Sequence record: OM386658.1
From: Escherichia phage vB_EcoM_ESCO32
Length of the DNA: 64,000 nt
Reading direction: 5' to 3' (one strand)
Shown here: in pieces, positions 1-64,000 of the stretch
How the letters are laid out: the number at the start of each line of letters is the position of its first letter
How positions within the stretch are numbered: the stretch's first letter is position 1
Notes under the pieces: generated by a model
What the model saw: the letters and a program-made list of their open reading frames with translations, nothing else
What the model was told of the DNA's origin: nothing
The model's database searches: none
Made by a program: the position numbers and the translations under genes

Positions 1-350
1 ACATTAGCTAATAATAACGCACCGCAACAATGTAAGGGAATACAATATACTCGTATATTGTTGCGCTTGCAATTGTTGCAAGCTACATAAGCACAAATAA
101 TAACTATCGGTGATGGTTATTATGTGGGGTGTGTAGTTGCGTTATTATTAGCCGCCTATGTGTCCGGCATAGGCTGCTAATGATACGCTTGCGAATTATA
201 TTTCTTGTTATAGTTATTGTATGAAATGATTACTACATGAAATGGTTATTTAGGTAATAGATAGGGAGGTAAAGATTAGATCATAAATAGATAGGATATT
301 AATTATTTAGCAATGTTACTAACAATTTAATAGTTACTTTGTGCAACAAT

Positions 351-398
351 TCGATAGATTATAGTTATAGTTTTAAGGGTTAGATAGATTATAGTTAG
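351..398. repeat. short direct repeat GATAGATTATAGTTA x2 in AT-rich ORF-free leader region
   Basis: 15-mer present twice about 33 bp apart inside the 860-bp AT-rich non-coding region at the window start. Confidence 0.3.
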
Positions 399-544
399 CT
401 TAGTAATGATTTACATTGATTATTGTTGTTTAATATAAGGTTATCAATAAGATAGTAACAGTATGTTATAAATAAAAGTAAGATAATTAGCTTTAATTTA
501 GTTAGATAACTTATTATTTTATAAGTTAGATGGTCTTAAGTTAA

Positions 545-617
545 GAATGATTATCATTATTGCATTATGCAGTTTATTGCATAAATAATCAGCTATAAAT
601 GAAAATGATTATCACTT
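545..617. promoter_or_regulatory. Fur-box-like palindromic sites
   Basis: GAATGATTATCATTATT (545-561) and AAATGATTATCACTT (603-617) resemble the GATAATGATAATCATTATC iron box; AT-rich context, so chance similarity is possible. Confidence 0.3.
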
Positions 618-825
618 AAGAGGAAAGACAAGAAAAAGGCTGTTTTTGCCAGATAGTTACATTGAGAAATTAAAAATAAGCGGTCTAAAACACGTTGTAA
701 GCGCCTTATGATCTTCATGGTATGGTTGTTCATCTGCTCCTTGATTAGCTCGATACCGCGATCTATTCACTTTTTTCGGTGAACGTTTTTGATAGGTAAA
801 AGCTATCATCTTTATTTAGGTAAAA

Positions 826-850
826 AGAAAGGGCGCTTTGTGCGCCCTGG
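826..850 (-). terminator. rho-independent terminator after CDS 864..1247
   Basis: minus strand reads GGGCGC-acaaa-GCGCCC stem followed by TTTCTTTTTACC. Confidence 0.6.
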
Positions 851-863
851 TGTGAAATGTTAT

Positions 864-1247
864 TTACTTATAAGCCGGATCGTTTGTTATATCAATCCAA
901 TGAGCTAAATTAATTTTATTTTTTGCTTTCATTTTCTCGATCAAACGTTCGGCTAATGTCTCGGAACGAATATAAACATGCTCGCTAAAATCTTGCCCGG
1001 TTTCTTCGTCGATCATCTCGCGATATTCAATTTTCCCGATAAACGCATGATTCAGCGCATAAGTTTTACCCGTGTACCAGTTATGTAAATGGATCTCGCA
1101 TTTATAATCATCGCTATACCCTTCGGTTGTTCTAACTTCAACCAGATCGCCTTTAAACACTGATAAGCACCACATAGGATCACGATCTACAGCGCCGTTA
1201 AAATCTTTACCGTTTACAGTAGCCGCCAGGTTGATGATATTGCTCAT
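864..1247 (-). CDS. hypothetical early protein (127 aa)
   Basis: ORF track; ATG with GAGGAA-type RBS; terminator downstream; no domain recognised. Confidence 0.55.
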   Translation of the reverse strand: MSNIINLAATVNGKDFNGAVDRDPMWCLSVFKGDLVEVRTTEGYSDDYKCEIHLHNWYTGKTYALNHAFIGKIEYREMIDEETGQDFSEHVYIRSETLAERLIEKMKAKNKINLAHWIDITNDPAYK

Positions 1248-1322
1248 GGTGATTCCTCGTTTACCGTTTAAAATTGCTTGCCCTACACGATAACTATAAG
1301 TTAACAGAGGCTATAAAGCAAG

Positions 1323-1553
1323 TTATTTTTCAAAAAATTTTTCTGCTGTGATATTCTTCCCAGTGGGGTTAGCTACTTTCAAAATTTTATCATGTACTGG
1401 ACGCCCGAAAGAATAAGATCCGTATACAGTAAACCAATAATCGCCGTCAGGCTGTACTATTACCGCCGCATAGGGTACGCCTTTTTCGTTATTGCTGACA
1501 AAATAGATCACATTGCCGTTAATAGCCTCAGCGCGTTTAATTTGTTCGATCAT
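1323..1553 (-). CDS. hypothetical early protein (76 aa)
   Basis: ORF track; ATG preceded by AGGAA and by promoter plus leader hairpin cassette. Confidence 0.55.
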   Translation of the reverse strand: MIEQIKRAEAINGNVIYFVSNNEKGVPYAAVIVQPDGDYWFTVYGSYSFGRPVHDKILKVANPTGKNITAEKFFEK

Positions 1554-1571
1554 GATATGATTCCTATATTG

Positions 1572-1632
1572 GGCGGGAAACCATTTCCCGCCTTACGTGA
1601 TACATCTTAGTATAAGGGCGATCCGGTGTCAA
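1572..1632 (-). promoter_or_regulatory. early promoter plus leader stem-loop cassette
   Basis: minus strand TTGACA-17 bp-TAAGAT then GGCGGGAAAtggTTTCCCGCC (1572-1592) immediately upstream of the RBS of CDS 1323..1553. Confidence 0.6.
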
Positions 1633-1645
1633 TAGATAAAGTTAA

Positions 1646-1882
1646 TTATTTTGCATAATCAATAACAGCGCATATTTTATCATTTACATCTTGTAAATCA
1701 AAGGCATAGGCGATCTTGCCTTGTAATTTTCCACGGGTGAAACAGATACGATAAACGCCGTTTTTACTGTCATCTTCTGATTTTAGTATTTTTGCAACTG
1801 TTGCAATTAACAGATCATCAGAGTAAGCGATAAAACCGCCACGTAAAATAGGTGATTTTTTGAGGATCATGACTTCTTTCAT
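1646..1882 (-). CDS. hypothetical early protein (78 aa after start trimming)
   Basis: ORF track frame 1646..1930; the track start lies inside the -10 element, so start moved to in-frame ATG (MKEVMILKK) downstream of the promoter. Confidence 0.5.
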   Translation of the reverse strand: MKEVMILKKSPILRGGFIAYSDDLLIATVAKILKSEDDSKNGVYRICFTRGKLQGKIAYAFDLQDVNDKICAVIDYAK

Positions 1883-1929
1883 TTTCTTTTCCTGTTTTCG
1901 TTTTGGGTATGTTCTACCCTCTAAAAACA

Positions 1930-1958
1930 ATATTAAACTGTTGTGATTTATCGGTCAA
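1930..1958 (-). promoter_or_regulatory. sigma70-type promoter
   Basis: minus strand TTGACC-17 bp-TAATAT upstream of CDS 1646..1882. Confidence 0.45.
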
Positions 1959-2052
1959 TAGATGAGATTGTAAAGATTTGATAGTTTATTCCTTTGATGT
2001 TTTGTTATTTAATAGATATTAGCTATCAATATATAGCGGGATCTTCCGGTGA

Positions 2053-2205
2053 TTATCTTCCCCTGTCCCCAGGTGCCGCCCGTTCCATAATAATAATCAA
2101 AAGCAGGATAAAAGGCAAGATAAAAGGCAAATTATTCCCTATGTGCTTTAAACGCTCTAAACAGCTTTCTAACAGCTTTTTCATCCTGGCAAGGTGATTA
2201 GTCAT
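2053..2205 (-). CDS. possible small hydrophobic protein (about 50 aa)
   Basis: ATG with AAGG RBS in the 460-bp gap; translation MTNHLARMKKLLESCLERLKHIGNNLPFILPFIL...; contains a 12-bp tandem duplication; speculative. Confidence 0.25.
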   Translation of the reverse strand: MTNHLARMKKLLESCLERLKHIGNNLPFILPFILLLIIIMERAAPGDRGR

Positions 2206-2304
2206 TGTTACCTTGTTTAAGCGGTTATAATCGGTTTTAGGCTGTTTTACGCCACCTTTTACGTTTATTCTTTACGTGTTACTTCCATCGTGAAAAAAGA
2301 ATAC

Positions 2305-2336
2305 AAAAAAGGGCGCTTAGTGCGCCCCTTTCTTTT
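2305..2336 (-). terminator. rho-independent terminator
   Basis: minus strand GGGGCGCactaaGCGCCC stem followed by TTTTTTGTATTC. Confidence 0.55.
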
Positions 2337-2344
2337 ACCGTGTA

Positions 2345-2734
2345 TTAATATTCGTTATAATACATCGCTAACTTTTCATCAAAAGCCGATTGACGATCTG
2401 CATACTCCCAAAACATTTCTTGATCCTGTTGTTCGTCATCATCCATCATGTTGAATTGCGCAACCTCCTGGTAAGTGATCGCCATATTATAACGATAGGT
2501 GATCTCTTCTGCGATGTTTTCCGGTAAAGATGATTCTACACTGTCTAACAGCATATTTAACATCATTTCAGCCGCTTTTTCATCATTATCAAAGCAGTAA
2601 GCAGACCATGCCGCATGATGTTTATTTTTCATCTTTGCAATCAAGCCGTTGACTAAAAAAGGCGCTACGTTGTTAACGATACCCTGTAAAGATTGGAATT
2701 TTTCAACGTTAGAAACAGAAACCAGGTTGCGCAT
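2345..2734 (-). CDS. hypothetical early protein (129 aa after start trimming)
   Basis: ORF track frame 2345..2770; track start lies inside the leader hairpin; in-frame ATG (MRNLVSV) with AAAGG RBS chosen. Confidence 0.5.
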   Translation of the reverse strand: MRNLVSVSNVEKFQSLQGIVNNVAPFLVNGLIAKMKNKHHAAWSAYCFDNDEKAAEMMLNMLLDSVESSLPENIAEEITYRYNMAITYQEVAQFNMMDDDEQQDQEMFWEYADRQSAFDEKLAMYYNEY

Positions 2735-2757
2735 AGTATTTACCTTTTTGATTACCT

Positions 2758-2816
2758 GGCGGGAAACCATTTCCCGCCTACGTGGTAAATAATACCATAT
2801 TGGGGATCGGTGTCAA
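2758..2816 (-). promoter_or_regulatory. early promoter plus leader stem-loop cassette
   Basis: minus strand TTGACA-16 bp-TGgTATTAT then GGCGGGAAAtggTTTCCCGCC (2758-2778). Confidence 0.6.
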
Positions 2817-2822
2817 TACTTT

Positions 2823-3209
2823 TTATTCAATATAAATCAAATTATCTTCACCAATGTAAGCATGCACCGATGGCATTAATTTAGCTGCATTTGTTAGGCG
2901 GTTGGCGGTGTTAGTAGTGTATATTTCAGGGCGATCCCAAAAGCCTACGCCGTGACCGTTACGGGTGAAATGTAAGTCATTCCCGATCTGGTTTGCTGTT
3001 GCGCCGTCGCTCATTGCCTCAGAGATAGCAGCATCATTGGCATCACAATAAGCCGCTACGTCATGAATGATCCGCTGATGGGCTTGATCTGAAAAATCAT
3101 AATCGTCTAAGTTATCAATAAAATAGCCTTCATGATCCCTGGCGGATTCAGCAAAAATAAAGGCTTCTTTATAACCGTTGATGATTTCAATAATGATTTC
3201 AGTTTTCAT
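2823..3209 (-). CDS. hypothetical early protein (128 aa)
   Basis: ORF track; ATG start overlapping the stop of the upstream gene (translational coupling). Confidence 0.55.
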   Translation of the reverse strand: MKTEIIIEIINGYKEAFIFAESARDHEGYFIDNLDDYDFSDQAHQRIIHDVAAYCDANDAAISEAMSDGATANQIGNDLHFTRNGHGVGFWDRPEIYTTNTANRLTNAAKLMPSVHAYIGEDNLIYIE

Positions 3210-3421
3210 GCTGTACGCTCGACAATAATAATGGTTTGCGGTATCTCGTTTTCTACTACTAACAAGGCTTTTTTCTGTGTGATAGATATTTTAACACGTT
3301 GTAAAGTAGCGGTAAAATCTTTCATTTCATTATGCGCGGATTTAGTGCAATGCCATATTTCAGGTTTACCAATTTGCAAGCCGCGTAAAAATTCTGTTTT
3401 ACCTGTCTTATTCGTGATCAT
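3206..3421 (-). CDS. hypothetical early protein (about 71 aa)
   Basis: ORF track frame 3206..3439 (TTG in track); in-frame ATG (MITNKTGK) with AAGGTG RBS preferred. Confidence 0.45.
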   Translation of the reverse strand: MITNKTGKTEFLRGLQIGKPEIWHCTKSAHNEMKDFTATLQRVKISITQKKALLVVENEIPQTIIIVERTA

Positions 3422-3431
3422 TTGATTCACC

Positions 3432-3536
3432 TTATCCAATACCGTGGGAAGATAGGATCATGTTAGCCATAGTTGCAACCAATCCAACCGATAACACCAG
3501 GCCAACTACTACAACCGTGAAAATTTTCTCTAACAT
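3432..3536 (-). CDS. possible small hydrophobic peptide (34 aa)
   Basis: ATG with GAGGG RBS directly downstream of a promoter/hairpin cassette; MLEKIFTVVVVGLVLSVGLVATMANMILSSHGIG; below the ORF-track size cut-off. Confidence 0.25.
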   Translation of the reverse strand: MLEKIFTVVVVGLVLSVGLVATMANMILSSHGIG

Positions 3537-3554
3537 GATTCTACCCTCATTAAT

Positions 3555-3616
3555 GGGCGTTGCCTTATTGCCCCGCCCTATGTCGTACACTTTACCAGAT
3601 AACTGAATATTGTCAA
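3555..3616 (-). promoter_or_regulatory. early promoter plus imperfect leader stem-loop
   Basis: minus strand TTGACA-16 bp-TAAAGT then GC-rich imperfect palindrome GGGCGGGGCAAtaaggCAACGCCC. Confidence 0.5.
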
Positions 3617-3617
3617 A

Positions 3618-3812
3618 CTATTTTTTACAAGGGATCAGTAAACTTCTTGCTACCGCTTCACGTAAACCTTTACTTTTTATTAAATCTATTGTTGCAGGGT
3701 GGCAAGTAAAAGCCTTTGACCATTTTTGATCACCTGGTTTACGGGCGAAAATGTAAACTTCTCCGTCGATTTCATCCCAACGAGTATTGCTTGTTAGTTT
3801 TTTAAGCGCCAT
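3618..3812 (-). CDS. hypothetical early protein (about 64 aa)
   Basis: ORF track frame 3618..3842; track start (GTG) falls in the leader hairpin; in-frame ATG (MALKKL) chosen. Confidence 0.45.
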   Translation of the reverse strand: MALKKLTSNTRWDEIDGEVYIFARKPGDQKWSKAFTCHPATIDLIKSKGLREAVARSLLIPCKK

Positions 3813-3833
3813 GCTGATTTCTCTTTTAGTTAT

Positions 3834-3892
3834 GAGCGGCACTATTGCCGCCCTACGAAATACATTCTACCCGATTTATAATTGTTGTCAAA
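3834..3892 (-). promoter_or_regulatory. early promoter plus leader stem-loop cassette (variant B)
   Basis: minus strand TTGACA-16 bp-TAGAAT then GGGCGGCAatagTGCCGCTC (3834-3853). Confidence 0.55.
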
Positions 3893-4162
3893 CTATTTTT
3901 TCAAGCTCGACCAGTCAAAACACGGGGCGATCTCGTTAAAACTTGTGCCCTGTAAAGCACATAATTTTTTAGCAATAGCCGCCGTGACCTGGCGCTGTAC
4001 GCGCGGATCTGCTACTGATTGGAGAAAGTAGGCGGCTTTATATGTGATCATGCTTTCGCCTGTTTCCTTGTTAACGTGGTGCACGGTTTTAGCCTTATCA
4101 TCTTTTACCAGGGTGTAACCGGATTCGATGGCCTTGATTGCAACGTCCAATGATATTTTCAT
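3893..4162 (-). CDS. hypothetical early protein (89 aa)
   Basis: ORF track; ATG preceded by AAGAGATAA-type sequence and hairpin. Confidence 0.55.
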   Translation of the reverse strand: MKISLDVAIKAIESGYTLVKDDKAKTVHHVNKETGESMITYKAAYFLQSVADPRVQRQVTAAIAKKLCALQGTSFNEIAPCFDWSSLKK

Positions 4163-4181
4163 GATTTATCTCTTTATTGAT

Positions 4182-4203
4182 GGCGGGGAATACTCCCCCC
4201 GCC
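4182..4203 (-). promoter_or_regulatory. intercistronic GC-rich stem-loop without promoter
   Basis: GGCGGGGaatactCCCCCCGCC sits 8 nt after the stop of the upstream small ORF and 20 nt before the next ATG; no -35/-10 pair and no U-tract. Confidence 0.5.
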
Positions 4204-4210
4204 TTATTAA

Positions 4211-4381
4211 TTACTCTTCATCGTCGCCGTTGTAGTATTCAATGCCGTTTTCATCGGTTACGGTAATATTAACGCCACCGATAGCAACACGATCACGGGC
4301 AAACGTCATGGCTTCATTTAAATCTTCAGACCAAAAAATATTGTGACCTTTGCGCGATACATAAAACATAGTCGGGATCAT
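4211..4381 (-). CDS. small hypothetical protein (56 aa)
   Basis: unannotated gap ORF MIPTMFYVSRKGHNIFWSEDLNEAMTFARDRVAIGGVNITVTDENGIEYYNGDDEE; fills the gap between two cassettes. Confidence 0.45.
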   Translation of the reverse strand: MIPTMFYVSRKGHNIFWSEDLNEAMTFARDRVAIGGVNITVTDENGIEYYNGDDEE

Positions 4382-4402
4382 GATTTGTTTCTCTTCTGTT
4401 GT

Positions 4403-4464
4403 GAGCGGGAAACCACTTCCCGCCCTATGTGATAAACTTTACTACGTTGTTTTTCTGCTGTCAA
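4403..4464 (-). promoter_or_regulatory. early promoter plus leader stem-loop cassette
   Basis: minus strand TTGACA-17 bp-TAAAGT then GGCGGGAAgtggTTTCCCGCTC. Confidence 0.6.
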
Positions 4465-4465
4465 A

Positions 4466-4750
4466 TTATTTTTTAATGTTTTGCCCTACAAAATTGATCA
4501 CTTCCTTAAGCTGTTTCTCAGTCATGATCGTGCCTGGTAATTCTTCTTTGATTTCTTCCGGTAAATAGATATTACCGCGCCAAGTTAATAAACAACAGTT
4601 TTGATCTTCGCAGATGGAATAAGAGAAGATCCACTCATTATCATTCTCAAGCTCCCAAAAGCACAAAAAATCTTCTTTCCCTAAGTTTTCAACGGTTAAG
4701 CATAATCCGCGACGTGCTGCATAGTTGGAAAGTGCTTTTGTGATCTTCAT
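4466..4750 (-). CDS. hypothetical early protein (94 aa)
   Basis: ORF track; ATG; cassette upstream. Confidence 0.55.
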   Translation of the reverse strand: MKITKALSNYAARRGLCLTVENLGKEDFLCFWELENDNEWIFSYSICEDQNCCLLTWRGNIYLPEEIKEELPGTIMTEKQLKEVINFVGQNIKK

Positions 4751-4769
4751 AGCTTATCTCTTCTTTTAA

Positions 4770-4833
4770 GGCGGGGAAACCATTTCCCCGCTCTATGAGA
4801 TACAATATACTACCCGTTCGGTGTGCTGTCAAT
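4770..4833 (-). promoter_or_regulatory. early promoter plus leader stem-loop cassette
   Basis: minus strand TTGACA-17 bp-TATATT then GCGGGGAAAtggTTTCCCCGC (4771-4791). Confidence 0.6.
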
Positions 4834-5156
4834 CAATAATCTTCAATATTTTCTACATTGACAAAAGCATGTTTATTTTCTAAGTTTTCGCCGTACCATT
4901 GCCCCATGTTGATTTCTGCGGTGCGCAACCAGGACATGCCGCGTTGTATCTTTTTACTTGCAATCTCGATCCGGCTTTTGCATAGTGCTTTCGCTTGCAA
5001 TGTAAAAACACTATTGCCCTGTAATGCTTCCAGGTCATCATGTGCAAGGCGATACTCTTTAAAGCCTGATTCTATCATTTCAATAGCATCAAGTAAACGC
5101 GCGCGATGATAGAAAAAATCAGAGTTATCCAAATAAACACCGATCACAGATTTCAT
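4833..5156 (-). CDS. hypothetical early protein (about 107 aa)
   Basis: ORF track frame 4833..5216; track start lies inside the promoter spacer; in-frame ATG (MKSVIGV) downstream of the -10 chosen. Confidence 0.5.
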   Translation of the reverse strand: MKSVIGVYLDNSDFFYHRARLLDAIEMIESGFKEYRLAHDDLEALQGNSVFTLQAKALCKSRIEIASKKIQRGMSWLRTAEINMGQWYGENLENKHAFVNVENIEDY

Positions 5157-5199
5157 AATTTTACCCTTTTGTTTGCGGCCTTTGCCGTTTTCAAGATAT

Positions 5200-5228
5200 A
5201 TTTTAAAGCATAACAAAAAATTGTCAAA
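5200..5228 (-). promoter_or_regulatory. sigma70-type promoter (no leader hairpin)
   Basis: minus strand TTGACA-16 bp-TAAAAT. Confidence 0.5.
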
Positions 5229-5256
5229 CCTTTAAAGCGTACAACTATAAAACCTA

Positions 5257-5376
5257 TTAAAACACAATATATAACAACATGGCTATAGTAGCAATATAAC
5301 ATAAAACCATGCTTGTTTTCCTTCCTTCCTCATATGCTGGATTTATTACGCTATACTGTACGGGAATAACTTTCAT
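5257..5376 (-). CDS. possible small protein (39 aa)
   Basis: gap ORF MKVIPVQYSVINPAYEEGRKTSMVLCYIATIAMLLYIVF with AAGGA RBS; speculative. Confidence 0.25.
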   Translation of the reverse strand: MKVIPVQYSVINPAYEEGRKTSMVLCYIATIAMLLYIVF

Positions 5377-5385
5377 GTTGTTTCC

Positions 5386-5481
5386 TTAATGTCTTAAAAC
5401 GTGGTTTACAATAGAAACAAGTATACAGAAGAAAAAAGATCCTGACAATAAGATCCCGAAAAATAAATGTAAATAGGGCAT
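5386..5481 (-). CDS. possible small membrane peptide (31 aa)
   Basis: gap ORF MPYLHLFFGILLSGSFFFCILVSIVNHVLRH with GGAG RBS; speculative. Confidence 0.3.
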   Translation of the reverse strand: MPYLHLFFGILLSGSFFFCILVSIVNHVLRH

Positions 5482-5485
5482 GGTT

Positions 5486-5788
5486 TTACTCCTTAAAAAA
5501 ATCATTGACAATTAAACTGATAACGCCCAGCACCAGATCACCAGGTAGCGCCGCGCTTTCGTTGTTGCTTATTTGCACTTCCTCACTAGTACCAGCATGA
5601 TAAATCGCATGGTAAGCAATAGTATAATAACCTTTCGTTATTTCTTTAAGATTAATGATTAGCACGTTATTTGTTTCATCTTGAAACAATTTAGCGGTGA
5701 TAGTATTGTTTTCTTTTACACTATCGACTTTTATTGATGGATCAGTTACACCAGAAAAAAGAAAAAACGTTTTAGCTATGCCGTTCAT
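5486..5788 (-). CDS. hypothetical early protein (100 aa)
   Basis: ORF track; ATG with AAAGGAG RBS; promoter upstream. Confidence 0.55.
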   Translation of the reverse strand: MNGIAKTFFLFSGVTDPSIKVDSVKENNTITAKLFQDETNNVLIINLKEITKGYYTIAYHAIYHAGTSEEVQISNNESAALPGDLVLGVISLIVNDFFKE

Positions 5789-5810
5789 GTAGTTCTCCTT
5801 TGTTGTGTGT

Positions 5811-5839
5811 ATCTTATAACGTGCTTTCTATGTTGTCAA
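5811..5839 (-). promoter_or_regulatory. sigma70-type promoter
   Basis: minus strand TTGACA-17 bp-TAAGAT directly upstream of CDS 5486..5788. Confidence 0.5.
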
Positions 5840-6237
5840 TCTTTTATCTCGGTGCATTTTGCTAGGGTATACGTTGCAAGTGCTGACACTAGTTTTTCAT
5901 TGCTACGATCTGCGGCTGTACTGTGTACTTTTTGAATACTTTTTAGCCACGGCGTAAAGTTTTGAGTAGTAAGCACACTAGTAATAATTTCACATGGCAC
6001 GTTTTCATTTAAACCGTTAGCTATAGATTTATCTATTTTTGCCGTTAGTTGTGTAACAGCACCATAAGCGATCATGTGTGAATCCTCCATGATTTCATCG
6101 GGGATCGCATTATTAATGATCATCACGTTTTCCATTGCATCAACGGCGCTTAATTCTGCTACTGTGGAGGATATTGCCGCGTGAGATGTTCCAACCATGC
6201 CAAAAGAGATTAAACCAGCGATCAATAATTTTTTCAT
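5836..6237 (-). CDS. secreted or periplasmic hypothetical protein with signal peptide
   Basis: ORF track frame 5836..6249; start placed at MKKLLIAGLISFGMVGTSHA with GAGG RBS; N-terminal hydrophobic signal-like segment. Confidence 0.55.
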   Translation of the reverse strand: MKKLLIAGLISFGMVGTSHAAISSTVAELSAVDAMENVMIINNAIPDEIMEDSHMIAYGAVTQLTAKIDKSIANGLNENVPCEIITSVLTTQNFTPWLKSIQKVHSTAADRSNEKLVSALATYTLAKCTEIKD

Positions 6238-6245
6238 TTCTTGCC

Positions 6246-6428
6246 TCATATATGTTTTATTGAGATTATATTGTCACTATATACAACGTTTTTCAACGTG
6301 TCAATAAAAATCTTATTGCCTTCAATCCCCAGGATCACGCCGCTAGTTATGAAGCCATATTGATCACGGTATCGGGCGCATAACCTTTGCCCCTGGGCTA
6401 GTGCCTTGCTTATTTCTTCTAATCTCAT
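6246..6428 (-). CDS. hypothetical early protein (60 aa)
   Basis: ORF track; ATG with AGGAG RBS; stop overlaps the downstream gene start. Confidence 0.45.
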   Translation of the reverse strand: MRLEEISKALAQGQRLCARYRDQYGFITSGVILGIEGNKIFIDTLKNVVYSDNIISIKHI

Positions 6429-6520
6429 TTTAAAGCTCCTGTAAAGCCGTCTAACGTTGATTTATAGGCTTGCCCTGGCGTTACCATTGCCTATGGGTAA
6501 CAAGCCTCTATATAAGCTAA

Positions 6521-6548
6521 AAGGGCGCTTATTGCGCCCTTTTTTGTT
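6521..6548. terminator. GC hairpin, possible bidirectional terminator
   Basis: AAGGGCGCttattGCGCCCTT followed by TTTTTGTT on plus strand and shorter T run on minus. Confidence 0.5.
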
Positions 6549-6684
6549 ATTCGTTCCAGTATCTTTTTGTGCTGCGATCTCTTTTTGTTTTGTTCCGCTT
6601 ATCGCCTTTCTTGGTGATCTCTTCGTTCCAATTTTTACGCGCCTTGCTGCGGTTGAATTTTTCGATCTGCTGTGATGCGTTCAT
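6547..6684 (-). CDS. small highly basic protein (45 aa)
   Basis: gap ORF MNASQQIEKFNRSKARKNWNEEITKKGDKRNKTKRDRSTKRYWNE with GAGGA RBS; lysine/arginine rich. Confidence 0.4.
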   Translation of the reverse strand: MNASQQIEKFNRSKARKNWNEEITKKGDKRNKTKRDRSTKRYWNE

Positions 6685-6699
6685 GTTTTTTCCTCTTAA

Positions 6700-7059
6700 T
6701 TACGCCACGTTATGCTGTTTTGCCAGGATTACGATCATGCTTGCAATATATAACCAATAATTTTCCCGCTCACGGGTAACGGTTGTTTCTTTGCTTGTTT
6801 CTTTTATGTACTTCCATTCAATTAACAAGTGATCGATCTCGTTATAATCAAAAGCAATATTGACTTCTGACGGTAAACCTTGTAACCATGAGGCTATTGC
6901 CTTGATCACGTTATAATTGTAACGTTTTTGATTATCGGGATACCAGTATTCAGAGTTAAAACGGCGCATCAGTTCGGTGATCTTTTCTTTTTCGGTTGTA
7001 GTACCATCAAAAGAAATAGCCGACACAATGTAAGTTTTAATTGCTTTTACTGATTTCAT
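6700..7059 (-). CDS. hypothetical early protein (119 aa)
   Basis: ORF track; ATG; cassette upstream. Confidence 0.55.
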   Translation of the reverse strand: MKSVKAIKTYIVSAISFDGTTTEKEKITELMRRFNSEYWYPDNQKRYNYNVIKAIASWLQGLPSEVNIAFDYNEIDHLLIEWKYIKETSKETTVTRERENYWLYIASMIVILAKQHNVA

Positions 7060-7079
7060 AATCTTATCTCTTTATTGAT

Positions 7080-7138
7080 GGCGGGAAACCATTTCCCGCC
7101 GTTGTTGTTACTTTACTTATAAATGATGCTACTGTCAA
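7080..7138 (-). promoter_or_regulatory. early promoter plus leader stem-loop cassette
   Basis: minus strand TTGACA-17 bp-TAAAGT then GGCGGGAAAtggTTTCCCGCC (7080-7100). Confidence 0.6.
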
Positions 7139-7145
7139 ACGGATA

Positions 7146-7316
7146 TTATTTGTTTTTTAACGTTAATGTTCCCAGCTTATCAGCGTGACGCAGACCAGGA
7201 AAGATCCATTTTCCTGATTCATCTTTTACCGGGGCTTTAAGCGTAGCGCCCAGATTGGCGGCATTAACTTTACGTGCAACGTTGCGAGCGGCTTCACGGG
7301 TGGCGAAAGTGATCAT
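7146..7316 (-). CDS. small hypothetical protein (56 aa)
   Basis: gap ORF MITFATREAARNVARKVNAANLGATLKAPVKDESGKWIFPGLRHADKLGTLTLKNK; hairpin upstream. Confidence 0.45.
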   Translation of the reverse strand: MITFATREAARNVARKVNAANLGATLKAPVKDESGKWIFPGLRHADKLGTLTLKNK

Positions 7317-7340
7317 GGTGTTTTCCTCTTCTCTTTGTTA

Positions 7341-7400
7341 GGCGGTGGGCTATTCCACCGCCTTGATGAATATAGTTTACTTTATTTTGTTAAGATTGCA
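7341..7400 (-). promoter_or_regulatory. promoter-like element plus leader stem-loop
   Basis: GGCGGTGGgctattCCACCGCC hairpin (7341-7362) preceded on minus strand by TTGCAA-16 bp-TAAACT. Confidence 0.5.
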
Positions 7401-7407
7401 AGCGGTT

Positions 7408-7623
7408 TTATGAAATAATTGTCAAAGTAAAATCATAATCTTTTGACAGTTTATATTGTACCTTGTTCCCGTAATAGTCACCTTTACGTAAAGATCCGCG
7501 AATACCTATTACATCCTTTACATCTTTAAGATTTTTCACGCCTGTAATGTCTTTATTGAAATGATCGTGATCAGAAAATAAAACCTGCTTTGCATTTTTT
7601 AACAATGTGCGGATATTAGCCAT
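7408..7623 (-). CDS. hypothetical early protein (71 aa)
   Basis: ORF track; ATG; cassette upstream. Confidence 0.5.
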   Translation of the reverse strand: MANIRTLLKNAKQVLFSDHDHFNKDITGVKNLKDVKDVIGIRGSLRKGDYYGNKVQYKLSKDYDFTLTIIS

Positions 7624-7643
7624 TTGATAATCTCTCTCACTAT

Positions 7644-7701
7644 GAGCGGCACTATTGCCGCCCTATGAATTACATTTTACTAATTTTAGTTATCTTGTCA
7701 A
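7644..7701 (-). promoter_or_regulatory. early promoter plus leader stem-loop cassette (variant B)
   Basis: minus strand TTGACA-16 bp-TAAAAT then GGGCGGCAatagTGCCGCTC (7644-7663). Confidence 0.6.
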
Positions 7702-7709
7702 TATTATTT

Positions 7710-7937
7710 TTAGTTTAATGCATCCAGGCACAACAAGCGATCAACATTTAGATCGGTTAGGCTAATCGTTGGCACCTGGTAGGATTCGATATATTCGACG
7801 CTCGACCACTGACCAAAATTAGCGACCGCCCAGCTATTCAAGGAAGAGTGAAGATCATCCCCTTTCTTCTCTGTGATGACTGCTACTACCTGGGAGCTTC
7901 CAACCGTACCGGATACGCGAACAATAACGATAGCCAT
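7710..7937 (-). CDS. hypothetical early protein (75 aa)
   Basis: ORF track; ATG with AAAGG RBS. Confidence 0.5.
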   Translation of the reverse strand: MAIVIVRVSGTVGSSQVVAVITEKKGDDLHSSLNSWAVANFGQWSSVEYIESYQVPTISLTDLNVDRLLCLDALN

Positions 7938-7960
7938 AATTATAACCTTTCTTTGATTTG

Positions 7961-8020
7961 GCGGGAAACCATTTCCCGCCCTATGTGATAAACTATACCA
8001 GAATATAAAACGTTGTCAAC
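7961..8020 (-). promoter_or_regulatory. early promoter plus leader stem-loop cassette
   Basis: minus strand TTGACA-16 bp-TATAGT then GGCGGGAAAtggTTTCCCGCC (7961-7981). Confidence 0.6.
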
Positions 8021-8028
8021 TGTTTTTA

Positions 8029-8268
8029 TTACATTCCAACCATAGCGGCACGGATTGCAGTTTTACTATACTTGAATCCGTCCGGTGTTTTATCTTGTCC
8101 AGTTTGCTCCAGGAATAACATCATATCACGCGCGGCATCATTCTTATTTGTATTAGCTGCGATAAATTCACGCGCAAGATTATAAAAACCTTCATCGTTG
8201 TTGATCCAAAGGCTTACATTCCAATGAGTTTTGTTTTTGTGACCGTTGTACATTTTAGATTTAGCCAT
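8029..8268 (-). CDS. hypothetical early protein (about 79 aa)
   Basis: ORF track frame 8029..8325; track start overlaps the -10 TATAAT; in-frame ATG (MAKSKMYNGHK) downstream of hairpin chosen. Confidence 0.5.
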   Translation of the reverse strand: MAKSKMYNGHKNKTHWNVSLWINNDEGFYNLAREFIAANTNKNDAARDMMLFLEQTGQDKTPDGFKYSKTAIRAAMVGM

Positions 8269-8291
8269 GATGTTAATCTCTTTTTCAGTGA

Positions 8292-8350
8292 GGCGGGAAC
8301 TATTCCCGCTCTCTATGCAAAACATTATACGCCTTTAAACCTAGTTTGCA
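8292..8350 (-). promoter_or_regulatory. early promoter plus leader stem-loop cassette
   Basis: minus strand TTGCAA-16 bp-TATAAT then GGCGGGAAtagTTCCCGC. Confidence 0.6.
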
Positions 8351-8370
8351 AGTGCTTTTTAAAAATATGC

Positions 8371-8601
8371 TTAGATTGCAATCGCGTCTAGGCTATAATA
8401 ATAATAAGTGCCGTATTGGTGTACTTTATTACCTTTTATTTCAGTGCTGAATGAATCCGAACGATTAGCATATGATGTTAATTTATAATACTTTGCTTTA
8501 CTAATACGTTGCCATACACCGCAGATCCGCTGTAAGTAAGTAGTTTTATTAGTAGTAGTATCTTTTACGGTTTTAACTTCGGTCATATACATATTAGCCA
8601 T
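8371..8601 (-). CDS. hypothetical early protein (about 76 aa)
   Basis: ORF track frame 8371..8634; track start is inside the leader hairpin; in-frame ATG (MANMYMTEV) chosen. Confidence 0.45.
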   Translation of the reverse strand: MANMYMTEVKTVKDTTTNKTTYLQRICGVWQRISKAKYYKLTSYANRSDSFSTEIKGNKVHQYGTYYYYSLDAIAI

Positions 8602-8620
8602 TTTATTATACCTAGTTATA

Positions 8621-8683
8621 GGCGGGGGAACCATTCCCCCGTCCTGATATGAAACATTTTACGCTTTTTATTCGTGCTGTCAA
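8621..8683 (-). promoter_or_regulatory. early promoter plus leader stem-loop cassette
   Basis: minus strand TTGACA-16 bp-TAAAAT then GGACGGGGGAAtggTTCCCCCGCC. Confidence 0.6.
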
Positions 8684-8689
8684 TGCTTT

Positions 8690-9055
8690 TTATAAATCTT
8701 TTTTACGTTTAACATCGCTTGCATGACTGTATACAGCGATCCCATTGTCACGGCAAAAACGGGAAAGGTAAGCATAATTTGAAAAGTCTTTGCCTTCCAG
8801 GTTGATGACCTTGCTAAACTCTTCCAGGGCAACGGTATCAAAATGATCCCCGTAACCATAGTGAAACGGAACGTTAACGACTTCAATCAGTTTACCGCCG
8901 ATCTCAACGTCAACCATCAAAGAGAAATAAGTATTACCATAAGACTTTTGAAACCAGCGACGGGCGCTAATATGTACCGCTTCAATGCTGGATAGTTCAA
9001 TTTTAGCAGTGTTAGCCAGGGTAGCATAAGCAGAAACATTGATATTTTTAGCCAT
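8690..9055 (-). CDS. hypothetical early protein (121 aa)
   Basis: ORF track; ATG; promoter upstream. Confidence 0.55.
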   Translation of the reverse strand: MAKNINVSAYATLANTAKIELSSIEAVHISARRWFQKSYGNTYFSLMVDVEIGGKLIEVVNVPFHYGYGDHFDTVALEEFSKVINLEGKDFSNYAYLSRFCRDNGIAVYSHASDVKRKKDL

Positions 9056-9102
9056 AGTCTTTAATCTCTTTTGATTAGTTAGGAGTATTCCCGATAAAAG
9101 TT

Positions 9103-9131
9103 ATTATGCTTGTACTATCGTTCGTTGTCAA
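9103..9131 (-). promoter_or_regulatory. sigma70-type promoter (no hairpin)
   Basis: minus strand TTGACA-17 bp-CATAAT. Confidence 0.5.
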
Positions 9132-9150
9132 TAGCACAAGACTAAAACTT

Positions 9151-9330
9151 TTAACGATAATCATCATATGCTTTATTGACCTGGCGAATATAGCATTCAA
9201 AAGCTAGATCAATAGATTTATATTCACGGATATAATTACCATAGGAAACCACATACATTTCTATAGCTTCCTCATATGCCAGGAGGATAGAATCTAAACC
9301 TACGATCTCAGTCTTCGCAATAATAGCCAT
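9151..9330 (-). CDS. small hypothetical protein (59 aa)
   Basis: gap ORF MAIIAKTEIVGLDSILLAYEEAIEMYVVSYGNYIREYKSIDLAFECYIRQVNKAYDDYR; tandem promoters upstream. Confidence 0.45.
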   Translation of the reverse strand: MAIIAKTEIVGLDSILLAYEEAIEMYVVSYGNYIREYKSIDLAFECYIRQVNKAYDDYR

Positions 9331-9367
9331 GCTTTTATTCCTTAGTAATGTTTCAATCTATATAAGC

Positions 9368-9472
9368 ATTATAGCTTACTGATTTTAGGTGTCAACTGAT
9401 TTTTTATTTCACCTTTGAGAAGTTGCCCCGCTCTATGTGGTACATATTACGGGGCTTGTTTGCATATGTCAA
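9368..9472 (-). promoter_or_regulatory. two tandem sigma70-type promoters with long-loop GC hairpin between them
   Basis: minus strand TTGACA-17-TAATAT (9444-9472) and TTGACA-16-TATAAT (9368-9395); GCCCCG...CGGGGC inverted repeat around 9424-9455. Confidence 0.5.
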
Positions 9473-9475
9473 CCC

Positions 9476-10030
9476 TTACACAATGCAATTTTCATAATTT
9501 TTTAAGGCTTGTATTTTTTCCTCTTCTGTCGGCGTGTATGGCTGGATCTCTTCCTCTTCCATGTTAGGCATGATTTCTTCCTCTTCCTCCTGGTCGTCCT
9601 GGTCTTCCTCTTGCGCTATGGTAACAAGTTTATTGATCTTCTCCTGGGCTTTAATCAATTTTGCATCTAGCACCATTTTAGCGGTGTTGTATACAGTCCA
9701 TGCCATGCGCTTTTCTTCGTATGCCTTATCTAGTGCGGCTAATTTAGCGGGATACTCTTCTAACACCTTAAAAGCCGGATCAATGCTATATAAGGGATTA
9801 TTTTTAGCGTCATCGCTTGGATCTGCGGCGCTTGCAATGTCAGCGTTACCGTTTGCCAGCCAACCAGGGCGAACGGATCGCGTCTTTGTGTGACCGTTGC
9901 TCTTTGCCGCTCGATTCCCTATCTGCTCCCCGCTGTACCCTACCATGTGATCGATCATGTCATCTGGTATTATGCGCGGATCATTAGCGTCATGCTTTAC
10001 CCATGACTGGATCACATATTCACGCCCCAT
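9476..10030 (-). CDS. hypothetical protein with strongly acidic C-terminal tail (184 aa)
   Basis: ORF track; C-terminus QEEDQDDQEEEEEIMPNMEEEEIQPYTPTEEE; start overlaps the upstream gene end. Confidence 0.55.
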   Translation of the reverse strand: MGREYVIQSWVKHDANDPRIIPDDMIDHMVGYSGEQIGNRAAKSNGHTKTRSVRPGWLANGNADIASAADPSDDAKNNPLYSIDPAFKVLEEYPAKLAALDKAYEEKRMAWTVYNTAKMVLDAKLIKAQEKINKLVTIAQEEDQDDQEEEEEIMPNMEEEEIQPYTPTEEEKIQALKNYENCIV

Positions 10031-10292
10031 GTTCGTTCGCCTCTTCTGTTAGTAGTTTACACACCTTAAACATGCTTGCCGCGTCTTTTGACGGTAGCCA
10101 GCCTATGCGATACACTCCAGGATCTGGATTCGTTATATCCGTTAGTTGGGCATTACGATGATTAAAAATAGTGTAACCGCCGCCAGCACGGGGATAAACA
10201 TTATCTTTAAACCTGATAGCGTATCTCGCCAGGTTGAACGTCGTAGCATGTTCAAAAGCGATCACATTATCAAAAACTTTTAGAAAAAACAA
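10020..10292 (-). CDS. hypothetical early protein (90 aa)
   Basis: ORF track; TTG start with GGAGGA RBS 5 nt upstream. Confidence 0.5.
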   Translation of the reverse strand: MFFLKVFDNVIAFEHATTFNLARYAIRFKDNVYPRAGGGYTIFNHRNAQLTDITNPDPGVYRIGWLPSKDAASMFKVCKLLTEEANEHGA

Positions 10293-10294
10293 GA

Positions 10295-10441
10295 TTATCC
10301 TCCCCAGCGTTTAAAGCCCGTTGCACGGTTATTTTTTAACTCTCGTTTTAGTCTCTTGCAACGGTTTACAAGTGCAAACCGTGCCGGAGTGGTAACAGTA
10401 GCGCCGTTTTTGGTGTGAATACTCATTACATATTGTTTCAT
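10295..10441 (-). CDS. possible small basic protein (48 aa)
   Basis: gap ORF MKQYVMSIHTKNGATVTTPARFALVNRCKRLKRELKNNRATGFKRWGG downstream of cassette. Confidence 0.35.
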   Translation of the reverse strand: MKQYVMSIHTKNGATVTTPARFALVNRCKRLKRELKNNRATGFKRWGG

Positions 10442-10460
10442 AAAGTTTTATCCTATGTAA

Positions 10461-10514
10461 GCGGGAACTATTCCCGCTTTAAGATAGCTTATCAGGTTTT
10501 AGTGCAATGTCAAC
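10461..10514 (-). promoter_or_regulatory. early promoter plus leader stem-loop cassette
   Basis: minus strand TTGACA-16 bp-TAAGCT then GCGGGAAtagTTCCCGC. Confidence 0.55.
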
Positions 10515-10519
10515 CGTTT

Positions 10520-10882
10520 TTATTCGTAAATTTTACCGCTTTCCACCCATACCATAACACGGCGCATGTTATCCCATGCATCTTGTCGCAGATTTAAGGC
10601 ATGCAATTCTTCCGTGGTGCTCATACCTGGAACGGGCTTATTATACGTTACAAAGAGATCGCCAGCATATTCATAAGCCAGGGTAAGATCACATTGAATC
10701 ATCTTTTTAATCATAGCATCAAGCATCATATTAGCGGCATGTTGATCACGTTTTAACGGTAATGTCGCGATCTGTGTGCGATAGCTTTCGATCCGTGCAT
10801 CCACTGCATCACGCGAAAGATTTTTCACGTCATCGCGGAAAGATACCAGGTTTAACATGATAGTATTGATTTGCTTGCTCAT
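10520..10882 (-). CDS. hypothetical early protein (120 aa)
   Basis: ORF track; ATG with AAAGGG RBS. Confidence 0.55.
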   Translation of the reverse strand: MSKQINTIMLNLVSFRDDVKNLSRDAVDARIESYRTQIATLPLKRDQHAANMMLDAMIKKMIQCDLTLAYEYAGDLFVTYNKPVPGMSTTEELHALNLRQDAWDNMRRVMVWVESGKIYE

Positions 10883-10904
10883 TGTGTTACCCTTTCTTTG
10901 ATTT

Positions 10905-10964
10905 GGCGGGAAACCATTTCCCGCCCTATGTGGTATATATTACTAAATTATTTTTCAGTGTCAA
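10905..10964 (-). promoter_or_regulatory. early promoter plus leader stem-loop cassette
   Basis: minus strand TTGACA-16 bp-TAATAT then GGCGGGAAAtggTTTCCCGCC (10905-10925). Confidence 0.6.
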
Positions 10965-10967
10965 GCC

Positions 10968-11240
10968 TTAAAGCAAAAATGCTACATCTTGCGCTTTTAG
11001 TGTAGTGTCGATCATTTTCGGGCTTTTATAATCAACAAAGCGCGCGGTTTTTTCAATAGCGAAACCTAAATAATCTTGCTTATTGAAATTACATTCTTTT
11101 TTAAATGTTTCCCGTGCCACGGTGATCGCTGCATCCAGGGATAAACGCCCATCAATATTAATATTAGCGAAAGATCCGCCACCGCGCATAGGTTTACCAG
11201 TGATACCCATTACGATCATTGATGCGCTATATGATGCCAT
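10968..11240 (-). CDS. hypothetical early protein (90 aa)
   Basis: ORF track; ATG; cassette upstream. Confidence 0.55.
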   Translation of the reverse strand: MASYSASMIVMGITGKPMRGGGSFANINIDGRLSLDAAITVARETFKKECNFNKQDYLGFAIEKTARFVDYKSPKMIDTTLKAQDVAFLL

Positions 11241-11262
11241 GATTATTTCTCTCTTCTGTTAT

Positions 11263-11320
11263 GAGCGGCACTATTGCCGCCCTATGTGATACATCTTATC
11301 AGATTAAAAAACGTTATCAA
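11263..11320 (-). promoter_or_regulatory. early promoter plus leader stem-loop cassette (variant B)
   Basis: minus strand TTGATA-16 bp-TAAGAT then GGGCGGCAatagTGCCGCTC (11263-11282). Confidence 0.55.
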
Positions 11321-11328
11321 GAATATTT

Positions 11329-11424
11329 TTAAAAAATAATAACCGCTACTACAACCCAAAATGGAACGGCGAGAATGATAGCGTTAATCGTTCCAACCGC
11401 CAAGCTGTTTTCTTTCTTGATCAT
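11329..11424 (-). CDS. possible small membrane peptide (31 aa)
   Basis: gap ORF MIKKENSLAVGTINAIILAVPFWVVVAVIIF; first gene position of the minus array; speculative. Confidence 0.2.
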   Translation of the reverse strand: MIKKENSLAVGTINAIILAVPFWVVVAVIIF

Positions 11425-11692
11425 CGTTATCAACCTTTTATAAGTAATGTTATTGTGACGGTGGATTGTGGAGATCCTCACCTTTGCCCGTCCTGCATTG
11501 CGCCCTCCTTTTGTTTATTGTCGTTGTGCCTCGCCCCCCTCGACAAGATGAATAATACGCTACCAGGTGAGGAACGTCAACCCCTTTTTTAATCTTTTTT
11601 TCATTTCTTTTTTGCTTGCTATCTATAAAGGAAAGGGGCTATTATCTTTCTACCGCGCCAACCAGGGCGCACATCAAAGAAAGGGCGATACC

Positions 11693-11959
11693 ATGACAAA
11701 TACTACTTTACACCTCATGCACTCATTAGGCTGGCAAGGCGGCACGGTGCACCAGGTAGCAAGCGCAACGGGCTTAAAGGTTGAAACCGTTCTCAACCTG
11801 GGCGATCATAAGGTGGAAGAAATAGATCATTTTGATACGTTCGCAAATGGTTATCTATGGGCTTGCAGTGGCGGCGGGGAAAGCAAGATCCCACCAGGGG
11901 CGCGGGGTGATATGTATTTTTGGTTAGGTGTCCTATCCTGGCAAGAAAACAAAAAATAA
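11693..11959 (+). CDS. hypothetical protein (about 88 aa)
   Basis: ORF track frame 11567..11959; start placed at in-frame ATG (MTNTTLHLMH) with AAAGGG RBS. Confidence 0.4.
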   Translation: MTNTTLHLMHSLGWQGGTVHQVASATGLKVETVLNLGDHKVEEIDHFDTFANGYLWACSGGGESKIPPGARGDMYFWLGVLSWQENKK

Positions 11960-11962
11960 TAT

Positions 11963-11990
11963 TGACAAGCCCAGGGATCGGGCTTATACT
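11963..11990 (+). promoter_or_regulatory. sigma70-type promoter with palindromic spacer
   Basis: TTGACA-16 bp-TATACT on plus strand; spacer contains AGCCC...GGGCT inverted repeat; no downstream ORF identified. Confidence 0.45.
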
Positions 11991-12221
11991 GTCTTACATA
12001 CAGAAGAGGAAGCGCCACCCCCACGGCGTAAAGGCGGGGCTAACATACCAGGGCACTACTGGTTGGAAGGTTGATCGCCGGTAGCTCGTCTAAAATAAAT
12101 TTGTAAAGAAATGTAAAGATAAAAATAATTGCTTGCTTTTGTTGTTGGTTATGCTATTCTTATTGTATGGCGAGGGGACACGGGAGCGCGAGACAAACAC
12201 CGCCCCTGCGCGTTATTCTCT

Positions 12222-12332
12222 AAATGAGAAAATTCTCATTTGCTAATGATTCTCATTCTCTTACTGAGAATGATTATCACTTACATAGTTAAATGATAAT
12301 GATTCTCATTTACAAATGAGAATCATTATCAT
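12222..12332. promoter_or_regulatory. cluster of AT-rich palindromes with Fur-box similarity
   Basis: AAATGAGAAaaTTCTCATTT (12222-12241) and perfect 19-bp inverted repeat ATGATAATGATTCTCATTTacAAATGAGAATCATTATCAT (12293-12332); halves fit TGATAATnATTATCA at 13-14 of 15. Confidence 0.4.
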
Positions 12333-12353
12333 ACGCACACCTATAAAAACACG

Positions 12354-12552
12354 AAATTGAACTTTTCATTTTTGATTTTTCTACGGAAAAAGGCAAAAAA
12401 ACTTTAAATAAACTGGGGAATTTTTAAAAAATTGAAGTTTTCATTTTCTAAACCTGGATAGAAATACGTACAAAAACTTTAAATAATTTTGACCAAACTT
12501 GAACTTTTCATTTTCTAAATTTGTACCCAAAAATCTGTAAAAACTTTAAATA
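12354..12552. repeat. three tandem imperfect 58-bp direct repeats (iteron-like)
   Basis: units at 12354-12411, 12429-12486, 12495-12552 share TTGAAcTTTTCATTTTcTAAA ... AAAAACTTTAAATAAtTTTG; ORF-free AT-rich region. Confidence 0.6.
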
Positions 12553-12772
12553 ATTTTGTCCTTTTTATAAAAATGATTTTACTGTTCTGTTATAAATAGT
12601 AGCTAAGAGATAATGTGTCTTTTAAAAACCAAATAGCATAGTCCAACAAACAAATTAAATAATTTATTAACAGAGTACAAAATAATACTTACTCTGGATA
12701 TATTATTCAGAGGGTGAATTTCCGTACATGAAACCCACACCCCTTTTTATAAAAATAAAAATTTTCAAAATA

Positions 12773-13324
12773 TCAGGAAATATCAGATTGTGCTTTTAGA
12801 TAAACAGCAAGGTCTGTATGCCATTTTCCTAAAAGATTTTGTCCTTTCCAACAGTCCTTATTTTCCACATCACGATCCCACATCCCCATTTTGATACCAT
12901 AAATAGAATCATAAGGGCTTGCCTCTACGAACTCCTTATCGGCGTAAGCAATAAGTTTATTTTTGAGATCTTCATTTTGTGTGTATTTAAGATACAAACC
13001 ACGCTTGACAATCTTCTCTCGTAAAGAAGTCCAGGTATCTTCATCATAATCTTTAACTAATCTGCCTAGTCGCTTATAATATGCTTGTTCTTTTTCTCCT
13101 GTATATCTTAGACCTCCGGTTAAAATAGAAGATGCAATGTTGTAATCATAAAATAAACATGCTTTTCTCCACATCATATATTGTTCCACACAAGTAAATT
13201 CAACAGAACTTGTAATAGAATTATTATACTTGGGAGCTAAAGGTTCAATAAAAGATGATAGATACCAGTTGCTAAATTCATCTTTTGCCGAGAAGAAGAA
13301 CACATACTTATCAGTAATCCGCAT
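12773..13324 (-). CDS. NADAR-domain (YbiA-like) protein, putative ADP-ribose or N-glycoside hydrolase
   Basis: ORF track 183 aa; FFFSAKDEFSNWYLSSF ... EQYMMWRKA ... ASPYDSIYGIKMG ... GQNLLGKWHTDLAVYL follows the NADAR pattern recalled from E. coli YbiA. Confidence 0.7.
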   Translation of the reverse strand: MRITDKYVFFFSAKDEFSNWYLSSFIEPLAPKYNNSITSSVEFTCVEQYMMWRKACLFYDYNIASSILTGGLRYTGEKEQAYYKRLGRLVKDYDEDTWTSLREKIVKRGLYLKYTQNEDLKNKLIAYADKEFVEASPYDSIYGIKMGMWDRDVENKDCWKGQNLLGKWHTDLAVYLKAQSDIS

Positions 13325-14503
13325 TTACACCTCCTTACTGTATACTAACTTGCCACCATGTTGTGTAATAATTTTTTGAAGATTTTCCAAATCAGAAGCA
13401 CTTACTGTTTCTGTATGACCATCTTTCAACTCTCTTGCTGTTAAAATACCAGTTTTTAGTTTTTTCTTTATAGCTCTTTCAGCAGCCTTACACTGTTTCA
13501 CTGTACTAAAATCATATAAACAAATACGCTCCATAAAAAACATATTATGCCTATTTTGATTGTTTAATCGCCTGTCACTATCTTTAGCTATGCCAAACTT
13601 AAGAGCAACTATAATATCATTATCTTTAACAATATTAATATATAATTGCTGTTGACTATGACCTGCACATTGTGGACAACCTTGACCGTGGCTTAATAAG
13701 TTATTAACACGCCCTATCTGCTCCCCATGCACAAGACAAAGATATTTAAACTTACCTGTAGAAGATGGTTTGGTAATCCAATCTACCCAGACATACCCTT
13801 TCCCTTCTACTTCCTTTTTTACCCTATAGGTGATCTGGTCTTCTGTATACTGATAGTTCCCACAACGACACGGAATGTACCCTTGTTTAAGGCGATTTCC
13901 TTTAGAGTAAAATTTACCATCACAAACACCTGCTTGAACATATTCATCATGAGAGCAAACAGGACATTCAACCATCCAGGTAATATGCCTACATCCTTTA
14001 CCCCGTGTTCCTGTGTTAGTGAAGATAGTGCCTTCCTTAAATTTCCCTGTAGAAAAGAAACCTGCAATATGTTGATCGTCGGACATTGTTTGTTTCTCCC
14101 TCCTACATTGTGGACAACCTCGACCGACTTTAAATTGATCAATTGCTGTACTTTGCCATCTATTCCCACAATGGCACAACAAATCAAGTTTTGTGTAACA
14201 CCCTTTCCATTCTCCAACGTACCCTAATACTTGATACTCCTTCTTCTGTGCTATCTCTTCCAAGATCGGTAATTCTGCTTCCCATGTTAACGGCTTATTC
14301 CTTGCACATGTCGGACAACCACGTCCATTCTTAAAATCATTAATGCTCGTGGTGTTCCATTCTCCATGATCAGAGCAAGATAGCTTAAGTTTAGTCTTGT
14401 TCCCTTTCCATTCTCCCGTCCATCCTAAGATTTGGATTTGCTTACTCTCTGCTATTGGTTGACACTCTTCTTTATATTGTTCCCATGATTTTGGTGCTAC
14501 CAT
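13325..14503 (-). CDS. zinc-ribbon repeat protein with C-terminal GIY-YIG/T5orf172-like domain
   Basis: ORF track 392 aa; at least three copies of G(W/Y)xGEWKG...KLxLxC..(H)G..W.....I..FK.GRGCP.CA; C-terminal LYINIVKDNDIIVALKFGIAKDSDRRL. Confidence 0.65.
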   Translation of the reverse strand: MVAPKSWEQYKEECQPIAESKQIQILGWTGEWKGNKTKLKLSCSDHGEWNTTSINDFKNGRGCPTCARNKPLTWEAELPILEEIAQKKEYQVLGYVGEWKGCYTKLDLLCHCGNRWQSTAIDQFKVGRGCPQCRREKQTMSDDQHIAGFFSTGKFKEGTIFTNTGTRGKGCRHITWMVECPVCSHDEYVQAGVCDGKFYSKGNRLKQGYIPCRCGNYQYTEDQITYRVKKEVEGKGYVWVDWITKPSSTGKFKYLCLVHGEQIGRVNNLLSHGQGCPQCAGHSQQQLYINIVKDNDIIVALKFGIAKDSDRRLNNQNRHNMFFMERICLYDFSTVKQCKAAERAIKKKLKTGILTARELKDGHTETVSASDLENLQKIITQHGGKLVYSKEV

Positions 14504-14540
14504 CTACTACTCCTTTTATTAAATCTGGCATCAATACAAG

Positions 14541-14568
14541 AAAACCCGCCGGAGCGGGTTTTTATTTG
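14541..14568. terminator. intergenic GC hairpin, possible attenuator/terminator
   Basis: AAACCCGCcggaGCGGGTTT followed by TTTATTTG on plus strand and weaker U-tract on minus; lies between two minus-strand genes. Confidence 0.4.
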
Positions 14569-14577
14569 CTGGCTTAC

Positions 14578-15705
14578 TTAAAACACGCTTGCCAAAGTTG
14601 CACCATTGGTGATAGTTGGTTCCAGAACAATACGGAAAGAATCTTCTGGATCATCACTAAACACAACGATTTTACCACCTGTAATAAGATCTGCTTTCAT
14701 TTTTGTCGCATTCAATGGAATTCGAGCATCGCCTTCATCATCAAAAACCACGTAAGAGCTATTAGCAAGGGCTTCTTTAGAGTCTGCATCACTTGGAGAT
14801 GACAAGTACACGTCTAGTGTGCACGAGCCACCTAAAAAGATTGCAGGTGTAAAGTTATGCCAACTAGATACCCAGCTAACTTTCTGAAGTTTTCCATTAA
14901 TAACAACGCTACTGATATCCCATTTATTACCCCCACCCAAAGAAACGCCCATCATAGAGATACATTCTTTAAAGGATAAATCAGGGTAGAAATTAAGTTC
15001 TTCTACTATACCTTGGATCACATCAAAGGACAACTCTAAACTTACATCCCAAAGTCTTTGGAAATTATCAAAGTGTGCTTTGTTATCCAGGTTTTTATCT
15101 AAATAGTCAATCATAGTTTCTAGTGAGATTTTATCATAATTAAAATTATAAAACACACGACTAGGACGATTTAAAAAGAATTCAGAGATAAAACCACTGT
15201 TTTTAGTCAGAATAAACAGTTTATTACCACTGCCAGTACCATCTAACAAAGTGAGAAGTGCTTCTTGATCTTGTTTCTTCTCATACACTTTATCAAACTC
15301 GTCAAAAATAATCACTGCTTTGTCGGTGATCTTGCTAATAAGTTCAATGAAATTAGCATCACTGTAGGCTTGAGTAACCATAATAGTAGGAATACCTTCT
15401 TCTACAAGGTCACGACTAATGAGTTTGGCTAACATAGTTTTACCACTACCCTTAGTTCCTGTCAGAAGCAATCCTGTATTTTTACCTTGTGCACTCCGGC
15501 GATGGAATGTACGGATAACGTGATTTGCTCGTTTTTCTGTTTCACCATACAGAACATCCGGTACACCTGTCAGATTACCACGGCTTAAAAAATAATTGCC
15601 AAGGGGATCACGACTAACAGTATAGAATCCAGGTGGAAGATAGTTAGATTCCACGCCCATATCTTTATTTACACTTACAATATCACCATAAATCGTGTAT
15701 TTCAT
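14578..15705 (-). CDS. P-loop NTPase (AAA-like), paralog of CDS 30467..31627
   Basis: ORF track 375 aa; Walker A GTKGSGKT, Walker B IIFDEFD; about 45 percent identical by eye to the N-terminal 230 aa of the plus-strand paralog. Confidence 0.8.
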   Translation of the reverse strand: MKYTIYGDIVSVNKDMGVESNYLPPGFYTVSRDPLGNYFLSRGNLTGVPDVLYGETEKRANHVIRTFHRRSAQGKNTGLLLTGTKGSGKTMLAKLISRDLVEEGIPTIMVTQAYSDANFIELISKITDKAVIIFDEFDKVYEKKQDQEALLTLLDGTGSGNKLFILTKNSGFISEFFLNRPSRVFYNFNYDKISLETMIDYLDKNLDNKAHFDNFQRLWDVSLELSFDVIQGIVEELNFYPDLSFKECISMMGVSLGGGNKWDISSVVINGKLQKVSWVSSWHNFTPAIFLGGSCTLDVYLSSPSDADSKEALANSSYVVFDDEGDARIPLNATKMKADLITGGKIVVFSDDPEDSFRIVLEPTITNGATLASVF

Positions 15706-15716
15706 TTTAACCCCTT

Positions 15717-16154
15717 TTATTTTTGTTGAGATGAACGAATTAAATCAGCAGCAAATTCAATCAGATACACTTTTGGTGCAATAATGATTTTTAGCCAATC
15801 AAAATTCGAAAAGAAAATAACAAATCCTAAAAAGAAAAAGAAAGCACAGACAACAAGGCCAACAATAGGTAAAGCAGATACTTCACCATAGCGATCTCGT
15901 GACCACAGGCATTCTTTATCTTTAATTGCTTTTACGAGGTTCCGCACAGCAATAAAAGTAATAAACATAAAGCAAATACTAAAAAGTTGCCATAAACCTG
16001 CGGATACTGCTTTCCACACTAATAGTTGATGGATTACTTCTGGAATTTGTTGTTTTCCAAACTCTACAACATCACTCATTGTTTGAATAGTGACGTTAAC
16101 CATGTTCAGAAGTACATCCGTTGCTTTATCTGCGATTGCGTTTGTTTTACTCAT
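15717..16154 (-). CDS. membrane protein (2-3 predicted TM helices)
   Basis: ORF track 145 aa; hydrophobic stretches LWQLFSICFMFITFIAV and IVGLVVCAFFFFLGFVIFF. Confidence 0.6.
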   Translation of the reverse strand: MSKTNAIADKATDVLLNMVNVTIQTMSDVVEFGKQQIPEVIHQLLVWKAVSAGLWQLFSICFMFITFIAVRNLVKAIKDKECLWSRDRYGEVSALPIVGLVVCAFFFFLGFVIFFSNFDWLKIIIAPKVYLIEFAADLIRSSQQK

Positions 16155-16168
16155 TCTTTATTCCTCAC

Positions 16169-16342
16169 TTACCTTTTAAGGAAACCAATCATAATGAAGA
16201 ACCACATCCAGGCAGGAGAGATAATAAAGCCAAAGAAACCGCAAATAACCGCTTTCTTAATCTCTTCCAGACAACCCACCAGGAAAAGAACGAGTGAGAC
16301 TACAATCCAAATAGCCATAAATACTGTAACAAAGAAACTCAT
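16169..16342 (-). CDS. small membrane protein (57 aa)
   Basis: gap ORF MSFFVTVFMAIWIVVSLVLFLVGCLEEIKKAVICGFFGFIISPAWMWFFIMIGFLKR with GGAGAAAGG RBS. Confidence 0.4.
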   Translation of the reverse strand: MSFFVTVFMAIWIVVSLVLFLVGCLEEIKKAVICGFFGFIISPAWMWFFIMIGFLKR

Positions 16343-16362
16343 ACCTTTCTCCCGTCTGTATT

Positions 16363-16614
16363 TTAAAATTCAACCACCACTTTATCGAGGTGCTCTGCTT
16401 CAACTTGATCTAATGTTAACACCTCAACTAAACCCTTGTCAATACCTAATTTAATAACATCAACATATTGTCCAAACAGATCCTGGATAGATATCTTGTG
16501 TTCGACAACAACAACCACTTCATTCCCTTTTGTGAATTCTCTCCATACACGTCCACATTTGAAAATAAAGTCTGCTTCATCTGCTGTTATCATTTTAGGT
16601 TTGATACTTAACAT
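16363..16614 (-). CDS. hypothetical protein (83 aa)
   Basis: ORF track; start overlaps the stop of the upstream gene. Confidence 0.5.
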   Translation of the reverse strand: MLSIKPKMITADEADFIFKCGRVWREFTKGNEVVVVVEHKISIQDLFGQYVDVIKLGIDKGLVEVLTLDQVEAEHLDKVVVEF

Positions 16615-16952
16615 TATAAAACTCCGTACTCTGGTTCAATATTATGCTTACGACAAATGGCATCCCAACGCTCATTACCAAAACTTCTTCCATGTAGTGC
16701 ATCGTATGCGAAATGTTCTGCCAACCACATTACTACACCATCTGGTTCAGTGTCAAGCGGAATTCGAAACTCTCGATCATAACGCATACGGAGAACAAAC
16801 TCATTACCGTCTTCCAGCAGGTGCATATGACTTTTAGCTCGTGATGCCAAATCGAAGAAAGGAGGTTCATCGTTCCAAACGTGACGCTCAACTTCAACAC
16901 CATGATCAACTACCAAAGTGGCAATTACTTCTCTCATTTCTTTACTAAACAT
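16614..16952 (-). CDS. hypothetical protein (112 aa)
   Basis: ORF track; ATG. Confidence 0.55.
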   Translation of the reverse strand: MFSKEMREVIATLVVDHGVEVERHVWNDEPPFFDLASRAKSHMHLLEDGNEFVLRMRYDREFRIPLDTEPDGVVMWLAEHFAYDALHGRSFGNERWDAICRKHNIEPEYGVL

Positions 16953-17050
16953 ATTAAAGCCCTCCTAATTTAATAGTCCACTCAACACCTGTTAGATAAC
17001 TTCTTTACACAAGTATACTAAGAACATATAAGTGATTTTACCAGATATGT

Positions 17051-17404
17051 TTAGCTCCACAAATTATGGAAATACTTAGCAAACAAAATACGACCTTCTA
17101 AACGCTTTTGCCGTTGTTTTTCATTAACTTCTTCAGGTGGAGTTGAATCCTTAAAAGAGGACTCCATTTTTTCAAGAATTTCTAACCAGTGTTCTGCTGC
17201 TCGTTCTTCCATATAAGGTAGATAGTCACCTTTAGCGTGTGGGTACATCCGACGAAGTAACCCGCTAGGAATTTTAACATTGTTTGTGGCTATCACTTTT
17301 GCACGATATGCAGAAAGTGCGTTGTAGATCAGTTTACTTAGTGTCACATCCAGATCAAGAAGATCACTCTCTTCAAATTGAATTTTATCGTGTACAATTT
17401 TCAT
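17051..17404 (-). CDS. hypothetical protein (117 aa)
   Basis: ORF track; ATG with AGGAG RBS. Confidence 0.55.
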   Translation of the reverse strand: MKIVHDKIQFEESDLLDLDVTLSKLIYNALSAYRAKVIATNNVKIPSGLLRRMYPHAKGDYLPYMEERAAEHWLEILEKMESSFKDSTPPEEVNEKQRQKRLEGRILFAKYFHNLWS

Positions 17405-17415
17405 ATCACTCTCCT

Positions 17416-17706
17416 TTATAGTAAAACACGTTTTGCACTGCTTGGTGCATTGTCGAACATGTTTATCACTTTGTCAAGTTTGTGTATTAACTCGTTCGTA
17501 ATGTTCCACTCTTTGTATGATCTCCATTGTTTCTTATTCTCACCTACCTGGTGTAAAACTTTGATTGGTGCATTCAAACGTACATTGCGTTCTTTGTCCT
17601 CTTCAAAAGAGGCTAACCATTTTTCGTTATGCCCATGAACAGCAATAATAATGCCAAAACCATCAAAAGTTTCTGTAATATTCTTAGTTGCTAGTGTGAT
17701 GTTCAT
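17416..17706 (-). CDS. hypothetical protein (96 aa)
   Basis: ORF track; first gene of minus island next to the divergent promoter region. Confidence 0.55.
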   Translation of the reverse strand: MNITLATKNITETFDGFGIIIAVHGHNEKWLASFEEDKERNVRLNAPIKVLHQVGENKKQWRSYKEWNITNELIHKLDKVINMFDNAPSSAKRVLL

Positions 17707-17765
17707 ATCTAACCTCTTTTGTTACGATACCCACAGAGTACCAGAAACTAATTTCAAATCAAGTA

Positions 17766-17793
17766 TTGACATACATTTTTATTTTGTTAAGAT
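17766..17793 (+). promoter_or_regulatory. sigma70-type promoter starting the plus-strand block
   Basis: TTGACA-16 bp-TAAGAT on plus strand in the divergent intergenic region 17707-17824. Confidence 0.5.
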
Positions 17794-17824
17794 TAGCGCA
17801 TACCAAATGAAAGGAGAAAAACAA

Positions 17825-18004
17825 ATGCAAAACATCGAACTAACTTCTATCGAAGCTAAAGAAGCAATGAAGGAAGATAGACGTGTTGAACATAACCGTT
17901 TTTGCGGTGGTGAGTGGTTTGAGATGGAATTCAGATCGGAAGTTTGGCAAGGGAGTGATGGGGCTGTAATCAAAAAGGAAAGAAGAAATGATCTACAAAA
18001 ATAA
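17825..18004 (+). CDS. hypothetical protein (59 aa)
   Basis: ORF track frame 17651..18004; start placed at ATG with AAAGGAGAAAAA RBS (MQNIELTS). Confidence 0.45.
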   Translation: MQNIELTSIEAKEAMKEDRRVEHNRFCGGEWFEMEFRSEVWQGSDGAVIKKERRNDLQK

Positions 18005-18140
18005 GTTCACTGGCTGTCTGCGTAAATTTATTGACAAAAAAGGGTATGTTTCTGTTGACAATGGTGTTACGTGGGTGCAAAATGGCACTTCAGAACAACT
18101 GGTCAAGGCTTTACCTTACTACGAGGAGTTTACAAAATGA
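17988..18140 (+). CDS. possible small protein (50 aa)
   Basis: overlapping-frame ORF MIYKNKFTGCLRKFIDKKGYVSVDNGVTWVQNGTSEQLVKALPYYEEFTK; ATGA overlap with next start; speculative. Confidence 0.3.
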   Translation: MIYKNKFTGCLRKFIDKKGYVSVDNGVTWVQNGTSEQLVKALPYYEEFTK

Positions 18141-18337
18141 CAGAATGGGTAAAAGTAGAAGATCCATACGATATCCCACTAGGTGAGTATGTGGTGGTAA
18201 TGGAAGATGGTGAAAAAGGGTATTGTGAAGTGCATAAAAGTATGTCTGGTAAGATTATTGTGGTGAACCATCATTTTCACTTTGATTACCCTCCTATTGT
18301 GGCATATATGCCTTTACCTAAATATGAAGGGGATTAA
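18137..18337 (+). CDS. hypothetical protein (66 aa)
   Basis: ORF track frame 18071..18337; start placed at ATG with GGAG RBS (MTEWVKVEDPYD). Confidence 0.45.
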   Translation: MTEWVKVEDPYDIPLGEYVVVMEDGEKGYCEVHKSMSGKIIVVNHHFHFDYPPIVAYMPLPKYEGD

Positions 18338-18484
18338 ATGTTATTCTTTAAACTTAATATTGCTTTTTGTTTGTTTGCAAACATTGCATTCTGGGTACTA
18401 GGTAGTGTAAAATTAGGCTACTTCTTTACTGTACTACAAGCTATTTGTTTAGCTGGTCAAATAATCACTAAGGGGCGAGTATGA
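18338..18484 (+). CDS. small membrane protein (48 aa)
   Basis: gap ORF MLFFKLNIAFCLFANIAFWVLGSVKLGYFFTVLQAICLAGQIITKGRV; TAAATG and ATGA couplings with neighbours. Confidence 0.4.
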   Translation: MLFFKLNIAFCLFANIAFWVLGSVKLGYFFTVLQAICLAGQIITKGRV

Positions 18485-18909
18485 CACAACAAATTCAAGA
18501 CAAATTTAATGAACTCTATCCAGCAAGTGAAAGCGGCACTCATAACGTGCGTAAATCGCTCTATAACGTCTTTAAAGCAGGATGGGAGGCTTGCCTTCAG
18601 GCTCAAGAAAAACCAGCGTCAGAGACGCGTAACGGCTTTTATATCCCGATTGTTGAAAGTGAGGAAGGATGGGGTAGCAAACATGATGGTTATATGGTAG
18701 GATTCACCATAGAAGATCTTGAAGAACGCCGTAAAGTCTTTGAGGCAGCTAATACAGAAAAGTATGGCTACTATTATGAACGACCTGTTCGTTACATTCC
18801 TGTTGTGCTTAGTCCTAAAGCTGTTGAAACAATGTCTGCAACAGAAAAAGAAAGGACGCGCCATTGTGTATGGTTTGATGATATTGACGACTTTCGATTT
18901 GGAGAATAA
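18481..18909 (+). CDS. hypothetical protein (142 aa)
   Basis: ORF track; ATG with AAGGGG RBS. Confidence 0.6.
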   Translation: MTQQIQDKFNELYPASESGTHNVRKSLYNVFKAGWEACLQAQEKPASETRNGFYIPIVESEEGWGSKHDGYMVGFTIEDLEERRKVFEAANTEKYGYYYERPVRYIPVVLSPKAVETMSATEKERTRHCVWFDDIDDFRFGE

Positions 18910-18912
18910 TTT

Positions 18913-19185
18913 ATGAAAAATAAACACCCTTACTATCAACTATTGCATGTACTGCGCCGATTGCGCAATAAGCAGATTGAAGATTTCCGTCACTTCAAGC
19001 GTGATCGTGTGAATCGTCAATGGATGGATCATCGTTTCTTCTCTTTAACTGTACGTAAGTTCCGTGAAGAGATTAAGAAGACAGACCAGGTAATTGCAGG
19101 TGCTAAACGTGCAATCTCTATGTCAAAAATCACAGGTGTAAATCATATGTACGACTTCAAAACAGACTCTGTTGTACCTATGTAA
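18913..19185 (+). CDS. hypothetical basic protein (90 aa)
   Basis: ORF track; ATG. Confidence 0.55.
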   Translation: MKNKHPYYQLLHVLRRLRNKQIEDFRHFKRDRVNRQWMDHRFFSLTVRKFREEIKKTDQVIAGAKRAISMSKITGVNHMYDFKTDSVVPM

Positions 19186-19348
19186 AGTATTTTGTAAAGT
19201 TTTGTGGAGAGTATTGACTTTTTCAGAAAAACATGCTACCCTAAACCTGAAAGGTGACGAGCGAAGCGAGTTAGTATTCTCTATAGATATTGTTCCTGTC
19301 ACTCATGGAGGGGCAGGAACAGAGTATATTACTGTATAGGAGAATGCT

Positions 19349-19555
19349 ATGGATATTACTACACTAAAGTTTATACTTCTCTTCTTACTTATAGTTATAG
19401 GATTAATTGTTATACCCTATCTATATGTCTACATGTTATCTCGTAAGTATGGTTATGAGCGTATACCATTTTACTATTTAATACCTGTCTTAGTTATCTA
19501 TCTATTTCTCTTTTGTAGATATTGTCCTGAACTAGTCCTGAACATTGGAAGTTAG
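19349..19555 (+). CDS. small membrane protein (68 aa)
   Basis: ORF track; AGGAGAA RBS; two hydrophobic helices; leader contains 9-bp stem CTGTTCCTG...CAGGAACAG (19281-19313). Confidence 0.55.
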   Translation: MDITTLKFILLFLLIVIGLIVIPYLYVYMLSRKYGYERIPFYYLIPVLVIYLFLFCRYCPELVLNIGS

Positions 19556-19674
19556 AACCTGTTGAAGTTTACCATCGTGTATGGAAGACAAAATACAGAT
19601 CTAACAGTAATTAGTTATTGACTCTATCTACTAAATAATCTAGACTCTATGTAAAGTTTACTAAGGAGATTACT

Positions 19675-19839
19675 ATGCAAAACATTTCTATCACTAAAAC
19701 AAAAAGATCTGTACCTAAACTTACTCACTCTACCTACCCTGTTATCATCCGAAAAGGAAAAGAATGGATTAAAGATGATCATGGTGGTTATGTAGAAGTG
19801 TCAAAGCTGAAAGAAGCAGAAGTTAACTTTGTACGCTAA
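19675..19839 (+). CDS. small hypothetical protein (54 aa)
   Basis: gap ORF MQNISITKTKRSVPKLTHSTYPVIIRKGKEWIKDDHGGYVEVSKLKEAEVNFVR with AAGGAG RBS. Confidence 0.45.
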   Translation: MQNISITKTKRSVPKLTHSTYPVIIRKGKEWIKDDHGGYVEVSKLKEAEVNFVR

Positions 19840-19849
19840 GGAGTAGATT

Positions 19850-20131
19850 ATGACTGAAGAGTTTAAGCAATGGTTTGATAAAAACTTTCTACCCCATCTG
19901 TGGCCTAATGAAGAAGAACGTCAAGAGATGATGATCTACACTTGGCTTGCCTGGCGGGATGGCATCCGTAGCAAAGAAGCACAGGAAGAGGAACCTATTG
20001 CTTACATCTTTAAACATCCGGCAGGTAAGTTGTTTTGGGCTTTAACAGACGAAAGTAATAAAGATCACCATGATGTTATTCCTGTGTATGCCAAGAACAA
20101 TGTGAAGGATCAATCAGATGACAATGTATAG
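19850..20131 (+). CDS. hypothetical protein (93 aa)
   Basis: ORF track; AAGGAG RBS. Confidence 0.6.
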   Translation: MTEEFKQWFDKNFLPHLWPNEEERQEMMIYTWLAWRDGIRSKEAQEEEPIAYIFKHPAGKLFWALTDESNKDHHDVIPVYAKNNVKDQSDDNV

Positions 20132-20600
20132 CATATGGGGTAGAATGGGTGAAGACCATGACTACTATTGCTTGAAAAGTAACGTTGAACAGGCAGATGT
20201 TGATCAAATTATAAAGCACTACCTGAAAACATGGCGTGAGGTGGAGTTTAGAGAGTTCGCTATCCTCCATAGTCAAGAAGGAGAAAAGGAGATAGACATG
20301 AGTACACTAACTAAAGCAGTACAAACGCATAAGGAATACGAGGAAGCAGTTAAAGACGAAGTGAACCCTACTTCACTGACGTTCGAAAACCTTACTCCTT
20401 TATTTTGGTCATATGATGGTAATGAAATTTTTACACATGATACACCAGAGGCTGTTAAAAATTGGGAAGGCTGTTGTAATTCCTATGAGGTATTATATGT
20501 CGTAGAAGAAGATGATACGTACATTATGTTCCGCATAGATAACGGTTGTGGTGATCAGTGGGATATTGTTCTTTCTAAACATTTGCAATTGGGTGGTTAA
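20118..20600 (+). CDS. hypothetical protein (160 aa)
   Basis: ORF track; overlaps upstream stop. Confidence 0.6.
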   Translation: MTMYSIWGRMGEDHDYYCLKSNVEQADVDQIIKHYLKTWREVEFREFAILHSQEGEKEIDMSTLTKAVQTHKEYEEAVKDEVNPTSLTFENLTPLFWSYDGNEIFTHDTPEAVKNWEGCCNSYEVLYVVEEDDTYIMFRIDNGCGDQWDIVLSKHLQLGG

Positions 20601-20601
20601 A

Positions 20602-20964
20602 ATGCTAAAGTACCTGATGATCACTTGGTTATGTTTACTTTCATTTGCGGGACATGCAACAGAGGGTTTTAAACTTGGTGCTGACGGTACTAAATTCTTT
20701 ACATATTGGGGTGGGAAAGCCTTATACCAAGAAGAAAAGAATAGCATAGAGTGTACGGTTAGTAAGAAGATTAAATCAGTAGATCAATATGGGGATGCCT
20801 ATACTGGTGTAGGTTTTAACTGTGGAAAAGATTTATTTCTATTTGTTAAGAAGTATTTAGATGTTAACCTTGTATTGCTTATTGTTGTAGATCCTGCTAA
20901 GTTTGAAGAGCGTAAAGCATATCGTGCAGATATGTTCCTAGAATATGATGATAAGGAGAAATAA
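20602..20964 (+). CDS. secreted hypothetical protein with signal peptide
   Basis: ORF track frame 20548..20964; start placed at MLKYLMITWLCLLSFAGHA with GGTGG RBS. Confidence 0.55.
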   Translation: MLKYLMITWLCLLSFAGHATEGFKLGADGTKFFTYWGGKALYQEEKNSIECTVSKKIKSVDQYGDAYTGVGFNCGKDLFLFVKKYLDVNLVLLIVVDPAKFEERKAYRADMFLEYDDKEK

Positions 20965-21315
20965 ATGCTTGATGTAATTATTAATGGTGTTAAATATATT
21001 CCTTATGTAGAGAAAAGCAATCCTGATGCCTTGGATGTTATGTTTGAGGATTCAGATCTTGGTACTGTCACTGTACGGGAATATTTCCGACAACTACTCT
21101 CTACGTTATGGAGAGAAGAAGAGTGTTTTAATGGTAAACGTCCATTTGGTAACTCATGCTGGCAATTTGATATGATCCGCGCCTTAATTGAGGCAGGGTA
21201 TATTGAAGGTACAGTTGTGTACGATGAAGATGGATATCCAGAAGAGACTGACTACGACAGCAAAGAAGCTAATAAATTTATACAGGGCTTGATTGCACAG
21301 ATGTGTTTGGGTTAA
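20965..21315 (+). CDS. hypothetical protein (116 aa)
   Basis: ORF track; AAGGAGAAA RBS. Confidence 0.6.
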   Translation: MLDVIINGVKYIPYVEKSNPDALDVMFEDSDLGTVTVREYFRQLLSTLWREEECFNGKRPFGNSCWQFDMIRALIEAGYIEGTVVYDEDGYPEETDYDSKEANKFIQGLIAQMCLG

Positions 21316-21316
21316 T

Positions 21317-21703
21317 ATGAAAGTATTAAATTTTTACCACTTAGGTAAAGTAATACCTGAAGGTGCAGTTTACATTGGCAGAGCTATGCCTCATATGGGG
21401 TTAAAAGCCTCAAAGTTTGCAAATCCTTTTAAGTTAAAGGATGATGAACCACGAGGGTCAACTATACAAAGATATAAAGAGTGGTTGTGGGAACAAATTC
21501 GTTGTGGTAAAATCACTCTTGAGGATTTGTTAGAATTAGAAGGGAAAGACTTAGTTTGCTTCTGCGCACCTCAACCTTGTCATGGTGATGTGTTGGTAGC
21601 AGCGGTTGCTTGGGCTAGAACAGAGTGGGATAAAAGGCATCCTACTTACACAGATGATTATTGGATTTGGGAGGATATTTATGAAGACTACACAAGAAAT
21701 TAA
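21317..21703 (+). CDS. DUF4326-like protein (tentative)
   Basis: ORF track frame 21293..21703; motifs YIGRAMPHMG ... ANPF ... GKDLVCFCAPQPCHGDVL match my recollection of the DUF4326 pattern; not verified. Confidence 0.5.
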   Translation: MKVLNFYHLGKVIPEGAVYIGRAMPHMGLKASKFANPFKLKDDEPRGSTIQRYKEWLWEQIRCGKITLEDLLELEGKDLVCFCAPQPCHGDVLVAAVAWARTEWDKRHPTYTDDYWIWEDIYEDYTRN

Positions 21704-22046
21704 GGTATTTGATCTGTCAGGCTTAGATATGGAAAAAGCAACCCTGTATCATCACGATAAAGATAATATTACGTACATCTACATCGGAGCAGATAAATAT
21801 AACATTCCTGAAAACTCCCTAGCGGTAATGAAGGAAGGGGATATGCCTTTGCAAGAGAAGATGATTGGTTTTTCCTTTCGTCAAGATGTTAAGATGGATG
21901 GTGTTATTGCTATCTTCCAGGTAGACGAGTTTTATATGGTTACTTTTGTCACACCAAATTTCACCAATATCAATGGGGAAGAGGCAGCAAACGATGTTAT
22001 TGTTCTAACGTTGGGTAATGCCTTAAAAGATTTAGAAAACGTTTAA
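21681..22046 (+). CDS. hypothetical protein (about 121 aa)
   Basis: ORF track frame 21606..22046; start placed at ATG with GGAGGA RBS (MKTTQEIKVF). Confidence 0.5.
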   Translation: MKTTQEIKVFDLSGLDMEKATLYHHDKDNITYIYIGADKYNIPENSLAVMKEGDMPLQEKMIGFSFRQDVKMDGVIAIFQVDEFYMVTFVTPNFTNINGEEAANDVIVLTLGNALKDLENV

Positions 22047-22067
22047 CAAACCAATAAGGAAAATATA

Positions 22068-22583
22068 ATGTTTTTTGATGCTCAATCTCCACTTGTTGAC
22101 TCTGTAAGCAGGGCGGTAATATATCCAGACTTTGATGAAAGAGAAATATGGCTTAAGGAACACCACTATGATCCAGAAAATGTCAACTGGTGCAATCTGG
22201 ATGTTGGTAAGTATCCGCGAGATAAGGGCATCTTGAAATATTATGCTTGCTATACGGTGGATAACATCTATGAATACTACGTGTTTCGTAGTTTGATTAT
22301 CCATTTAAATAAATTGGGTGCTCTAACAGGGGATTCTCAATTCACTCTAGGCCACTATAAACCATTTAAGAAAGGTGGAGAGCACTTTCCAAGCAATTGG
22401 ATTATACAAACATTAAAAGATAATTCTCGTGCTAGTGATGTTATCCCAGACAAAAAAGAAAAGTGGACATGGCATGAGCAAATGGAGTATATTATACAAC
22501 ATATGCCACAACGTGTATTGTATGAGGAAAAGTTGGTCAACCGTTGTGCCGAGTTAATACAGATTGTTAAAGGGTTTTACTAG
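22068..22583 (+). CDS. hypothetical protein (171 aa)
   Basis: ORF track; AAGGAAAA RBS. Confidence 0.6.
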   Translation: MFFDAQSPLVDSVSRAVIYPDFDEREIWLKEHHYDPENVNWCNLDVGKYPRDKGILKYYACYTVDNIYEYYVFRSLIIHLNKLGALTGDSQFTLGHYKPFKKGGEHFPSNWIIQTLKDNSRASDVIPDKKEKWTWHEQMEYIIQHMPQRVLYEEKLVNRCAELIQIVKGFY

Positions 22584-22591
22584 GGGGAAAT

Positions 22592-23068
22592 ATGTCTAAA
22601 CGTTTTGGTCGTAATCAAAAAAGAAAGTTAAGTGCTCAACTAGCAGCTTTGCAAAAAGAGGTTAACACTTTACAAAAAAGTGTTTGTGAACTTAAGGAAC
22701 AAAACCAACTTGAAAAAGAGTGTATCCAGCTTACACAGGAAGTTATTGGTGAGTATTTTCCTTCACTAGTTCCTAAGAAGGTGGCTCTTAGGGAAAATCT
22801 ACCTTTTACCTTGTCCTTAATGCAAGCAAATGATAGATTCCAAACTGAAACTGATGATTTGATGTTTGCAATGCATCAATTACATGGTTTAGAATATACA
22901 GCACAAGTGGATAAACTTCGTAACATGTTATATGTGCGGGTAGAAACACCTAAAGGTGAGACAGTAGCTTTTAATTATAATTTCCAACAGCTACCTGATC
23001 ATATTATTGAACAAATTTTAAAACGAGATTTTGTTCCTATGCTTGTTAAACAAATTAAGAGAGGTTGA
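22592..23068 (+). CDS. hypothetical coiled-coil protein (158 aa)
   Basis: ORF track; AGGGGGAAA RBS; heptad-like N-terminal region. Confidence 0.55.
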   Translation: MSKRFGRNQKRKLSAQLAALQKEVNTLQKSVCELKEQNQLEKECIQLTQEVIGEYFPSLVPKKVALRENLPFTLSLMQANDRFQTETDDLMFAMHQLHGLEYTAQVDKLRNMLYVRVETPKGETVAFNYNFQQLPDHIIEQILKRDFVPMLVKQIKRG

Positions 23069-23069
23069 A

Positions 23070-25844
23070 ATGGCTAAGAAAGAGTTGAGCTTCACTCCGA
23101 CAGAAGAGCAAACAGCTATTAAGGAGGCTTTTCCAGACCATCGCTTTTTAACTATCCAAGCTAAATCTGGGTCAGGCAAAACGTCAACACTTTATTTGCT
23201 GGCTAACAGTACAGAAGATCGCATTCTTTACTTAGCTTTCAATAAAAGCATGGCAGAAGAAGCACGACGTAAGATGCCACTAAATGTAGAATGCCGTACA
23301 TTGCATTCTATTTGCTATCAATTCCTGGATCATCGTTTACGTGCAAAACTGTCACGACCAGAAGGACAGTATGTTAACGTTGCAGGTACAGGTAGTGAGA
23401 TAGCAAAGAAATTTAAGATTAATAATCTTATTGATAAACGAGGGAAAACACTTTTAACTCGTGCTATGATCGGTTTAATGATCAAGCAAACCGTAGGTAA
23501 GTTTGAATTTTCGGATGATCCTTTTATCAGCCGTAAACATTTTCCTAGTGTACATCTTGCAGATATTAAAAGAAAAGGTATTAACGAACACAAACTAATT
23601 ACAGAAGTAGTTAAGTATGCAAAACAATTGTGGCGAGAGCGCATCGATCCTAACACAGACACTTTGATGACGCATGACACCTATGTAAAATTGTTTGAAT
23701 TATCTGGTGCTGATCTTGGTTATGATATTATTTTTGGTGATGAATTCCAGGATGTTAACCCTGCATTCTTATCTATTCTGCGAAATGCTAAATCTGCAAA
23801 ACAAATTGTGGTAGTGGGCGATGAATTCCAATGTGTGTCGGAAAACACGGTACTTAATACCGAGAATGGTCAGGTTACAATGAAAGACCTGCAAATCGGT
23901 GATAAGGTAGAGTCTTATTCTAATGGTAAAGTTACATTTAGAAAAGTAACAAATAAGACTTTATCTACACGTACAAAAGGTAGGAATATTATTACTGCCA
24001 CAGGTAAAACTTTAGATATGACACATAACCATCGTATTTGGGCTTCATCCTATGTTCTGAAAGATGATCAGATGGTGGTATACCTAATGTGGAGGAAAGA
24101 TTTAGGTTTCCGAGTAGGGATCACTAACAAATTCGATGATAAAGAAGGTTTTTCTAAACTGGGGCAACGTACACGTTCTGAAAAAGCACAGAAATTGTGG
24201 GTGTTGGATATTGTTGAAAACCGTGAAGCTGCTATGGAAAAAGAAATGGCATACAGTTTACAATATGGCATTCCTACTTGTGTATTTGAAGCAAGTTCAC
24301 GCGGCATTAATCAAGAAAGGATCAATAACATTTTTGAACAATTCGGACAAAACGGTTTTAAACTTTTAGAGGATAAAGATTATCATTTTGCTTATCCACA
24401 TTGGCACAGCATCAATTGTGCAGTAGATGAAAGAAAAATGTTAACAGTGACTTTGCGAGCACAAGGTTGTAAAGGAACACAAGTTAGTTTTGAGTGGACA
24501 GAAAGTGAAATGTCAATCTATGCTTCACTCATTGAAGCAGGTGTAAGCGTAAGTGTTGCTAAGTTGGAAGGTCGTTACCGTGTACGTAAATATTTCAATT
24601 CTTATCGTGAAGCATTGAGTTTTGCACAAAAGATCCTTGAAATAGTGCCGTTTGCATCTTTAAAAGAATGCATGTCCTCTGTGAACACCGCCAAATATAC
24701 TTTAATTCCGGCGGCGGGTTTGTTTAAAGGCATGTCTGTGTTGGTAAAAGATGGTGATACTGTAACGGCAGAAGAAATTGTGGACATTGTAGATAGTGAA
24801 GGTATCTATTATGATATTGAAGTAGAGGATACTGCTAACTTCTTTGGCAATGAAATTCTTAGCCACAACTGCATTTATCAATTTAGAGGTAGCTCTAATA
24901 TGATGATTGAAACAGCTAAGTATGGGGCAGAGCTTCCATTAACTGCTTGCTTCCGTTTTGGCCCCAAAGTGGCAAACATTGCCAATATGATTTTAAGCGA
25001 TAAAGAACCTTTGCGTCATCCTTTGGTTGGTAAAGGCTTTGATACTGTAGTAGGTAGCTACAAATCAGATGTTGTAGACTATACAAAACCTTACACTATC
25101 ATCTTTCGCAAGAATTTAACCTTGCTTATGGAGGCAATGGATCGTATTGCAGATGGGGAAGAAATTATTATTAACGTAGACACCAGGGATTTTATCTCTA
25201 TGGTAGATAGTGTTAATGCTCTTCGGAGAGGAGATATTGAGAAAGTAAAACATGAAACTGTATTACCTTACGCAGACTGGGATGAATTTGTTGAGTGTGC
25301 AGAGGCTGATCCAGATGCTAAACGCTTGTTAAACATTGTAGTTTCTGGTAAGGCAAACACTATAGCACATACACTTAGAACGCATAGAAATTCTCCTACA
25401 GCAAAAGTCACACTGACTACAGCACATAAGTCTAAAGGTTTGGAGTGGGATCAGGTTATTGTTGCTAATGATTTTCCTTCCAATTATGATAAAAAGACTG
25501 GTGAGTGGGTAGGACTAGAAGAGGCAGAGCGAAACCTACTGTATGTAGCGCATACCCGTTGTGTTAAATGCTTACAATGGAACACAACCGTACAGGAGAT
25601 TATAGATATCAACCGTGTTGCAACAGAGAAAGTACCAACAAGCACCACTTTACCGATCAATGGTATTAAACTTGGTGTATTTGGCGCTGGCACATCTCGA
25701 AAAGCTGTAGAAAAATTTGTTGCAGATTCTTTTGATGGTAACTATAATCATGCACAAGCATATGAGAGTTGGCTAGAGGAAGGTGAAGGTGATTTTTTAG
25801 GTGAAATAAATCTTTTACCAGACATAAATAAACTGGTAAACTAA
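23070..25844 (+). CDS. UvrD/PcrA-like SF1 DNA helicase interrupted by an intein
   Basis: ORF track frame 23031..25844; Walker A AKSGSGKTS; motif III split as VVVGDEFQ / [intein] / CIYQFRGSS; motif VI TTAHKSKGLEWD. Confidence 0.85.
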   Translation: MAKKELSFTPTEEQTAIKEAFPDHRFLTIQAKSGSGKTSTLYLLANSTEDRILYLAFNKSMAEEARRKMPLNVECRTLHSICYQFLDHRLRAKLSRPEGQYVNVAGTGSEIAKKFKINNLIDKRGKTLLTRAMIGLMIKQTVGKFEFSDDPFISRKHFPSVHLADIKRKGINEHKLITEVVKYAKQLWRERIDPNTDTLMTHDTYVKLFELSGADLGYDIIFGDEFQDVNPAFLSILRNAKSAKQIVVVGDEFQCVSENTVLNTENGQVTMKDLQIGDKVESYSNGKVTFRKVTNKTLSTRTKGRNIITATGKTLDMTHNHRIWASSYVLKDDQMVVYLMWRKDLGFRVGITNKFDDKEGFSKLGQRTRSEKAQKLWVLDIVENREAAMEKEMAYSLQYGIPTCVFEASSRGINQERINNIFEQFGQNGFKLLEDKDYHFAYPHWHSINCAVDERKMLTVTLRAQGCKGTQVSFEWTESEMSIYASLIEAGVSVSVAKLEGRYRVRKYFNSYREALSFAQKILEIVPFASLKECMSSVNTAKYTLIPAAGLFKGMSVLVKDGDTVTAEEIVDIVDSEGIYYDIEVEDTANFFGNEILSHNCIYQFRGSSNMMIETAKYGAELPLTACFRFGPKVANIANMILSDKEPLRHPLVGKGFDTVVGSYKSDVVDYTKPYTIIFRKNLTLLMEAMDRIADGEEIIINVDTRDFISMVDSVNALRRGDIEKVKHETVLPYADWDEFVECAEADPDAKRLLNIVVSGKANTIAHTLRTHRNSPTAKVTLTTAHKSKGLEWDQVIVANDFPSNYDKKTGEWVGLEEAERNLLYVAHTRCVKCLQWNTTVQEIIDINRVATEKVPTSTTLPINGIKLGVFGAGTSRKAVEKFVADSFDGNYNHAQAYESWLEEGEGDFLGEINLLPDINKLVN
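23832..24869 (+). mobile_element. intein (346 aa) inside the helicase
   Basis: begins CVSENTVLNTENG (block A), contains TxxH block B (MTHNHRIW) and ends VEDTANFFGNEILSHN followed by +1 Cys; in frame with host protein. Confidence 0.8.
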
Positions 25845-25854
25845 GGGGGTTAAA

Positions 25855-26106
25855 GTGGCAGGGTATCATTTGAAGGAGATTAGCAAAGAGGAATATGGTT
25901 CTGTTGCTAAGATTCAAGAAGAGCTTTATGAACTTCAAGATGCTATTGATCAAGATTGCAAGCTGATGCAACTTATTGAGTTATCAGATATTGTAGGCGC
26001 TGTTGAAGGTGTTCTTGAACAGCATTTTCCTGGTATGACGCTTCAAGATTTGATCACTATGTCAAACATTACTAAACGTGCATTCCGCAATGGAGGTCGA
26101 TCATGA
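25855..26106 (+). CDS. hypothetical protein (83 aa)
   Basis: ORF track; GTG start with AAGGGGG RBS. Confidence 0.45.
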   Translation: MAGYHLKEISKEEYGSVAKIQEELYELQDAIDQDCKLMQLIELSDIVGAVEGVLEQHFPGMTLQDLITMSNITKRAFRNGGRS

Positions 26107-26675
26107 ATGTTGCAGTAATAGCTCAAGCTATTGATTACTATGGTCGATTTGCACAAATGTTAGAAGTTCCATATCTCGTGGATGCTGATATACTGGCGTA
26201 TACACTACCAGAAAATAAAGAGGATCGCCCATTAGGGCATCCTAACGGTAAATACTATGTAGCTAGTGCAGAACAATCTTTCCTGCAAATGGAGAAGGAT
26301 GGTTTTGAATTTGCAGTAGGTAATCCGTATATGGCACTAACACCATGTTACCGCACAGAAGAAAATTTAGATGATACCCATTTTAATATTTTCTTGAAAT
26401 TGGAGTTGATTGAGTTCTACCCTGATGCTACAATTGAAGAGTATGCTAACTCTATACGCTGTTTCTTCTCTACTTATTATGGAGTTAAAACATATTTAGT
26501 ACCCACTAATATTGGGGTTGACGTAGAGGATGAATATGGTTTAGAATTAGGTTCATTCGGTATGAGGGAGTCTCCAAGAGGTCATCCTTATATCTATGCA
26601 ACAGGTATTGCGGAGCCTAGGGCTTCACTGGCAATAAACCGTGTTGTAAATAACATTCAAAGCATTAGCAAATAA
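26103..26675 (+). CDS. hypothetical protein with class-II aminoacyl-tRNA-synthetase-like motif 2 (tentative)
   Basis: ORF track 190 aa; CYRTEENLDDTHFNIFLKLELIEF resembles the FRxE...EFxxxE motif 2 of class II synthetase cores; weak, unverified. Confidence 0.55.
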   Translation: MNVAVIAQAIDYYGRFAQMLEVPYLVDADILAYTLPENKEDRPLGHPNGKYYVASAEQSFLQMEKDGFEFAVGNPYMALTPCYRTEENLDDTHFNIFLKLELIEFYPDATIEEYANSIRCFFSTYYGVKTYLVPTNIGVDVEDEYGLELGSFGMRESPRGHPYIYATGIAEPRASLAINRVVNNIQSISK

Positions 26676-26687
26676 AAGGAGAATAGA

Positions 26688-27122
26688 ATGTCTATTGTGA
26701 CACAAATGAAAGCAGATCGTATCTTAGCACGTACAACCGATAAGGGTGCTTTTGCTTTGTTAACTAATATTATTGGTGAGTTTGACCTTGCTCGTACTCA
26801 AAAGGCAAATCTAAACAAATCAGAAGACGATATTATGATTAACATTGTTAAGATTGGTATTGCACACGCTAAAGAGGAACTAGACTCACTTAAGAAAGTT
26901 AATGCCTCCATTAGCAAATGTGAGCGAGCTATGCGTGATATCACCACTCTGGAAAAATATTTGCCAGAAATGCTATCTGAAGATGATCTTCGAGCTATTG
27001 CTGAAGAATTTGCCTTGACAGGCAAGAAAATGCCAGATATGATGAAACACCTTAAAGCAGAGTATCCGAATCAATATGATGGAAAACTTGCTTCTACCAT
27101 TGCAAAAGAAATTTTAAACTAA
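26688..27122 (+). CDS. GatB/YqeY-domain protein
   Basis: ORF track 144 aa; length and C-terminal LEKYLPEMLSEDDLRAIAEEF ... GKKMPDMMKHLKAEYPNQYDGKLASTIAKEIL match the YqeY pattern. Confidence 0.6.
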   Translation: MSIVTQMKADRILARTTDKGAFALLTNIIGEFDLARTQKANLNKSEDDIMINIVKIGIAHAKEELDSLKKVNASISKCERAMRDITTLEKYLPEMLSEDDLRAIAEEFALTGKKMPDMMKHLKAEYPNQYDGKLASTIAKEILN

Positions 27123-27139
27123 TTTAGAAGGAGAACATA

Positions 27140-28090
27140 ATGATTGCATTTTACGCTAATAAACTGGAAGTTAAAAAAGCAGCAGAAGAGATGGGTATCC
27201 TGCATATTCTTAACGAAGCAATTCACAAGAGTTTTGGTTACACAACTGAAGCAGAAATCAATGATCTGATTCACAGTGTTAATGATTTGTTCTTCTACCC
27301 TAACTTTCTACAGCAGTTAGATGGTTGTGGATTTGAATATATGGAGCTTCATCCTGAATATACATTTATGGAAGTAACACCTGAAGGTTTTCTGGAGATT
27401 ATTCGTACTGAATATCTTGCTAAAGAGGATAAAGAAAAAGATATGGCTGAAAAAGTACAACTGACTGTGCATAATACGTGTTTCCTGGATACTGAGGCCA
27501 CGGAAGAAAATATTAATTATCTGCTTTCCGTTTGTAATCCTCGTTGTCCACAACCACATTGGAAAAATGCAGATCATTATCTAATGTATTCAACTGAAGA
27601 AAACATTACTTTCTTCGATGAAAACAGTGGTATTAATGGTGCACATAAGAATTCTCCATATAGGAAAGATCGGTTTGTAGTTGATGTAAAAACATTTACT
27701 AAACTGTTTGATGAGTATTATTCAAAAAATGAAAGTAAGACTGAATCTTCACCAAAACCACGTTTTCGCCGACCGCGTAAACCTGTGCCTACTCGTTCTG
27801 TAAGTTATGTTCGTATCATTTACACTACACAGCAGGTATATACTCTTAAGAACGTAAGTGCTCTTACTGTACAAGAAGATGCAATTAATATTGTGCGCAA
27901 TAATGTTATTACAGAGGGTATTGAGGAAAAGATTATGTCTGTTATCGATCCTAAACTTGTTATGGCAATCATTATTAATGAACCAAAAGGTGTAACAACA
28001 TTGTTCCGAAATATTCACGGTACTTGGGAAACTCAAGTTGACGGTTTGACTTCTGACGGTTGTACACGTATTACCAAAAACCTTGACTAA
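27140..28090 (+). CDS. hypothetical protein (316 aa)
   Basis: ORF track; AGAAGGAGAA RBS; terminator downstream. Confidence 0.65.
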   Translation: MIAFYANKLEVKKAAEEMGILHILNEAIHKSFGYTTEAEINDLIHSVNDLFFYPNFLQQLDGCGFEYMELHPEYTFMEVTPEGFLEIIRTEYLAKEDKEKDMAEKVQLTVHNTCFLDTEATEENINYLLSVCNPRCPQPHWKNADHYLMYSTEENITFFDENSGINGAHKNSPYRKDRFVVDVKTFTKLFDEYYSKNESKTESSPKPRFRRPRKPVPTRSVSYVRIIYTTQQVYTLKNVSALTVQEDAINIVRNNVITEGIEEKIMSVIDPKLVMAIIINEPKGVTTLFRNIHGTWETQVDGLTSDGCTRITKNLD

Positions 28091-28137
28091 GATCAAGGAC
28101 AATCTTACGAAAAAGATTTAAAATAAAGATCCACCCT

Positions 28138-28166
28138 AAAGCCAGCTTAATGCTGGCTTTTATTTT
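28138..28166 (+). terminator. rho-independent terminator
   Basis: AAAGCCAGCttaaTGCTGGCTTT followed by TATTTT. Confidence 0.6.
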
Positions 28167-28179
28167 CCACGGAGGATTA

Positions 28180-29979
28180 ATGACCCAAAAACTATATGAG
28201 GATGTAATCGGATTCCTCGAACAAACATCCGAAGAATTTACTCGTGAAAATGCAAACAAACCTGCAATGATTGTTAATACTCACCGAGACTTACTAGCAG
28301 GTATCCTAAGCAAGCACATGGCAATGACCCATATTTTACCGGAAGATCTGGCAGAATGGCATAAGAGTGGGTATGGTCACATTCACGATTTAGATTATTT
28401 ACTCTCACCTCTAACTAATTGTTGCCTGGTAAATTACCAAGATATGCTTGAGAACGGTTTCCGTATTGGTAATGCGCATATTGAAAAACCAAAATCTATT
28501 GGCGTAGCAACTACTGTCCTAACTCAAATTATTCAAGCAGTAGCTTCTAGCCAATATGGTGGACAAACTTGTGCACATGTTGATACTGGGCTTAGTCAAT
28601 ACGTTAAAGCAAGTTTTAATAAAATATATGCCGATGTTGGCGATTATGATATTGCTATGCGTATGGTAGATAAACAGGTCTATGATGCAATGCAAACTTT
28701 AATCTACCAGGTGAACACTCTAATGAGTGTAAATGGTCAGTCACCTTTTATAACAATTAGTTTAGGTTTGGATACCTCTGCTTTTGGTAGAATGATCACT
28801 AAAAACTACCTAATGGTGCACAAACAAGGATTGGGAAAAGATAGGGTAACTCCTGTGTTTCCTAAAGTTATCTTCTTCTTGGAAGATGGTGTTAACATGA
28901 AAGCTGGCGATCCAAATTATGATTTGAAGCAACTGGCAATGGAGTGTTGTGCTGAACGCATTTATCCTGATTTTATCTCTGTACCTTTAAACAAAGAAGT
29001 TACAGGATCTTCAGATGGTCGCGTTACAAGCATGGGTTGCCGTAGCTTCTTGTCATACTATGCAACAGAGCAAGGTGAAAAATATGATGGTCGTTTCAAC
29101 TTAGGCGTAGTTTCTTTAAACTTACCTATCATTGCAGCAGAGTCCCGTGAAAAGGGCATCTTATTTACTGAACTGTTGGAACAACATATGGAGATGGCGT
29201 ATAAGGCACATATGCTACGTGTTAACCGTATTAGACATACCAAAGCATCTCAAAACCCTACATTGTTTATGGAAGGGGCTTTAGCTCGACTAGAAGCTAA
29301 TGAAGAGATTGGTAAACTATTCGAAGGTGGTTATGCCTCTATTAGTATCGGTTATGTAGGTTTAGCAGAAGCTATGGAGATTTTATACCCAGGTAACACC
29401 AATCCAAAAGCAATGGGTAAAAACATCCTTCAATATATGAAGGATATCTGTGGCACATTTAAAGAACGTTCTGGTTTAGCTTTTAGTTTGTATGGAACAC
29501 CAGCAGAATCCTTGTGCTATAAATTTGCCAAAGCATTAAATGATCGCTATCCTGGTTCTATTGATCGTGACTACTTGACAAACTCTTTCCATCAACCTGT
29601 GTGGATGCACACTACCCCGTTCCAAAAGTGGGATTATGAGGAAGGTTTTGCACAAATCAGTAATGGTGGGAACATAGGTTATGTAGAAACACCAAACCTT
29701 AAAAATAACTTGCAAGCACTGGAAACTCTTGTAGATTATGCCTACAACAAAATTCCTTATTTTGGCGTGAACCAACCTGTAGATCAGTGTTTCAAATGTG
29801 GTTTTCATGGTGAATTTAAGGCAACAGCTAAAGGCTTCGAGTGTCCAAGTTGTGGCAATCATGAGGAAGAATCTATATCTGTAATCAGAAGAGTGTCAGG
29901 ATATCTTTCTGCCCCTAACTCTCGCCCTTATAATAAAGGTAAAATGCAAGAGGTATTAGAAAGGGAGAAACATTTTTGA
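28180..29979 (+). CDS. nrdD: anaerobic ribonucleoside-triphosphate reductase (class III RNR)
   Basis: ORF track frame 28150..29979; start at ATG with GGAGGA RBS; C-terminal zinc ribbon CFKCGF...CPSCGN and glycyl-radical motif RVSGYL. Confidence 0.9.
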   Translation: MTQKLYEDVIGFLEQTSEEFTRENANKPAMIVNTHRDLLAGILSKHMAMTHILPEDLAEWHKSGYGHIHDLDYLLSPLTNCCLVNYQDMLENGFRIGNAHIEKPKSIGVATTVLTQIIQAVASSQYGGQTCAHVDTGLSQYVKASFNKIYADVGDYDIAMRMVDKQVYDAMQTLIYQVNTLMSVNGQSPFITISLGLDTSAFGRMITKNYLMVHKQGLGKDRVTPVFPKVIFFLEDGVNMKAGDPNYDLKQLAMECCAERIYPDFISVPLNKEVTGSSDGRVTSMGCRSFLSYYATEQGEKYDGRFNLGVVSLNLPIIAAESREKGILFTELLEQHMEMAYKAHMLRVNRIRHTKASQNPTLFMEGALARLEANEEIGKLFEGGYASISIGYVGLAEAMEILYPGNTNPKAMGKNILQYMKDICGTFKERSGLAFSLYGTPAESLCYKFAKALNDRYPGSIDRDYLTNSFHQPVWMHTTPFQKWDYEEGFAQISNGGNIGYVETPNLKNNLQALETLVDYAYNKIPYFGVNQPVDQCFKCGFHGEFKATAKGFECPSCGNHEEESISVIRRVSGYLSAPNSRPYNKGKMQEVLEREKHF

Positions 29980-30446
29980 ATTACGCCGGATATGAACCTG
30001 TTGACATGCTCAACGGTGACGGTGTAAGATGCTCTTTGTGGGTGAGCGGTTGTAGCCACGGTTGCCGTGGCTGCTTTAACCAGAAAGCCTGGTCGTATAA
30101 CTACGGACAAGAGTTCACTACTGAAACATTAGATCTTATCTTGAAAGATTTATCTCGACCTTTCATTAAAGGATTAACAGTTTTAGGTGGTGAACCTCTT
30201 GACAAAGAGAACATTGACACTGTAGCGTATGTTCTTGAGAAGGTAAGAGATTGTTTTGGAAACAAAAAAGATATTGTCTTATACACAGGATATCTTTTTG
30301 AAGAAATTCCAGAGAAAATTAAAAAACTGGTTGACATAGTGATAGATGGTAAGTATGATATGAATCAACCAACAACGAAACGTTATAGAGGCTCAGATAA
30401 TCAACGAATGTGGGTTAAGAAAGACAACATTTGGGAATCTGACTAA
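29976..30446 (+). CDS. nrdG: anaerobic RNR activating enzyme (radical SAM)
   Basis: ORF track 156 aa; TTG start overlapping nrdD stop; N-terminus NYAGYEPVDMLNGDGVRCSLWVSGCSHGCRGCFN parallels E. coli NrdG as recalled. Confidence 0.85.
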   Translation: MNYAGYEPVDMLNGDGVRCSLWVSGCSHGCRGCFNQKAWSYNYGQEFTTETLDLILKDLSRPFIKGLTVLGGEPLDKENIDTVAYVLEKVRDCFGNKKDIVLYTGYLFEEIPEKIKKLVDIVIDGKYDMNQPTTKRYRGSDNQRMWVKKDNIWESD

Positions 30447-30466
30447 ATTAAATAGAGGAGAAAACT

Positions 30467-31627
30467 ATGTTTACAGTATTCGGCAATCAAATCTTCCTGC
30501 GTCAGAAATCTGGTACAGATATTGAAGAAATTCCAGCAGGAACTTTTGGTGTAGGTGTTACTCAAAGTGGTGAGTTCTTCCTGTATCCTAAAAACGATAT
30601 GGAAGTGCCTTCAGTAACATACGGTGATACTGATGATAAATCAGAACGTATTATCAAAACGTTCCTTAGCCGCAAAGGTAAAAACACAGGTGTTCTCCTT
30701 GAGGGTACGAAAGGTAGCGGTAAAACTTTGCAAGCTAAAATGCTGTCTTCTGCTCTTCGTGAAATGGGTATTCCTACTATTTCTATCGGCAGTGCTTTTA
30801 ATGGCGAAGGTTTTATCAATTTTATGTCTAAAATCACACAACCTGTGATGATTATGATCGATGAATTTGATAAACTGTATGCTGAAAAAGATGCACAAGA
30901 TGGTTTGCTTACCCTGTTGGATGGTGTTGGTGGCTACGACAAACTGTTTGTATTGACTAAAAATGATGGTTATGTATCAGAATTTTTGCGTAATCGTCCT
31001 AGCCGTATTTTCTACAGTTTTAGCTATAAGAAACTACCTAAAGCTACTATGGATGATTATCTGGCTAAAAATCTGGAGAACAAAGCCTTCTTACCAGATT
31101 TTGAAACGCTTTATAATCTCTCCGTGGATTTGAACTTTGATATTGTTCAGTCATTAGTAGAAGAACTTAACCGTTACCCTAATGACAAATTCTCTGATGC
31201 ACTTGCATTGATGGGTATCAGTATTACTGAACACCGCTATGCTGCAAAAGAGGTTAAACTTCTGAAAGTTAACGGTGTAGATCGTACAGGAGATGTTTCG
31301 TCAGATACCGATATTGACGGTATGACAGCACAAGGTTTGTTTAGCGGTAATCGTTATGTTGTAGCTGTAGACCATAAACTAGGTGAAGAGCATCTTCCTG
31401 AAATGGAAGGGATTGTTACCGTAGAAGATAAAGATGAAGAAGGTGACTACTACTGGGGTGTAGACCGTATCTTGCTAACGTATGATGAAAAACACATTCG
31501 TACAATGGGTGGTGACGGTTATCACTTTATGTTCACCGATGATAAAGGTAACAACATTGAAGTTGTTATTAAAAACAAAGAACGTAAAAACTACACAGAG
31601 TATGTGTTTGGTGGTCGTTCTTACTAA
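30467..31627 (+). CDS. P-loop NTPase (AAA-like), paralog of CDS 14578..15705
   Basis: ORF track 386 aa; Walker A GTKGSGKT, Walker B IMIDEFD; shared blocks LLTLLDG, LTKN.G..SEF, NRPSR.FY. Confidence 0.8.
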   Translation: MFTVFGNQIFLRQKSGTDIEEIPAGTFGVGVTQSGEFFLYPKNDMEVPSVTYGDTDDKSERIIKTFLSRKGKNTGVLLEGTKGSGKTLQAKMLSSALREMGIPTISIGSAFNGEGFINFMSKITQPVMIMIDEFDKLYAEKDAQDGLLTLLDGVGGYDKLFVLTKNDGYVSEFLRNRPSRIFYSFSYKKLPKATMDDYLAKNLENKAFLPDFETLYNLSVDLNFDIVQSLVEELNRYPNDKFSDALALMGISITEHRYAAKEVKLLKVNGVDRTGDVSSDTDIDGMTAQGLFSGNRYVVAVDHKLGEEHLPEMEGIVTVEDKDEEGDYYWGVDRILLTYDEKHIRTMGGDGYHFMFTDDKGNNIEVVIKNKERKNYTEYVFGGRSY

Positions 31628-31633
31628 GTGATA

Positions 31634-31660
31634 AAAGGAGGCGAAAGCCTCCTTTATTTA
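31634..31660 (+). terminator. rho-independent terminator
   Basis: AAAGGAGGCgaaaGCCTCCTTT followed by ATTTAT. Confidence 0.6.
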
Positions 31661-31673
31661 TATGGAGGGTATT

Positions 31674-31865
31674 ATGGATCATTATTTTGTTTTTAAAGAT
31701 AAAGTTGATACCGCAGGTGGTCACGTTGCTAAAAATGATCGTGACATTAAAGAAGTATTAGGAGATCTGATTAACATTTTAGAACAAAAAGAGTTGCTTT
31801 TAGATAAGGATATTGCTAGACTTCTGGGTGTGGGGATAAGTGACATACAAAGATTACCATTCTAA
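31674..31865 (+). CDS. hypothetical protein (63 aa)
   Basis: ORF track frame 31662..31865; start placed at ATG (MDHYFVFKDK) with GGAGGG RBS. Confidence 0.45.
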   Translation: MDHYFVFKDKVDTAGGHVAKNDRDIKEVLGDLINILEQKELLLDKDIARLLGVGISDIQRLPF

Positions 31866-31876
31866 AGGGGAAGAAA

Positions 31877-32032
31877 ATGCTTACAGATGATGAATATAAA
31901 GCTATCCAGGAAAAACTAACGGAGCTTGAAATTCTTGCTGTCAATATTAAAGATCAATCACATGCTGGAAAGTTACTACAGCAAGAGATCAATAAAATTA
32001 AGCAGATGATATTCTTTTGGACGGAGGATTAA
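31877..32032 (+). CDS. small hypothetical protein (51 aa)
   Basis: gap ORF MLTDDEYKAIQEKLTELEILAVNIKDQSHAGKLLQQEINKIKQMIFFWTED with AAGGGGAAGAAA RBS. Confidence 0.45.
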   Translation: MLTDDEYKAIQEKLTELEILAVNIKDQSHAGKLLQQEINKIKQMIFFWTED

Positions 32033-32034
32033 AA

Positions 32035-32691
32035 ATGACTGTTAAGCATATTTCTTTTGATGTATGGAATACTCTTATTACTGCTAATCCTTTGTATGCA
32101 GAAGAACGCAACAAGGTTATTGCCGAGTATGCCTCTTGTTCTGAGGTAGAAGCAACTACCGTATATAAAGAGGTAAAAACTCTCCTGGATTTAAAAGCAG
32201 AAAAAGGTATTTGTGGAACATCTAGGCATGCTTGGGAAACACTTTCTGCTCATTTGAACATTGATCTTGATAAGGTGGATGGGTTAAAAAGAGACTGTTT
32301 AGCAATGTTTATAAAACATCCTCCAACATTAAACCCTGAACTTTGCAAGAAGTTGGAAGAGCTAAGTTCAACCTATTCTTTGAGTATTAAAAGCAATACT
32401 AATTTTGTACCTGGTAGTTTTTTAGCTGTATATTCTGGCTTGACAAAATTACCATTCGACTTTATGCATTTTTCTGACGAGTTTTGCTTGTGTAAACCAG
32501 ATCCTAGGTTTTTTAAACTCTCTTTTGATGAAATGGTAACGTTTGATCTCGCACCAGAGGAGATCTTACACGTTGGAGATAGTTTGATCTATGATGGAAA
32601 AGCTGTTGACATAGGGATGAAGTTCTGTCATATTATTAATCCAGAAGACTTGTTGGCTAAACTTAAAAAAGAGGAACTTATTAATGCGTAA
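32035..32691 (+). CDS. HAD-like hydrolase (tentative)
   Basis: ORF track frame 32017..32691; start at ATG with GGAGGA RBS; ISFDVWNTLI (motif I-like, second Asp not conserved) and HVGDSLIYDGKA (motif IV-like). Confidence 0.55.
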   Translation: MTVKHISFDVWNTLITANPLYAEERNKVIAEYASCSEVEATTVYKEVKTLLDLKAEKGICGTSRHAWETLSAHLNIDLDKVDGLKRDCLAMFIKHPPTLNPELCKKLEELSSTYSLSIKSNTNFVPGSFLAVYSGLTKLPFDFMHFSDEFCLCKPDPRFFKLSFDEMVTFDLAPEEILHVGDSLIYDGKAVDIGMKFCHIINPEDLLAKLKKEELINA

Positions 32692-33541
32692 TCAAATTCA
32701 ACATTTTGCTAATACTTTTACTAACCTGAAGGAAGCAAAATTTAACATTGCAGATTATTCCAAGCTAAAGTTTGGTAGTAACCAGGCAGCAAAAAGAATG
32801 GGGCGCATTCTGGCTGAAAGTTTCTTTTCCAAGTATGAAGAACGACTGGTAAATGAAAGTTTTGTTGTTATTCCATCTCCATATAACTATGTGAAAAATG
32901 CAGCTACAGTGTTATCTGAACATTTTGTAGATCACCTCAACTACCTAATCTCTATCAAAGGAGGTAAAGCAGTGGAGTGGGATATCGTTCATCGTAAAGT
33001 GAGCTATATCAATGATTATGGATTTCTTAGCAAAGAAGATCGTAAGGCTTTGATCGATGGTGACACTTTCTCTATCAATCGTGATTTCTGGGGTAATAAA
33101 ACTCTGATTTTCATTGATGATGTTAATATTACAGGAACGCACGAAGAAAAACTTATTGAAATTTTAGACAAAGAAGGTGTTGAAAACGATACGTTTTTCC
33201 TGTACTTTGCAAAGTATGAAGGTACAGAAGCCAATACCGAAGCTGCACTTAACTTCAACTATATCAATAACCTGGCAGCTTTTATTAAAATGATTAAACA
33301 AGAAACTGATGCTAAATGTTTGGTTCGTCCTATTAAGTATCTAATGAGTCAAAGCGAAGTTGATTTTAAAATTGCACTTTCACAGCTTCCTTTGTATTAT
33401 GTAGAACAACTGTTCTTTGGTTGCCTTGCAGAAGGCTACAATAACATTGAAAAATATAAAGAGAACTTTGATTTCCTACGTCAATTTTTTGAAAGCAACA
33501 TTATCAACAAATCTAATGTTAAAGGGGATTATTATGTCTAA
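32684..33541 (+). CDS. phosphoribosyltransferase-like protein
   Basis: ORF track 285 aa; PRPP-binding-type motif KTLIFIDDVNITGTHEEK. Confidence 0.65.
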   Translation: MRNQIQHFANTFTNLKEAKFNIADYSKLKFGSNQAAKRMGRILAESFFSKYEERLVNESFVVIPSPYNYVKNAATVLSEHFVDHLNYLISIKGGKAVEWDIVHRKVSYINDYGFLSKEDRKALIDGDTFSINRDFWGNKTLIFIDDVNITGTHEEKLIEILDKEGVENDTFFLYFAKYEGTEANTEAALNFNYINNLAAFIKMIKQETDAKCLVRPIKYLMSQSEVDFKIALSQLPLYYVEQLFFGCLAEGYNNIEKYKENFDFLRQFFESNIINKSNVKGDYYV

Positions 33542-34250
33542 TAAAGTAATGACTTTCGGAGATCCTATCACCAATATTACAGAAAAAGATTTTGGGCGTG
33601 TAGCAACAGATAAAGATGGTGTCTTAAGAATTCGTGTACAAGGTATTACAGCACAGGATGAATATGCTGTGTATGTTTCAGGTCTTAACTATATTGATGA
33701 TCGCATTACACAAAACTTTGCACTGATCGGTGGTGTAGAGAAAATGTATTGGGAAGATGAAATTGTAACAAGTTATCCGGCAGGTATCATTGAGGTATAC
33801 GGTGATCTTTTAGCAGCAGCCGAGAGAGGCGATATAGACGCTATAGCACACTGCTGTAACTGTTTTTGCACTATGGGTAGTGGTATTGCACCAAAAATTA
33901 AAAGCAAGTGGCCTGGTGCGTTTAAAGCAGATTGTGCCACTAAACGTGGTGATTATAAAAAATTAGGTACGTTTACCAAATATATAGAAAACAATTTGAC
34001 AATTTATAATTTATATGGACAATATGGTTATAGTCGTCGTGAGGAAGGTAAGCGTGACCTGAATTATGAAGCTATCTACAATGCGTTAGATAGTATGGGA
34101 GACGATGTTGTATCTTCAGGCGGTAAAATTGTAGGTTTACCAATGCTTGGTTGTGGTTTGGCTGGAGGTTCTTGGAGTATTGTAAAACTTATGATCGAAG
34201 AAACTCTAGTAAACAAAGGTTTAAATGTAATTGTTTACAAACTGAAATAA
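33534..34250 (+). CDS. macro-domain-like protein (ADP-ribose binding or hydrolase)
   Basis: ORF track frame 33417..34250; start at ATG with AAAGGGG RBS; DAIAHCCNCFCTMGSGIAPKI and IVGLPMLGCGLAGGSW resemble macro-domain glycine-rich motifs. Confidence 0.6.
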   Translation: MSNKVMTFGDPITNITEKDFGRVATDKDGVLRIRVQGITAQDEYAVYVSGLNYIDDRITQNFALIGGVEKMYWEDEIVTSYPAGIIEVYGDLLAAAERGDIDAIAHCCNCFCTMGSGIAPKIKSKWPGAFKADCATKRGDYKKLGTFTKYIENNLTIYNLYGQYGYSRREEGKRDLNYEAIYNALDSMGDDVVSSGGKIVGLPMLGCGLAGGSWSIVKLMIEETLVNKGLNVIVYKLK

Positions 34251-34259
34251 GGAGAAAGT

Positions 34260-34466
34260 ATGGCAGGTGTTTTAGCAGTATTAGGTTGTTTTATTGTTGT
34301 GTTTTTGATTGTGTTAATCCCTAGTTGGCTACTGCTTTTAGCATACAACTATATGATTGACATTATCGGCTTAGACTGGCATCATGTTCCTGTAACGTTT
34401 TGGAGTGTAGTCTGTGTGACGTTCATTCTTGCGGTACTTCGTGGTATCTTTCAATCTAACAAATAA
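34260..34466 (+). CDS. small membrane protein (68 aa)
   Basis: ORF track; two hydrophobic helices. Confidence 0.5.
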   Translation: MAGVLAVLGCFIVVFLIVLIPSWLLLLAYNYMIDIIGLDWHHVPVTFWSVVCVTFILAVLRGIFQSNK

Positions 34467-34480
34467 GAGAGGATTTTTAT

Positions 34481-34729
34481 ATGCGTAAAGTAAATGTTGA
34501 AGTGCTTGAAAAATTTAGAAACACTCGTGATTGTACTATCGGCAAGGTTTACGAGGCTATTCTCCTTGAAGATGGAGATCAAGTTCCTGCCCCGTATCAC
34601 GCCTTTAATGGTCAAATCAGCAAAGTGGAAGGTGGTCTTGCTATTTGCTTTATTGATGACGTAGGTGATGCTGTAGCTTTCCCTGTCATTAACAAAGAAG
34701 ATAAACTTAAAATTACAGAACTGAACTAG
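34481..34729 (+). CDS. hypothetical protein (82 aa)
   Basis: ORF track; AGAGAGGA RBS. Confidence 0.55.
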   Translation: MRKVNVEVLEKFRNTRDCTIGKVYEAILLEDGDQVPAPYHAFNGQISKVEGGLAICFIDDVGDAVAFPVINKEDKLKITELN

Positions 34730-34788
34730 TTGACTTTCTTTAAAAACAGTTTATAGTATAAGACATAGAGCGGAGGATTGTCCTCCGC
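34730..34788 (+). promoter_or_regulatory. promoter plus leader stem-loop cassette (plus-strand copy) upstream of terC
   Basis: TTGACT-16 bp-TATAGT then CATAGAGCGGAGGAttgTCCTCCGC; same architecture as the minus-strand early cassettes. Confidence 0.55.
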
Positions 34789-34806
34789 ATTAAAGAGGAG
34801 AAAAGA

Positions 34807-35784
34807 ATGCAACTGGGTTTCCCAATTATTGATGTGGTTGTTTTAGTGGGTATTTTAGTCTTGTCGATTTGTATTGACTTCTTTGGACACAGAGAAAACA
34901 AAGAAATTTCATTTAAATCTGCAATTGGCTGGTCAATTTTCTGGATTGGGGTATCATTAGCCTACTATGGTTTTGTATACTTCCAACACGGTGCTGATTT
35001 TGCGAGCTTGTTCTTGAGTGGGTATGTGTTGGAGAAATCTCTTTCTGTAGATAACTTAGTAGTATTTGTAGCAGTATTCGCAAGTTTTGGTATTAAAAGC
35101 ACACACTTGCAGCACAAGATTCTACTTTGGGGTATTGCAGGTGCGATTGTCTTCCGAGGTGTGTTTGTAGCAGTAGGTACTTACTTGTTGAGTTTGGGCT
35201 GGTATGTTAATATCTTCTTCGGTGCTGTCATCCTTTTCTGTGCGGCTAAAATGGTATTCGCTGGAGATAATGATGCAGAAGTTGATTACTCTAAACACTG
35301 GGCTACTCGCATTGTTCGTAAGCTGTTCCCTGTATCTGATCAGATGGATGGTGAGAAGTTCTTCACAATCAAAAATGGTGTTCGTGTAGCAACTCCGGCT
35401 CTGGTTTGTGTGTTTGTAATGGAAATGGTTGACGTAATCTTTGCAGTAGACTCTGTTCCAGCAGTAATTGCAGTGACACAAGAACCTCTGCTGGTGTTCT
35501 CTTCGATGCTCTGTGCAATCTTAGGTTTACGTGCTCTGTTCTTTGTTCTTAGTGTTGCACTGAAGTATTTGGTTCATCTGGAGAAAGCAGTTATCGTAGT
35601 CCTGGTGTTTGTGGGTGTAAAACTGATGTATCACCCGTTTGCAGAAACTCTGCACGCAAAAGTGAGTTTCCTGCCAGCACACATTGACCCGACGATCAGT
35701 ATGTATATTGTGTTAGGTACTCTTGGGCTGGGTGTTCTTGCAAGTTTAATCTTCCCTGAAAAAGAAGACCAGGCTGTTGCTTAA
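34807..35784 (+). CDS. terC: TerC-family integral membrane protein
   Basis: ORF track 325 aa; multiple TM helices; TerC-type motifs LEKSLSVDNLVVFVAVF and VDVIFAVDSVPAVIAV. Confidence 0.85.
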   Translation: MQLGFPIIDVVVLVGILVLSICIDFFGHRENKEISFKSAIGWSIFWIGVSLAYYGFVYFQHGADFASLFLSGYVLEKSLSVDNLVVFVAVFASFGIKSTHLQHKILLWGIAGAIVFRGVFVAVGTYLLSLGWYVNIFFGAVILFCAAKMVFAGDNDAEVDYSKHWATRIVRKLFPVSDQMDGEKFFTIKNGVRVATPALVCVFVMEMVDVIFAVDSVPAVIAVTQEPLLVFSSMLCAILGLRALFFVLSVALKYLVHLEKAVIVVLVFVGVKLMYHPFAETLHAKVSFLPAHIDPTISMYIVLGTLGLGVLASLIFPEKEDQAVA

Positions 35785-35790
35785 TTCATT

Positions 35791-35813
35791 AAGCCCCTTC
35801 GGGGGCTTTATTG
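35791..35813 (+). terminator. rho-independent terminator
   Basis: AAGCCCCttcgGGGGCTT followed by TATTG. Confidence 0.55.
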
Positions 35814-35823
35814 AGGTGATCTG

Positions 35824-36030
35824 ATGGTGGTTTTACGTGTTCTTTGGATTCTGTTTGAAAATATTTGTTTTGCTCTAGGGTTGTTTTGTTTGATTTTTAT
35901 CTTGACAACATATATTGATAACCATACAATTACTATCAACAGGAACGGAGAACAGATGTATTGTTTCTCTAGGGATTTTAAAAATTGTGTTGAGATTTTA
36001 AATGAGAGGGTTACAAATGAAAAACATTAA
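35824..36030 (+). CDS. possible small membrane protein (68 aa)
   Basis: ORF track; GAGGTG RBS; hydrophobic N-terminus. Confidence 0.35.
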   Translation: MVVLRVLWILFENICFALGLFCLIFILTTYIDNHTITINRNGEQMYCFSRDFKNCVEILNERVTNEKH

Positions 36031-36607
36031 ATCTTTTATTGTTGCAGTTGTTTTAGGTAGTGCATTGCTGGTAGGTTGTGATGATTCTGAAAATGTACAA
36101 AATCAACGTTACCAACAAACACCAAATCAGATGGTAGATGAACAATATGTAAATCAGCCTGCACCTCAAGTTGTTCAAGCAGCACCTGCACAACCTTCAA
36201 CAGTTGTTGTGCAAGGAGGCGGCAGTGGTTCTTCTGGCGTAGGTGAGTTTGCTACAGGTATGCTTCTTGGTCATATGTTGAGTGGTAATAGTGGCGGTGG
36301 TGGTTATAGAGATGGCGGTAGCAATACAACAATTATCAATAACAACGCTGCTCCTACAACTAATAGTAAAGCATATACAACACAAAAGCATAGGTTTTAT
36401 GATAAACAAGGGAATACATATACAACCACTAAACAAAACACAATTAAGCAGCAAAGTGTACAAACGTATTCACGCCCATCAACAACAAAAGTGAATAGTG
36501 ATTACTCTGCTCGTAAGTCTTACTCAAGTCCTATTAGCTCTTATAGTAAGTCTTCGAAAAGTTATTCTTCGTCGAAACGTAGTTTTAGTAGCTCACGTCG
36601 TCGTTAA
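36017..36607 (+). CDS. lipoprotein with Ser/Tyr/Lys-rich low-complexity tail
   Basis: ORF track frame 36002..36607; start at MKNIKSFIVAVVLGSALLVGC (lipobox LVGC); C-terminal SYSKSSKSYSSSKRSFSSSRRR. Confidence 0.6.
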   Translation: MKNIKSFIVAVVLGSALLVGCDDSENVQNQRYQQTPNQMVDEQYVNQPAPQVVQAAPAQPSTVVVQGGGSGSSGVGEFATGMLLGHMLSGNSGGGGYRDGGSNTTIINNNAAPTTNSKAYTTQKHRFYDKQGNTYTTTKQNTIKQQSVQTYSRPSTTKVNSDYSARKSYSSPISSYSKSSKSYSSSKRSFSSSRRR

Positions 36608-36642
36608 TAATTTAATACAGATTAAATAAGAAGGAGAAACAG

Positions 36643-37494
36643 ATGAAACTAGAAGTTGGTAAAGTGTATCGCCTGGAAGGTTGGATCTTTAATCAAGAAA
36701 TTCTTGAGAAGAATAAAGATGGTTTTGAGTTTGTTGGTACTACCAAGGAAAGTATGCACAATGACGAATACTGTAAATTCGTTGGTAAAAATACAGGTCA
36801 AGAACAATTTTGCTTTAAGAGCGCAATCGGTGATTATGCTTCTGTAATGCCAACACCAGAAAAGACTTCGAAGCAATATACTGTCTTTGGTGTAAAACTT
36901 GAAGAACTTGTAGAACACCCACGTTTTGAAGAGTTCAAGGTTGCTGCAATGCGCAAGCATTCTGAAATTAAAATACATAATTTGTTTGATTTAGAAGATC
37001 GGTTTGATATCTTTATGTATGATCGCAGGGAAAAGCATTTTGATGCAACGACTTCAAAATTTGCTGCAACAGAGGATATTAAAATCCTTGATGTTGATAC
37101 CTTTCTTGAGAGTGTATCGTTTGTATTCATTCCTAAATACAAAAAACGTAGTGATCATAAACGTGTGAAAGGAACTCCTCGTAAAAAACGTACTGTAAAC
37201 AAAGCAACTTTGCACTTCACTTCTGGTGATAAATATACTCTCAAAGGGTTTGAAAGTGTTTTGTATGATGCTGGAACGGGTAATATCAAGTTTATCATTA
37301 AGGCAACCTACAAAGGTACGGTATTGCACGAAGAGGCTGTTACACTACCTGTATTCGATATCTCTCGTGTTGAGGTACGGGGTGTTAAAGAGTCCTTCGA
37401 TCTGGATTTCTTAACCGCTAATGATACTGGTTATGTTAATCTGGAAGCAGATGGAGCATTTATTACTACAAATTATTTAGATATGTTTGTTTAA
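36643..37494 (+). CDS. hypothetical protein (283 aa)
   Basis: ORF track; AAGGAGAAA RBS. Confidence 0.65.
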   Translation: MKLEVGKVYRLEGWIFNQEILEKNKDGFEFVGTTKESMHNDEYCKFVGKNTGQEQFCFKSAIGDYASVMPTPEKTSKQYTVFGVKLEELVEHPRFEEFKVAAMRKHSEIKIHNLFDLEDRFDIFMYDRREKHFDATTSKFAATEDIKILDVDTFLESVSFVFIPKYKKRSDHKRVKGTPRKKRTVNKATLHFTSGDKYTLKGFESVLYDAGTGNIKFIIKATYKGTVLHEEAVTLPVFDISRVEVRGVKESFDLDFLTANDTGYVNLEADGAFITTNYLDMFV

Positions 37495-37562
37495 TACTTA
37501 ACTTGTGTTATGATGGTGGTACAGAGGTATCACCATTTACTAAAGAATATGGAGGAAAATGA

Positions 37563-38666
37563 ATGTCCAGTCCTTTTATCAGTGCCGTAAAAAGCAAACC
37601 GTCTGAAATGAGTGTATTCACGGCAACAACAGAAAAAAGTAAGTCTTTGTTTGCTCCAAGTGCTATGGATGCAAGCCCTGTATATGCCCCTGCTGTTGCA
37701 CGACCTGTACAAATGCTGCCTCCAATGTCTCGTGAAGAGATTGAACAAGTTGGTGCTGATGCAGGACTTACTCTTCGTAACCTTAATGCTGAAGTGCTTA
37801 AACACCAACGTTCATCTCAGGGGGATGAAATGAGTGAACGTTTAACTGCACTTATTAAGCAAGCAAAGCAACTTGATCCTAACTCTATTAAACAATCTAA
37901 AGGCTTAGGTAAACTAGTTAAGAAAGTATTAGGTATGAAAGAAGATTTGTTTGGTGAATTTGACACCATCAATAATCGTATTGAAGGTTTGGTAAAGACA
38001 CTACAAACAGATTTGAAAAAAGAAGAAGATTCTTTACGATATCTGCAACGTTTAGAAGAGGCTATTGCAAAATATGCTCTTAGCTTAAACAGGGATATAG
38101 AGCTTCTAACAGCTACTTATGAAAAAGAAGAAGTTCGCCTTAATACACTACCTGAAAATGAAGTAGAAGAACGTCAACGTACTCGTGATACTATGGATCT
38201 GCTTGAAATTCGTATTGCAGACCTGAAAGCCTTGCGTTTACTGTGTGTTCAGATGGGGCCACGTGTACAAAGTATGCAGAAAGTATCTGCAAGTTTGATG
38301 CGATCAGCCCGTAATATTGTGAATAATGTTATTCCTGCTTACTCTGCAAACTTTTCTATGTATATTGAAAGTCTACGCCAGAAGAAAGCAGCAGATACAC
38401 AGAACAATGTACTGAATGAGTTTAATGCTGCTATTGCAATGGGTAGTGATCTGGCTGCACAAAACCAAATTGAAGCTACACAACTTGCTAATCGTCAAGT
38501 ATTGGATATTGAGACATTACGTCGCGATCAAGAAAACTTAGTTAAAATGTTGGAAGAAACTAATCGGATCAACACTGAAGCCCGTGCTGCTCGTATTGAT
38601 TACATTCAGGAAGTGCAATCTCTTGAAGATGGTATGATTCAAACTGTTAAACGTGGTCTACTTTAA
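37563..38666 (+). CDS. telA: TelA-like (toxic anion resistance family) protein, tentative
   Basis: ORF track 367 aa; long alpha-helical protein of TelA size in a TerC/TerD neighbourhood; assignment rests mainly on context. Confidence 0.5.
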   Translation: MSSPFISAVKSKPSEMSVFTATTEKSKSLFAPSAMDASPVYAPAVARPVQMLPPMSREEIEQVGADAGLTLRNLNAEVLKHQRSSQGDEMSERLTALIKQAKQLDPNSIKQSKGLGKLVKKVLGMKEDLFGEFDTINNRIEGLVKTLQTDLKKEEDSLRYLQRLEEAIAKYALSLNRDIELLTATYEKEEVRLNTLPENEVEERQRTRDTMDLLEIRIADLKALRLLCVQMGPRVQSMQKVSASLMRSARNIVNNVIPAYSANFSMYIESLRQKKAADTQNNVLNEFNAAIAMGSDLAAQNQIEATQLANRQVLDIETLRRDQENLVKMLEETNRINTEARAARIDYIQEVQSLEDGMIQTVKRGLL

Positions 38667-38679
38667 GGAGAAATATATT

Positions 38680-38886
38680 ATGAATATTAAAATTTACAAA
38701 CTGTCTGGTTCTATGATCGCTGTCCAGTACGACAATGAAGATCGTTATGTTCTCCTCCAGGATGCTTGGTTAGATGATCCTAATGTATTTACTGTCCTGC
38801 GAGAACTACGTTCTGTCTATACCTATTCTTCTAAAGATGGTTTTGATAGTTCAACGATGGAATTGGTAAAAGAGGAGAATGTGTAA
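38680..38886 (+). CDS. hypothetical protein (68 aa)
   Basis: ORF track frame 38653..38886; start at ATG with AAGGAGAAA RBS. Confidence 0.5.
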   Translation: MNIKIYKLSGSMIAVQYDNEDRYVLLQDAWLDDPNVFTVLRELRSVYTYSSKDGFDSSTMELVKEENV

Positions 38887-39086
38887 TGAATAAAGATATT
38901 CACTTAACTCGTGAAGAATTACAAACCATTATGGAAGATGCTTTCATTGATGGTTGGAAACAAGGTCAAGAGTCAGATTGGTATGATGCCGAAGACTTTT
39001 TGTATTATCATATGACTGCACCTGTAGACGAGCAAACACACTCTGAAACAACTTTGGCTATAATTGATCTTAAGGCTGGTGTATAA
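38886..39086 (+). CDS. hypothetical protein (66 aa)
   Basis: ORF track; TAATG coupling; contains LTREELQTIMEDAFIDGWKQG motif shared with next gene. Confidence 0.5.
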   Translation: MNKDIHLTREELQTIMEDAFIDGWKQGQESDWYDAEDFLYYHMTAPVDEQTHSETTLAIIDLKAGV

Positions 39087-39649
39087 TGGGATGTTTTAGT
39101 TTCTTGTGCAAAGAATCTGGTAATGCTGCTCTTTCTACCTCTTTCGATGGCTCTCCTTGCTACCTATTTCTTTTGAAAGGTGGTAAAGTTGTTGAAGAGA
39201 TGTATGGCAATTATGATAGCTATGGTAGTGTTTTCTCTAACGAAGAAGATAAACATGGCAATCGTAAAAGATTCAAGTGGTCTATGTCTTGGGAAGAAGT
39301 TTGTAATTTGATGTTCTCTTCCGATCTTGGAGATGGGATTGCTCTGGTATTAGAAGAGCACTTTACAGGCGAGATCCCAACAGAAAGATCTGAAGAAGAT
39401 CCTAACCAGGGTTGGGGTGATGGGGAAGAAGATCCAGATTGCTTCTTCAGCACTGAAAATAATAAATTTAAATGTGTTGACAATCCTTACCACAAAGTGC
39501 ATAATACTTGCATTGAGACAGAAGAAGACTCAAAGCTAGAAATTGAAGATGATTTAGTTGTAACTATCTCTTTAAACGAGTTGCAAAAAATCACTAGAGA
39601 GGCTTTCTATTTAGGTTGGAAAGTAGGTAAAGGAGGAGATAGTGCTTAA
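39086..39649 (+). CDS. hypothetical acidic protein (187 aa)
   Basis: ORF track; C-terminal LNELQKITREAFYLGWKVG repeats the motif of the preceding gene. Confidence 0.55.
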   Translation: MGCFSFLCKESGNAALSTSFDGSPCYLFLLKGGKVVEEMYGNYDSYGSVFSNEEDKHGNRKRFKWSMSWEEVCNLMFSSDLGDGIALVLEEHFTGEIPTERSEEDPNQGWGDGEEDPDCFFSTENNKFKCVDNPYHKVHNTCIETEEDSKLEIEDDLVVTISLNELQKITREAFYLGWKVGKGGDSA

Positions 39650-39911
39650 ATTTAATATCAAAGACGACAAATCAGATGAACCTAAATGTTTTGGAGAACT
39701 TGACGTAGGTGATACATTTGTATATTATGTTGCCTATCAAGATTCTGGTTTAGATACATTCAGAAATTTAGTGTTTATTAAGGTTAATACAAACCAAGCA
39801 ATGTGTCTGAACGGTTCGCAAAGAGGTCAACTTAGCTGTATTTCGTATGATACAGAAATGGTAGAAGTGGATTTAGAAGTTACTAACATTACACTCAGAA
39901 AGGAGAAATAA
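39642..39911 (+). CDS. hypothetical protein (89 aa)
   Basis: ORF track; GTG start with AAAGGAGGAG RBS. Confidence 0.45.
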   Translation: MLKFNIKDDKSDEPKCFGELDVGDTFVYYVAYQDSGLDTFRNLVFIKVNTNQAMCLNGSQRGQLSCISYDTEMVEVDLEVTNITLRKEK

Positions 39912-39912
39912 T

Positions 39913-40707
39913 ATGTCCAATAAAATCAGTCTTAAAAAACGTCAAGAAACTCTTACCGTATCTCTGCGTAAGAAAAAGATTAACGATGTTGTTCTTCGTG
40001 TCGGTAGTGCCTTAGATATTTCGGGTAGTATGTGTGAGCTGTATCGTGATGGCACTGTCAGTGATTTTGTAGGTAAGCTACTGCCGTTTGGTATGAAGTT
40101 TGATGATAATGCACAGATTGACATGTGGGCTTTCAATAGTTCTTCTTTTGAACTGCCTCCTGCAACGGCTGATGTATATGATGATTATGTCGGCTCTTGT
40201 ATGTCTAATGTTTGCATCAATGGTGGTACAGCTTATGCTCCAGTAATGCAAGAGATCTATGATACATACTTCGGTAGTGTACCTATGAAAAATATTACAC
40301 GCGAAGTCGTTGAGTATGAAGAAGTTCCGGCTAAGGGTTTCCTTGCTAAACTAACTGGTAAAAAAGAACGTGTAGAAGTTACACGTACTGTTGTAGAACA
40401 GGTTGTAGATACTGATGCACAAGTTGATCGTACTCCTGCAATGATTTTCTTCCAAACTGACGGGGAGAACATGGATACTTCAGCAGTACGTAGTTTGCTG
40501 AACAAACACCGCAACACTCCTGTTTACTGGTTTATGGTTGGTGTAGGTAATGCAAACTTTAAATTCCTGAAAGACTTGGCAAAAGAATACGATAACGTTG
40601 ATTTTATCGGTATTGCAGATTTGTCCTTGTCTGACGAAGAACTTTACGATAAACTGCTATCCGAAGAGTTTGGCGAGTGGGTTAAAAAATTTGGAGCAAA
40701 AGCGTAA
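39913..40707 (+). CDS. von Willebrand factor A domain protein (TerY-like)
   Basis: ORF track 264 aa; MIDAS-type DISGSM ... TDGEN; N-terminal ISLKKRQETLTVSL resembles the TerD N-terminus. Confidence 0.65.
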   Translation: MSNKISLKKRQETLTVSLRKKKINDVVLRVGSALDISGSMCELYRDGTVSDFVGKLLPFGMKFDDNAQIDMWAFNSSSFELPPATADVYDDYVGSCMSNVCINGGTAYAPVMQEIYDTYFGSVPMKNITREVVEYEEVPAKGFLAKLTGKKERVEVTRTVVEQVVDTDAQVDRTPAMIFFQTDGENMDTSAVRSLLNKHRNTPVYWFMVGVGNANFKFLKDLAKEYDNVDFIGIADLSLSDEELYDKLLSEEFGEWVKKFGAKA

Positions 40708-40714
40708 AAAACGC

Positions 40715-40742
40715 TTGACTTTGTAGAAAAGATTAGTAAAAT
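40715..40742 (+). promoter_or_regulatory. sigma70-type promoter upstream of terD
   Basis: TTGACT-16 bp-TAAAAT. Confidence 0.45.
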
Positions 40743-40779
40743 AGACAACGTAAATTAACAACAAAGGAGATAATAAATT

Positions 40780-41376
40780 ATGACTCAGAAAATTTCCCTG
40801 AAAAAAGGTTCTAGCGAAAAAGTTTCTCTGAAAAAGATTGCACCAGCACTGAAACGCATTCGTCTGGAATTCTCTTGGAAATCTAACGAAAAACTGGATC
40901 TGGATGTTAGTGCTCTGATTTGCCGACACAATGCATCTGGTCTGCCGGAACTGTTGTCTCCTCGCCACCTGGTATGCTACGCACAGAAATTTGATCCTGA
41001 ACGTTCTACTTTTGCAGGTGAAGATGTTCGTGACGGTGTAGGACAAATGGAGCAGATTGATGTTACACTGGATAATATCTCTGCTGAAGCACAGGAAATT
41101 GCATTCGTAATCACTATTGATGACGAAACGGGTAAGAAACGCCTTGGTCACGCTACCGAAGGTTTCCTTAAAATCTTCGATGATGAACGTAACGTTGAAC
41201 TGCTGGATTTTGACTTCTTGGCTCCAGAACTTGCAGGTAATACCATTTGCCACGTTGCCTCCCTGGTGCGGGAAGATAGCGAATGGAAACTGAAAGCATA
41301 TGGTGTAGGTAAAGCTGGACTTGACATTTATGATGTAGTTAAAGCGTTTGGCGCTGGCGACGATTGGTTCGAGTAA
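40780..41376 (+). CDS. terD: TerD-family tellurium-resistance/stress protein
   Basis: ORF track 198 aa; ISLKKGSSEKVSLKK ... KLDLDVSALIC ... FVITIDDE ... EDSEWKLKAYGVG aligns by eye with E. coli TerD. Confidence 0.85.
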   Translation: MTQKISLKKGSSEKVSLKKIAPALKRIRLEFSWKSNEKLDLDVSALICRHNASGLPELLSPRHLVCYAQKFDPERSTFAGEDVRDGVGQMEQIDVTLDNISAEAQEIAFVITIDDETGKKRLGHATEGFLKIFDDERNVELLDFDFLAPELAGNTICHVASLVREDSEWKLKAYGVGKAGLDIYDVVKAFGAGDDWFE

Positions 41377-41384
41377 TAAATCAT

Positions 41385-41408
41385 AGCGCCCTTCTGGGCG
41401 CATATTTT
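41385..41408 (+). terminator. rho-independent terminator
   Basis: AGCGCCCttctGGGCGC followed by ATATTTT. Confidence 0.55.
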
Positions 41409-41428
41409 AAATAGAAGAGGAGAAAACA

Positions 41429-42031
41429 ATGGGTATTACTTTAGAAGGTCAAAAACTTATTCGCAGCGGTAATTTTCTTGTGGATATTGACAACAATGAA
41501 GATTATGCTTTAGAAGTTAGTGATGTACTGTTTAATGCTTTGCAGTCTGGTTTCAATTTTGAAGTTTATGAAGTAATCCGTGGAACTAAACTCAGAGAAA
41601 CCCTTGGATCAACTAGTGATGTTTATTCTGCGATCTGGCAATATTTCGGGTTAATGGATGGTAAGACATACCTTACTGATAGTTATTCTGAAGATGTTGT
41701 TTATCTTGATATGGAAGAGTTTCGTCGTCTGTTCAAAAGTGAAGAAAATGAAGAAGAGGGTGAACTTTTTGAAGGAATTACTCTCGAAGGTAATGTTGAA
41801 ATTGTGTATAAAGCAGGAAAAACATTCCACTTGCGTGAAAACGGTAAAGCAAAAGTTGATTTTGTAAACAAGACAGTAACAACTGAACATAATTATCTTA
41901 AAGATGGTCAACCAGCTTTTGAACGTGTAACAATTAAATTTAAAGTATTGTCTGCACTAGTTACGGATCAAGAACGTATTGATTTTGTAGAAGATGGTGT
42001 AGTAACTCATACAAAGGTTTACAACATCTAA
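41429..42031 (+). CDS. hypothetical protein (200 aa)
   Basis: ORF track; AGAGGAGAAAA RBS; followed by GC hairpin AGAGGGGGgataaTCCCCCTC. Confidence 0.65.
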   Translation: MGITLEGQKLIRSGNFLVDIDNNEDYALEVSDVLFNALQSGFNFEVYEVIRGTKLRETLGSTSDVYSAIWQYFGLMDGKTYLTDSYSEDVVYLDMEEFRRLFKSEENEEEGELFEGITLEGNVEIVYKAGKTFHLRENGKAKVDFVNKTVTTEHNYLKDGQPAFERVTIKFKVLSALVTDQERIDFVEDGVVTHTKVYNI

Positions 42032-42124
42032 CAGGGTGTAAGAGGGGGGATAATCCCCCTCCACTTGCAAAACAGCCTCTTCTGTGTTACAATAAAAGTT
42101 CGTTTAACAAAATAGGAGGCAAGT

Positions 42125-42634
42125 TTGTCAATAAAAACCTTTGTCGCAATTGCGTTACTATCCTTAACTGCTTTTACATTTACACCTGTTGTGGCGCAAG
42201 CCGAAGCTGCAAACGTAAAAACTGCTAAAGTAGTTCACAAGTGTACAAAGCGTGATAGTAAAGAAAATCTATTAGCTTGTGCAATCTATGCAGAAAGTCG
42301 TAATCAAGGAAAGCGCGGTATGGCTGCTGTTGGTAATGTAGTATTGAATAGGGCTAGAGATTCATATTTCCCTGATACTATAAAAGAAGTTTTGTTTCAA
42401 AAAGGACAATTCTCTTACACAAAGACATTCAACGTTATGGAACGTGATAAGTGGAAGGAAGCTAAGACTATAGCAGAACGTCTACTTTATCTCGATACGC
42501 ATTTTCCAGAATTACGAATTGCATTAGATATTACAAAAGGAGCATTATACTTTAAAAAATCTACAATAAGAGCACACTGGGAAAAAGATATGGTTCTAGT
42601 GTACCGCTACAAAGAACATCAATTCTATCGCTAA
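42125..42634 (+). CDS. SleB-type cell-wall hydrolase with signal peptide (candidate endolysin)
   Basis: ORF track 169 aa; TTG start after AGGAGG; signal peptide ending VVAQA; core AVGNVVLNRARDSYFPDTIKEVLFQKGQFSY. Confidence 0.7.
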   Translation: MSIKTFVAIALLSLTAFTFTPVVAQAEAANVKTAKVVHKCTKRDSKENLLACAIYAESRNQGKRGMAAVGNVVLNRARDSYFPDTIKEVLFQKGQFSYTKTFNVMERDKWKEAKTIAERLLYLDTHFPELRIALDITKGALYFKKSTIRAHWEKDMVLVYRYKEHQFYR

Positions 42635-42644
42635 GGAGATATAG

Positions 42645-42923
42645 ATGAAAGATGGCGTTATCGTTGCAAGTTATCTTGTTATTGGTCTTACAGAAGAGGA
42701 TGTACATTACATTAGGAAACATTTAGAACAGTTTGCAATGATGTTCATCGAAGACGAAGACAATATGGATGTTTATTCAATTGAAATGATCAATGATAAC
42801 GTCTATCCTTGTATAGCTTTACGAGTCGATGAAGATGTTTGGGAACGTTTTTCACGTAGTCACGATAATGTTGAATGTTCTATGGTTATGTCACAAAGCA
42901 ACATACTGGGAGTGTTACACTGA
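42645..42923 (+). CDS. hypothetical protein (92 aa)
   Basis: ORF track; AAGGAG RBS. Confidence 0.5.
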   Translation: MKDGVIVASYLVIGLTEEDVHYIRKHLEQFAMMFIEDEDNMDVYSIEMINDNVYPCIALRVDEDVWERFSRSHDNVECSMVMSQSNILGVLH

Positions 42924-43153
42924 TGGCTGATGTTATTGAAGTTAACTTTAAAACAAAAAAGAAAGTTGATAAGTATACAATCTTAAAAAATATTTGCGTT
43001 GTGTGCTTCAATTCTGTAATATATGACTCACGTAAGGGCGAAAATGAAAATGAACCTTACATCCAGATTTCTAAAGGTAAAGGGCAGTGTATCTGCAAAA
43101 ACTGTGCTGTAGCAATTAAGGAGGTTGTAGATGAAAACCATTGGGATCAATGA
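42923..43153 (+). CDS. small zinc-finger protein (about 76 aa)
   Basis: ORF track frame 42875..43153; start at ATG overlapping upstream stop; CVVCFNS ... CICKNC Cys pairs. Confidence 0.5.
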   Translation: MADVIEVNFKTKKKVDKYTILKNICVVCFNSVIYDSRKGENENEPYIQISKGKGQCICKNCAVAIKEVVDENHWDQ

Positions 43154-43325
43154 TACTGGTGAAGTTGTAAAATCTTGGGATGATCTTAGTGGTATCCCTA
43201 CAGATAAACTGATTAAACTGCGTGATGTTTGTCGTGATCATCTTAATGAAACATATAAAGAGTATATGGAAGCACGAGATCACAGTTTAGCTATCCAAAT
43301 GGAACTCGCAAAACGTAATCAATAG
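43131..43325 (+). CDS. hypothetical protein (64 aa)
   Basis: ORF track; GGAGG RBS. Confidence 0.45.
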   Translation: MKTIGINDTGEVVKSWDDLSGIPTDKLIKLRDVCRDHLNETYKEYMEARDHSLAIQMELAKRNQ

Positions 43326-43382
43326 GTAAAACCATTTGGACTTTTTAGTCTAAAAATGCTAAAGTAATAATACGGAGGGAGT

Positions 43383-43946
43383 ATGATATTTCACATAACT
43401 CCCTATCTTTCTGGAGATATTGGAAAAGGTATCAATGACACAATAAGTGTCTTACCAGAAGATAGTTGGATTTGCCTAAGAGACATTGATACAATGTTTC
43501 TTCTTCCAGAACAACCTGCTTGGCTGGAATCAATAGTCCGTTCAAATCCTGATTTTGATGTTCTTGGTGCATCTTGTAATAGATTGGGATCAACATATCA
43601 ATTATTTAATAATGAAAGAAGTGAAGATCCAAATATATTACACCACATTGAGATTGCAAAAAGAGCACATCTAGAATGGGGAAACTCAATAGAGGAAGTA
43701 CCTACAGATGCTATCTTAGCAGGATTCTTTCTTCTCTTTCGTAAGAGCCTGTGGAATGAAATCCCTTTTGAGGAAAGATCAATACAGTTTGATATAATTT
43801 TCTCTAAAGCATTGCACGCTAACAATAAAAGGCTAGGTTTACTACGTGGGTTATATTTATTTCACACATACCGTTTAGGTAATGATGATCCTAGAAAAGC
43901 TATTTCACACCTTTTACATTGTCAAGACATGAATAAAATTATTTAA
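43383..43946 (+). CDS. hypothetical protein, possible glycosyltransferase-associated (187 aa)
   Basis: ORF track; ACGGAGGGAG RBS; precedes three glycosyltransferase-like genes. Confidence 0.55.
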   Translation: MIFHITPYLSGDIGKGINDTISVLPEDSWICLRDIDTMFLLPEQPAWLESIVRSNPDFDVLGASCNRLGSTYQLFNNERSEDPNILHHIEIAKRAHLEWGNSIEEVPTDAILAGFFLLFRKSLWNEIPFEERSIQFDIIFSKALHANNKRLGLLRGLYLFHTYRLGNDDPRKAISHLLHCQDMNKII

Positions 43947-43955
43947 GGAGTTATT

Positions 43956-44642
43956 TTGGAAAATACAAAAATTGGTGTTGGTGTTATTACTGTAGGTAAG
44001 CGTCCTCTTAAAGATTATCTTGTGACTGATCCTAATGCTACTTTTGTTGTACAGTATGATCGGGAACGAAAAGGTGTTGCATATGCTCGTAATGAACTGA
44101 TGAAAAAGTTTTATGATGAAGGGTATGATTACTGGTTTATTTTTGATGATGATTGCTATCCTGTTGTTCAAGGTTGGGAAACATATTTTGTAAAACAAGC
44201 GAAGGAAAATGGTTGGGATTTCTTTGGTATGCCTGAATACTTTAAAGATAAAGTAAAAGGTATTGAAGGGGAAGTGGTTATTTGGGAACTAGGTATGTGC
44301 CAGTTTGGTATGTATTCCCGTGCAGTTATTGAGAAAGCTGGCTATTTCCGCTCATACACCCACGGTTATGGATATGAAGATGCAGAGTGGATTCATCGCG
44401 TTCCACTGGCAGGTTTGAACCGAGGTATTCAAGGCGTGCCATGTCCTATTCGAATTATGGCGTTTATCCATCCTGATGATGTATTTGGAGACAATCCTTT
44501 ACCTTTTGCGAATCTGTCAAAAGAAGAGAAAGAACAGGGTATTGGTGTAAACTGGGAACAATATAAACAATCCCTGGAGGATCTTCGCAATGGTAAAACT
44601 TTTATCTCTTATGAGGAGGCTCAAAAATATGGTAAATCCTAA
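43956..44642 (+). CDS. GT-A-type glycosyltransferase (tentative)
   Basis: ORF track 228 aa; TTG start after AAGGAG; GVGVITVGKRP ... YDYWFIFDDDCYP. Confidence 0.6.
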   Translation: MENTKIGVGVITVGKRPLKDYLVTDPNATFVVQYDRERKGVAYARNELMKKFYDEGYDYWFIFDDDCYPVVQGWETYFVKQAKENGWDFFGMPEYFKDKVKGIEGEVVIWELGMCQFGMYSRAVIEKAGYFRSYTHGYGYEDAEWIHRVPLAGLNRGIQGVPCPIRIMAFIHPDDVFGDNPLPFANLSKEEKEQGIGVNWEQYKQSLEDLRNGKTFISYEEAQKYGKS

Positions 44643-45603
44643 TACTCCTGTACTTAAGTGTGATAATAAGTTAGGCAGTGGTTGTGATTACCATCGTATT
44701 GTAATGCCATTTGCTGGAAATACGTTTAAACCTAAGAAAGACGTTTTAGTTTTTAATAGAGTGTATTCTCGTGGAGCAGACGAGGTTAAACGCCTGAAGG
44801 CACAAGGTGTTAAGATTATTGTTGATTTAGATGACTTTTATTCACTTAATCCTGAACATTATATGGCTGGCGTATTTACTAATCATTCAAAGACTATTGT
44901 AGAGATGGTTAAGTTAGCAGATGTTGTTACTGTAACAACAGAATACCTAGCTTACAAAATTCGTCATTTAAATCGTAATGTTGTCGTAATTAGAAACGCA
45001 CTACCTTACGACGAAGGTCAATTTACTTTGACAAAAGACCGTAATTCTGACACGCCTATTATCTGGGCTGGAGGAGCAAGCCACGAGCCTGATTTATCTC
45101 TTGTAGCTAATACATTTGATGATACACTATTGACAATTGCAGGGTATGAAGTGTATCCTTCTGCACCTGTTGGAAATAACAGTCAGTATCTAACTACTGC
45201 GGAGTGGGTTAAAGTAAAACGTAAAATTCCAAATGCACAGTATAAACCAGCTATTAAAAATTTAGGTGAGTATATGTCTGTGTATGACGGTCACAGTATT
45301 GCAATTGCTCCCCTGGTAGATAATGACTTCAACAACTGTAAAAGCAATTTGAAGATTTTGGAAGCAGGTGCAAAGGGTCTTCCTATTATCTGTTCTCCTG
45401 TGCTGCCGTACTTCAATCCGGTAGATGCAAAGGCTGTTATCTATGCAGACTCTAAAGCATCTTGGCATTATGAAGTTGTCAAGCTAATGAGGAACCCTAG
45501 ATACACAGAAGATCGTGGTATGATGCTTGCAGAACACGTTCGTCTTAATTATAATCTTGCAGATGCCAATGAACTGCGTCGTCAAGTTATTGAAAGTCTT
45601 TAA
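44629..45603 (+). CDS. glycosyltransferase-like protein, paralog A
   Basis: ORF track frame 44590..45603; start at ATG after GAGGAGG; shares AIAPLV.N.FNN.KSNLKILEAGAKGLP...CSP with next gene. Confidence 0.65.
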   Translation: MVNPNTPVLKCDNKLGSGCDYHRIVMPFAGNTFKPKKDVLVFNRVYSRGADEVKRLKAQGVKIIVDLDDFYSLNPEHYMAGVFTNHSKTIVEMVKLADVVTVTTEYLAYKIRHLNRNVVVIRNALPYDEGQFTLTKDRNSDTPIIWAGGASHEPDLSLVANTFDDTLLTIAGYEVYPSAPVGNNSQYLTTAEWVKVKRKIPNAQYKPAIKNLGEYMSVYDGHSIAIAPLVDNDFNNCKSNLKILEAGAKGLPIICSPVLPYFNPVDAKAVIYADSKASWHYEVVKLMRNPRYTEDRGMMLAEHVRLNYNLADANELRRQVIESL

Positions 45604-45614
45604 CAAGGAGTTAT

Positions 45615-46559
45615 ATGCCTAATATTATTCTTGACACACGCGGAAATGAAAAGTATAGTGTATGTGATTTTCATAGAATCATTTTGCCATATAAACGCAA
45701 ACTGACCATTAATCCTAAGCATAATATTTTTGTGTTCAATGGAGTACCAACACGTGGAAAGCCAGGTTTCCTGGCTCTTAAACAACTTGGGTTTAAATTG
45801 GTAATGGATCTGGATGATTCTTTAATTATTCCTGAAGGGCATATGCTTGAAGGATTATTTGAAAATCAAATCCGAGATGACCTAAAATGGTTCCTTGAAA
45901 GAAGCGATCTTGTAACTACAACAACTCCAGCATTAAAGGTTGAATTAAGCCAATACAATGATAATGTACATATTGTGCCTAACGGACTACCTTTTGATGA
46001 AGGACAGTTTGTTCTTACGAAAGATCGTTATTCTAAAAGTCCACTGGTTTGGGCGGGAAGTGAAACACATAAACATGATTTAGCAATTCTTCCTGCTTTT
46101 GGTAAAGAGTTAACTTTATGCGGATTTCGTAGAGATCACGAAGAGTTAAGTAGTGCTCAATGGTTGCAAATTAAAGAAGATATTCAACCAGATTGTGTTT
46201 ATGAAGGTATTCGTCCTTATGAGTGTTATATGGAAGCATACGATGGTCATCAAATCTCCATAGCTCCATTAGTAAATAATCATTTTAATAATGCCAAAAG
46301 TAATTTAAAAATTCTTGAAGCTGGTGCTAAAGGTTTGCCACTCGTTTGTTCGCCACGGGAGAACTATTATACTGAAGAATTTAAAGATCTAATCTTCTTT
46401 GCTGATTCAGTTAAAGAGTGGAAAGATATTGTAGAATACTTAATCGAATCTCCTGACGTTTGTATTGAGAAGGGATTGGCTCTTGCTAAGTATGTAAGAG
46501 ATAACTACAATATTGATGATTTAAATGAAACCCGCAGACTGCTTATCGAGGATTTATAA
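45615..46559 (+). CDS. glycosyltransferase-like protein, paralog B
   Basis: ORF track 314 aa; AAGGAG RBS; SIAPLVNNHFNNAKSNLKILEAGAKGLPLVCSP. Confidence 0.65.
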   Translation: MPNIILDTRGNEKYSVCDFHRIILPYKRKLTINPKHNIFVFNGVPTRGKPGFLALKQLGFKLVMDLDDSLIIPEGHMLEGLFENQIRDDLKWFLERSDLVTTTTPALKVELSQYNDNVHIVPNGLPFDEGQFVLTKDRYSKSPLVWAGSETHKHDLAILPAFGKELTLCGFRRDHEELSSAQWLQIKEDIQPDCVYEGIRPYECYMEAYDGHQISIAPLVNNHFNNAKSNLKILEAGAKGLPLVCSPRENYYTEEFKDLIFFADSVKEWKDIVEYLIESPDVCIEKGLALAKYVRDNYNIDDLNETRRLLIEDL

Positions 46560-46828
46560 TGAACACTTTTGATTTTGAGTATAAACAAGATAATAAAGAA
46601 CCTATTATTGTTGAAGTAGATTACTATTATGAAGAACCTAATCCTTTCTCACGAGAAAGTGATTGGGATTATTATGGTGGCCTTATTGTTGATGGTATTA
46701 GGTTCTATTCTGGTACAAAAGAACTTTTTGATATAGATATTTCCCCATCGGAAATTGTTTACCAATTTAAGAAACATATGGAAGATTTGGAAATGCAATA
46801 TATTATGGAGACAAACGAATCATTTTAG
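46559..46828 (+). CDS. hypothetical protein (89 aa)
   Basis: ORF track; start overlaps upstream stop. Confidence 0.5.
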   Translation: MNTFDFEYKQDNKEPIIVEVDYYYEEPNPFSRESDWDYYGGLIVDGIRFYSGTKELFDIDISPSEIVYQFKKHMEDLEMQYIMETNESF

Positions 46829-46840
46829 TAGGAGAATCAT

Positions 46841-48613
46841 GTGTCTTATGTTGTAAATAAATATGGGTATAACATTGACCTAAGTCAAGAAGGACATACT
46901 GGGTGTCCTCGTTGTATGAAAGGAGGGCGTGATCGATCACAAAACAATTTGATGGTATATGGCTTAGATGCCGATGAAGACCATCGAGGCGCACATTGTT
47001 TTTCTTGTGGCTTTACTATCCCTGATCAAAAATGGTTAAATGCACACGGTGAAGAAATTGAAGAGGAGGATATCTTGGGTAGTGAGTTTAATCCAGAAGT
47101 ACATGATAAACTAAAAGCCAGCACTGGAACTAATCCAAAAGGTTATCGCGGTATTCGTGAAGATATCTCTAAACCTTTCGGTGTACGCTATATGTACGAT
47201 GAAGCTACTGGCGAAGTAATTTCAACACTATACCCTACAACTAAAGATTACAATATTGCTGGGTATAAACAACGTATCGATCCAAAAGATTTTTCGCATC
47301 CTATTGGTGAAACAGGAAAGGATTGTGATCTTTTTGGTGAGTTTAAATATCGTAACCACAGTGGTACTATTCTAATCGTTGGTGGTGAACACGATATGCT
47401 GGCTGCAACACAGATGCTAAAAGATTATAACAAGGGCGGTAAATATCCTGTTCCTGCTGTAGTGTCTGGTACTTGTGGCGAAACATCTCTGCATAAGCAG
47501 CTTCAACATCGTTATAAATTCTTAGATCAATTTAAAAAGATTGTTCTGTGTATGGATAATGATGAAGCTGGACGTGCAGCAGTTGAGAAATGTGTTAAAA
47601 TCTTACCACGTAATAAAGTTTACGTGATGGAACTAACGGATGTTAAAGATCCTAACCAGGCACTAGTAGAAGGAAAAATTGATCATTTTATTGATCGCTT
47701 TTTCAAAGCTAAATTGTACACACCTGCTGGTGTTTACGCTTCTAACGTACTGTATGAAGCAGCCTTGGAATGCCTGGAAGCTAAAATGATCACCCTTCCT
47801 CCATTCATGCGTGTTGCTTCTAATATGTTAGGTGGAGGCTTGGTAGAAGAAGAAATTACTGTTATACTTGCAAAAACAAGTATCGGTAAGACACTGTTGG
47901 TTAACGAGATTACGAAACACATTATTCTTGCACACCCAGAACATACTCTTGGTATTTTATCTTTGGAGGCAACGTATAAGAAGTATTCTCGTAACTTGCT
48001 GTCTTCATTCTTGCATATCCCTCTTCACCGTAAAACAAAAGAAGAGAAGGAAAAGATTTTAAAAGATAATGAAGAAAAGATTCGTGATTTTTACGAACGA
48101 GAAGATGGAACACCACGTTTCTATGTTTGTGATGATCGTGGGGCTAACGTAGATGTGATTAAAGAGAAGGTTCTGGAAATGATTATTTATTTCGGAGTAA
48201 CCATTCTTGTTATCGACCCTTATTCTGACTTGCTTTCTGGTATGGACGTGTCACAACAAGAGGAACTTGCGACGTGGCTGAAACGCATTATGAAAGAGTA
48301 CGCAATAACCATTGTTGTAATTTCACACGTTAAAAAGTCTTCTAACAATAGTAATGAACATATTGTAGAAGATGATGCAATGGGTAGTAGCTTCCTTGCT
48401 AAAGGTGCTGGTATCACAATTGCGCTGGAGCGTGATAAACAAGCTGAAGATCCTATGGAACGTAACCGCACATATTGCTACATTCTAAAGAACCGTGAGT
48501 TCTCAGAGACTGGTGCAGCAGGTAGTTTCTTCTATGAGATTAAAACAGCTACACTTCACGATTACGATCAATACACAAGTAACCCAGAAAATATTTCTGC
48601 TGGTTCTTATTAA
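46841..48613 (+). CDS. bifunctional DNA primase-helicase (T7 gp4-like)
   Basis: ORF track 590 aa; GTG start after AGGAG; zinc ribbon CPRC...CFSCGF; Toprim-like LIVGGEHDMLAA / MDNDEAG; DnaB-type Walker A AKTSIGKT. Confidence 0.85.
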   Translation: MSYVVNKYGYNIDLSQEGHTGCPRCMKGGRDRSQNNLMVYGLDADEDHRGAHCFSCGFTIPDQKWLNAHGEEIEEEDILGSEFNPEVHDKLKASTGTNPKGYRGIREDISKPFGVRYMYDEATGEVISTLYPTTKDYNIAGYKQRIDPKDFSHPIGETGKDCDLFGEFKYRNHSGTILIVGGEHDMLAATQMLKDYNKGGKYPVPAVVSGTCGETSLHKQLQHRYKFLDQFKKIVLCMDNDEAGRAAVEKCVKILPRNKVYVMELTDVKDPNQALVEGKIDHFIDRFFKAKLYTPAGVYASNVLYEAALECLEAKMITLPPFMRVASNMLGGGLVEEEITVILAKTSIGKTLLVNEITKHIILAHPEHTLGILSLEATYKKYSRNLLSSFLHIPLHRKTKEEKEKILKDNEEKIRDFYEREDGTPRFYVCDDRGANVDVIKEKVLEMIIYFGVTILVIDPYSDLLSGMDVSQQEELATWLKRIMKEYAITIVVISHVKKSSNNSNEHIVEDDAMGSSFLAKGAGITIALERDKQAEDPMERNRTYCYILKNREFSETGAAGSFFYEIKTATLHDYDQYTSNPENISAGSY

Positions 48614-48623
48614 GGAGAAAAAT

Positions 48624-49019
48624 ATGAAAGACAACGAAAACATCCTCTATGGGGTATGCCCTTCTGCTTTAGCGTATGATTATACGAAAACTATTGCTAA
48701 GTTTAAATTTCAAGACGGATCAGAATTAGAACCATACGGTTATGCTTATGGTGAACATTTGTGGTTTGAGGATGGTTGTCTATACCTTCTCATTCAAACT
48801 ACCAGTGGTTTTGTGGGAGAGCTTGTAGATCGTATGTTGAAAAATGTCAGTGATAAAGTTATTCTTGATATCACTAGTAAGGATGAAAACATTAATAACA
48901 TTGTTTCCACTTTTAATGGTTTGACAGGCACTGTTAAAATTGAACGTGTAGGCTTGAGAAATACCAATGGTGTCCCTAATTGCCTTATTAAAGTACAACT
49001 AAGTGCTGACAATAAATAA
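48624..49019 (+). CDS. hypothetical protein (about 131 aa)
   Basis: ORF track frame 48495..49019; start at ATG after AAGGAGAAA. Confidence 0.55.
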   Translation: MKDNENILYGVCPSALAYDYTKTIAKFKFQDGSELEPYGYAYGEHLWFEDGCLYLLIQTTSGFVGELVDRMLKNVSDKVILDITSKDENINNIVSTFNGLTGTVKIERVGLRNTNGVPNCLIKVQLSADNK

Positions 49020-49109
49020 CAAGAAGGGGCGAAAGCCCCTTTACAAAACAATTAATTTGTGGTACAGTATTAACAAATTAAGACTTTAGAAATATTTTAA
49101 GGAGGGAGA

Positions 49110-52100
49110 ATGGGAGCTTTTACTTTCGACATTGAAAGTAACAACTTGCTTAATGACGAAAGTGTAGATTACTTGGCAAGTCCATATCGTTTAAAAGATA
49201 GTTTTGCAATGCACTGTATTGTGTGCGAAAGTCATGATACTGGAGAGATTATTGCTTTCCATGATGGTGATAAATATCTTTTCGATGGTCGTCCGTATGT
49301 TGAGACTGACGGAAAGTATGAATACCGACTGGAGGAATATGAGCATTTAGAATATACCCATTTCCCTCTTAAAGATTTTCCTGATTTTGTAAATGGAACA
49401 GGTAAATTTAAAGGTAATTCAAACTATAAAATTACCAAAGTAGTTGGACATAACATCATTAACTTTGACTTACTGGCAATTAAATTATTTTTTAAACTCA
49501 ACTACAGTATTAAGTACAATACTTGGGGTAATAGTAACATTGAAATTTGTGATACTATGATCTTAAGTAAGACACTAAACCCTGATCGCTTCGGTGGTCA
49601 TAGTCTGGCAGAGTTATCTAAGAAGGCTGGAGGGGATGTTAAAATTGATTTTAGAAAAAACATTCCTGAAACTGAAAGATTTAAAACATTTGCAGCAGAT
49701 ATGCTGTATTACTGTATTTACGATAACAAAGCTAACACCGCAGTGTTCCGTTATTTGATGGAAGAGTGGGGTGATTATAATAAGTGGTCTGAACCATTTA
49801 ACTTAGAACAACGTGTAGCTGATATTATTACACGTCAAGAGCACCGTGGCTTTGCTTTCAATATGAAACAAGCAGAAGATAATATTCGTGATCTGGATGC
49901 TCGAATGGAAGCATGTCGTTTAGAGGCAGAACCTGTGCTACCTCCTAAACCTGCTACTAAAGGTTATTTGAAATCATTCATTCCACCTAAACTACAGTTT
50001 AAAAAGAATGGTGAACCTTCAAGTAACATGATAAAGTTTGCAGAGAAACATTCTGGTGAACTTGTACAAAAAGAAGATGGTTGGTGGCTATTTGCATTAG
50101 GTAAAGAGTTTAAACTACCTATTCCAGCAGAAGAACCTATTTGTGATCCTACAGTACCTGCTACTTTAGACGACACTACACATATTAAAAACTGGTTAGT
50201 TGGTTTAGGTTGGAGTCCATCTGAATATAAAGATAAAGATATCACTCTTAAATCTGGCACTAAGATTAAGAAAGATGAAGCACAGATGGAGAAAGCTATT
50301 CGTGACTATGTTGATCAAACGTTAGCATCTAATTTCTGCCAGGACAGATGTGATCATCTGGAGTGCACACCAGAAACTTTGGAATGGAAACTAAGAGATC
50401 GTATTGCTAAAGCTAAAGGTCGTGGTGTTAAAGTGCTTACTAACCCTTCCTTTACAAAAGGGCAAGAGAAAGATATTTGTCCTAACTTGGAAGCACTAGG
50501 TGAAAAGTTTCCTTATGCTACGCAGATTGTGCAGTATCTTACGTATAAACACCGTAGGAACTCTATTCTAGGGGGTGGTGCTGATTGGGAAGAAGATGAA
50601 GAGGATTATGATAAAGGTTATCTGGCAGCAGTAAGGGCTGATGGTCGTATACCAACTCCTGCTGCAACGTGTGATGCAGCTACGTCTCGTATGAAACATA
50701 GGTTAGTAGCAAATATCCCACGTGTAACATCTCTGTACGGATATGAAATGCGTAACTTATTTGGTGTAGAAGTTCCAAAATACTTCCAAATTGGTTATGA
50801 TTTTGATTCTCTTGAGGCAAAAATAGAATCACACTACTGTGTACCTATGGATGCACAAGCACTAACCCGTAAAGGTTGGGTTGGTTATCACGATCTACAA
50901 GAAGGGGATGAAATCTTAGGATATAACCCAGAAACAGGACTTAAAGAATGGACTAAAGTAAAAGGTAAGGTCTTCTATAAAAATAGTAAGACGTTTGAGA
51001 TTAAAGGAAAATCCCATACTTACCGTGCAACAGCAGATCACCGTTGGTATGTTAATACCCGTAGTAAAGGGAATACTTATGTGCCTAAAGTCAGAACAAC
51101 TGCCGAGCTTTGCACAGGAGATAATATTATTTGTAATGCTCCATTTAACATGGAACAAGATCAGGTAAATAGTTTAACTTCTGTTCAACAAGGTAAATGG
51201 GATGTTCCGTGGGTAGAGCGTGTAGTTAATATGTCTCATGCCGAGCGTGTAGCTTTCTTGGAAGGTTTCTTGATTGCAGATGGTTACTGGCATGAACATA
51301 AACAAAAACCTGTTTGGCGTTGGGCGCAGAACCCAGGTGAACTTTTTGAAGCAGCTTTAACTGCCTCGTACCTGGTGCATGGAGGCAATATCTCTGTAGC
51401 TTTCAATACAAAAGAGCAGAAAGTAAAAGTGGCAACATTGGCTAACCGCTCTCACATTCCTGTTCAAAGTTTGACTATTGAAGAGTGGGGTGTAGAGGAT
51501 GTTTGGTGTCCACAAACAGAACTTGGTACGTGGGTCATGCGTCAGAAAGACTGCATTACCATCACAGGAAACTGTTGGCGGTACGAGCAGGAACCACACG
51601 AATATTGTAATGCTCTATTATTGGAAAAACCTAATGATGTTCATACAATGATGGCTCGACGTATTTCTGACACTATTGGTCGTAAGTTTGAACGAAGCCC
51701 TGCTAAATCTGTTAAGTATGGTATTACTTATGGTGCTCAAGCTGCAAAAGTAGCAAAAACTATAGGTAGTGATATGTATACCGGACAGCTTGTATACGAT
51801 GCTTTCTGGGAAGCTGCAAAACCTCTTGCGCTTCTTAAAGAACGTCTGCATGACTTTTGGGTTAAAACAGGTAAGAAATACATTCTGGGTATTGATGGTA
51901 GGAAAGTACCTACACGATCTGCACACGCAATACTTAACTCTCTGTTCCAGAGTGGTGGTGTTATTTGTGCAAAAAGAGCAATGGTTATCTACGACGATCT
52001 TATCGAAGAAGAAGGATTAGCTGTTGACTTTTTTGTTGATGACTGGAAAAATAAGTCATTCGTTCAACAAATGATTGCATATCACGATGAAGCACAGCTT

Positions 52101-52424
52101 GAAGTAACTCGTGATCTGGTGCATTTTAAATGGTTCTCTAAAGAATCTTTAGGTTGGACTCAAGTTGATGATCCAGAAGAACAAAAGAAAATTGATAAAG
52201 AATGTTTGGATAAAGTTAATGCCTGGAAAGAAGAGGAAGAGAAACGTACTGGCAAGATTTGGGCTAACGTACATGAATCTCCGAAAGGTGGTTGGTTTAC
52301 AGCCTACAGTCGTGCTGGAGAATTAGCATCTATCGCTGTTAATAAAGCTGGTGAGTATTACAATCTTAATGTACCTCTCACTGCTGGTTACGATGTTGGT
52401 AACTCATGGGCCAGTTGTCATTAG
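49110..52424 (+). CDS. family-A DNA polymerase (T7-like) interrupted by an intein
   Basis: ORF track 1104 aa; exo FDIESNNL; motif A DFDSLEAKIESHY; post-intein CWRYEQEPHEY...DVHT parallels T7 pol as recalled; motif B KYGITYGAQ; motif C YHDE. Confidence 0.9.
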   Translation: MGAFTFDIESNNLLNDESVDYLASPYRLKDSFAMHCIVCESHDTGEIIAFHDGDKYLFDGRPYVETDGKYEYRLEEYEHLEYTHFPLKDFPDFVNGTGKFKGNSNYKITKVVGHNIINFDLLAIKLFFKLNYSIKYNTWGNSNIEICDTMILSKTLNPDRFGGHSLAELSKKAGGDVKIDFRKNIPETERFKTFAADMLYYCIYDNKANTAVFRYLMEEWGDYNKWSEPFNLEQRVADIITRQEHRGFAFNMKQAEDNIRDLDARMEACRLEAEPVLPPKPATKGYLKSFIPPKLQFKKNGEPSSNMIKFAEKHSGELVQKEDGWWLFALGKEFKLPIPAEEPICDPTVPATLDDTTHIKNWLVGLGWSPSEYKDKDITLKSGTKIKKDEAQMEKAIRDYVDQTLASNFCQDRCDHLECTPETLEWKLRDRIAKAKGRGVKVLTNPSFTKGQEKDICPNLEALGEKFPYATQIVQYLTYKHRRNSILGGGADWEEDEEDYDKGYLAAVRADGRIPTPAATCDAATSRMKHRLVANIPRVTSLYGYEMRNLFGVEVPKYFQIGYDFDSLEAKIESHYCVPMDAQALTRKGWVGYHDLQEGDEILGYNPETGLKEWTKVKGKVFYKNSKTFEIKGKSHTYRATADHRWYVNTRSKGNTYVPKVRTTAELCTGDNIICNAPFNMEQDQVNSLTSVQQGKWDVPWVERVVNMSHAERVAFLEGFLIADGYWHEHKQKPVWRWAQNPGELFEAALTASYLVHGGNISVAFNTKEQKVKVATLANRSHIPVQSLTIEEWGVEDVWCPQTELGTWVMRQKDCITITGNCWRYEQEPHEYCNALLLEKPNDVHTMMARRISDTIGRKFERSPAKSVKYGITYGAQAAKVAKTIGSDMYTGQLVYDAFWEAAKPLALLKERLHDFWVKTGKKYILGIDGRKVPTRSAHAILNSLFQSGGVICAKRAMVIYDDLIEEEGLAVDFFVDDWKNKSFVQQMIAYHDEAQLEVTRDLVHFKWFSKESLGWTQVDDPEEQKKIDKECLDKVNAWKEEEEKRTGKIWANVHESPKGGWFTAYSRAGELASIAVNKAGEYYNLNVPLTAGYDVGNSWASCH
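50838..51572 (+). mobile_element. intein (245 aa) with LAGLIDADG-type homing-endonuclease motif inside the DNA polymerase
   Basis: starts CVPMDAQALTRKGW (block A), TADHRWY (block B), LEGFLIADGYW (LAGLIDADG-like), ends ITGN followed by +1 Cys; inserted right after polymerase motif A. Confidence 0.7.
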
Positions 52425-52453
52425 TCTAACATATTGTTTTATAAGGAGTTTTT

Positions 52454-53041
52454 ATGGTATATGGTCATGGTATTTTTGATGGAGATTTTACTGTAAGATC
52501 TCCTAGAGGAACTATGCACCCTGCTTATATGAAATGGATGTCTATGTTGGGGAGGTGTTACTCCCCTTGTCAACAAGAACGTGATCCTTGTTATAATGGG
52601 GTGACAGTTTGTGAAGAATGGAAGTTGTTCTCCAATTTCTATTCCTGGTTGCAAACTTGGGATGACTGGGAAAACTTAGAACTTGATAAAGATATTATAG
52701 GAGGGAGAGTTTACTCTCCCAATACCTGTCTTTTAGTAACAGGAGATCTTAATAAGTTCTTAGCTTATAGAGTAAGTAAAAGATCTCATGGGACTATGGT
52801 GGGATGTAGTTACGAGAAAGATCGTAAAAAGTATAAAGCCAACATAAAAGTAGGCGGTCGCATGAAAACGCTGGGACGTTTTAATACTGAAATTGAAGCG
52901 CATCTTTGTTGGTTGAAGGCTAAGGCAGAACAGCTTACAAAATTCTTTGAAACTGAAGATGAAAGAGTTGTTCCACATCTTAAAGCACTATATAATGAAA
53001 TGCTTGAGCATGTAGAACAACACAAAGAGTGGACACGATAG
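52454..53041 (+). CDS. AP2-domain DNA-binding protein (possible homing-endonuclease-related)
   Basis: ORF track 195 aa; AP2-like GCSYEKDRKKYKANIKVGGRMKTLGRFNTEIEAHLCWLKA; N-terminal Cys/Trp-rich region of unknown type; no HNH or GIY-YIG motif seen. Confidence 0.6.
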   Translation: MVYGHGIFDGDFTVRSPRGTMHPAYMKWMSMLGRCYSPCQQERDPCYNGVTVCEEWKLFSNFYSWLQTWDDWENLELDKDIIGGRVYSPNTCLLVTGDLNKFLAYRVSKRSHGTMVGCSYEKDRKKYKANIKVGGRMKTLGRFNTEIEAHLCWLKAKAEQLTKFFETEDERVVPHLKALYNEMLEHVEQHKEWTR

Positions 53042-53049
53042 GAGAAAAT

Positions 53050-53643
53050 ATGAATATTGAAGATCAAAAAGTACGAGCTTTAGAAGTATTACGTATGTGC
53101 CAACTGGTAGATCCGTTTGCAATTGTAGCTGGCGGCGCTGTACGTGACTGGCGATTAGAGAAACCTGCGCAAGATATTGACATTTACTTGCGTATGCCTA
53201 ACCACAATACACTCGTATTAGTAGAGAAATTTTTGATGTTGGGTGTTGGTGCACGTAATGTTAAACAACTTACTAAGCAAACAGAACACACTTATGCCGA
53301 ACTACCACATTTGAAATGGGTATTTGAAGCATACTATAAAGATCTTAAGTTTAACTTTATGATCATGGAAGAAGGTGTACGCAGTGAAATCGTATGGAAC
53401 TTTGATGTGGCTATTTGCCTGTGTTACTGGGATGGTCAAAATTATGTATATCATCCAGACTTTGAATTTGCACTGAAAACTAATATTTGTACTATTAATC
53501 ACCGATACACAGGTAAGGAAGCACACGTCCGTAAAATGGCAGAACGTTTCCCTATGTTCCGCTTTGTAAAAGACGTTTTCATTCCCAAAGAACCAGAAGT
53601 ACGTACACTGGATTCATTTAACAACGAAGAATTTAAGATTTAA
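53050..53643 (+). CDS. nucleotidyltransferase (CCA/poly(A)-polymerase head-domain type)
   Basis: ORF track frame 53029..53643; start at ATG after AGGAGAAAA; IVAGGAVRDWRLEKPAQDIDIYL matches the GGxVRD...DxD motif. Confidence 0.6.
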   Translation: MNIEDQKVRALEVLRMCQLVDPFAIVAGGAVRDWRLEKPAQDIDIYLRMPNHNTLVLVEKFLMLGVGARNVKQLTKQTEHTYAELPHLKWVFEAYYKDLKFNFMIMEEGVRSEIVWNFDVAICLCYWDGQNYVYHPDFEFALKTNICTINHRYTGKEAHVRKMAERFPMFRFVKDVFIPKEPEVRTLDSFNNEEFKI

Positions 53644-53686
53644 GTGTTGACAAACATTATAATTATGTGTTATTATGAGGACTTGA

Positions 53687-54085
53687 ATGACAGATAATCG
53701 TTCTAAAATCTTAGTCGAGACGTTCTACAGTAGAGAAACTAACCGTCTTGAGCTAACTAAAAAAGATGTTGAACCTCAAGATAATACCTTTTTTATTCAA
53801 ATACTATGTCTCTTTGGTGGATACAACCGTTTAACAGTGCGGGTAGAAAACAAAGAGATATCTGAAACCACTATCACAAAACGTGAGCTTATGTTACTAC
53901 AGGATACAATACGAGATGTTTTGGATAATCCTGGAAAAGCAAAAGTAATTAACCTTGGTGGAGAAAAGATACAAATCCTCCATTTCGAAAGTGGTGAAAT
54001 AGGATTTGGTATTGGTCTTGGTAAATACCTGTTGGAAGAAACTGACGCTACTCTTTTACGAGAGTTTTGTGTTAAAGTAATGTAA
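53687..54085 (+). CDS. hypothetical protein (132 aa)
   Basis: ORF track; TTGACA-type promoter just upstream. Confidence 0.55.
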   Translation: MTDNRSKILVETFYSRETNRLELTKKDVEPQDNTFFIQILCLFGGYNRLTVRVENKEISETTITKRELMLLQDTIRDVLDNPGKAKVINLGGEKIQILHFESGEIGFGIGLGKYLLEETDATLLREFCVKVM

Positions 54086-54101
54086 TTATAGAGGAGAATT
54101 T

Positions 54102-55049
54102 ATGCCAGTAATTAATTCTGAAATCGACCGTCGTACTAAAAAAGAAGCATTCTGGGCTGAAGGTATCGTTGAATATGTCAAACTGGATAAGTTTGATGAA
54201 ATGAAAGTCTCTTATATTAAGGTTGCAGGTCAGCCAGATAAGAAAATTGAATCAACTCACAAAGCATCTCTGCTTATTAAAGAGAAAGGTGCTAGTGCTG
54301 ATGATAAAGGTGTTTGGGTTAGCCTAGGTGAAGTTAAACTGCATCCAGAACATGAAAACCTGCAAGTTAAAGATGGTGACAAGTGGGTTACTATCGAAAA
54401 AGGTGTAGAACTAACTATGGATGTTAAACCTTCTGAATGGAATGGCAAAACATACTACAATTCCTCTAAAGGTAAAATCACTATTCTTTCAACAGAAGGT
54501 GTTCAGCAAGCACAATCTTCTTCAAAAGGTGGAAATAAGCCATCTAATAACGAAGGTAGCAAGCCTAACTACAAAAAACGTGATACCGTAGGGATTGAAA
54601 CAGGACACGCTGTAAACGGCGCTCTGGAGCTTCTACGTGCTGGTGTGAAAGGTGATGCTTTCGACTTGGCTGGTGTGGTACAATCTGCAACTGTTACTCT
54701 GAAAGCAGAAATTGCTAAAGATCGTGGCGTTGATGTGACTGACTATGATCTTGGTGCTTCAGTTGGACACGCAATTCTTAACGCTTGTCGTGATCATACA
54801 GGTAAAACTGTAACGGCAGAAGAGATTATTGAAGCTGCTCGTGAAGTTCTTGCTTTGTCTGATAAAGTAGCTGCTGCTATCCGTGGAATGTCTACCCCAG
54901 TACAAGAAGTTAAGAAAGAAACTAAAAAAGTAGAGAAGAAAGAGCCAGCACCGAAAGAACCAGAACCTGTTGTTCAAGATTTCGATGATGATATCCCATT
55001 TGCTCCTATTGGTTTGCAGTATGGTCGAAACTTCCTGCACTGTTTCTAA
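54102..55049 (+). CDS. putative ssDNA-binding protein with SSB-type acidic tail motif
   Basis: ORF track 315 aa; AGAGGAGAA RBS; near C-terminus QDFDDDIPF matches the E. coli SSB tail as recalled, followed by 16 more residues. Confidence 0.5.
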   Translation: MPVINSEIDRRTKKEAFWAEGIVEYVKLDKFDEMKVSYIKVAGQPDKKIESTHKASLLIKEKGASADDKGVWVSLGEVKLHPEHENLQVKDGDKWVTIEKGVELTMDVKPSEWNGKTYYNSSKGKITILSTEGVQQAQSSSKGGNKPSNNEGSKPNYKKRDTVGIETGHAVNGALELLRAGVKGDAFDLAGVVQSATVTLKAEIAKDRGVDVTDYDLGASVGHAILNACRDHTGKTVTAEEIIEAAREVLALSDKVAAAIRGMSTPVQEVKKETKKVEKKEPAPKEPEPVVQDFDDDIPFAPIGLQYGRNFLHCF

Positions 55050-55071
55050 TAGTTAAATATTGTGTAAATAT

Positions 55072-55097
55072 AAGGAGCCTAACGGCTCCTTTTCTTT
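55072..55097 (+). terminator. rho-independent terminator
   Basis: AAGGAGCCtaacGGCTCCTT followed by TTCTTTG. Confidence 0.55.
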
Positions 55098-55109
55098 GAA
55101 GGAGATATA

Positions 55110-55841
55110 ATGAGCGAATTTGTAAACAACACCGCGTTAAACTACCTGCAAACCCTCGAAAGCAATAGTGTAGATTTGATTCTTACTGACCCACCATATG
55201 CTATTTCTCGTGACACAAATTTTCAATCTGGAGAGCCTACTGGAAAAGATACAGATAGATTCCGTGTATCTTACAACTTTGGGGATTGGGATGTTGTAGA
55301 TATTCCTTACTTTAAAGAAGTATTCAAAGAAGCCTATAGGGTGCTTAGAAAAGGTGGTACTTGCATAGTTTGGTATGATATCTGGAAGATCCAGGAGCTA
55401 CGTGAAATCCTTGAACCGCTTGGTTTTCGTATGTTCCGTACTATTGAATGGATTAAAACAAACCCTGTACCCATCAACAGTGGTGTTAACTACCTTAGTA
55501 ACGCTAAAGAGATGGCTATTGTTTGTGTTAAAGGTTCTAAGCCAACCTTCAATGCCTCCTACCACAAGGGTGTGTTTGAGTATCCTATCTATCAAGGAGC
55601 AGATCGTTTTCATCCGACACAAAAACACTTGACTTTGTTTTGTGACCTTATTAATATACATACCAACGAAGGAGATGTAGTCTTAGACTTCTTCTCTGGA
55701 AGTGCAACAACACAAGTTGCGGCACTTTTAACAGGTAGAGAATACTTAGGCTGTGAAGCCGATGTAAATATTTTTAAGCAAGCGGAGGAACGACTAAATG
55801 AGTACACTGAACAGCAAAATCACCCTGAAAGCACTGATTAA
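55110..55841 (+). CDS. DNA amino-methyltransferase (N6-adenine or N4-cytosine), beta class
   Basis: ORF track 243 aa; DPPY catalytic motif (LILTDPPYAI) precedes SAM-binding DFFSGSATT. Confidence 0.8.
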   Translation: MSEFVNNTALNYLQTLESNSVDLILTDPPYAISRDTNFQSGEPTGKDTDRFRVSYNFGDWDVVDIPYFKEVFKEAYRVLRKGGTCIVWYDIWKIQELREILEPLGFRMFRTIEWIKTNPVPINSGVNYLSNAKEMAIVCVKGSKPTFNASYHKGVFEYPIYQGADRFHPTQKHLTLFCDLINIHTNEGDVVLDFFSGSATTQVAALLTGREYLGCEADVNIFKQAEERLNEYTEQQNHPESTD

Positions 55842-56229
55842 CAACGGTATGAACCTGGACTCTGGTCTGTCTCCAAAGATTTCTATGGCACGACTAGAAC
55901 AAGTTACTGGTCTTCGTCAAGTAAGTAATGGCGGTAAGATTATTCGTGATGACGCTGTACCTTTTAATAAATTTCAGATTGAACGTCATTACGATCCTGT
56001 AACTGCAAGTCTCACTGGTGTAACTTTCTCAGGTTATCGTACTGCCGGATACCAACGTAAGGTTGTAGCTGAACGTATTAAAAATCGCAAACAGAAAATT
56101 GCAACATTGAAGAAACTAGTAGAGAAAGATGTTTCAGAACTTCTTAACCTGTATGAAACTCTTGAGACAAAAGGTGAAGATCATAAACTCTTCTCTAAAG
56201 AAGATGTGAGCGTAATTTTCACTGATTAA
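55798..56229 (+). CDS. hypothetical protein (143 aa)
   Basis: ORF track; last plus-strand gene before the convergent late genes. Confidence 0.5.
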   Translation: MSTLNSKITLKALINNGMNLDSGLSPKISMARLEQVTGLRQVSNGGKIIRDDAVPFNKFQIERHYDPVTASLTGVTFSGYRTAGYQRKVVAERIKNRKQKIATLKKLVEKDVSELLNLYETLETKGEDHKLFSKEDVSVIFTD

Positions 56230-56237
56230 GATAAAAG

Positions 56238-56264
56238 AAAAGGAGCCTATTGGCTCCTTTTTGT
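56238..56264. terminator. bidirectional terminator between convergent transcription units
   Basis: AAAGGAGCCtatTGGCTCCTTT with T runs on both sides. Confidence 0.5.
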
Positions 56265-58151
56265 TTATGTAACATTGACTGTAAATCTGACAAGAGGTGA
56301 TAACACGTCATTATCAGCATCATAGTGTGCAACATCAAACACTGCTGTACCTGCTGCAAACCCGTATTGTTCAACCTGATCTGCATAAGTAAATGTGTAA
56401 GTGTTAGTATCAAGAGTTTGTTCTGTAAGAATTGCTGCTGTGAGGACGTTTACATTTCGGAAGTAATGTTTGGTATATCCTGCTGGTTCCCAAGAAATAA
56501 TTGCATCTTGGTTAGCTTGTCTTACAGCGGCTCCTCCTGTTGGAACAGACATATCAACCCAAACAGGTGGTGTTGATGTTAAATCTGTACCGTCTGCTGC
56601 TGATTTAGCAAGTTTTGTAGCTGCTGTTTGATATACAGAAGAAATATAATGGATACGACCATCAATACCTTCTTCATAAACATAACCACTGTAACGTTCA
56701 GCACCATCTACCCAAGAACCAATGATAACATCATCACGTGCTGTAGAGATGGTTCTTTGTACATTTCTGTACTTCTGCCAATCCACACCATTAACTTCTA
56801 CACCATATAAATAAGAACGTCCTAGGATCTGCCAAACAATTTTTGCTTGAGAAGCAGGAACTATTGTACGCATCTTATCAAAGATAGCTATCGTAGCATC
56901 ATGGTAACGTGTAGTGTTACTGTACCTACCTGCAACAGTCGAAGATGCTGATACAGCATCATTTTCACCTTGTCCCCAAATAATTGCTTTAACCTTACTT
57001 GCATAAGGTGTGACTTTAGTGATAAAGTTAGTTAAGCATGGCCCATCTGCTGTGTTATCCAGATCATACCAGTAGTTGTCTGGTGTACCTGTTCCAGCTT
57101 TATCGTCAGCATATTTATCTGCTGCTGATGATCCAGAAGCTGTATTTAACGGAAGAACTTCAGCATTTGCTAAACCACGTTGCGTAGCATATGCATTACG
57201 GGTTGTTGTGCTACTCATTACTGCTTTATTTGCACCAGATAATTCTGTAAAGTGTGCATTTACGTTATCTTGTCCAGCAAAGACAATAACTTCTTTAATG
57301 AACGAATCATCTGTAGCTATTGAGTTATTAAAGATAACGGCTGCTGCTTTGGTGCTCTTAACGCTAATTTTAAGGTATGTTGGAGCAAACCCATAAAGAG
57401 GAATAGAGTCAGAGATATCAAAGTAAGCGTAAGTATTCGTGGTTGTTGTAGTCCACTGAACACTATTATCACTTAAATCTAATACTTCTACAGTATAAGT
57501 ATCACCGTCTAGTGGATCAGTTACATCCCAAGCAACACGAACGTCTCCATAACTGTTTGCCACGGCTGTTACATTAGAAATAACAGGAATAGCATTAACA
57601 CCTAAATAAGAACTATCAGAGGCCACAACTGTTCCTTGATACGTTGCAGTACAACCTATACGGCAATTGCCATCTTTAAGAGCAGTTATTAATCCTGTAG
57701 GGCTTACAGTAGCTACTTCTGGATCTGTTGTGGTGTATGTAATTACCATATCTGGAAGGTCTTTAGCACCTTCTGGACTGATTGTAGCAACCAACTGTTG
57801 AGTAGTGCCTACATCCATAGCCGATAGACTTTCAGTGTACACACTTAATTCTGAAGCATAACCACCAGATTGATCAGTTAAGACAGCACCTAAATTATTT
57901 TTAGCTGTCATTATTGCATCAAAACCACCTTCAGCAACAAACTCCATCATACCATTATTATCTATAACCATTTTGGTATTATCTGAAGATGAAAAAGCTA
58001 TATCAAATAACGCACCATCTTCGGGTGTAACTGTATATGTCAGTTGTTTTTTACTACCAACTATTGCAATGCCAATAGAGGAAGTGGTTATAGATGTAGC
58101 TGTTACTACTGAAGCTGATGTTGTTGACATAAATAAAGGAATAGGATACAT
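56265..58151 (-). CDS. tail fibre/spike protein with Ig-like domains and SASA/SGNH-type carbohydrate esterase domain
   Basis: ORF track 628 aa; Big_2-like ITYTTTDPEVATVSPTGLITALKDGNCRI; esterase-like VIVFAGQDNVNAHF and AIIWGQGENDA. Confidence 0.65.
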   Translation of the reverse strand: MYPIPLFMSTTSASVVTATSITTSSIGIAIVGSKKQLTYTVTPEDGALFDIAFSSSDNTKMVIDNNGMMEFVAEGGFDAIMTAKNNLGAVLTDQSGGYASELSVYTESLSAMDVGTTQQLVATISPEGAKDLPDMVITYTTTDPEVATVSPTGLITALKDGNCRIGCTATYQGTVVASDSSYLGVNAIPVISNVTAVANSYGDVRVAWDVTDPLDGDTYTVEVLDLSDNSVQWTTTTTNTYAYFDISDSIPLYGFAPTYLKISVKSTKAAAVIFNNSIATDDSFIKEVIVFAGQDNVNAHFTELSGANKAVMSSTTTRNAYATQRGLANAEVLPLNTASGSSAADKYADDKAGTGTPDNYWYDLDNTADGPCLTNFITKVTPYASKVKAIIWGQGENDAVSASSTVAGRYSNTTRYHDATIAIFDKMRTIVPASQAKIVWQILGRSYLYGVEVNGVDWQKYRNVQRTISTARDDVIIGSWVDGAERYSGYVYEEGIDGRIHYISSVYQTAATKLAKSAADGTDLTSTPPVWVDMSVPTGGAAVRQANQDAIISWEPAGYTKHYFRNVNVLTAAILTEQTLDTNTYTFTYADQVEQYGFAAGTAVFDVAHYDADNDVLSPLVRFTVNVT

Positions 58152-58190
58152 TTAATCTCCTTAAACAATAAGCCCCCGAAGGGGCTTTGA

Positions 58191-60152
58191 TTATGTGCGT
58201 TTAGCAACAATAGCATCCACGTAATCACCAACACCACAATATGTTAGTTGTAGTATTGTTACTCCGTTAGGATCTGTATTAATATCACTAGAACCAATTA
58301 CTTTATAAGATGGATCTAAAGTAACAGTACGACCTCCAGTGGCATCTTGGATAAGATAAACTATTGCAGAGAATGGTTTAGGTTTTGTGCTATCTTCGAC
58401 ACCAGGCCATGCTTTTATAGTAGAGTTACCAGTAAGATTCAACACATTCATGTTATGTGTTCCTGGAGGTGTCCAGTCACCTGTAACAGAGTTGTTGGTA
58501 TATGCTGTAACCTCTATAAAATTAGTTGTTACTTTTGTTGGAACTATATCTTGACCATCTACAGAACTGGTGAGTTCTTCCCATGCTCCATCTTTACGAG
58601 CATAGATCTTACCGTCACTAGGTGCATCTGTGATGCTAGGTAGTGTACCTTGAGAAGTCCAGACAGTTGCAGATGTTTTTAAGAACACCTCGCCAGTGGA
58701 GATATTAAAGGCATAATCACCTTGTTTACCATCACTAGAGATTGGATCTGTTGTTTTAACAATCCAAGTTGCACCGTCTGTACCGTTAGTACCAGCGTCA
58801 CCTTTTTCACCCTTATCACCTTTCAAACTACCCATATCTACATATTCAGCAGTTTGAGTTTGTTCGTCATAGGTGTAAATGTAAAGATGGCCTGTATCTT
58901 CCGTCAGATAAGCGTCACCGTAATTGGCTGTAGGAGGAAGTGCACTTGCAGACGCAACGTGTCCTTTTGCAGTGATTGGAGTACCAGCTAAACGACCAAC
59001 ATTTGTCCACTCTGTGGCTCCTTGCAACCAGACCCAAAGTTCATTATTGATCAGATAACCATCACCATCTTCTCCAGTTTGTGGTAGTTCAGAAGTGCTA
59101 GTCAGAATATCAATAATAGTCAACCCTGCGCCAGTTGGCCCCGTCAAGCCTTGTATACCCTGCTCACCTTGATCACCCTTGTCTCCCTTATCACCTTTTT
59201 CTCCTTTCAGAGAGGCAATATATTCGTCAATAGTACCAACGTTACCAGCATTTAACCAGACTTGATAAGCAGAATCACCAGTGTTACCCTTATCTCCTTT
59301 GTCGCCTTTATCTCCTTTTGGCCCCACTATAGCGCCCATATTGATCCATTCTACACCGTTTGACACGTATAGATATGTACCAATACTCCATGCTTGAGAT
59401 GTGTTTCCAGGAGATGCAGAAGGAAGATCTGAAACAGAGTTAGCTGCACCTTGGTAATCAAAACCATTAGCATTATTACCTGGTACACCTTGTGGCCCCT
59501 CTGGGCCAGGCTCCCCTTTATCACCTTTAATTGAAGCAAGATAATCTAGTTCTGTACCTTGGTTCCCTGCTGCAAGCCAAACTTGATAAGCAGATTTACC
59601 CTCTGGCCCCTGTGAGTTTACTTTTCTCCAAGCAGTACCATCCCAAGCATACATATTCTCGCCTACAATCCATGCATCTCCTGCATTGTTTCCAGTTGTA
59701 GGTAATTGGTTGGTATTAGATAGTGTCCCTAGTAGCTTTAATGGAGCACCTGGATCACCTTTTAAAGAAGCCAACCACTGTGTCTCAGTACCTTGGAAAC
59801 CATTGTCTACGGCAATCTGGTAAGCTGATTTACCAGCTTCTGGGATGGATTCTCTAAGATCTTCAATTTCAGCTTCAATAGCATCTAATTCTGATTCTAT
59901 TTGAGCAATGTCATCTGCATTACCCACATTTTTCCAAGCTGTATCTGAAATCCCTCCAGTAGATGTAGGAGTAGAGTTAGCAGGTACAACTTTAGGTAGA
60001 GAACCTTTCCACTGATAGTAGTTACCGTCAGCTTCAAAGAGCAATGCTTCACGAGCATCTCTTAAGGTAAAACCACTTGCAAAACTTCTACGCTTTCTAT
60101 AGCGAGACTCTACCATGTCTGCAATGGCACTATTTGGACGTGTTAAAATCAC
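58191..60152 (-). CDS. tail fibre protein with collagen-like Gly-X-Y repeats
   Basis: ORF track 653 aa; GDKGEPGPEGPQGVPG, GPKGDKGDKGDKGNTGD, GEKGDKGDKGDQGEQGIQGLTGPTG. Confidence 0.8.
   Translation of the reverse strand: MILTRPNSAIADMVESRYRKRRSFASGFTLRDAREALLFEADGNYYQWKGSLPKVVPANSTPTSTGGISDTAWKNVGNADDIAQIESELDAIEAEIEDLRESIPEAGKSAYQIAVDNGFQGTETQWLASLKGDPGAPLKLLGTLSNTNQLPTTGNNAGDAWIVGENMYAWDGTAWRKVNSQGPEGKSAYQVWLAAGNQGTELDYLASIKGDKGEPGPEGPQGVPGNNANGFDYQGAANSVSDLPSASPGNTSQAWSIGTYLYVSNGVEWINMGAIVGPKGDKGDKGDKGNTGDSAYQVWLNAGNVGTIDEYIASLKGEKGDKGDKGDQGEQGIQGLTGPTGAGLTIIDILTSTSELPQTGEDGDGYLINNELWVWLQGATEWTNVGRLAGTPITAKGHVASASALPPTANYGDAYLTEDTGHLYIYTYDEQTQTAEYVDMGSLKGDKGEKGDAGTNGTDGATWIVKTTDPISSDGKQGDYAFNISTGEVFLKTSATVWTSQGTLPSITDAPSDGKIYARKDGAWEELTSSVDGQDIVPTKVTTNFIEVTAYTNNSVTGDWTPPGTHNMNVLNLTGNSTIKAWPGVEDSTKPKPFSAIVYLIQDATGGRTVTLDPSYKVIGSSDINTDPNGVTILQLTYCGVGDYVDAIVAKRT
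59118..59555 (-). repeat. collagen-like (G-X-Y)n coding repeats within the tail fibre gene
   Basis: three Gly-X-Y blocks rich in GDKGDKGDKG; coordinates approximate. Confidence 0.55.
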
Positions 60153-60168
60153 TTTACTACTCCTTTTA

Positions 60169-60189
60169 TAAAGGGGCTTTCGCCCCTTT
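60169..60189. terminator. intergenic GC hairpin between tail genes
   Basis: AAAGGGGCtttcGCCCCTTT flanked by T/A runs on both strands. Confidence 0.45.
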
Positions 60190-60192
60190 TAA

Positions 60193-62607
60193 TTAAGCAT
60201 TATTGACAGTAACAAAAGTAACAGGGTTCAGAGCTTTAATTTTTGTATTCTCTGCTGTAGGTGTTACAATTGGATCTGCAATATCTATTGTGTACAAACT
60301 ATTTGTCACATATGTAGCACGTGCTATAGTTGTCACAAGATCGCCGCCATTTACACCTGCACCTGGAATAACAATCTTAGTACCTGCTGCTTTAGCGTAG
60401 CCATTACTAGCCCAGTTTAAAGCATTAGACTGTAGATAGGTTTGACCTGTAACAGTTGCTTTTATTTTCTCATTATCACTAAAGAAAGCACCACCTGCTG
60501 TAACAACGTGTTTTTTACCGCTTGCACAATGAATAACTGTTCCAGTAGGGAAGTCACGCCCACCTGGGAATTCATCATAAGCTGTAAAATATTGTTCAGA
60601 AATAGTAGTTAAAACTGGCCCACGATGACCTGTACCATCAACAGCAGTTGGAACACCAAAGTTATTTCCAACCTGATCGCAACGATCAGTGTAGATTTTA
60701 GCAAAAGAAACTGTTATTTCATCTCCGCTAAGTGCTGTACATCCTACCCACTTCATATACGTGAATTGGCTGCGAGTATAGAAACCGCCACCACTTCCTT
60801 CTCCGCTTCCATGTTGACCAATAAAGTCAATGCTACGGCAACGAATGTTATTAAAGGTAGAGCTAGATGGTAGTCCACGCCATTTAAAAACATTACAATT
60901 GATGTTACTAACAATTGTAGAGTTTTCCCAGGCATCTGATCCAGCCGTTGCAATCTCAATTGAAGATTCTGGAATATCCAAATTCTTAATTGTAAAGTTA
61001 ATTGGTGGCCCCGCATATCTTCCACTGTTAACACCCCAGTCAATAAAGACCATGCGTGTTGAAACAGACGGATCATTAAGCAGATAACCAGTTAAACCAT
61101 CAACTTCAAAATCTTGGCATCCGTATAATGCAACACCACAAGTAGTTAAACCTGTACCTGTTGAAACTGCTGTGTTAGGATAAACTTCGTTATCACGTAT
61201 TGTGAAGTTTTTACCCATTTCAACGTGTAAACATTGACGGCAATTGTAAACCCTATTCCCAACGATACTGAAATTACGTACATATTGTGAATCAGGAACA
61301 TCAACACCATATGGGCCACTACCTGCTACACCAATACCAATACCCCAGTTTGCCCCTTGTCCAGAAGCATCTACGTTAGCAATGTGGTTATTCTCGATAA
61401 TCAAACCTTCAGTGTAGTGTTTTTGAACTACGTTAAGTTCAATAGCATCACCTTTAATATCGTGAATATAGTTGTTAGAGTAACGCCCGTAGGTCATTAC
61501 TTCTCCAGTACCTTGTTGCAGGATCGCATATTTACAACCATACATTTCGTTGTAACTGAAGTCCAACGTACCTTCACTTGTCATTGCTTGCATTAAGAAT
61601 GCTGCTGTAGATGTTGCGTTGGAGAAGATATTACGATAGAATCGGCAATCACCACCTAACATCTTAACATAACATTTTTCAAAGCGAACGTTTTCCATCC
61701 AACAAGACACAGTAGAAATCATTGTTCCACCGTTACCAGTGAATGTACCACCATACCAACGAATACCAGACATAGCAATTGAGCTTGTGAATCTATAATT
61801 CTTATCTGCACGTACTTGAATGTTATTCGTGTTAGCGAAAGTAATGGTTTTTAAAATTGCTTGAGTATCATCGGTAACTCCATCACCAATTGCACCAAAC
61901 TGCTCAGGCGTTACAAAGTATTGAGCTTGTAAGAGGTTGCCTCCAGATGGAAGACCAACCATTGCTGCACCAGTGGTGGATGACAAAAGGTTTTTCTCTA
62001 CGTAAGAAGTAGAGGCTGTTGTTTTACCAATAAAAGCAAACAATTTGTTAGGTAGACCAGTAGACGGATCTAAACCTAGTGGTTCTGCCAGAATAATTTT
62101 ACTATCTTTGATAGTAAATGCTTCACCTTGAATCTGAATTACACCGTTAATGGTGACAATAGCATTATCAAAGATATAAGGAGGACTGATTTCTGTTTCA
62201 TATCCTGTAGCACCTTTAAAATACCAAGGATACACATCTGAAGCTAACTGTTCAGTTTTAAGAGCGTACAGAGTCCAGTTACTATCTCCTACAGGTGTTC
62301 CCTGCATAGGTACAGGGTTCGCAGTAGTGGCAGATGGGGCATAATAGTACCCACTCAAGATACCGTTTTCAAAATAACGTAACTGGTTAAATACAGTTTC
62401 AGTTGATCCTGCTGACCAAGCAACAGGACTCTTAAAGAAGAAGTTATCAACAAGTGCTTTACGCAGTGTAGGTATTAAACCTGTTTCGGTTTCTACAGTT
62501 GCTGTAGCATCTCCATTAATAACATCATGCATCTGGTTAGACGAGAATATAACCAGATCAACACCTTGTTCTAGTGTCGTAGCAGGATATGTTGGAAAAT
62601 TCGCCAT
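60193..62607 (-). CDS. tailspike/tail fibre with right-handed beta-helix (pectate-lyase-like) domain, candidate depolymerase
   Basis: ORF track 804 aa; N-x-I-x-N-rich repeats (NNYIHDIKGDAIELN ... IIENNHIANV ... IVGNRVYNC ... IRDNEVY). Confidence 0.7.
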   Translation of the reverse strand: MANFPTYPATTLEQGVDLVIFSSNQMHDVINGDATATVETETGLIPTLRKALVDNFFFKSPVAWSAGSTETVFNQLRYFENGILSGYYYAPSATTANPVPMQGTPVGDSNWTLYALKTEQLASDVYPWYFKGATGYETEISPPYIFDNAIVTINGVIQIQGEAFTIKDSKIILAEPLGLDPSTGLPNKLFAFIGKTTASTSYVEKNLLSSTTGAAMVGLPSGGNLLQAQYFVTPEQFGAIGDGVTDDTQAILKTITFANTNNIQVRADKNYRFTSSIAMSGIRWYGGTFTGNGGTMISTVSCWMENVRFEKCYVKMLGGDCRFYRNIFSNATSTAAFLMQAMTSEGTLDFSYNEMYGCKYAILQQGTGEVMTYGRYSNNYIHDIKGDAIELNVVQKHYTEGLIIENNHIANVDASGQGANWGIGIGVAGSGPYGVDVPDSQYVRNFSIVGNRVYNCRQCLHVEMGKNFTIRDNEVYPNTAVSTGTGLTTCGVALYGCQDFEVDGLTGYLLNDPSVSTRMVFIDWGVNSGRYAGPPINFTIKNLDIPESSIEIATAGSDAWENSTIVSNINCNVFKWRGLPSSSTFNNIRCRSIDFIGQHGSGEGSGGGFYTRSQFTYMKWVGCTALSGDEITVSFAKIYTDRCDQVGNNFGVPTAVDGTGHRGPVLTTISEQYFTAYDEFPGGRDFPTGTVIHCASGKKHVVTAGGAFFSDNEKIKATVTGQTYLQSNALNWASNGYAKAAGTKIVIPGAGVNGGDLVTTIARATYVTNSLYTIDIADPIVTPTAENTKIKALNPVTFVTVNNA

Positions 62608-62948
62608 TAATTTTTGTCCTTACTTTGTGTGCGCTTTGTAATCTCCTCTAGCATTAATTGAACAGGAGCATTTTTTAAATCCATTATTTTTTCAATCTTC
62701 TGTTCTAAGGCAGTATTATTTGCCATTAATGTAGAGTTGATCTGGTTAAGCATTTGAGCAAGTTCTGCTTTGGTAGCATAAGTGGATTCAACAAACACCA
62801 ACTTCTTTTCTAGTTCGCGGTATTTGTCTTCCATTTTATCCAAATCACTTGCCATATCATCTATCTTCTGTTTGAAGACCACCCAGATTACGCCAATAAG
62901 AGGGATAATCGCCTCTTTAGCGATATCCCATACTTCTGTTAGCTCCAT
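62607..62948 (-). CDS. hypothetical protein with N-terminal hydrophobic helix and coiled coil (113 aa)
   Basis: ORF track; IIPLIGVIWVVF hydrophobic segment then heptad-rich region. Confidence 0.5.
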   Translation of the reverse strand: MELTEVWDIAKEAIIPLIGVIWVVFKQKIDDMASDLDKMEDKYRELEKKLVFVESTYATKAELAQMLNQINSTLMANNTALEQKIEKIMDLKNAPVQLMLEEITKRTQSKDKN

Positions 62949-62957
62949 ACATTGCCC

Positions 62958-63509
62958 CTATTTCTTAGGTCTTGTAGGCCAAGTTATATTAGGTGCATCT
63001 TCAACGTTAATTTGAATTAATGTTGCACGATAGAGTTTAACTTTTCCTAACCAATCTTTTTGTTCTTCAGATAAACCTTGTAATTCCTCTAAATCTTGAA
63101 TCGCAGACACTTGATTCGTAGCCCAAGTTAGCTCCTTTTCTAACTTAAGAGTAGCATCTTCAATAGCAAGATTATTGTGAGGAACAAACTTACCTTCAAC
63201 ATATTGCCAAGAGCCAATATTACTTTCATCTTCTATTTTATCTGGTACATTATATGTAACTAAAATAGATTGTCCGGCAGGGAAATAGGTAGTAACATCT
63301 TTAGTAGCACCACGTACAATATTATTATCATCTAAGGTAATAAAATAAGCGTCGGGATATTCTACCATCAAAGTTTTTTGAAGCTGATACCAGTCGTTAC
63401 CATCTTTGTCTTGCAAAAAACCACCACCAACAGAAAGATAAAGAATATTTTCTTCTGTTAATTCTGGTTCATACAATTCAAAACCTGTAAAAATAACGTC
63501 TTTTTTCAT
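62958..63509 (-). CDS. hypothetical tail-associated protein (183 aa)
   Basis: ORF track; position within the tail fibre module. Confidence 0.55.
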   Translation of the reverse strand: MKKDVIFTGFELYEPELTEENILYLSVGGGFLQDKDGNDWYQLQKTLMVEYPDAYFITLDDNNIVRGATKDVTTYFPAGQSILVTYNVPDKIEDESNIGSWQYVEGKFVPHNNLAIEDATLKLEKELTWATNQVSAIQDLEELQGLSEEQKDWLGKVKLYRATLIQINVEDAPNITWPTRPKK

Positions 63510-63518
63510 AGACTCTCC

Positions 63519-63992
63519 TTACGAAACGTTGGTTACTGTTATCCAGCTACCATTAATATAATATTGTAGCGGGGCTGACCAATACCAAGCACCACGAAGT
63601 TCTTTCTTGTCACCAAAACCCCAACCTGTGATCACGTGACCAGCATAGAAACGAGACTCAGACACACCAGCTTGGATACGTGTTCCAAGACGGATAGCAG
63701 ACACAACAGAAGAAACTCTATTGTTAATGCTATTAATTTGGCCTTGCAAGTTACTATTAACGTTGTTAATATTATTTTGCAGTGTGCTTTGCAATGAGTT
63801 TAGTCTGGAGTTAAGATAATCTAATCTTACAAGAGCATTACCATTACCAGTATCTTGACCAGAATTAGAACGAGGGTTGTCTATTAAAACATAACCTGCA
63901 TCATATAAACGGACTGCACAAGATGTTCCTCCAGTTGATGGGTTCATTCTATAAATATAGAGTTGACCACCTGCACCTGGTTCAGAGGACAT
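63519..63992 (-). CDS. hypothetical structural protein (157 aa)
   Basis: ORF track; lies within 8 nt of the window end, upstream context not visible. Confidence 0.5.
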   Translation of the reverse strand: MSSEPGAGGQLYIYRMNPSTGGTSCAVRLYDAGYVLIDNPRSNSGQDTGNGNALVRLDYLNSRLNSLQSTLQNNINNVNSNLQGQINSINNRVSSVVSAIRLGTRIQAGVSESRFYAGHVITGWGFGDKKELRGAWYWSAPLQYYINGSWITVTNVS

Positions 63993-64000
63993 ATTACCTA

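What the first reader, a model, noticed from the sequence alone, without database searches (positions are those of the whole stretch)
54102..55049. SSB-like protein with the host SSB tail motif DFDDDIPF placed internally
The protein contains ...QDFDDDIPF, identical to the C-terminal interaction peptide of E. coli SSB as recalled, but 16 further residues (APIGLQYGRNFLHCF) follow, so the Phe is not C-terminal as the SSB tail requires. This is either a phage SSB with a modified tail or a decoy that competes for SSB-interacting host proteins. The exact match to an enterobacterial-type tail also hints at the host group.
Basis: partly seen in the sequence, partly recalled or inferred. Interest (0 to 1): 0.45.

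Follow-up and report, generated by a model that had tools for sequence, protein, structure and literature searches.

The report
Phage SSB with a capped host-type tail
This E. coli phage's single-stranded-DNA-binding protein carries the host SSB docking peptide (DFDDDIPF) followed by a conserved 15-residue add-on, which also sits on many unrelated phage SSBs and one primase-helicase; I found no description of it, and it probably changes which partner proteins the tail can recruit.

Summary
ORF 54102-55049 (+) encodes a 315-aa protein with DFDDDIPF at residues 293-300, identical to the last 8 residues of E. coli SSB. It is followed by 15 residues (not 16), APIGLQYGRNFLHCF. It is not a sequencing error: 37 phi92-like phage records match at 99% or more.

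The model shows an OB-like domain, a linker, a four-helix domain and a disordered tail. The gene lies in the replication module.

Most homologues (79 of 100) end exactly at ...IPF. The extension appears at about 14 separate places in the family tree.

The same add-on, consensus AP[IV]GL[QPM][YF]x[RN][HN][FA][IL][HY]x[ILF], follows the tip on at least seven protein families, including canonical PF00436 SSBs, prophage and plasmid SSBs, and one primase-helicase. Identical peptides are encoded by up to 7 synonymous DNA variants, so the peptide is under selection. Other bacterial lineages have their own add-ons, for example APLHHLAGA in Pseudomonas and APEWR in Rhizobiales.

In the large myoviruses an HNH homing-endonuclease gene often overlaps the extension's end.

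The function is inferred only: a portable module that removes the free carboxylate canonical SSB partners need and adds a second hydrophobic motif. No partner was identified and no literature was found.

The parts
53647..53676 (+). Promoter-like site (TTGACA-18-TATTAT, 11 of 12, TG extended) upstream of the two-gene unit
   Evidence: Consensus scan. This is a pattern match only; 3 sites were found against 4.2 expected in shuffles.
53687..54085 (+). Upstream ORF of 132 aa (phrog_16560, unknown function), 16 nt upstream of the SSB-like gene. The same neighbour is present in BME3, ESCO13, Mt1B1_P17, L248 and L250-252.
54102..55049 (+). SSB-like gene of 315 aa (phrog_4477; no Pfam match)
54102..54491 (+). 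Residues 1-130: beta-rich OB-like domain
54492..54587 (+). Residues 131-162: disordered Gln/Ser/Lys/Asn-rich linker
   Evidence: pLDDT 47-66.
54588..54881 (+). Residues 163-260: four-helix domain with family-conserved ETGHAVNGAL and DYDLGASVGHA motifs; function unknown
   Evidence: pLDDT 91-98 with helices 163-179, 186-208, 215-230 and 239-260. G164, G168, H169, A170, G218, G222 and A224 are invariant or at least 90% conserved. Shared with proteins of other phage groups.
54882..54977 (+). Residues 261-292: disordered Lys/Glu/Pro-rich linker, highly variable between homologues
   Evidence: pLDDT 50-70. Mean pairwise identity of the 20 residues before the tip is 14%.
54978..55001 (+). Residues 293-300: DFDDDIPF, identical to the C-terminal tip of E. 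coli SSB (SSB-Ct)
   Evidence: Mean pairwise identity 82% even among extended proteins.
55002..55046 (+). Residues 301-315: type-1 extension APIGLQYGRNFLHCF, which caps the tip
55021..55056 (+). ORF in the +1 reading frame, overlapping the extension, encoding MVETSCTVSNS and then a stop. In Mt1B1_P17 the same ATG opens the HNH endonuclease gene (MVETSCIASKVCFKCG...). Here the frame closes after 11 codons, so no endonuclease gene is present.
   Evidence: The similarity is forced by the shared extension DNA, so it is weak evidence for a lost endonuclease gene.
55072..55101 (+). Terminator-like hairpin (AAGGAGCC-TAAC-GGCTCCTT) plus T tract, right after the gene
   Evidence: It resembles the hairpin at 56231-56275 that directly follows the tip-only allele in L248.
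55110..56229 (+). Cargo found only next to the extended allele of this lineage: an N6/N4 DNA methyltransferase (55110-55841, PF01555) and a phrog_20244 ORF (55798-56229). Tip-only relatives ESCO13 and L248 go straight from the SSB stop to the convergent tail genes.

Best explanation
The gene encodes the SSB-type protein of a phi92-like (Justusliebigvirus) E. coli phage. It has an OB-like DNA-binding domain, a helical domain of unknown role and a long disordered tail that carries the host SSB docking peptide DFDDDIPF. In the family's common state this peptide is the true C-terminus. In this lineage a 15-residue 'type-1' extension has been added. That extension is a selected, portable peptide module, not read-through noise.

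It moves between otherwise unrelated phage replication and recombination proteins. This probably happens by recombination within the conserved DNA that encodes the tip. In the large myoviruses it often travels with an HNH homing endonuclease gene that overlaps its end.

Inferred mechanism: the add-on removes the free alpha-carboxylate of the terminal Phe, which canonical SSB partners grip, and supplies a second, largely hydrophobic motif (APIGLQY followed by a short probable amphipathic segment). The promiscuous hub peptide thereby becomes a composite motif with a different, narrower partner preference. That partner could be a host protein that varies between bacterial lineages, or a replisome component shared by SSB and helicase.

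Shown: the gene, the fold class, the conservation, the distribution and the selection on the peptide. Inferred: ssDNA binding, loss of canonical docking and the new partner.
For: Identity and context:
- It is a phi92-like phage.
- The gene order is primase/helicase, polymerase, nucleotidyltransferase, phrog_16560 ORF, this gene.
- Fold.

The free tip is the common state:
- 79 of 100 homologues end at ...[DE]xD[ILV]PF.
- Extended alleles sit at about 14 separate places in a neighbour-joining tree.
- ESCO13 (tip only) and Mt1B1_P17 (extended) are 98.8% identical in DNA up to the IPF codons and unrelated beyond them.

The extension is a module. The same motif follows the tip on these proteins:
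- the PF00436 SSB of lambdoid phage mEp235
- a phrog_44 SSB of Vibrio phage K433
- DUF669/phrog_9002, phrog_2544/32668 and phrog_3284 proteins
- plasmid SSBs
- the primase/helicase of Klebsiella phage KpS8

Selection on the peptide:
- The window and Mt1B1_P17 extensions are identical in protein and differ at 6 synonymous sites.
- APVTLPFPRHAIHAI is encoded by 7 DNA variants.
- Across 63 extended proteins, mean pairwise identity is 14% in the linker, 82% in the tip and 74% in the first 7 extension residues.

Lineage specificity:
- Type 1 is found in Enterobacterales, Vibrio and Alteromonadales-type hosts.
- APLHHLAGA and APISRLLLNII are found in Pseudomonas.
- APEWR(G) is found in Rhizobiales.
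- APHFDGQF is found in Psychrobacter.

The carboxylate requirement is stated in PMC3159472.

A shared tail on SSB and helicase parallels T7, where the gp2.5 tail and its terminal Phe bind the polymerase and helicase/primase (as summarised in bioRxiv 10.64898/2026.02.22.705581).

The module is independent of the endonuclease gene: 83 of 84 type-1 loci in viral or genome contigs have no such gene downstream.
Against: - No partner was identified and nothing here measures binding.
- AlphaFold gives the tail pLDDT 50-61 with no docking onto the protein itself.
- The extension is dispensable for this protein family: near-identical phages live with or without it.
- In this family it co-occurs with inserted DNA (HNH gene or methyltransferase cargo), which fits hitch-hiking.
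- Lineage specificity could reflect phage ancestry rather than adaptation to a host partner.
- The last five residues of the extension are poorly conserved (23% mean identity).
Confidence: 0.5

Rival explanations
1. Hitch-hiking scar. The extension has no function of its own in this phage. It was dragged in when a homing endonuclease gene or other cargo inserted at the 3' end of the SSB gene, using the conserved tip-coding DNA as the crossover or homing site, and it persists because it is tolerated.
For: In the phrog_4477 family, the 3' end of the extension is overlapped by the start of an HNH or endonuclease-VII-like gene (phrog_2340/1035) in Mt1B1_P17, L250, L251, L252 and rV5. Tip-only relatives ESCO13 and L248 have neither the extension nor any cargo. 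The window itself has cargo (methyltransferase plus phrog_20244 ORF) exactly between the extension and the ancestral terminator. Near-identical phages differ only in this block.
Against: The peptide is conserved with only synonymous change, both here (6 synonymous and 0 non-synonymous differences against Mt1B1_P17) and in contexts without an endonuclease gene (7 DNA variants of one peptide). 83 of 84 type-1 loci outside the big myoviruses lack the endonuclease gene. Nepoznato has the endonuclease gene directly after a tip with no extension. The extension is far more conserved than the adjacent linker.
Confidence: 0.17
2. Decoy or inhibitor. The tip plus extension binds one or more host SSB-interacting proteins more tightly than host SSB does, blocking for example ExoI, RecQ, RecJ or PriA. 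Alternatively, capped subunits poison the host SSB hub.
For: The tip stays about 82% conserved even when capped, so it is still used. The extension types are lineage-specific, as expected if they contact the variable surface next to a conserved pocket. Prophage alleles with canonical OB cores are common in E. coli (at least 169 of 5,426 genomes).
Against: No binding data exist. Known partners need the terminal carboxylate, so tighter binding is not expected a priori. The same tail on a primase/helicase fits recruitment better than inhibition.
Confidence: 0.15
3. Pro-peptide. The extension is cleaved off after Phe300 by a host or phage protease, unmasking a canonical IPF-COOH tip at the right time or place.
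For: The F-A-P junction is nearly invariant (A at 41 of 42 and P at 40 of 42). The tip is fully canonical. Tip-only and extended alleles are interchangeable in nature.
Against: No protease or cleavage motif is known to me for this junction. Conservation of seven or more residues beyond the junction, with different lineage-specific sequences, is more than a cleavage site needs. There is no proteomic evidence either way.
Confidence: 0.08
4. Artefact. A sequencing error or lost stop codon created a spurious read-through.
For: None beyond the unusual position of the motif.
Against: 37 independent phage records carry the ORF at 99% identity or more and 17 at 95-99%. The extension is conserved across hundreds of phage, plasmid and prophage genes.
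Confidence: 0.01
5. The extension is a beta-clamp-binding motif. P-[IV]-x-L-x-[YF] resembles the hexapeptide QLxLx[LF], and would tether the SSB or helicase to the host sliding clamp.
For: By inspection (my own knowledge of the motif): PIGLQY, PVTLPF and PVGLQF match positions 2, 4 and 6 of QLxLxL/F. Like Pol II and Pol IV motifs, it lies in a flexible C-terminal tail.
Against: The defining Gln is replaced by Pro in nearly all sequences. The clamp pocket is conserved across bacteria, whereas the extensions are lineage-specific and the Pseudomonas and Rhizobiales types do not fit the motif at all. Eight more conserved-length residues follow the putative motif.
Confidence: 0.05

Closest known systems
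E. coli SSB C-terminal tip (SSB-Ct, ...PPMDFDDDIPF-COOH), the docking peptide for about 20 genome-maintenance proteins
   Same: The eight residues DFDDDIPF are identical. The peptide sits at the end of a long disordered, Pro-rich linker behind an OB-type domain. In most members of this phage family it is the true C-terminus.
   Different: Here 15 more residues follow, so the Phe alpha-carboxylate that ExoI, RecQ and other partners bind (PMC3159472) does not exist. The core is not a PF00436 SSB and carries an extra four-helix domain.
Phage T7 gp2.5 (SSB) and gp4 (helicase-primase) acidic C-terminal tails ending in Phe, which bind T7 DNA polymerase
   Same: An acidic, disordered tail with a critical aromatic residue. 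In Klebsiella phage KpS8-type phages both the SSB-like protein and the primase/helicase end in the same tail (...DDDTPFAPIGLQYAKHAIYVI), as gp2.5 and gp4 share theirs. The T7 facts are as summarised in bioRxiv 10.64898/2026.02.22.705581.
PHROG 4477 (unknown function) and GenBank 'putative single-stranded DNA-binding protein' of phi92-like, phAPEC8-like and rV5-like myoviruses
   Same: Full-length match, E = 2.5e-101. The protein is 100% identical to those of phages JLBYU50, Eryne and BME3.
   Different: Nothing differs; this is the same protein. The family has no experimental characterisation that I could find.
[quoted passage not shown]
   Same: These are phage recombination or replication proteins read out through the last residues of an SSB tail. 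Type-1 prophage SSBs sit between a Rad52-like annealase and an exonuclease.
   Different: In those cases the functional residues are the true C-terminus. No extension after the IPF-type motif is described.
Free-standing HNH homing endonuclease genes of T-even-like and other large phages, which insert next to conserved genes
   Same: phrog_2340/1035 genes lie directly on the 3' end of the SSB gene, are present or absent between near-identical phages, and start inside or just after the SSB coding sequence.
   Different: Cleavage specificity and homing have not been shown. The window itself has no such gene at this position.

Membership tests
Canonical bacterial/phage SSB (Pfam PF00436) | Sequence match to the PF00436 OB-domain model | tested here: not met
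   No Pfam family at E <= 1. A profile of 66 homologues matches PDB SSB chains only through the tail, at profile positions 272-297.
Canonical bacterial/phage SSB (Pfam PF00436) | OB fold | tested here: met
Canonical bacterial/phage SSB (Pfam PF00436) | Disordered linker ending in an acidic tip D-D-D-[IL]-P-F | tested here: met
   Residues 261-300 have pLDDT 50-70, and DFDDDIPF lies at 293-300.
Canonical bacterial/phage SSB (Pfam PF00436) | The tip Phe is the C-terminal residue, with a free alpha-carboxylate for partner binding | tested here: not met
   15 residues follow F300. The requirement is stated in PMC3159472.
Canonical bacterial/phage SSB (Pfam PF00436) | Binds ssDNA; forms a homotetramer | not testable with these tools
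   This needs purified protein (gel-shift assay, size-exclusion chromatography).
PHROG 4477 (phi92 / phAPEC8 / rV5-type SSB-like proteins) | Full-length profile match and conserved position in the replication module | tested here: met
   E = 2.5e-101. The same neighbours are present in BME3, ESCO13, Mt1B1_P17, L248 and L250-252.
Type-1 capped SSB tail (defined in this report) | [DE]xD[IVT]PF followed by A-P-[IV]-[GT]-L-[QPM]-[YF]-x-[RN]-[HN]-[FA]-[IL]-[HY]-x-[ILFV] and then the stop codon | tested here: met
   APIGLQYGRNFLHCF fits every position. The position frequencies come from 42 15-mers.
T7 gp2.5-type SSB | gp2.5-like OB fold with an acidic tail ending in Phe | tested here: inconclusive
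Beta-clamp-binding motif (QL[SD]LF / QLxLx[LF]) | Gln at position 1 with Leu/Phe at the hydrophobic positions | tested here: not met
   Position 1 is Pro in 40 of 42 sequences. The other lineage-specific extensions do not fit the motif. The motif definition is from my own knowledge.

The most novel reading that the evidence does not exclude
Phage, prophage and plasmid SSBs across Proteobacteria, and some phage helicases, carry lineage-specific 'caps' after the universal DDDIPF hub peptide. Examples are type 1 in enterics and vibrios, APLHHLAGA in Pseudomonas and APEWR in Rhizobiales. These caps would form an unrecognised system for re-addressing the SSB tail. Each cap abolishes generic carboxylate-dependent docking and directs the protein to one chosen host or phage partner. 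Alternatively, the cap shields phage ssDNA from SSB-recruited host nucleases or from SSB-sensing immunity. The caps would spread by recombination, and by a homing endonuclease family, through the conserved tip-coding DNA.
Probability: 0.35. Interest if true: 0.75.

Novelty: new variant of a known kind. Interest (0 to 1): 0.6.

Why it matters
The SSB C-terminal tip is among the best-studied protein-interaction hubs in bacteria and is a drug-target candidate. Its rule is that the last Phe must be free. Hundreds of natural mobile-element SSBs break that rule in conserved, lineage-specific ways, including prophage alleles in about 3% of complete E. coli genomes that are annotated simply as 'ssb'.

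If the caps change partner choice, they are ready-made natural probes of hub specificity. They could also explain how phages separate their own ssDNA transactions from the host's. This bears on recombineering portability, which depends on SSB tails, and on defence systems that sense phage SSBs (Retron-Eco8, Hna, AbpAB, DARNA).

The case is directly testable because natural isogenic pairs exist (ESCO13 versus Mt1B1_P17). For annotation, it shows that a 'DDDIPF' motif does not by itself imply a functional canonical tail.

Tried and rejected
- **Sequencing error or read-through:** rejected.
- **Pfam assignment:** no hit. A profile search against PDB sequences matched only the tail.
- **Known structure containing the extension:** none. 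The tail profile matches PDB chains only up to IPF.
- **Literature:** full-text searches for DDIPFAP, IPFAPIG, IPFAPVG, PIGLQY and PVGLQY returned nothing. Searches on phi92 SSB, acidic tip plus prophage, SSB-Ct mimic, and phage SSB tail extension found no description of an extension.
- **Second copy of the tail in the window:** none, for example on the primase/helicase, which ends ...NISAGSY.
- **Extension always arrives with a homing endonuclease:** true for most extended alleles of this family, but rejected as a general rule. 83 of 84 type-1 loci elsewhere lack the endonuclease gene, and nepoznato has the gene without the extension.
- **Truncated endonuclease gene in the window:** the short ORF in the +1 reading frame at 55021 shares its first six codons with the Mt1B1_P17 endonuclease gene. 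That identity is forced by the shared extension DNA, and tblastn finds nothing more. I do not claim a remnant.
- **Upstream ORF as a conserved partner:** the 132-aa upstream ORF has no similarity to rV5 ORF215.
- **BFVD fold search:** returned only uncharacterised phage proteins.
- **Clamp-binding motif, ClpX or Lon degron, and BRC-like motif:** considered by inspection only. None fits the conserved positions or the lineage-specific variation.

Full report
**1. The observation**

The window holds an ATG-initiated ORF at 54102..55049 (+) of 315 codons, preceded by GAGGAG. Its product ends ...EPEPVVQ-DFDDDIPF-APIGLQYGRNFLHCF.

- DFDDDIPF is residues 293-300 (nt 54978-55001).
- The extension is 15 residues (301-315), not 16.
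- A profile of such tails aligns to the C-terminus of E. coli SSB (PDB 1eqq_A, residues 158-178 of 178), and related chains end ...NEPPMDFDDDIPF.
- It is the only such motif in the six-frame translation of the window.

**2. Not an error; source of the window**

A tblastn search against 50,697 phage records finds the same 315-aa protein in Justusliebigvirus (phi92-like) E. coli phages. It is 100% identical in JLBYU50, Eryne, outra and BME3. It matches at 99% or more in 37 records, at 95-99% in 17 more, and at 96.8% in phi92. Some records call it 'single-stranded DNA-binding protein'; most call it hypothetical.

**3. What the protein is**

- Pfam gives nothing. PHROGs gives phrog_4477, unknown function, E = 2.5e-101.
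- An AlphaFold2 model built on 66 homologues (mean pLDDT 84) shows four regions: a beta-rich domain at 1-130 (pLDDT 89-96), a disordered linker to about 160, a four-helix domain at 163-260 (pLDDT 91-98), and a disordered tail at 261-315 (pLDDT 50-70).
- The gene sits in the replication module, after a Toprim/DnaB-type primase-helicase, a family-A polymerase, a nucleotidyltransferase and a small phrog_16560 ORF.
- A promoter-like site lies at 53647-53676 and a terminator-like hairpin at 55072-55091.
- An SSB role is therefore well supported by fold class, architecture and context, but ssDNA binding is not shown.

**4. The common state of the family is a free tip**

- Of 100 homologues from 5.8 billion proteins, 79 end at ...[DE]xD[ILV]PF and 21 carry an extension of 5 or more residues.
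- In a neighbour-joining tree of the cores, extended alleles occupy about 14 separate positions.
- ESCO13 (tip only) and Mt1B1_P17 are 98.8% identical in DNA up to the IPF codons, and homology stops exactly there. Mt1B1_P17's extension peptide is identical to the window's.
- A relative with 80% identity (P0006, locus L248) also ends at IPF and runs straight into the terminator and the convergent tail genes. The window has about 1.2 kb inserted at that point: extension, hairpin, N6/N4 methyltransferase and phrog_20244 ORF. L248's terminator matches window 56231-56275.

**5. The extension is a conserved, portable module**

A 27-residue tail query finds 756 phage records. 194 of them cover the extension, and 45 plasmid records do so too. 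The same add-on follows the tip on the following proteins:

- a canonical PF00436 SSB of lambdoid phage mEp235, ending ...DFDDDIPFAPVTLPFPRHAIHAI
- a phrog_44 SSB of Vibrio phage K433, ending ...IPFAPVGLQFGKKFMHVI
- DUF669/phrog_9002, phrog_2544/32668 and phrog_3284 proteins
- the rV5 homologue
- the DNA primase/helicase of Klebsiella phage KpS8, ending ...GPDDDTPFAPIGLQYAKHAIYVI

The consensus from 42 15-mers is A-P-[IV]-G-L-[QPM]-[YF]-x-[RN]-[HN]-[FA]-[IL]-[HY]-x-[ILF]. Across 63 extended proteins, mean pairwise identity is 14% for the 20 linker residues, 82% for the tip, 74% for APIGLQY and 23% for the last five residues.

Identical peptides are encoded by several synonymous DNA versions:

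- APVTLPFPRHAIHAI has 7 variants.
- APIGLPFPSHSIYAL has 4 variants.
- The window and Mt1B1_P17 differ at 6 of 15 codons, all synonymous.

This is purifying selection on the peptide. It argues against read-through noise.

**6. Sibling caps in other lineages**

Scanning for DDDIPF followed by Ala-Pro returned the capped maximum of 120 viral and 120 genome loci. The add-ons are short and differ by lineage:

| Add-on | Lineage |
|---|---|
| Type 1 | Proteus, Sodalis, Xenorhabdus, Escherichia, Enterobacter, Kluyvera, Idiomarina, Colwellia, Pseudoalteromonas and others |
| APLHHLAGA-like, APISRLLLNII | Pseudomonas |
| APEWR(G), APEVR | Rhizobium, Devosia, Agrobacterium, Mesorhizobium, Bradyrhizobium |
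| APHFDGQF | Psychrobacter |
| Further types | Paenalcaligenes, Kistimonas, Competibacteraceae, Gallionella |

The pattern I searched for forced the 'AP', so its generality is not established. The mEp235-type allele is present in at least 169 of 5,426 complete E. coli genomes, annotated simply as ssb.

**7. Link to homing endonuclease genes**

In the phrog_4477 family, the gene just downstream of extended alleles starts inside the last codons of the extension. It encodes an HNH or endonuclease-VII-like protein (phrog_2340/1035) with a shared N-terminal CxxC...FYKH..DGH.NKCK.C finger. This holds for Mt1B1_P17, L250, L251, L252 and rV5.

- Nepoznato has the same kind of gene directly after a tip without any extension.
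- Two temperate loci (L098, L142) also have it, but 83 of 84 type-1 loci elsewhere do not.
- The window has no such gene. The ATG in the +1 reading frame at 55021 gives only MVETSCTVSNS and then a stop.

I conclude that the endonuclease gene is an occasional passenger. It probably exploits the conserved tail-coding DNA and helps move the block. It is not the reason the peptide is conserved.

**8. How it most likely works**

An internal Phe lacks that carboxylate, so canonical docking should be weakened (inference). Yet the tip stays conserved when capped, and the first half of the cap is almost as conserved. The unit under selection is therefore tip plus cap. The simplest reading is a composite motif with altered partner preference.

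KpS8-type phages put the same tail on both SSB and primase/helicase. This recalls T7, where the gp2.5 tail and its terminal Phe bind the polymerase and helicase/primase (summarised in bioRxiv 10.64898/2026.02.22.705581). Temperate phages without a polymerase also carry the tail, which points to a host partner or a very general one.

I give about 0.5 to this model as a whole. The components differ in strength:

- About 0.85 that this is the phage SSB.
- About 0.8 that the cap is a selected module.
- About 0.4 for the specific capping and re-addressing mechanism.

Rivals:

- Hitch-hiking scar: 0.17.
- Decoy or inhibitor: 0.15.
- Cleavable pro-peptide: 0.08.
- Clamp-binding motif: 0.05.
- Artefact: 0.01.

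**9. Comparison with what is known, and novelty**

The protein is an already sequenced and partly annotated member of phrog_4477. It works like an SSB but fails two membership features of canonical SSB: the PF00436 match and the terminal position of the tip.

I found no paper in the searchable library that mentions a sequence after the IPF tip or any of the cap motifs. Subscription-only literature was not searched. I rate it a new variant of a known kind.

It is of moderate to high interest because it contradicts the 'free terminal Phe' rule at scale, and natural isogenic pairs make it immediately testable.

Noticed in passing
L006 3992-4399 (true start probably about 3942), L253 1536-1967, L007 3044-3667, L250 4444-4872, L251 4468-4896, L252 4414-4761, L098, L142: A family of HNH/endonuclease-VII-like genes (phrog_2340/1035) shares an N-terminal CxxC...FYKH..DGH.NKCK.C finger. 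These genes sit directly on, and overlap, the 3' end of SSB genes in several unrelated phages, and they are present or absent between near-identical genomes. They are candidate homing endonucleases whose homing site is the conserved SSB-tail coding DNA.
   Followed up: partly
L002 1018-3081 (Klebsiella phage KpS8): The DNA primase/helicase (phrog_239) ends in ...GPDDDTPFAPIGLQYAKHAIYVI. This is the same tip-plus-cap tail as the SSB-like protein of these phages. The window's own primase/helicase (46841-48613) lacks it.
   Followed up: partly
viral and genome loci L008-L247: Other short, lineage-specific add-ons follow DDDIPF: APLHHLAGA-like and APISRLLLNII (Pseudomonas), APEWR(G)/APEVR (Rhizobiales), APHFDGQF (Psychrobacter), APLLARCEYVI (Paenalcaligenes), APLGYRQ.. 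(Kistimonas), and others.
   Followed up: partly
window 49110-52424, insertion at about 50841-51575: The family-A DNA polymerase is 1104 aa, against 859 aa in phage BME3. Residues 578-822 are an insertion with a Hint-like start and a LAGLIDADG-like motif (FLEGFLIADGYW), which suggests an intein.
   Followed up: partly
window 52454-53041: An HNH endonuclease gene (phrog_953, E = 3e-76) occupies about 506 nt (52457-52962) that are absent from BME3 between the polymerase and the nucleotidyltransferase. It is another mobile endonuclease in the replication module.
   Followed up: partly
window 55110-56229: An N6/N4 DNA methyltransferase (PF01555) and a phrog_20244 ORF lie between the SSB-like gene and the convergent tail genes. 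Tip-only relatives (ESCO13, L248) lack both. The hairpin at 55072-55091 resembles the one at 56231-56275.
   Followed up: partly
E. coli genomes (for example NZ_CP027587.1 523722-523866): The mEp235-type prophage ssb with the capped tail occurs in at least 169 of 5,426 complete E. coli genomes, and partial matches occur in 408. It is annotated simply as 'ssb: single-stranded DNA-binding protein'.
   Followed up: no
phage records MG065639.1, MG065647.1, MG065662.1: Three records are labelled 'Campylobacter phage' (A150, D#, A142; host C. jejuni). A150 carries the window's protein at 98.7% identity. D# and A142 match like the rV5-type E. coli phages around them in the listing (35-42% identity). 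The host labels look doubtful.
   Followed up: no
window 54588-54881 (residues 163-260): The four-helix domain is shared at 42-50% identity with proteins of Acinetobacter phage ABPH49, Pectobacterium phages phiTE and CB7, and a Salmonella phage 40 protein annotated as SSB. It appears to be a separate, widely shared module of unknown role.
   Followed up: no
window 53687-54085: A 132-aa ORF (phrog_16560, unknown function) always precedes the SSB-like gene in Stephanstirmvirinae-type loci and shares its promoter-like site. It is not similar to the ORF that precedes the rV5 homologue.
   Followed up: partly

Follow-up and report, generated by a model that had tools for sequence, protein, structure and literature searches.

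An aspartate-for-serine, esterase-like domain in an accessory tail protein of Escherichia phage vB_EcoM_ESCO32

The gene, its neighbours and its alleles

The window analyzed here, 64,000 nucleotides of Escherichia phage vB_EcoM_ESCO32 (OM386658.1), carries on its minus strand an open reading frame (ORF) that coincides exactly with positions 56265-58151, stop codon included, and that encodes a protein of 628 amino acids from an ATG start. A Shine-Dalgarno sequence, AAGGAG (58157-58162, minus strand), can be read directly from the DNA 5 nt 5′ of the ATG at 58151; the ORF is real, and its ribosome-binding site is strong. The protein matches PHROG 32204, labelled 'tail protein', over its full length, and we refer to it as an accessory tail protein.

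Transcribed leftwards, the gene is the most downstream member of a minus-strand tail-fibre cluster that runs, in order of transcription, from a tail fibre gene (63519-63992) through the genes for a fibre assembly protein (62958-63509), a small lipoprotein-like product (62607-62948), a colanidase-type tailspike (60193-62607; PHROG 6117, E 2e-268) and a collagen-like fibre bearing a Tail_spike_N domain (58191-60152) to the ORF itself. The collagen-like fibre has been likened to a head spike (PMC13450770). Between the fibre gene and the ORF lies a terminator-like element, a GC-rich hairpin followed by a T-run (58170-58187, minus strand), which comes from a consensus scan only. At its other end, a bidirectional terminator-like hairpin (56237-56262) lies where the ORF converges on the replication genes of the plus strand, separating it from the plus-strand ORF at 55798-56229. 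As a side observation, the call of an intein in the DNA polymerase is based on an alignment gap and boundary residues only, and the Pfam scan returned no intein family. A preliminary description of this DNA had presented the gene as the first late gene, a wrong reading of the strand; it is the last of the tail-fibre cluster, and it occupies the last position in the fibre cluster of VEcB and of the distant Avunavirus Av-05 as well. The same description counted three distinct receptor-interaction modules (this protein, the tailspike and the collagen-like fibre), which is too few for phi92-like phages.

Members of the genus Justusliebigvirus are phi92-like myoviruses of the Stephanstirmvirinae and have a contractile tail. 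Over the ORF, the identity is 100% to Escherichia phage outra (MN850645) and 97-99.5% to other members of the genus, and the protein of the Av-05 lineage is about 41% identical. Orthologs are present in 57 phi92-like genomes under the labels 'tail protein' or 'lateral tail fiber protein'; among them is VEcB gp208 ('tail protein'). The ORF is the short allele of Bas60_0037/alia, the 'BIG2 domain-containing protein'. Most relatives have long alleles of 936-939 amino acids (e.g., alia and Bas60_0037), which run on beyond '...VNVT' and add a C-terminal domain of about 310 amino acids. This extra domain also occurs in phAPEC8-like phages, where it directly follows Ig domains, and in Kagunavirus tail proteins. 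The short form is found in outra, VEcB, muut and the Av-05 lineage. Other labels in the family include 'lateral tail fiber protein with intimin and glycosidase domains' (Bas60_0037), 'non-contractile tail sheath' and, for the long alleles of ALITA and KMB37, 'tail carbohydrate esterase'. The idea of an esterase put forward in the preliminary description is therefore not new, the family being already annotated in the databases.

Domain architecture and sequence variation

The architecture of the protein is Ig (Big_2)-Ig (Big_2)-FN3-like-SGNH/SASA-like-FN3-like, all of the coordinates that follow being on the minus strand. The Pfam family Big_2 matches two stretches (E 1.9e-13; 50.6 bits against a gathering cut-off of 22.8), which correspond to a first Ig-like domain at residues ~20-106 (57834-58094) and a second at residues ~112-190 (57582-57818), the best stretch of the latter being residues 112-170. 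Both beta-sandwiches are confident in the full-length AF2 model (pLDDT ~88-92), which bears out the two Big_2-like Ig domains of the preliminary description, and the second shares 58-63% of its residues with the Ig domains found in phAPEC8-like tail proteins. There follow a first FN3-like beta-sandwich (residues ~191-272; 57336-57581), which aligns with residues 619-715 of the phage N4 protein gp65, the SGNH/SASA-like (pseudo-)esterase domain (residues ~285-522; 56586-57299), and a second FN3-like beta-sandwich (residues ~530-628; 56268-56564), which aligns with gp65 residues ~975-1067 and with later gp65 repeats. In the full-length AF2 model, residues ~285-522 alternate between beta and alpha elements and include five strands, in a latter half that is of low confidence throughout. 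Both models are of low confidence in the esterase-like domain (pLDDT 52-61); values range over 30-70 in the full-length model, and the mean is 52, with a pTM of 0.61, when the domain is modelled by itself. We took the models for fold class only, reading no active-site geometry from them.

Selection has acted on this gene. Compared with PaulScherrer and VivaForever, dN/dS is 0.18-0.22 over the whole gene, indicating purifying selection, and 0.06-0.17 within the SGNH domain. The terminal FN3-like domain is mosaic, and its sequence differs strongly from one allele to another: its dS is approximately 1.1, as against 0.02-0.15 in the remainder of the gene, which points to recombinational exchange of the distal end with a boundary near residue 526. 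Such a mosaic C-terminal end, with the extra domain present in some alleles and absent from others, is the pattern expected for the distal end of a receptor-binding protein.

In phi92, the gene is interrupted. Residues 199-272, including nearly all of the first FN3-like domain, are lost through a 218-nt deletion that also throws the reading frame out, and the frame shifts again near residue 334; the locus is annotated as gp152 and gp153, and these two products and the long alleles (alia, Bas60_0037) are orthologous to the 628-aa protein, with 94-99% identity over the common parts. The cryo-EM work on phi92 is silent on the gene because the copy in that phage is broken, and it follows from the disruption that the phi92 lineage, at least, can do without the gene.

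The SGNH/SASA-like domain and its active-site residues

The preliminary description proposed a Pfam search for the two kinds of domain, and the results diverge. Big_2 clears its cut-off, as stated above, but the SASA family (PF03629) scores only 15.1 bits on the full protein and 16.1 on the domain alone, below the gathering score of 24.8. Direct Pfam membership was consequently rejected, and transitive homology was used in its place. An exhaustive search of 1.84 billion representative proteins yielded 75 homologues of residues 265-628; smaller searches gave two proteins with the domain alone and five with a profile that included N4-like sequences. Five of the homologues tested pass the SASA cut-off (P0111, 31.9 bits; P0116, 26.3; P0117, 30.8; P0151, 43.9; P0161, 48.6), and a 17-member family profile matches the SASA esterases 2APJ (E 9e-5) and 1ZMB (E 1e-4), with blocks I and III of the family aligned on GQSNMAG and QGESD. 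A score under the Pfam cut-off is not peculiar to this protein: the SASA model gives no match on N4 gp65, Arace01 or PspYZU01, though the first domain copy of Arace01 has a canonical GQSN...QGEQDA. Structural comparison agrees. With the domain-only AF2 model as the query, Foldseek returned N4 gp65 first from the PDB and then SGNH-fold proteins only, and the matches in BFVD were the alia and phi92 orthologs, an N4-like protein and phage SGNH hydrolases; the model, itself of low confidence, has the three-layer alpha/beta/alpha SGNH fold with five parallel strands. We conclude, from transitive homology and the predicted fold, that the domain belongs, as a divergent homologue, to the SASA/SGNH superfamily. 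No second, Ser-bearing esterase domain was found in the window or in 49 kb of phi92.

The relationship to gp65, the 'non-contractile tail sheath' protein of N4 (1382 aa, solved structure), is specific. A phmmer search of the PDB sequences gave gp65 as the one strong match (E 2e-25; 9LC0, 9YF4, 9YF5, 9YFT), and BLASTP aligns residues 192-613 collinearly with gp65 619-1062 (23% identity, E 2e-16); a further match, at 30% identity, pairs residues 277-451 with gp65 428-603, a copy of the domain lying upstream. A match to PHROG 15324 likewise supports the kinship of the C-terminal FN3/SGNH-like/FN3 region with gp65. The two proteins thus have in common a collinear FN3-SGNH/SASA-like-FN3 module with the motifs aHF and WGQG(E/D)xDA, and both, the 628-aa protein putatively, belong to the adsorption apparatus of the virion. 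They differ in their surroundings: the 628-aa protein belongs to a contractile-tailed phage, carries the module behind two Big_2 domains, and lacks the NCTSP_N domain, the TIM-barrel segment that pairs with gp64 and the adjacent gp64 partner that gp65 has. The sheath that defines the N4 type is hexameric and surrounds a short non-contractile tube. The Pfam families PF23844 and PF23845, gp65-type domains that match gp65, Arace01 and PspYZU01, give no match on it. Outside the clade, the domain has its nearest relatives in 'non-contractile tail sheath protein' homologues from prophages and metagenomes (P0111-P0124; e.g., Xanthobacter WP_447020336), which are 35-46% identical (E 1e-79 to 1e-43) and have the same blocks and the same downstream FN3; three of them (P0111, P0112 and P0114) also carry NCTSP_N and a TIM barrel in one chain.

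The two motifs singled out in the preliminary description, FAGQDNVNAHF and IIWGQGENDA, are both present and are no chance matches, for they are blocks I and III of the 75-homologue family. Block I (residues 291-301; 57249-57281) has the family consensus aGQSNa.gHF, block II (LNTASGSS; 57126-57149) the consensus vN.a.GGS, block III (residues 390-399; 56955-56984) the consensus iiWaQGE.DA, and block V (RIHY, with His501; 56646-56657) the consensus G(W)IHY, the local sequence being D497-G-R-I-H501-Y. We aligned all homologous domains and tabulated the residues of each block (58 domains for block I, 78 for block III and 54 for block V). At the position of the catalytic Ser of GQSN, which is Ser in 41 of the 58 domains, the 628-aa protein has Asp295 (GQDN), and so do all 36 of the clade proteins that cover the region (Justusliebigvirus and Av-05-like); otherwise, Asp occurs there only in one degenerate N-terminal copy and two edge-aligned fragments. 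Turning the Asp295 codon, GAT (57267-57269), into any Ser codon would take two substitutions or more, and the residue is therefore no sequencing slip.

The other blocks are better preserved. Glu396 and Asp398 of block III correspond to residues found as Glu and as Asp in 58 of 78 domains each, and His501 aligns with the family His, present in 47 of 54. Five residues (N296, H300, G395, E396 and D398) are invariant between lineages that are only 42-46% identical. In the model, Asp295 comes directly after a strand (288-292), at the start of a helix (294-305), and His501 lies in a loop ahead of the last helix (504-520); judged from the alignment and the predicted fold, the two residues are at the canonical places of the SGNH Ser and His. 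The residue three positions before His501 is Gly498 rather than the Asp of more typical SASA members (D-x-(V/L)-H), and two of the five Av-05-like clusters, though they retain the Asp at the nucleophile position, have Gln in place of His501 itself. The 628-aa protein departs at two points from the SASA esterases (PF03629; 1ZMB, Arabidopsis 2APJ and E. coli NanS, 3PT5), having GQDN where they have GQSN and Gly where they have the acid of D-x-x-H, and its domain is embedded in a multi-domain putative virion protein.

Taken together, the homologue comparisons show that SASA-family serine esterases are the ancestors of the SGNH domain, that in this clade Asp has taken the place of the nucleophile Ser, and that purifying selection has kept the block I Gly and Asn, the QGExD block and, for the most part, the block V His. 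The nucleophile has been lost elsewhere too. The P0111-P0124 proteins otherwise keep GQSN, but P0114 has GQAN, and the second domain copy of gp65 has GINQ with degenerate blocks III and V; loss of the Ser is thus recurrent in this family of virion proteins. Compared directly with gp65, the clade has Asp where gp65 has Ser (copy 1) or Asn (copy 2), and it keeps the block III and the His that gp65 copy 2 is without. In the literature searched, we found no mention of the clade-wide Ser-to-Asp change or of the precise relation to the gp65 module.

Binding or catalysis

The preliminary description regarded the protein as a receptor-modifying esterase that deacetylates surface polysaccharides, and it named an esterase fold and a Ser-His-Asp arrangement as the features on which that reading hung. 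The SASA/SGNH-like domain is real and the fold is predicted, in a low-confidence AF2 model, but the Ser-His-Asp arrangement is absent, with Asp295 in place of the Ser and Gly at the third position before the His, and deacetylation becomes less likely. It seems more likely, from the residues kept and lost, that the esterase-like domain binds a host surface sugar than that it deacetylates one. We therefore favour, with moderate confidence, a reading in which the protein is a dispensable accessory adhesin built on a pseudo-esterase, binding a host glycan with the FN3-SGNH-FN3 module common to gp65-type proteins. The SGNH domain would have lost canonical Ser-His ester hydrolysis and kept the former esterase pocket as a lectin-like sugar-binding site; the Ig and FN3 domains would hold it off the virion, so that reversible binding of a host surface polysaccharide could aid adsorption. 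The variable C-terminal end, which carries the extra ~310-aa domain in many relatives, would then be the distal, host-facing end. Assuming collinearity, we take residues 795-1195 of the phiAxp-3 TSP to correspond to residues ~350-628 of the 628-aa protein. It is this segment of the TSP, a protein 54% identical to gp65, that is enough for receptor binding (PMC5862860), and gp65 is itself the receptor-binding protein of N4, forming the sheath with gp64 (PMC13434306).

The candidates for a ligand are the NGR glycan or another acetylated glycan. Phi92-like phages depend on NGR (PMC8669472, PMC11990801), but the dependence is also seen in Vequintavirinae and tracks a separate gp64-like TIM-barrel fibre. 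In phi92-like phages, the gp64-like sequence belongs to another tail protein, encoded some 10 kb off and outside the window, and no gp64 homologue was found in the 64,000-nt window. We considered whether the 628-aa protein might be the NGR lateral tail fibre called a 'glycan deacetylase' in the BASEL papers and rejected the identification, since that name belongs to the gp64-like TIM-barrel protein. The 60 records sampled out of 264 matches include no rV5-like (Vequintavirus) phage with a match to the esterase region, although Avunavirus Av-05, itself in the Vequintavirinae, has the module. The link between NGR and the 628-aa protein is weak.

The strongest competitor to the adhesin reading is that the domain is still an active carbohydrate O-acetyl-esterase of a non-canonical kind, with Asp295 serving, alongside His501, as nucleophile or general base; surface polysaccharide would be deacetylated so that the phage nears the cell. 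Asp can in principle play either part, as it does in some alpha/beta-hydrolases. The fold and ancestry of the domain are those of an esterase, the other active-site blocks are all conserved under purifying selection, and a specific, invariant Ser-to-Asp substitution is unlike random decay. Against this, the defining nucleophile Ser is absent, and no Asp nucleophile is known to us in an SGNH or SASA enzyme; the acid three positions before His501 is Gly, and the His is Gln in the two Av-05-like clusters mentioned above. We consider this alternative unlikely. The 'tail carbohydrate esterase' labels of ALITA and KMB37 point the same way as the fold, but they are automatic rather than experimental. 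SGNH esterase tailspikes are known in N4-like phages, e.g., G7C gp63.1 and those of Moo19/B2, and supply the functional analogy invoked in the preliminary description, a phage-borne SGNH-fold domain directed against surface polysaccharide; they are reported to be experimentally active O-antigen deacetylases (cited in PMC11990801 and PMC11654681). Compared by description only, they have another architecture and the catalytic Ser that the 628-aa protein is without, and, the Ser being absent, the latter is unlikely to belong among active esterase tailspikes of the G7C gp63.1 type.

Alternatively, the protein might be purely structural or decorative, an Ig spacer or a sheath-like or Hoc-like decoration in which the former enzyme domain serves as a scaffold. 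There is a model for such a role in gp65 copy 2, which is ordered within the N4 sheath although all of its catalytic blocks have been lost. The PHROG matches of the Ig domains are to major tail proteins and other Ig-bearing structural proteins, and the likeness of the adjoining collagen-like fibre to a head spike is in keeping with it (PMC13450770). A scaffold would not be expected, however, to keep the pocket residues N296, G395, E396, D398 and H501 across lineages with 42-46% sequence divergence, nor to have a distal end that is mosaic and variable in the manner of receptor-binding proteins, and we think this alternative improbable. That a tail-fibre cassette has here left behind a decaying remnant without function, as the gene's disruption in phi92 and the missing C-terminal domain of the outra allele might suggest, is very improbable indeed, given an intact ORF and ribosome-binding site in dozens of genomes, a dN/dS of ~0.2, and the conservation of an equally short form in the distant Av-05 lineage.

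The gene connects the receptor-binding module of the N4 sheath with a tail protein of a myovirus and, if our adhesin reading is correct, is a test case for the conversion of phage enzymes into adhesins. Phi92-like phages attract study both for their broad host range, as 'Swiss-army-knife' phages, and as candidates for therapy, and predicting or engineering host range needs to distinguish an enzyme from a binder; the automatic label 'tail carbohydrate esterase' can mislead on mechanism when the fold is that of an esterase and the nucleophile is gone from the whole clade. A bolder possibility, which we rate as quite doubtful, is that the Asp-for-Ser domain is alive, either as a new catalytic variant using Asp as nucleophile or general base on a conserved enterobacterial glycan such as NGR, or as an esterase 'frozen' into a lectin of high affinity for an O-acetylated receptor; were it so, phi92-like phages would gain a previously unrecognised receptor-binding activity. 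The protein is accessory and already annotated as a tail protein, and nothing here conflicts with current understanding.

The comparison also bears on N4 itself. There, the first esterase-like copy seems to be split, with blocks I-III in gp65 residues 425-612, including a Ser in the motif GESQ that falls near residue 449 by alignment, and block V, with the His, at the N-terminus of gp64 (residues 15-76), and the sheath heterodimer may assemble a complete esterase site from the two proteins.

Modules of the N4 sheath pair and their separation

In phage N4, the sheath and receptor-binding protein gp65 (15044-19192 in the N4 sequence) and its sheath partner gp64 (13758-15011) seem to divide between them the parts of one esterase-like copy. 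The first, SASA-like copy in gp65 spans residues 425-612 and includes the motifs GESQ and WGQGDQDA, and it ends past the fourth strand, without block V, the segment that holds the family's histidine. The N-terminus of gp64 (residues 15-76, which include GIGQIHFNVE) is matched by the family profile at positions 180-240 (E ~2e-3), precisely the block V that the gp65 copy is missing. A Pfam TIM-barrel model is likewise divided, matching gp65 at residues 374-416 and gp64 at 109-407. Because both the SASA-like and the TIM-barrel matches are split between the two proteins, we speculate from these profile alignments that the N4 sheath heterodimer may assemble a complete esterase-like domain, with the serine supplied by gp65 and the histidine by gp64.

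The phi92-like phages encode a gp64-like TIM-barrel domain as well (for example, at 22993-23751 of JohannJBalmer, MZ501084, and in the gp142 region of phi92). It belongs to another tail protein, encoded outside the window at a distance of about 10 kb, upstream of the 628-aa tail-protein gene; these phages therefore carry modules of both halves of the N4 heterodimer in two different proteins. The gp64-like protein is the lateral fibre described as a "glycan deacetylase" in the BASEL work, where it is linked to NGR dependence.

Disruption and mosaicism of the tail-protein gene

The phi92 ortholog of the 628-aa tail-protein gene (NC_023693, 16321-17983) is disrupted by a 218-nt deletion that removes residues 199-272 and by a second frameshift near residue 334. 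The broken gene is annotated as two, gp152, containing the Ig domains, and gp153, the record of which remarks "no RBS, weak prodigal statistics."

The C-terminal end of the protein appears to have a different history from the rest. When outra, which carries the same allele, is compared with PaulScherrer or VivaForever, dS is approximately 1.1 in the last FN3-like domain (56268-56564, minus strand) versus 0.02-0.15 over the remaining gene, and since the value for this domain lies so far above that of the other parts, the pattern indicates a recombination mosaic, as judged from substitution rates. Most relatives possess an additional C-terminal domain of about 310 aa that is absent from outra; this domain is common to phAPEC8-like phages and is also found, at about 27% identity, in tail proteins of Kagunavirus and Sf11.

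Several database records labeled "Campylobacter phage" (MG065639, MG065656, MG065689, and others), all without annotation, share about 98% identity with the E. coli phages across the tail-protein gene, as do one "Serratia phage" and one "Klebsiella phage" record; one "Acinetobacter phage" record matches relatives of the phAPEC8 type. Misassignment or contamination is the probable source of these host labels.

The tail-fibre cluster and the DNA polymerase insertion

The DNA polymerase gene (49110-52424, plus strand) encodes 1104 aa versus 859 aa in VEcB, a difference accounted for by a single 245-aa insertion (residues 578-822; approximately 50841-51575). The same 3315-nt gene is present in phi92. 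The insertion begins with Cys and ends in ITGN, followed by Cys; by their residues, these edges are class-1 intein boundaries, and we regard the insertion as a putative intein. Pfam placed no intein family on the polymerase at E<=0.001.

Within the tail-fibre cluster, a GC-rich hairpin with a trailing T-run (58170-58187, minus strand) lies immediately upstream of the ribosome-binding site of the tail-protein ORF, which suggests that transcription of this last gene of the cluster is attenuated or that the gene arrived as a cassette of its own. The adjacent collagen-like fibre (58191-60152, minus strand), a homologue of phi92 gp151, carries an N-terminal Tail_spike_N (TSP1/gp66) docking domain as well as Gly-X-Y repeats, and it matches Fibritin_C weakly. 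In the 2026 cryo-EM study of phi92 (PMC13450770), gp151 could not be placed in the baseplate density, and its similarity to a head spike was remarked upon. A 113-aa ORF (62607-62948, minus strand), flanked by the genes for fibre assembly and for the colanidase tailspike, matches a PHROG "lipoprotein" family and, weakly, Rz-like spanin families, an odd content for a fibre cluster.
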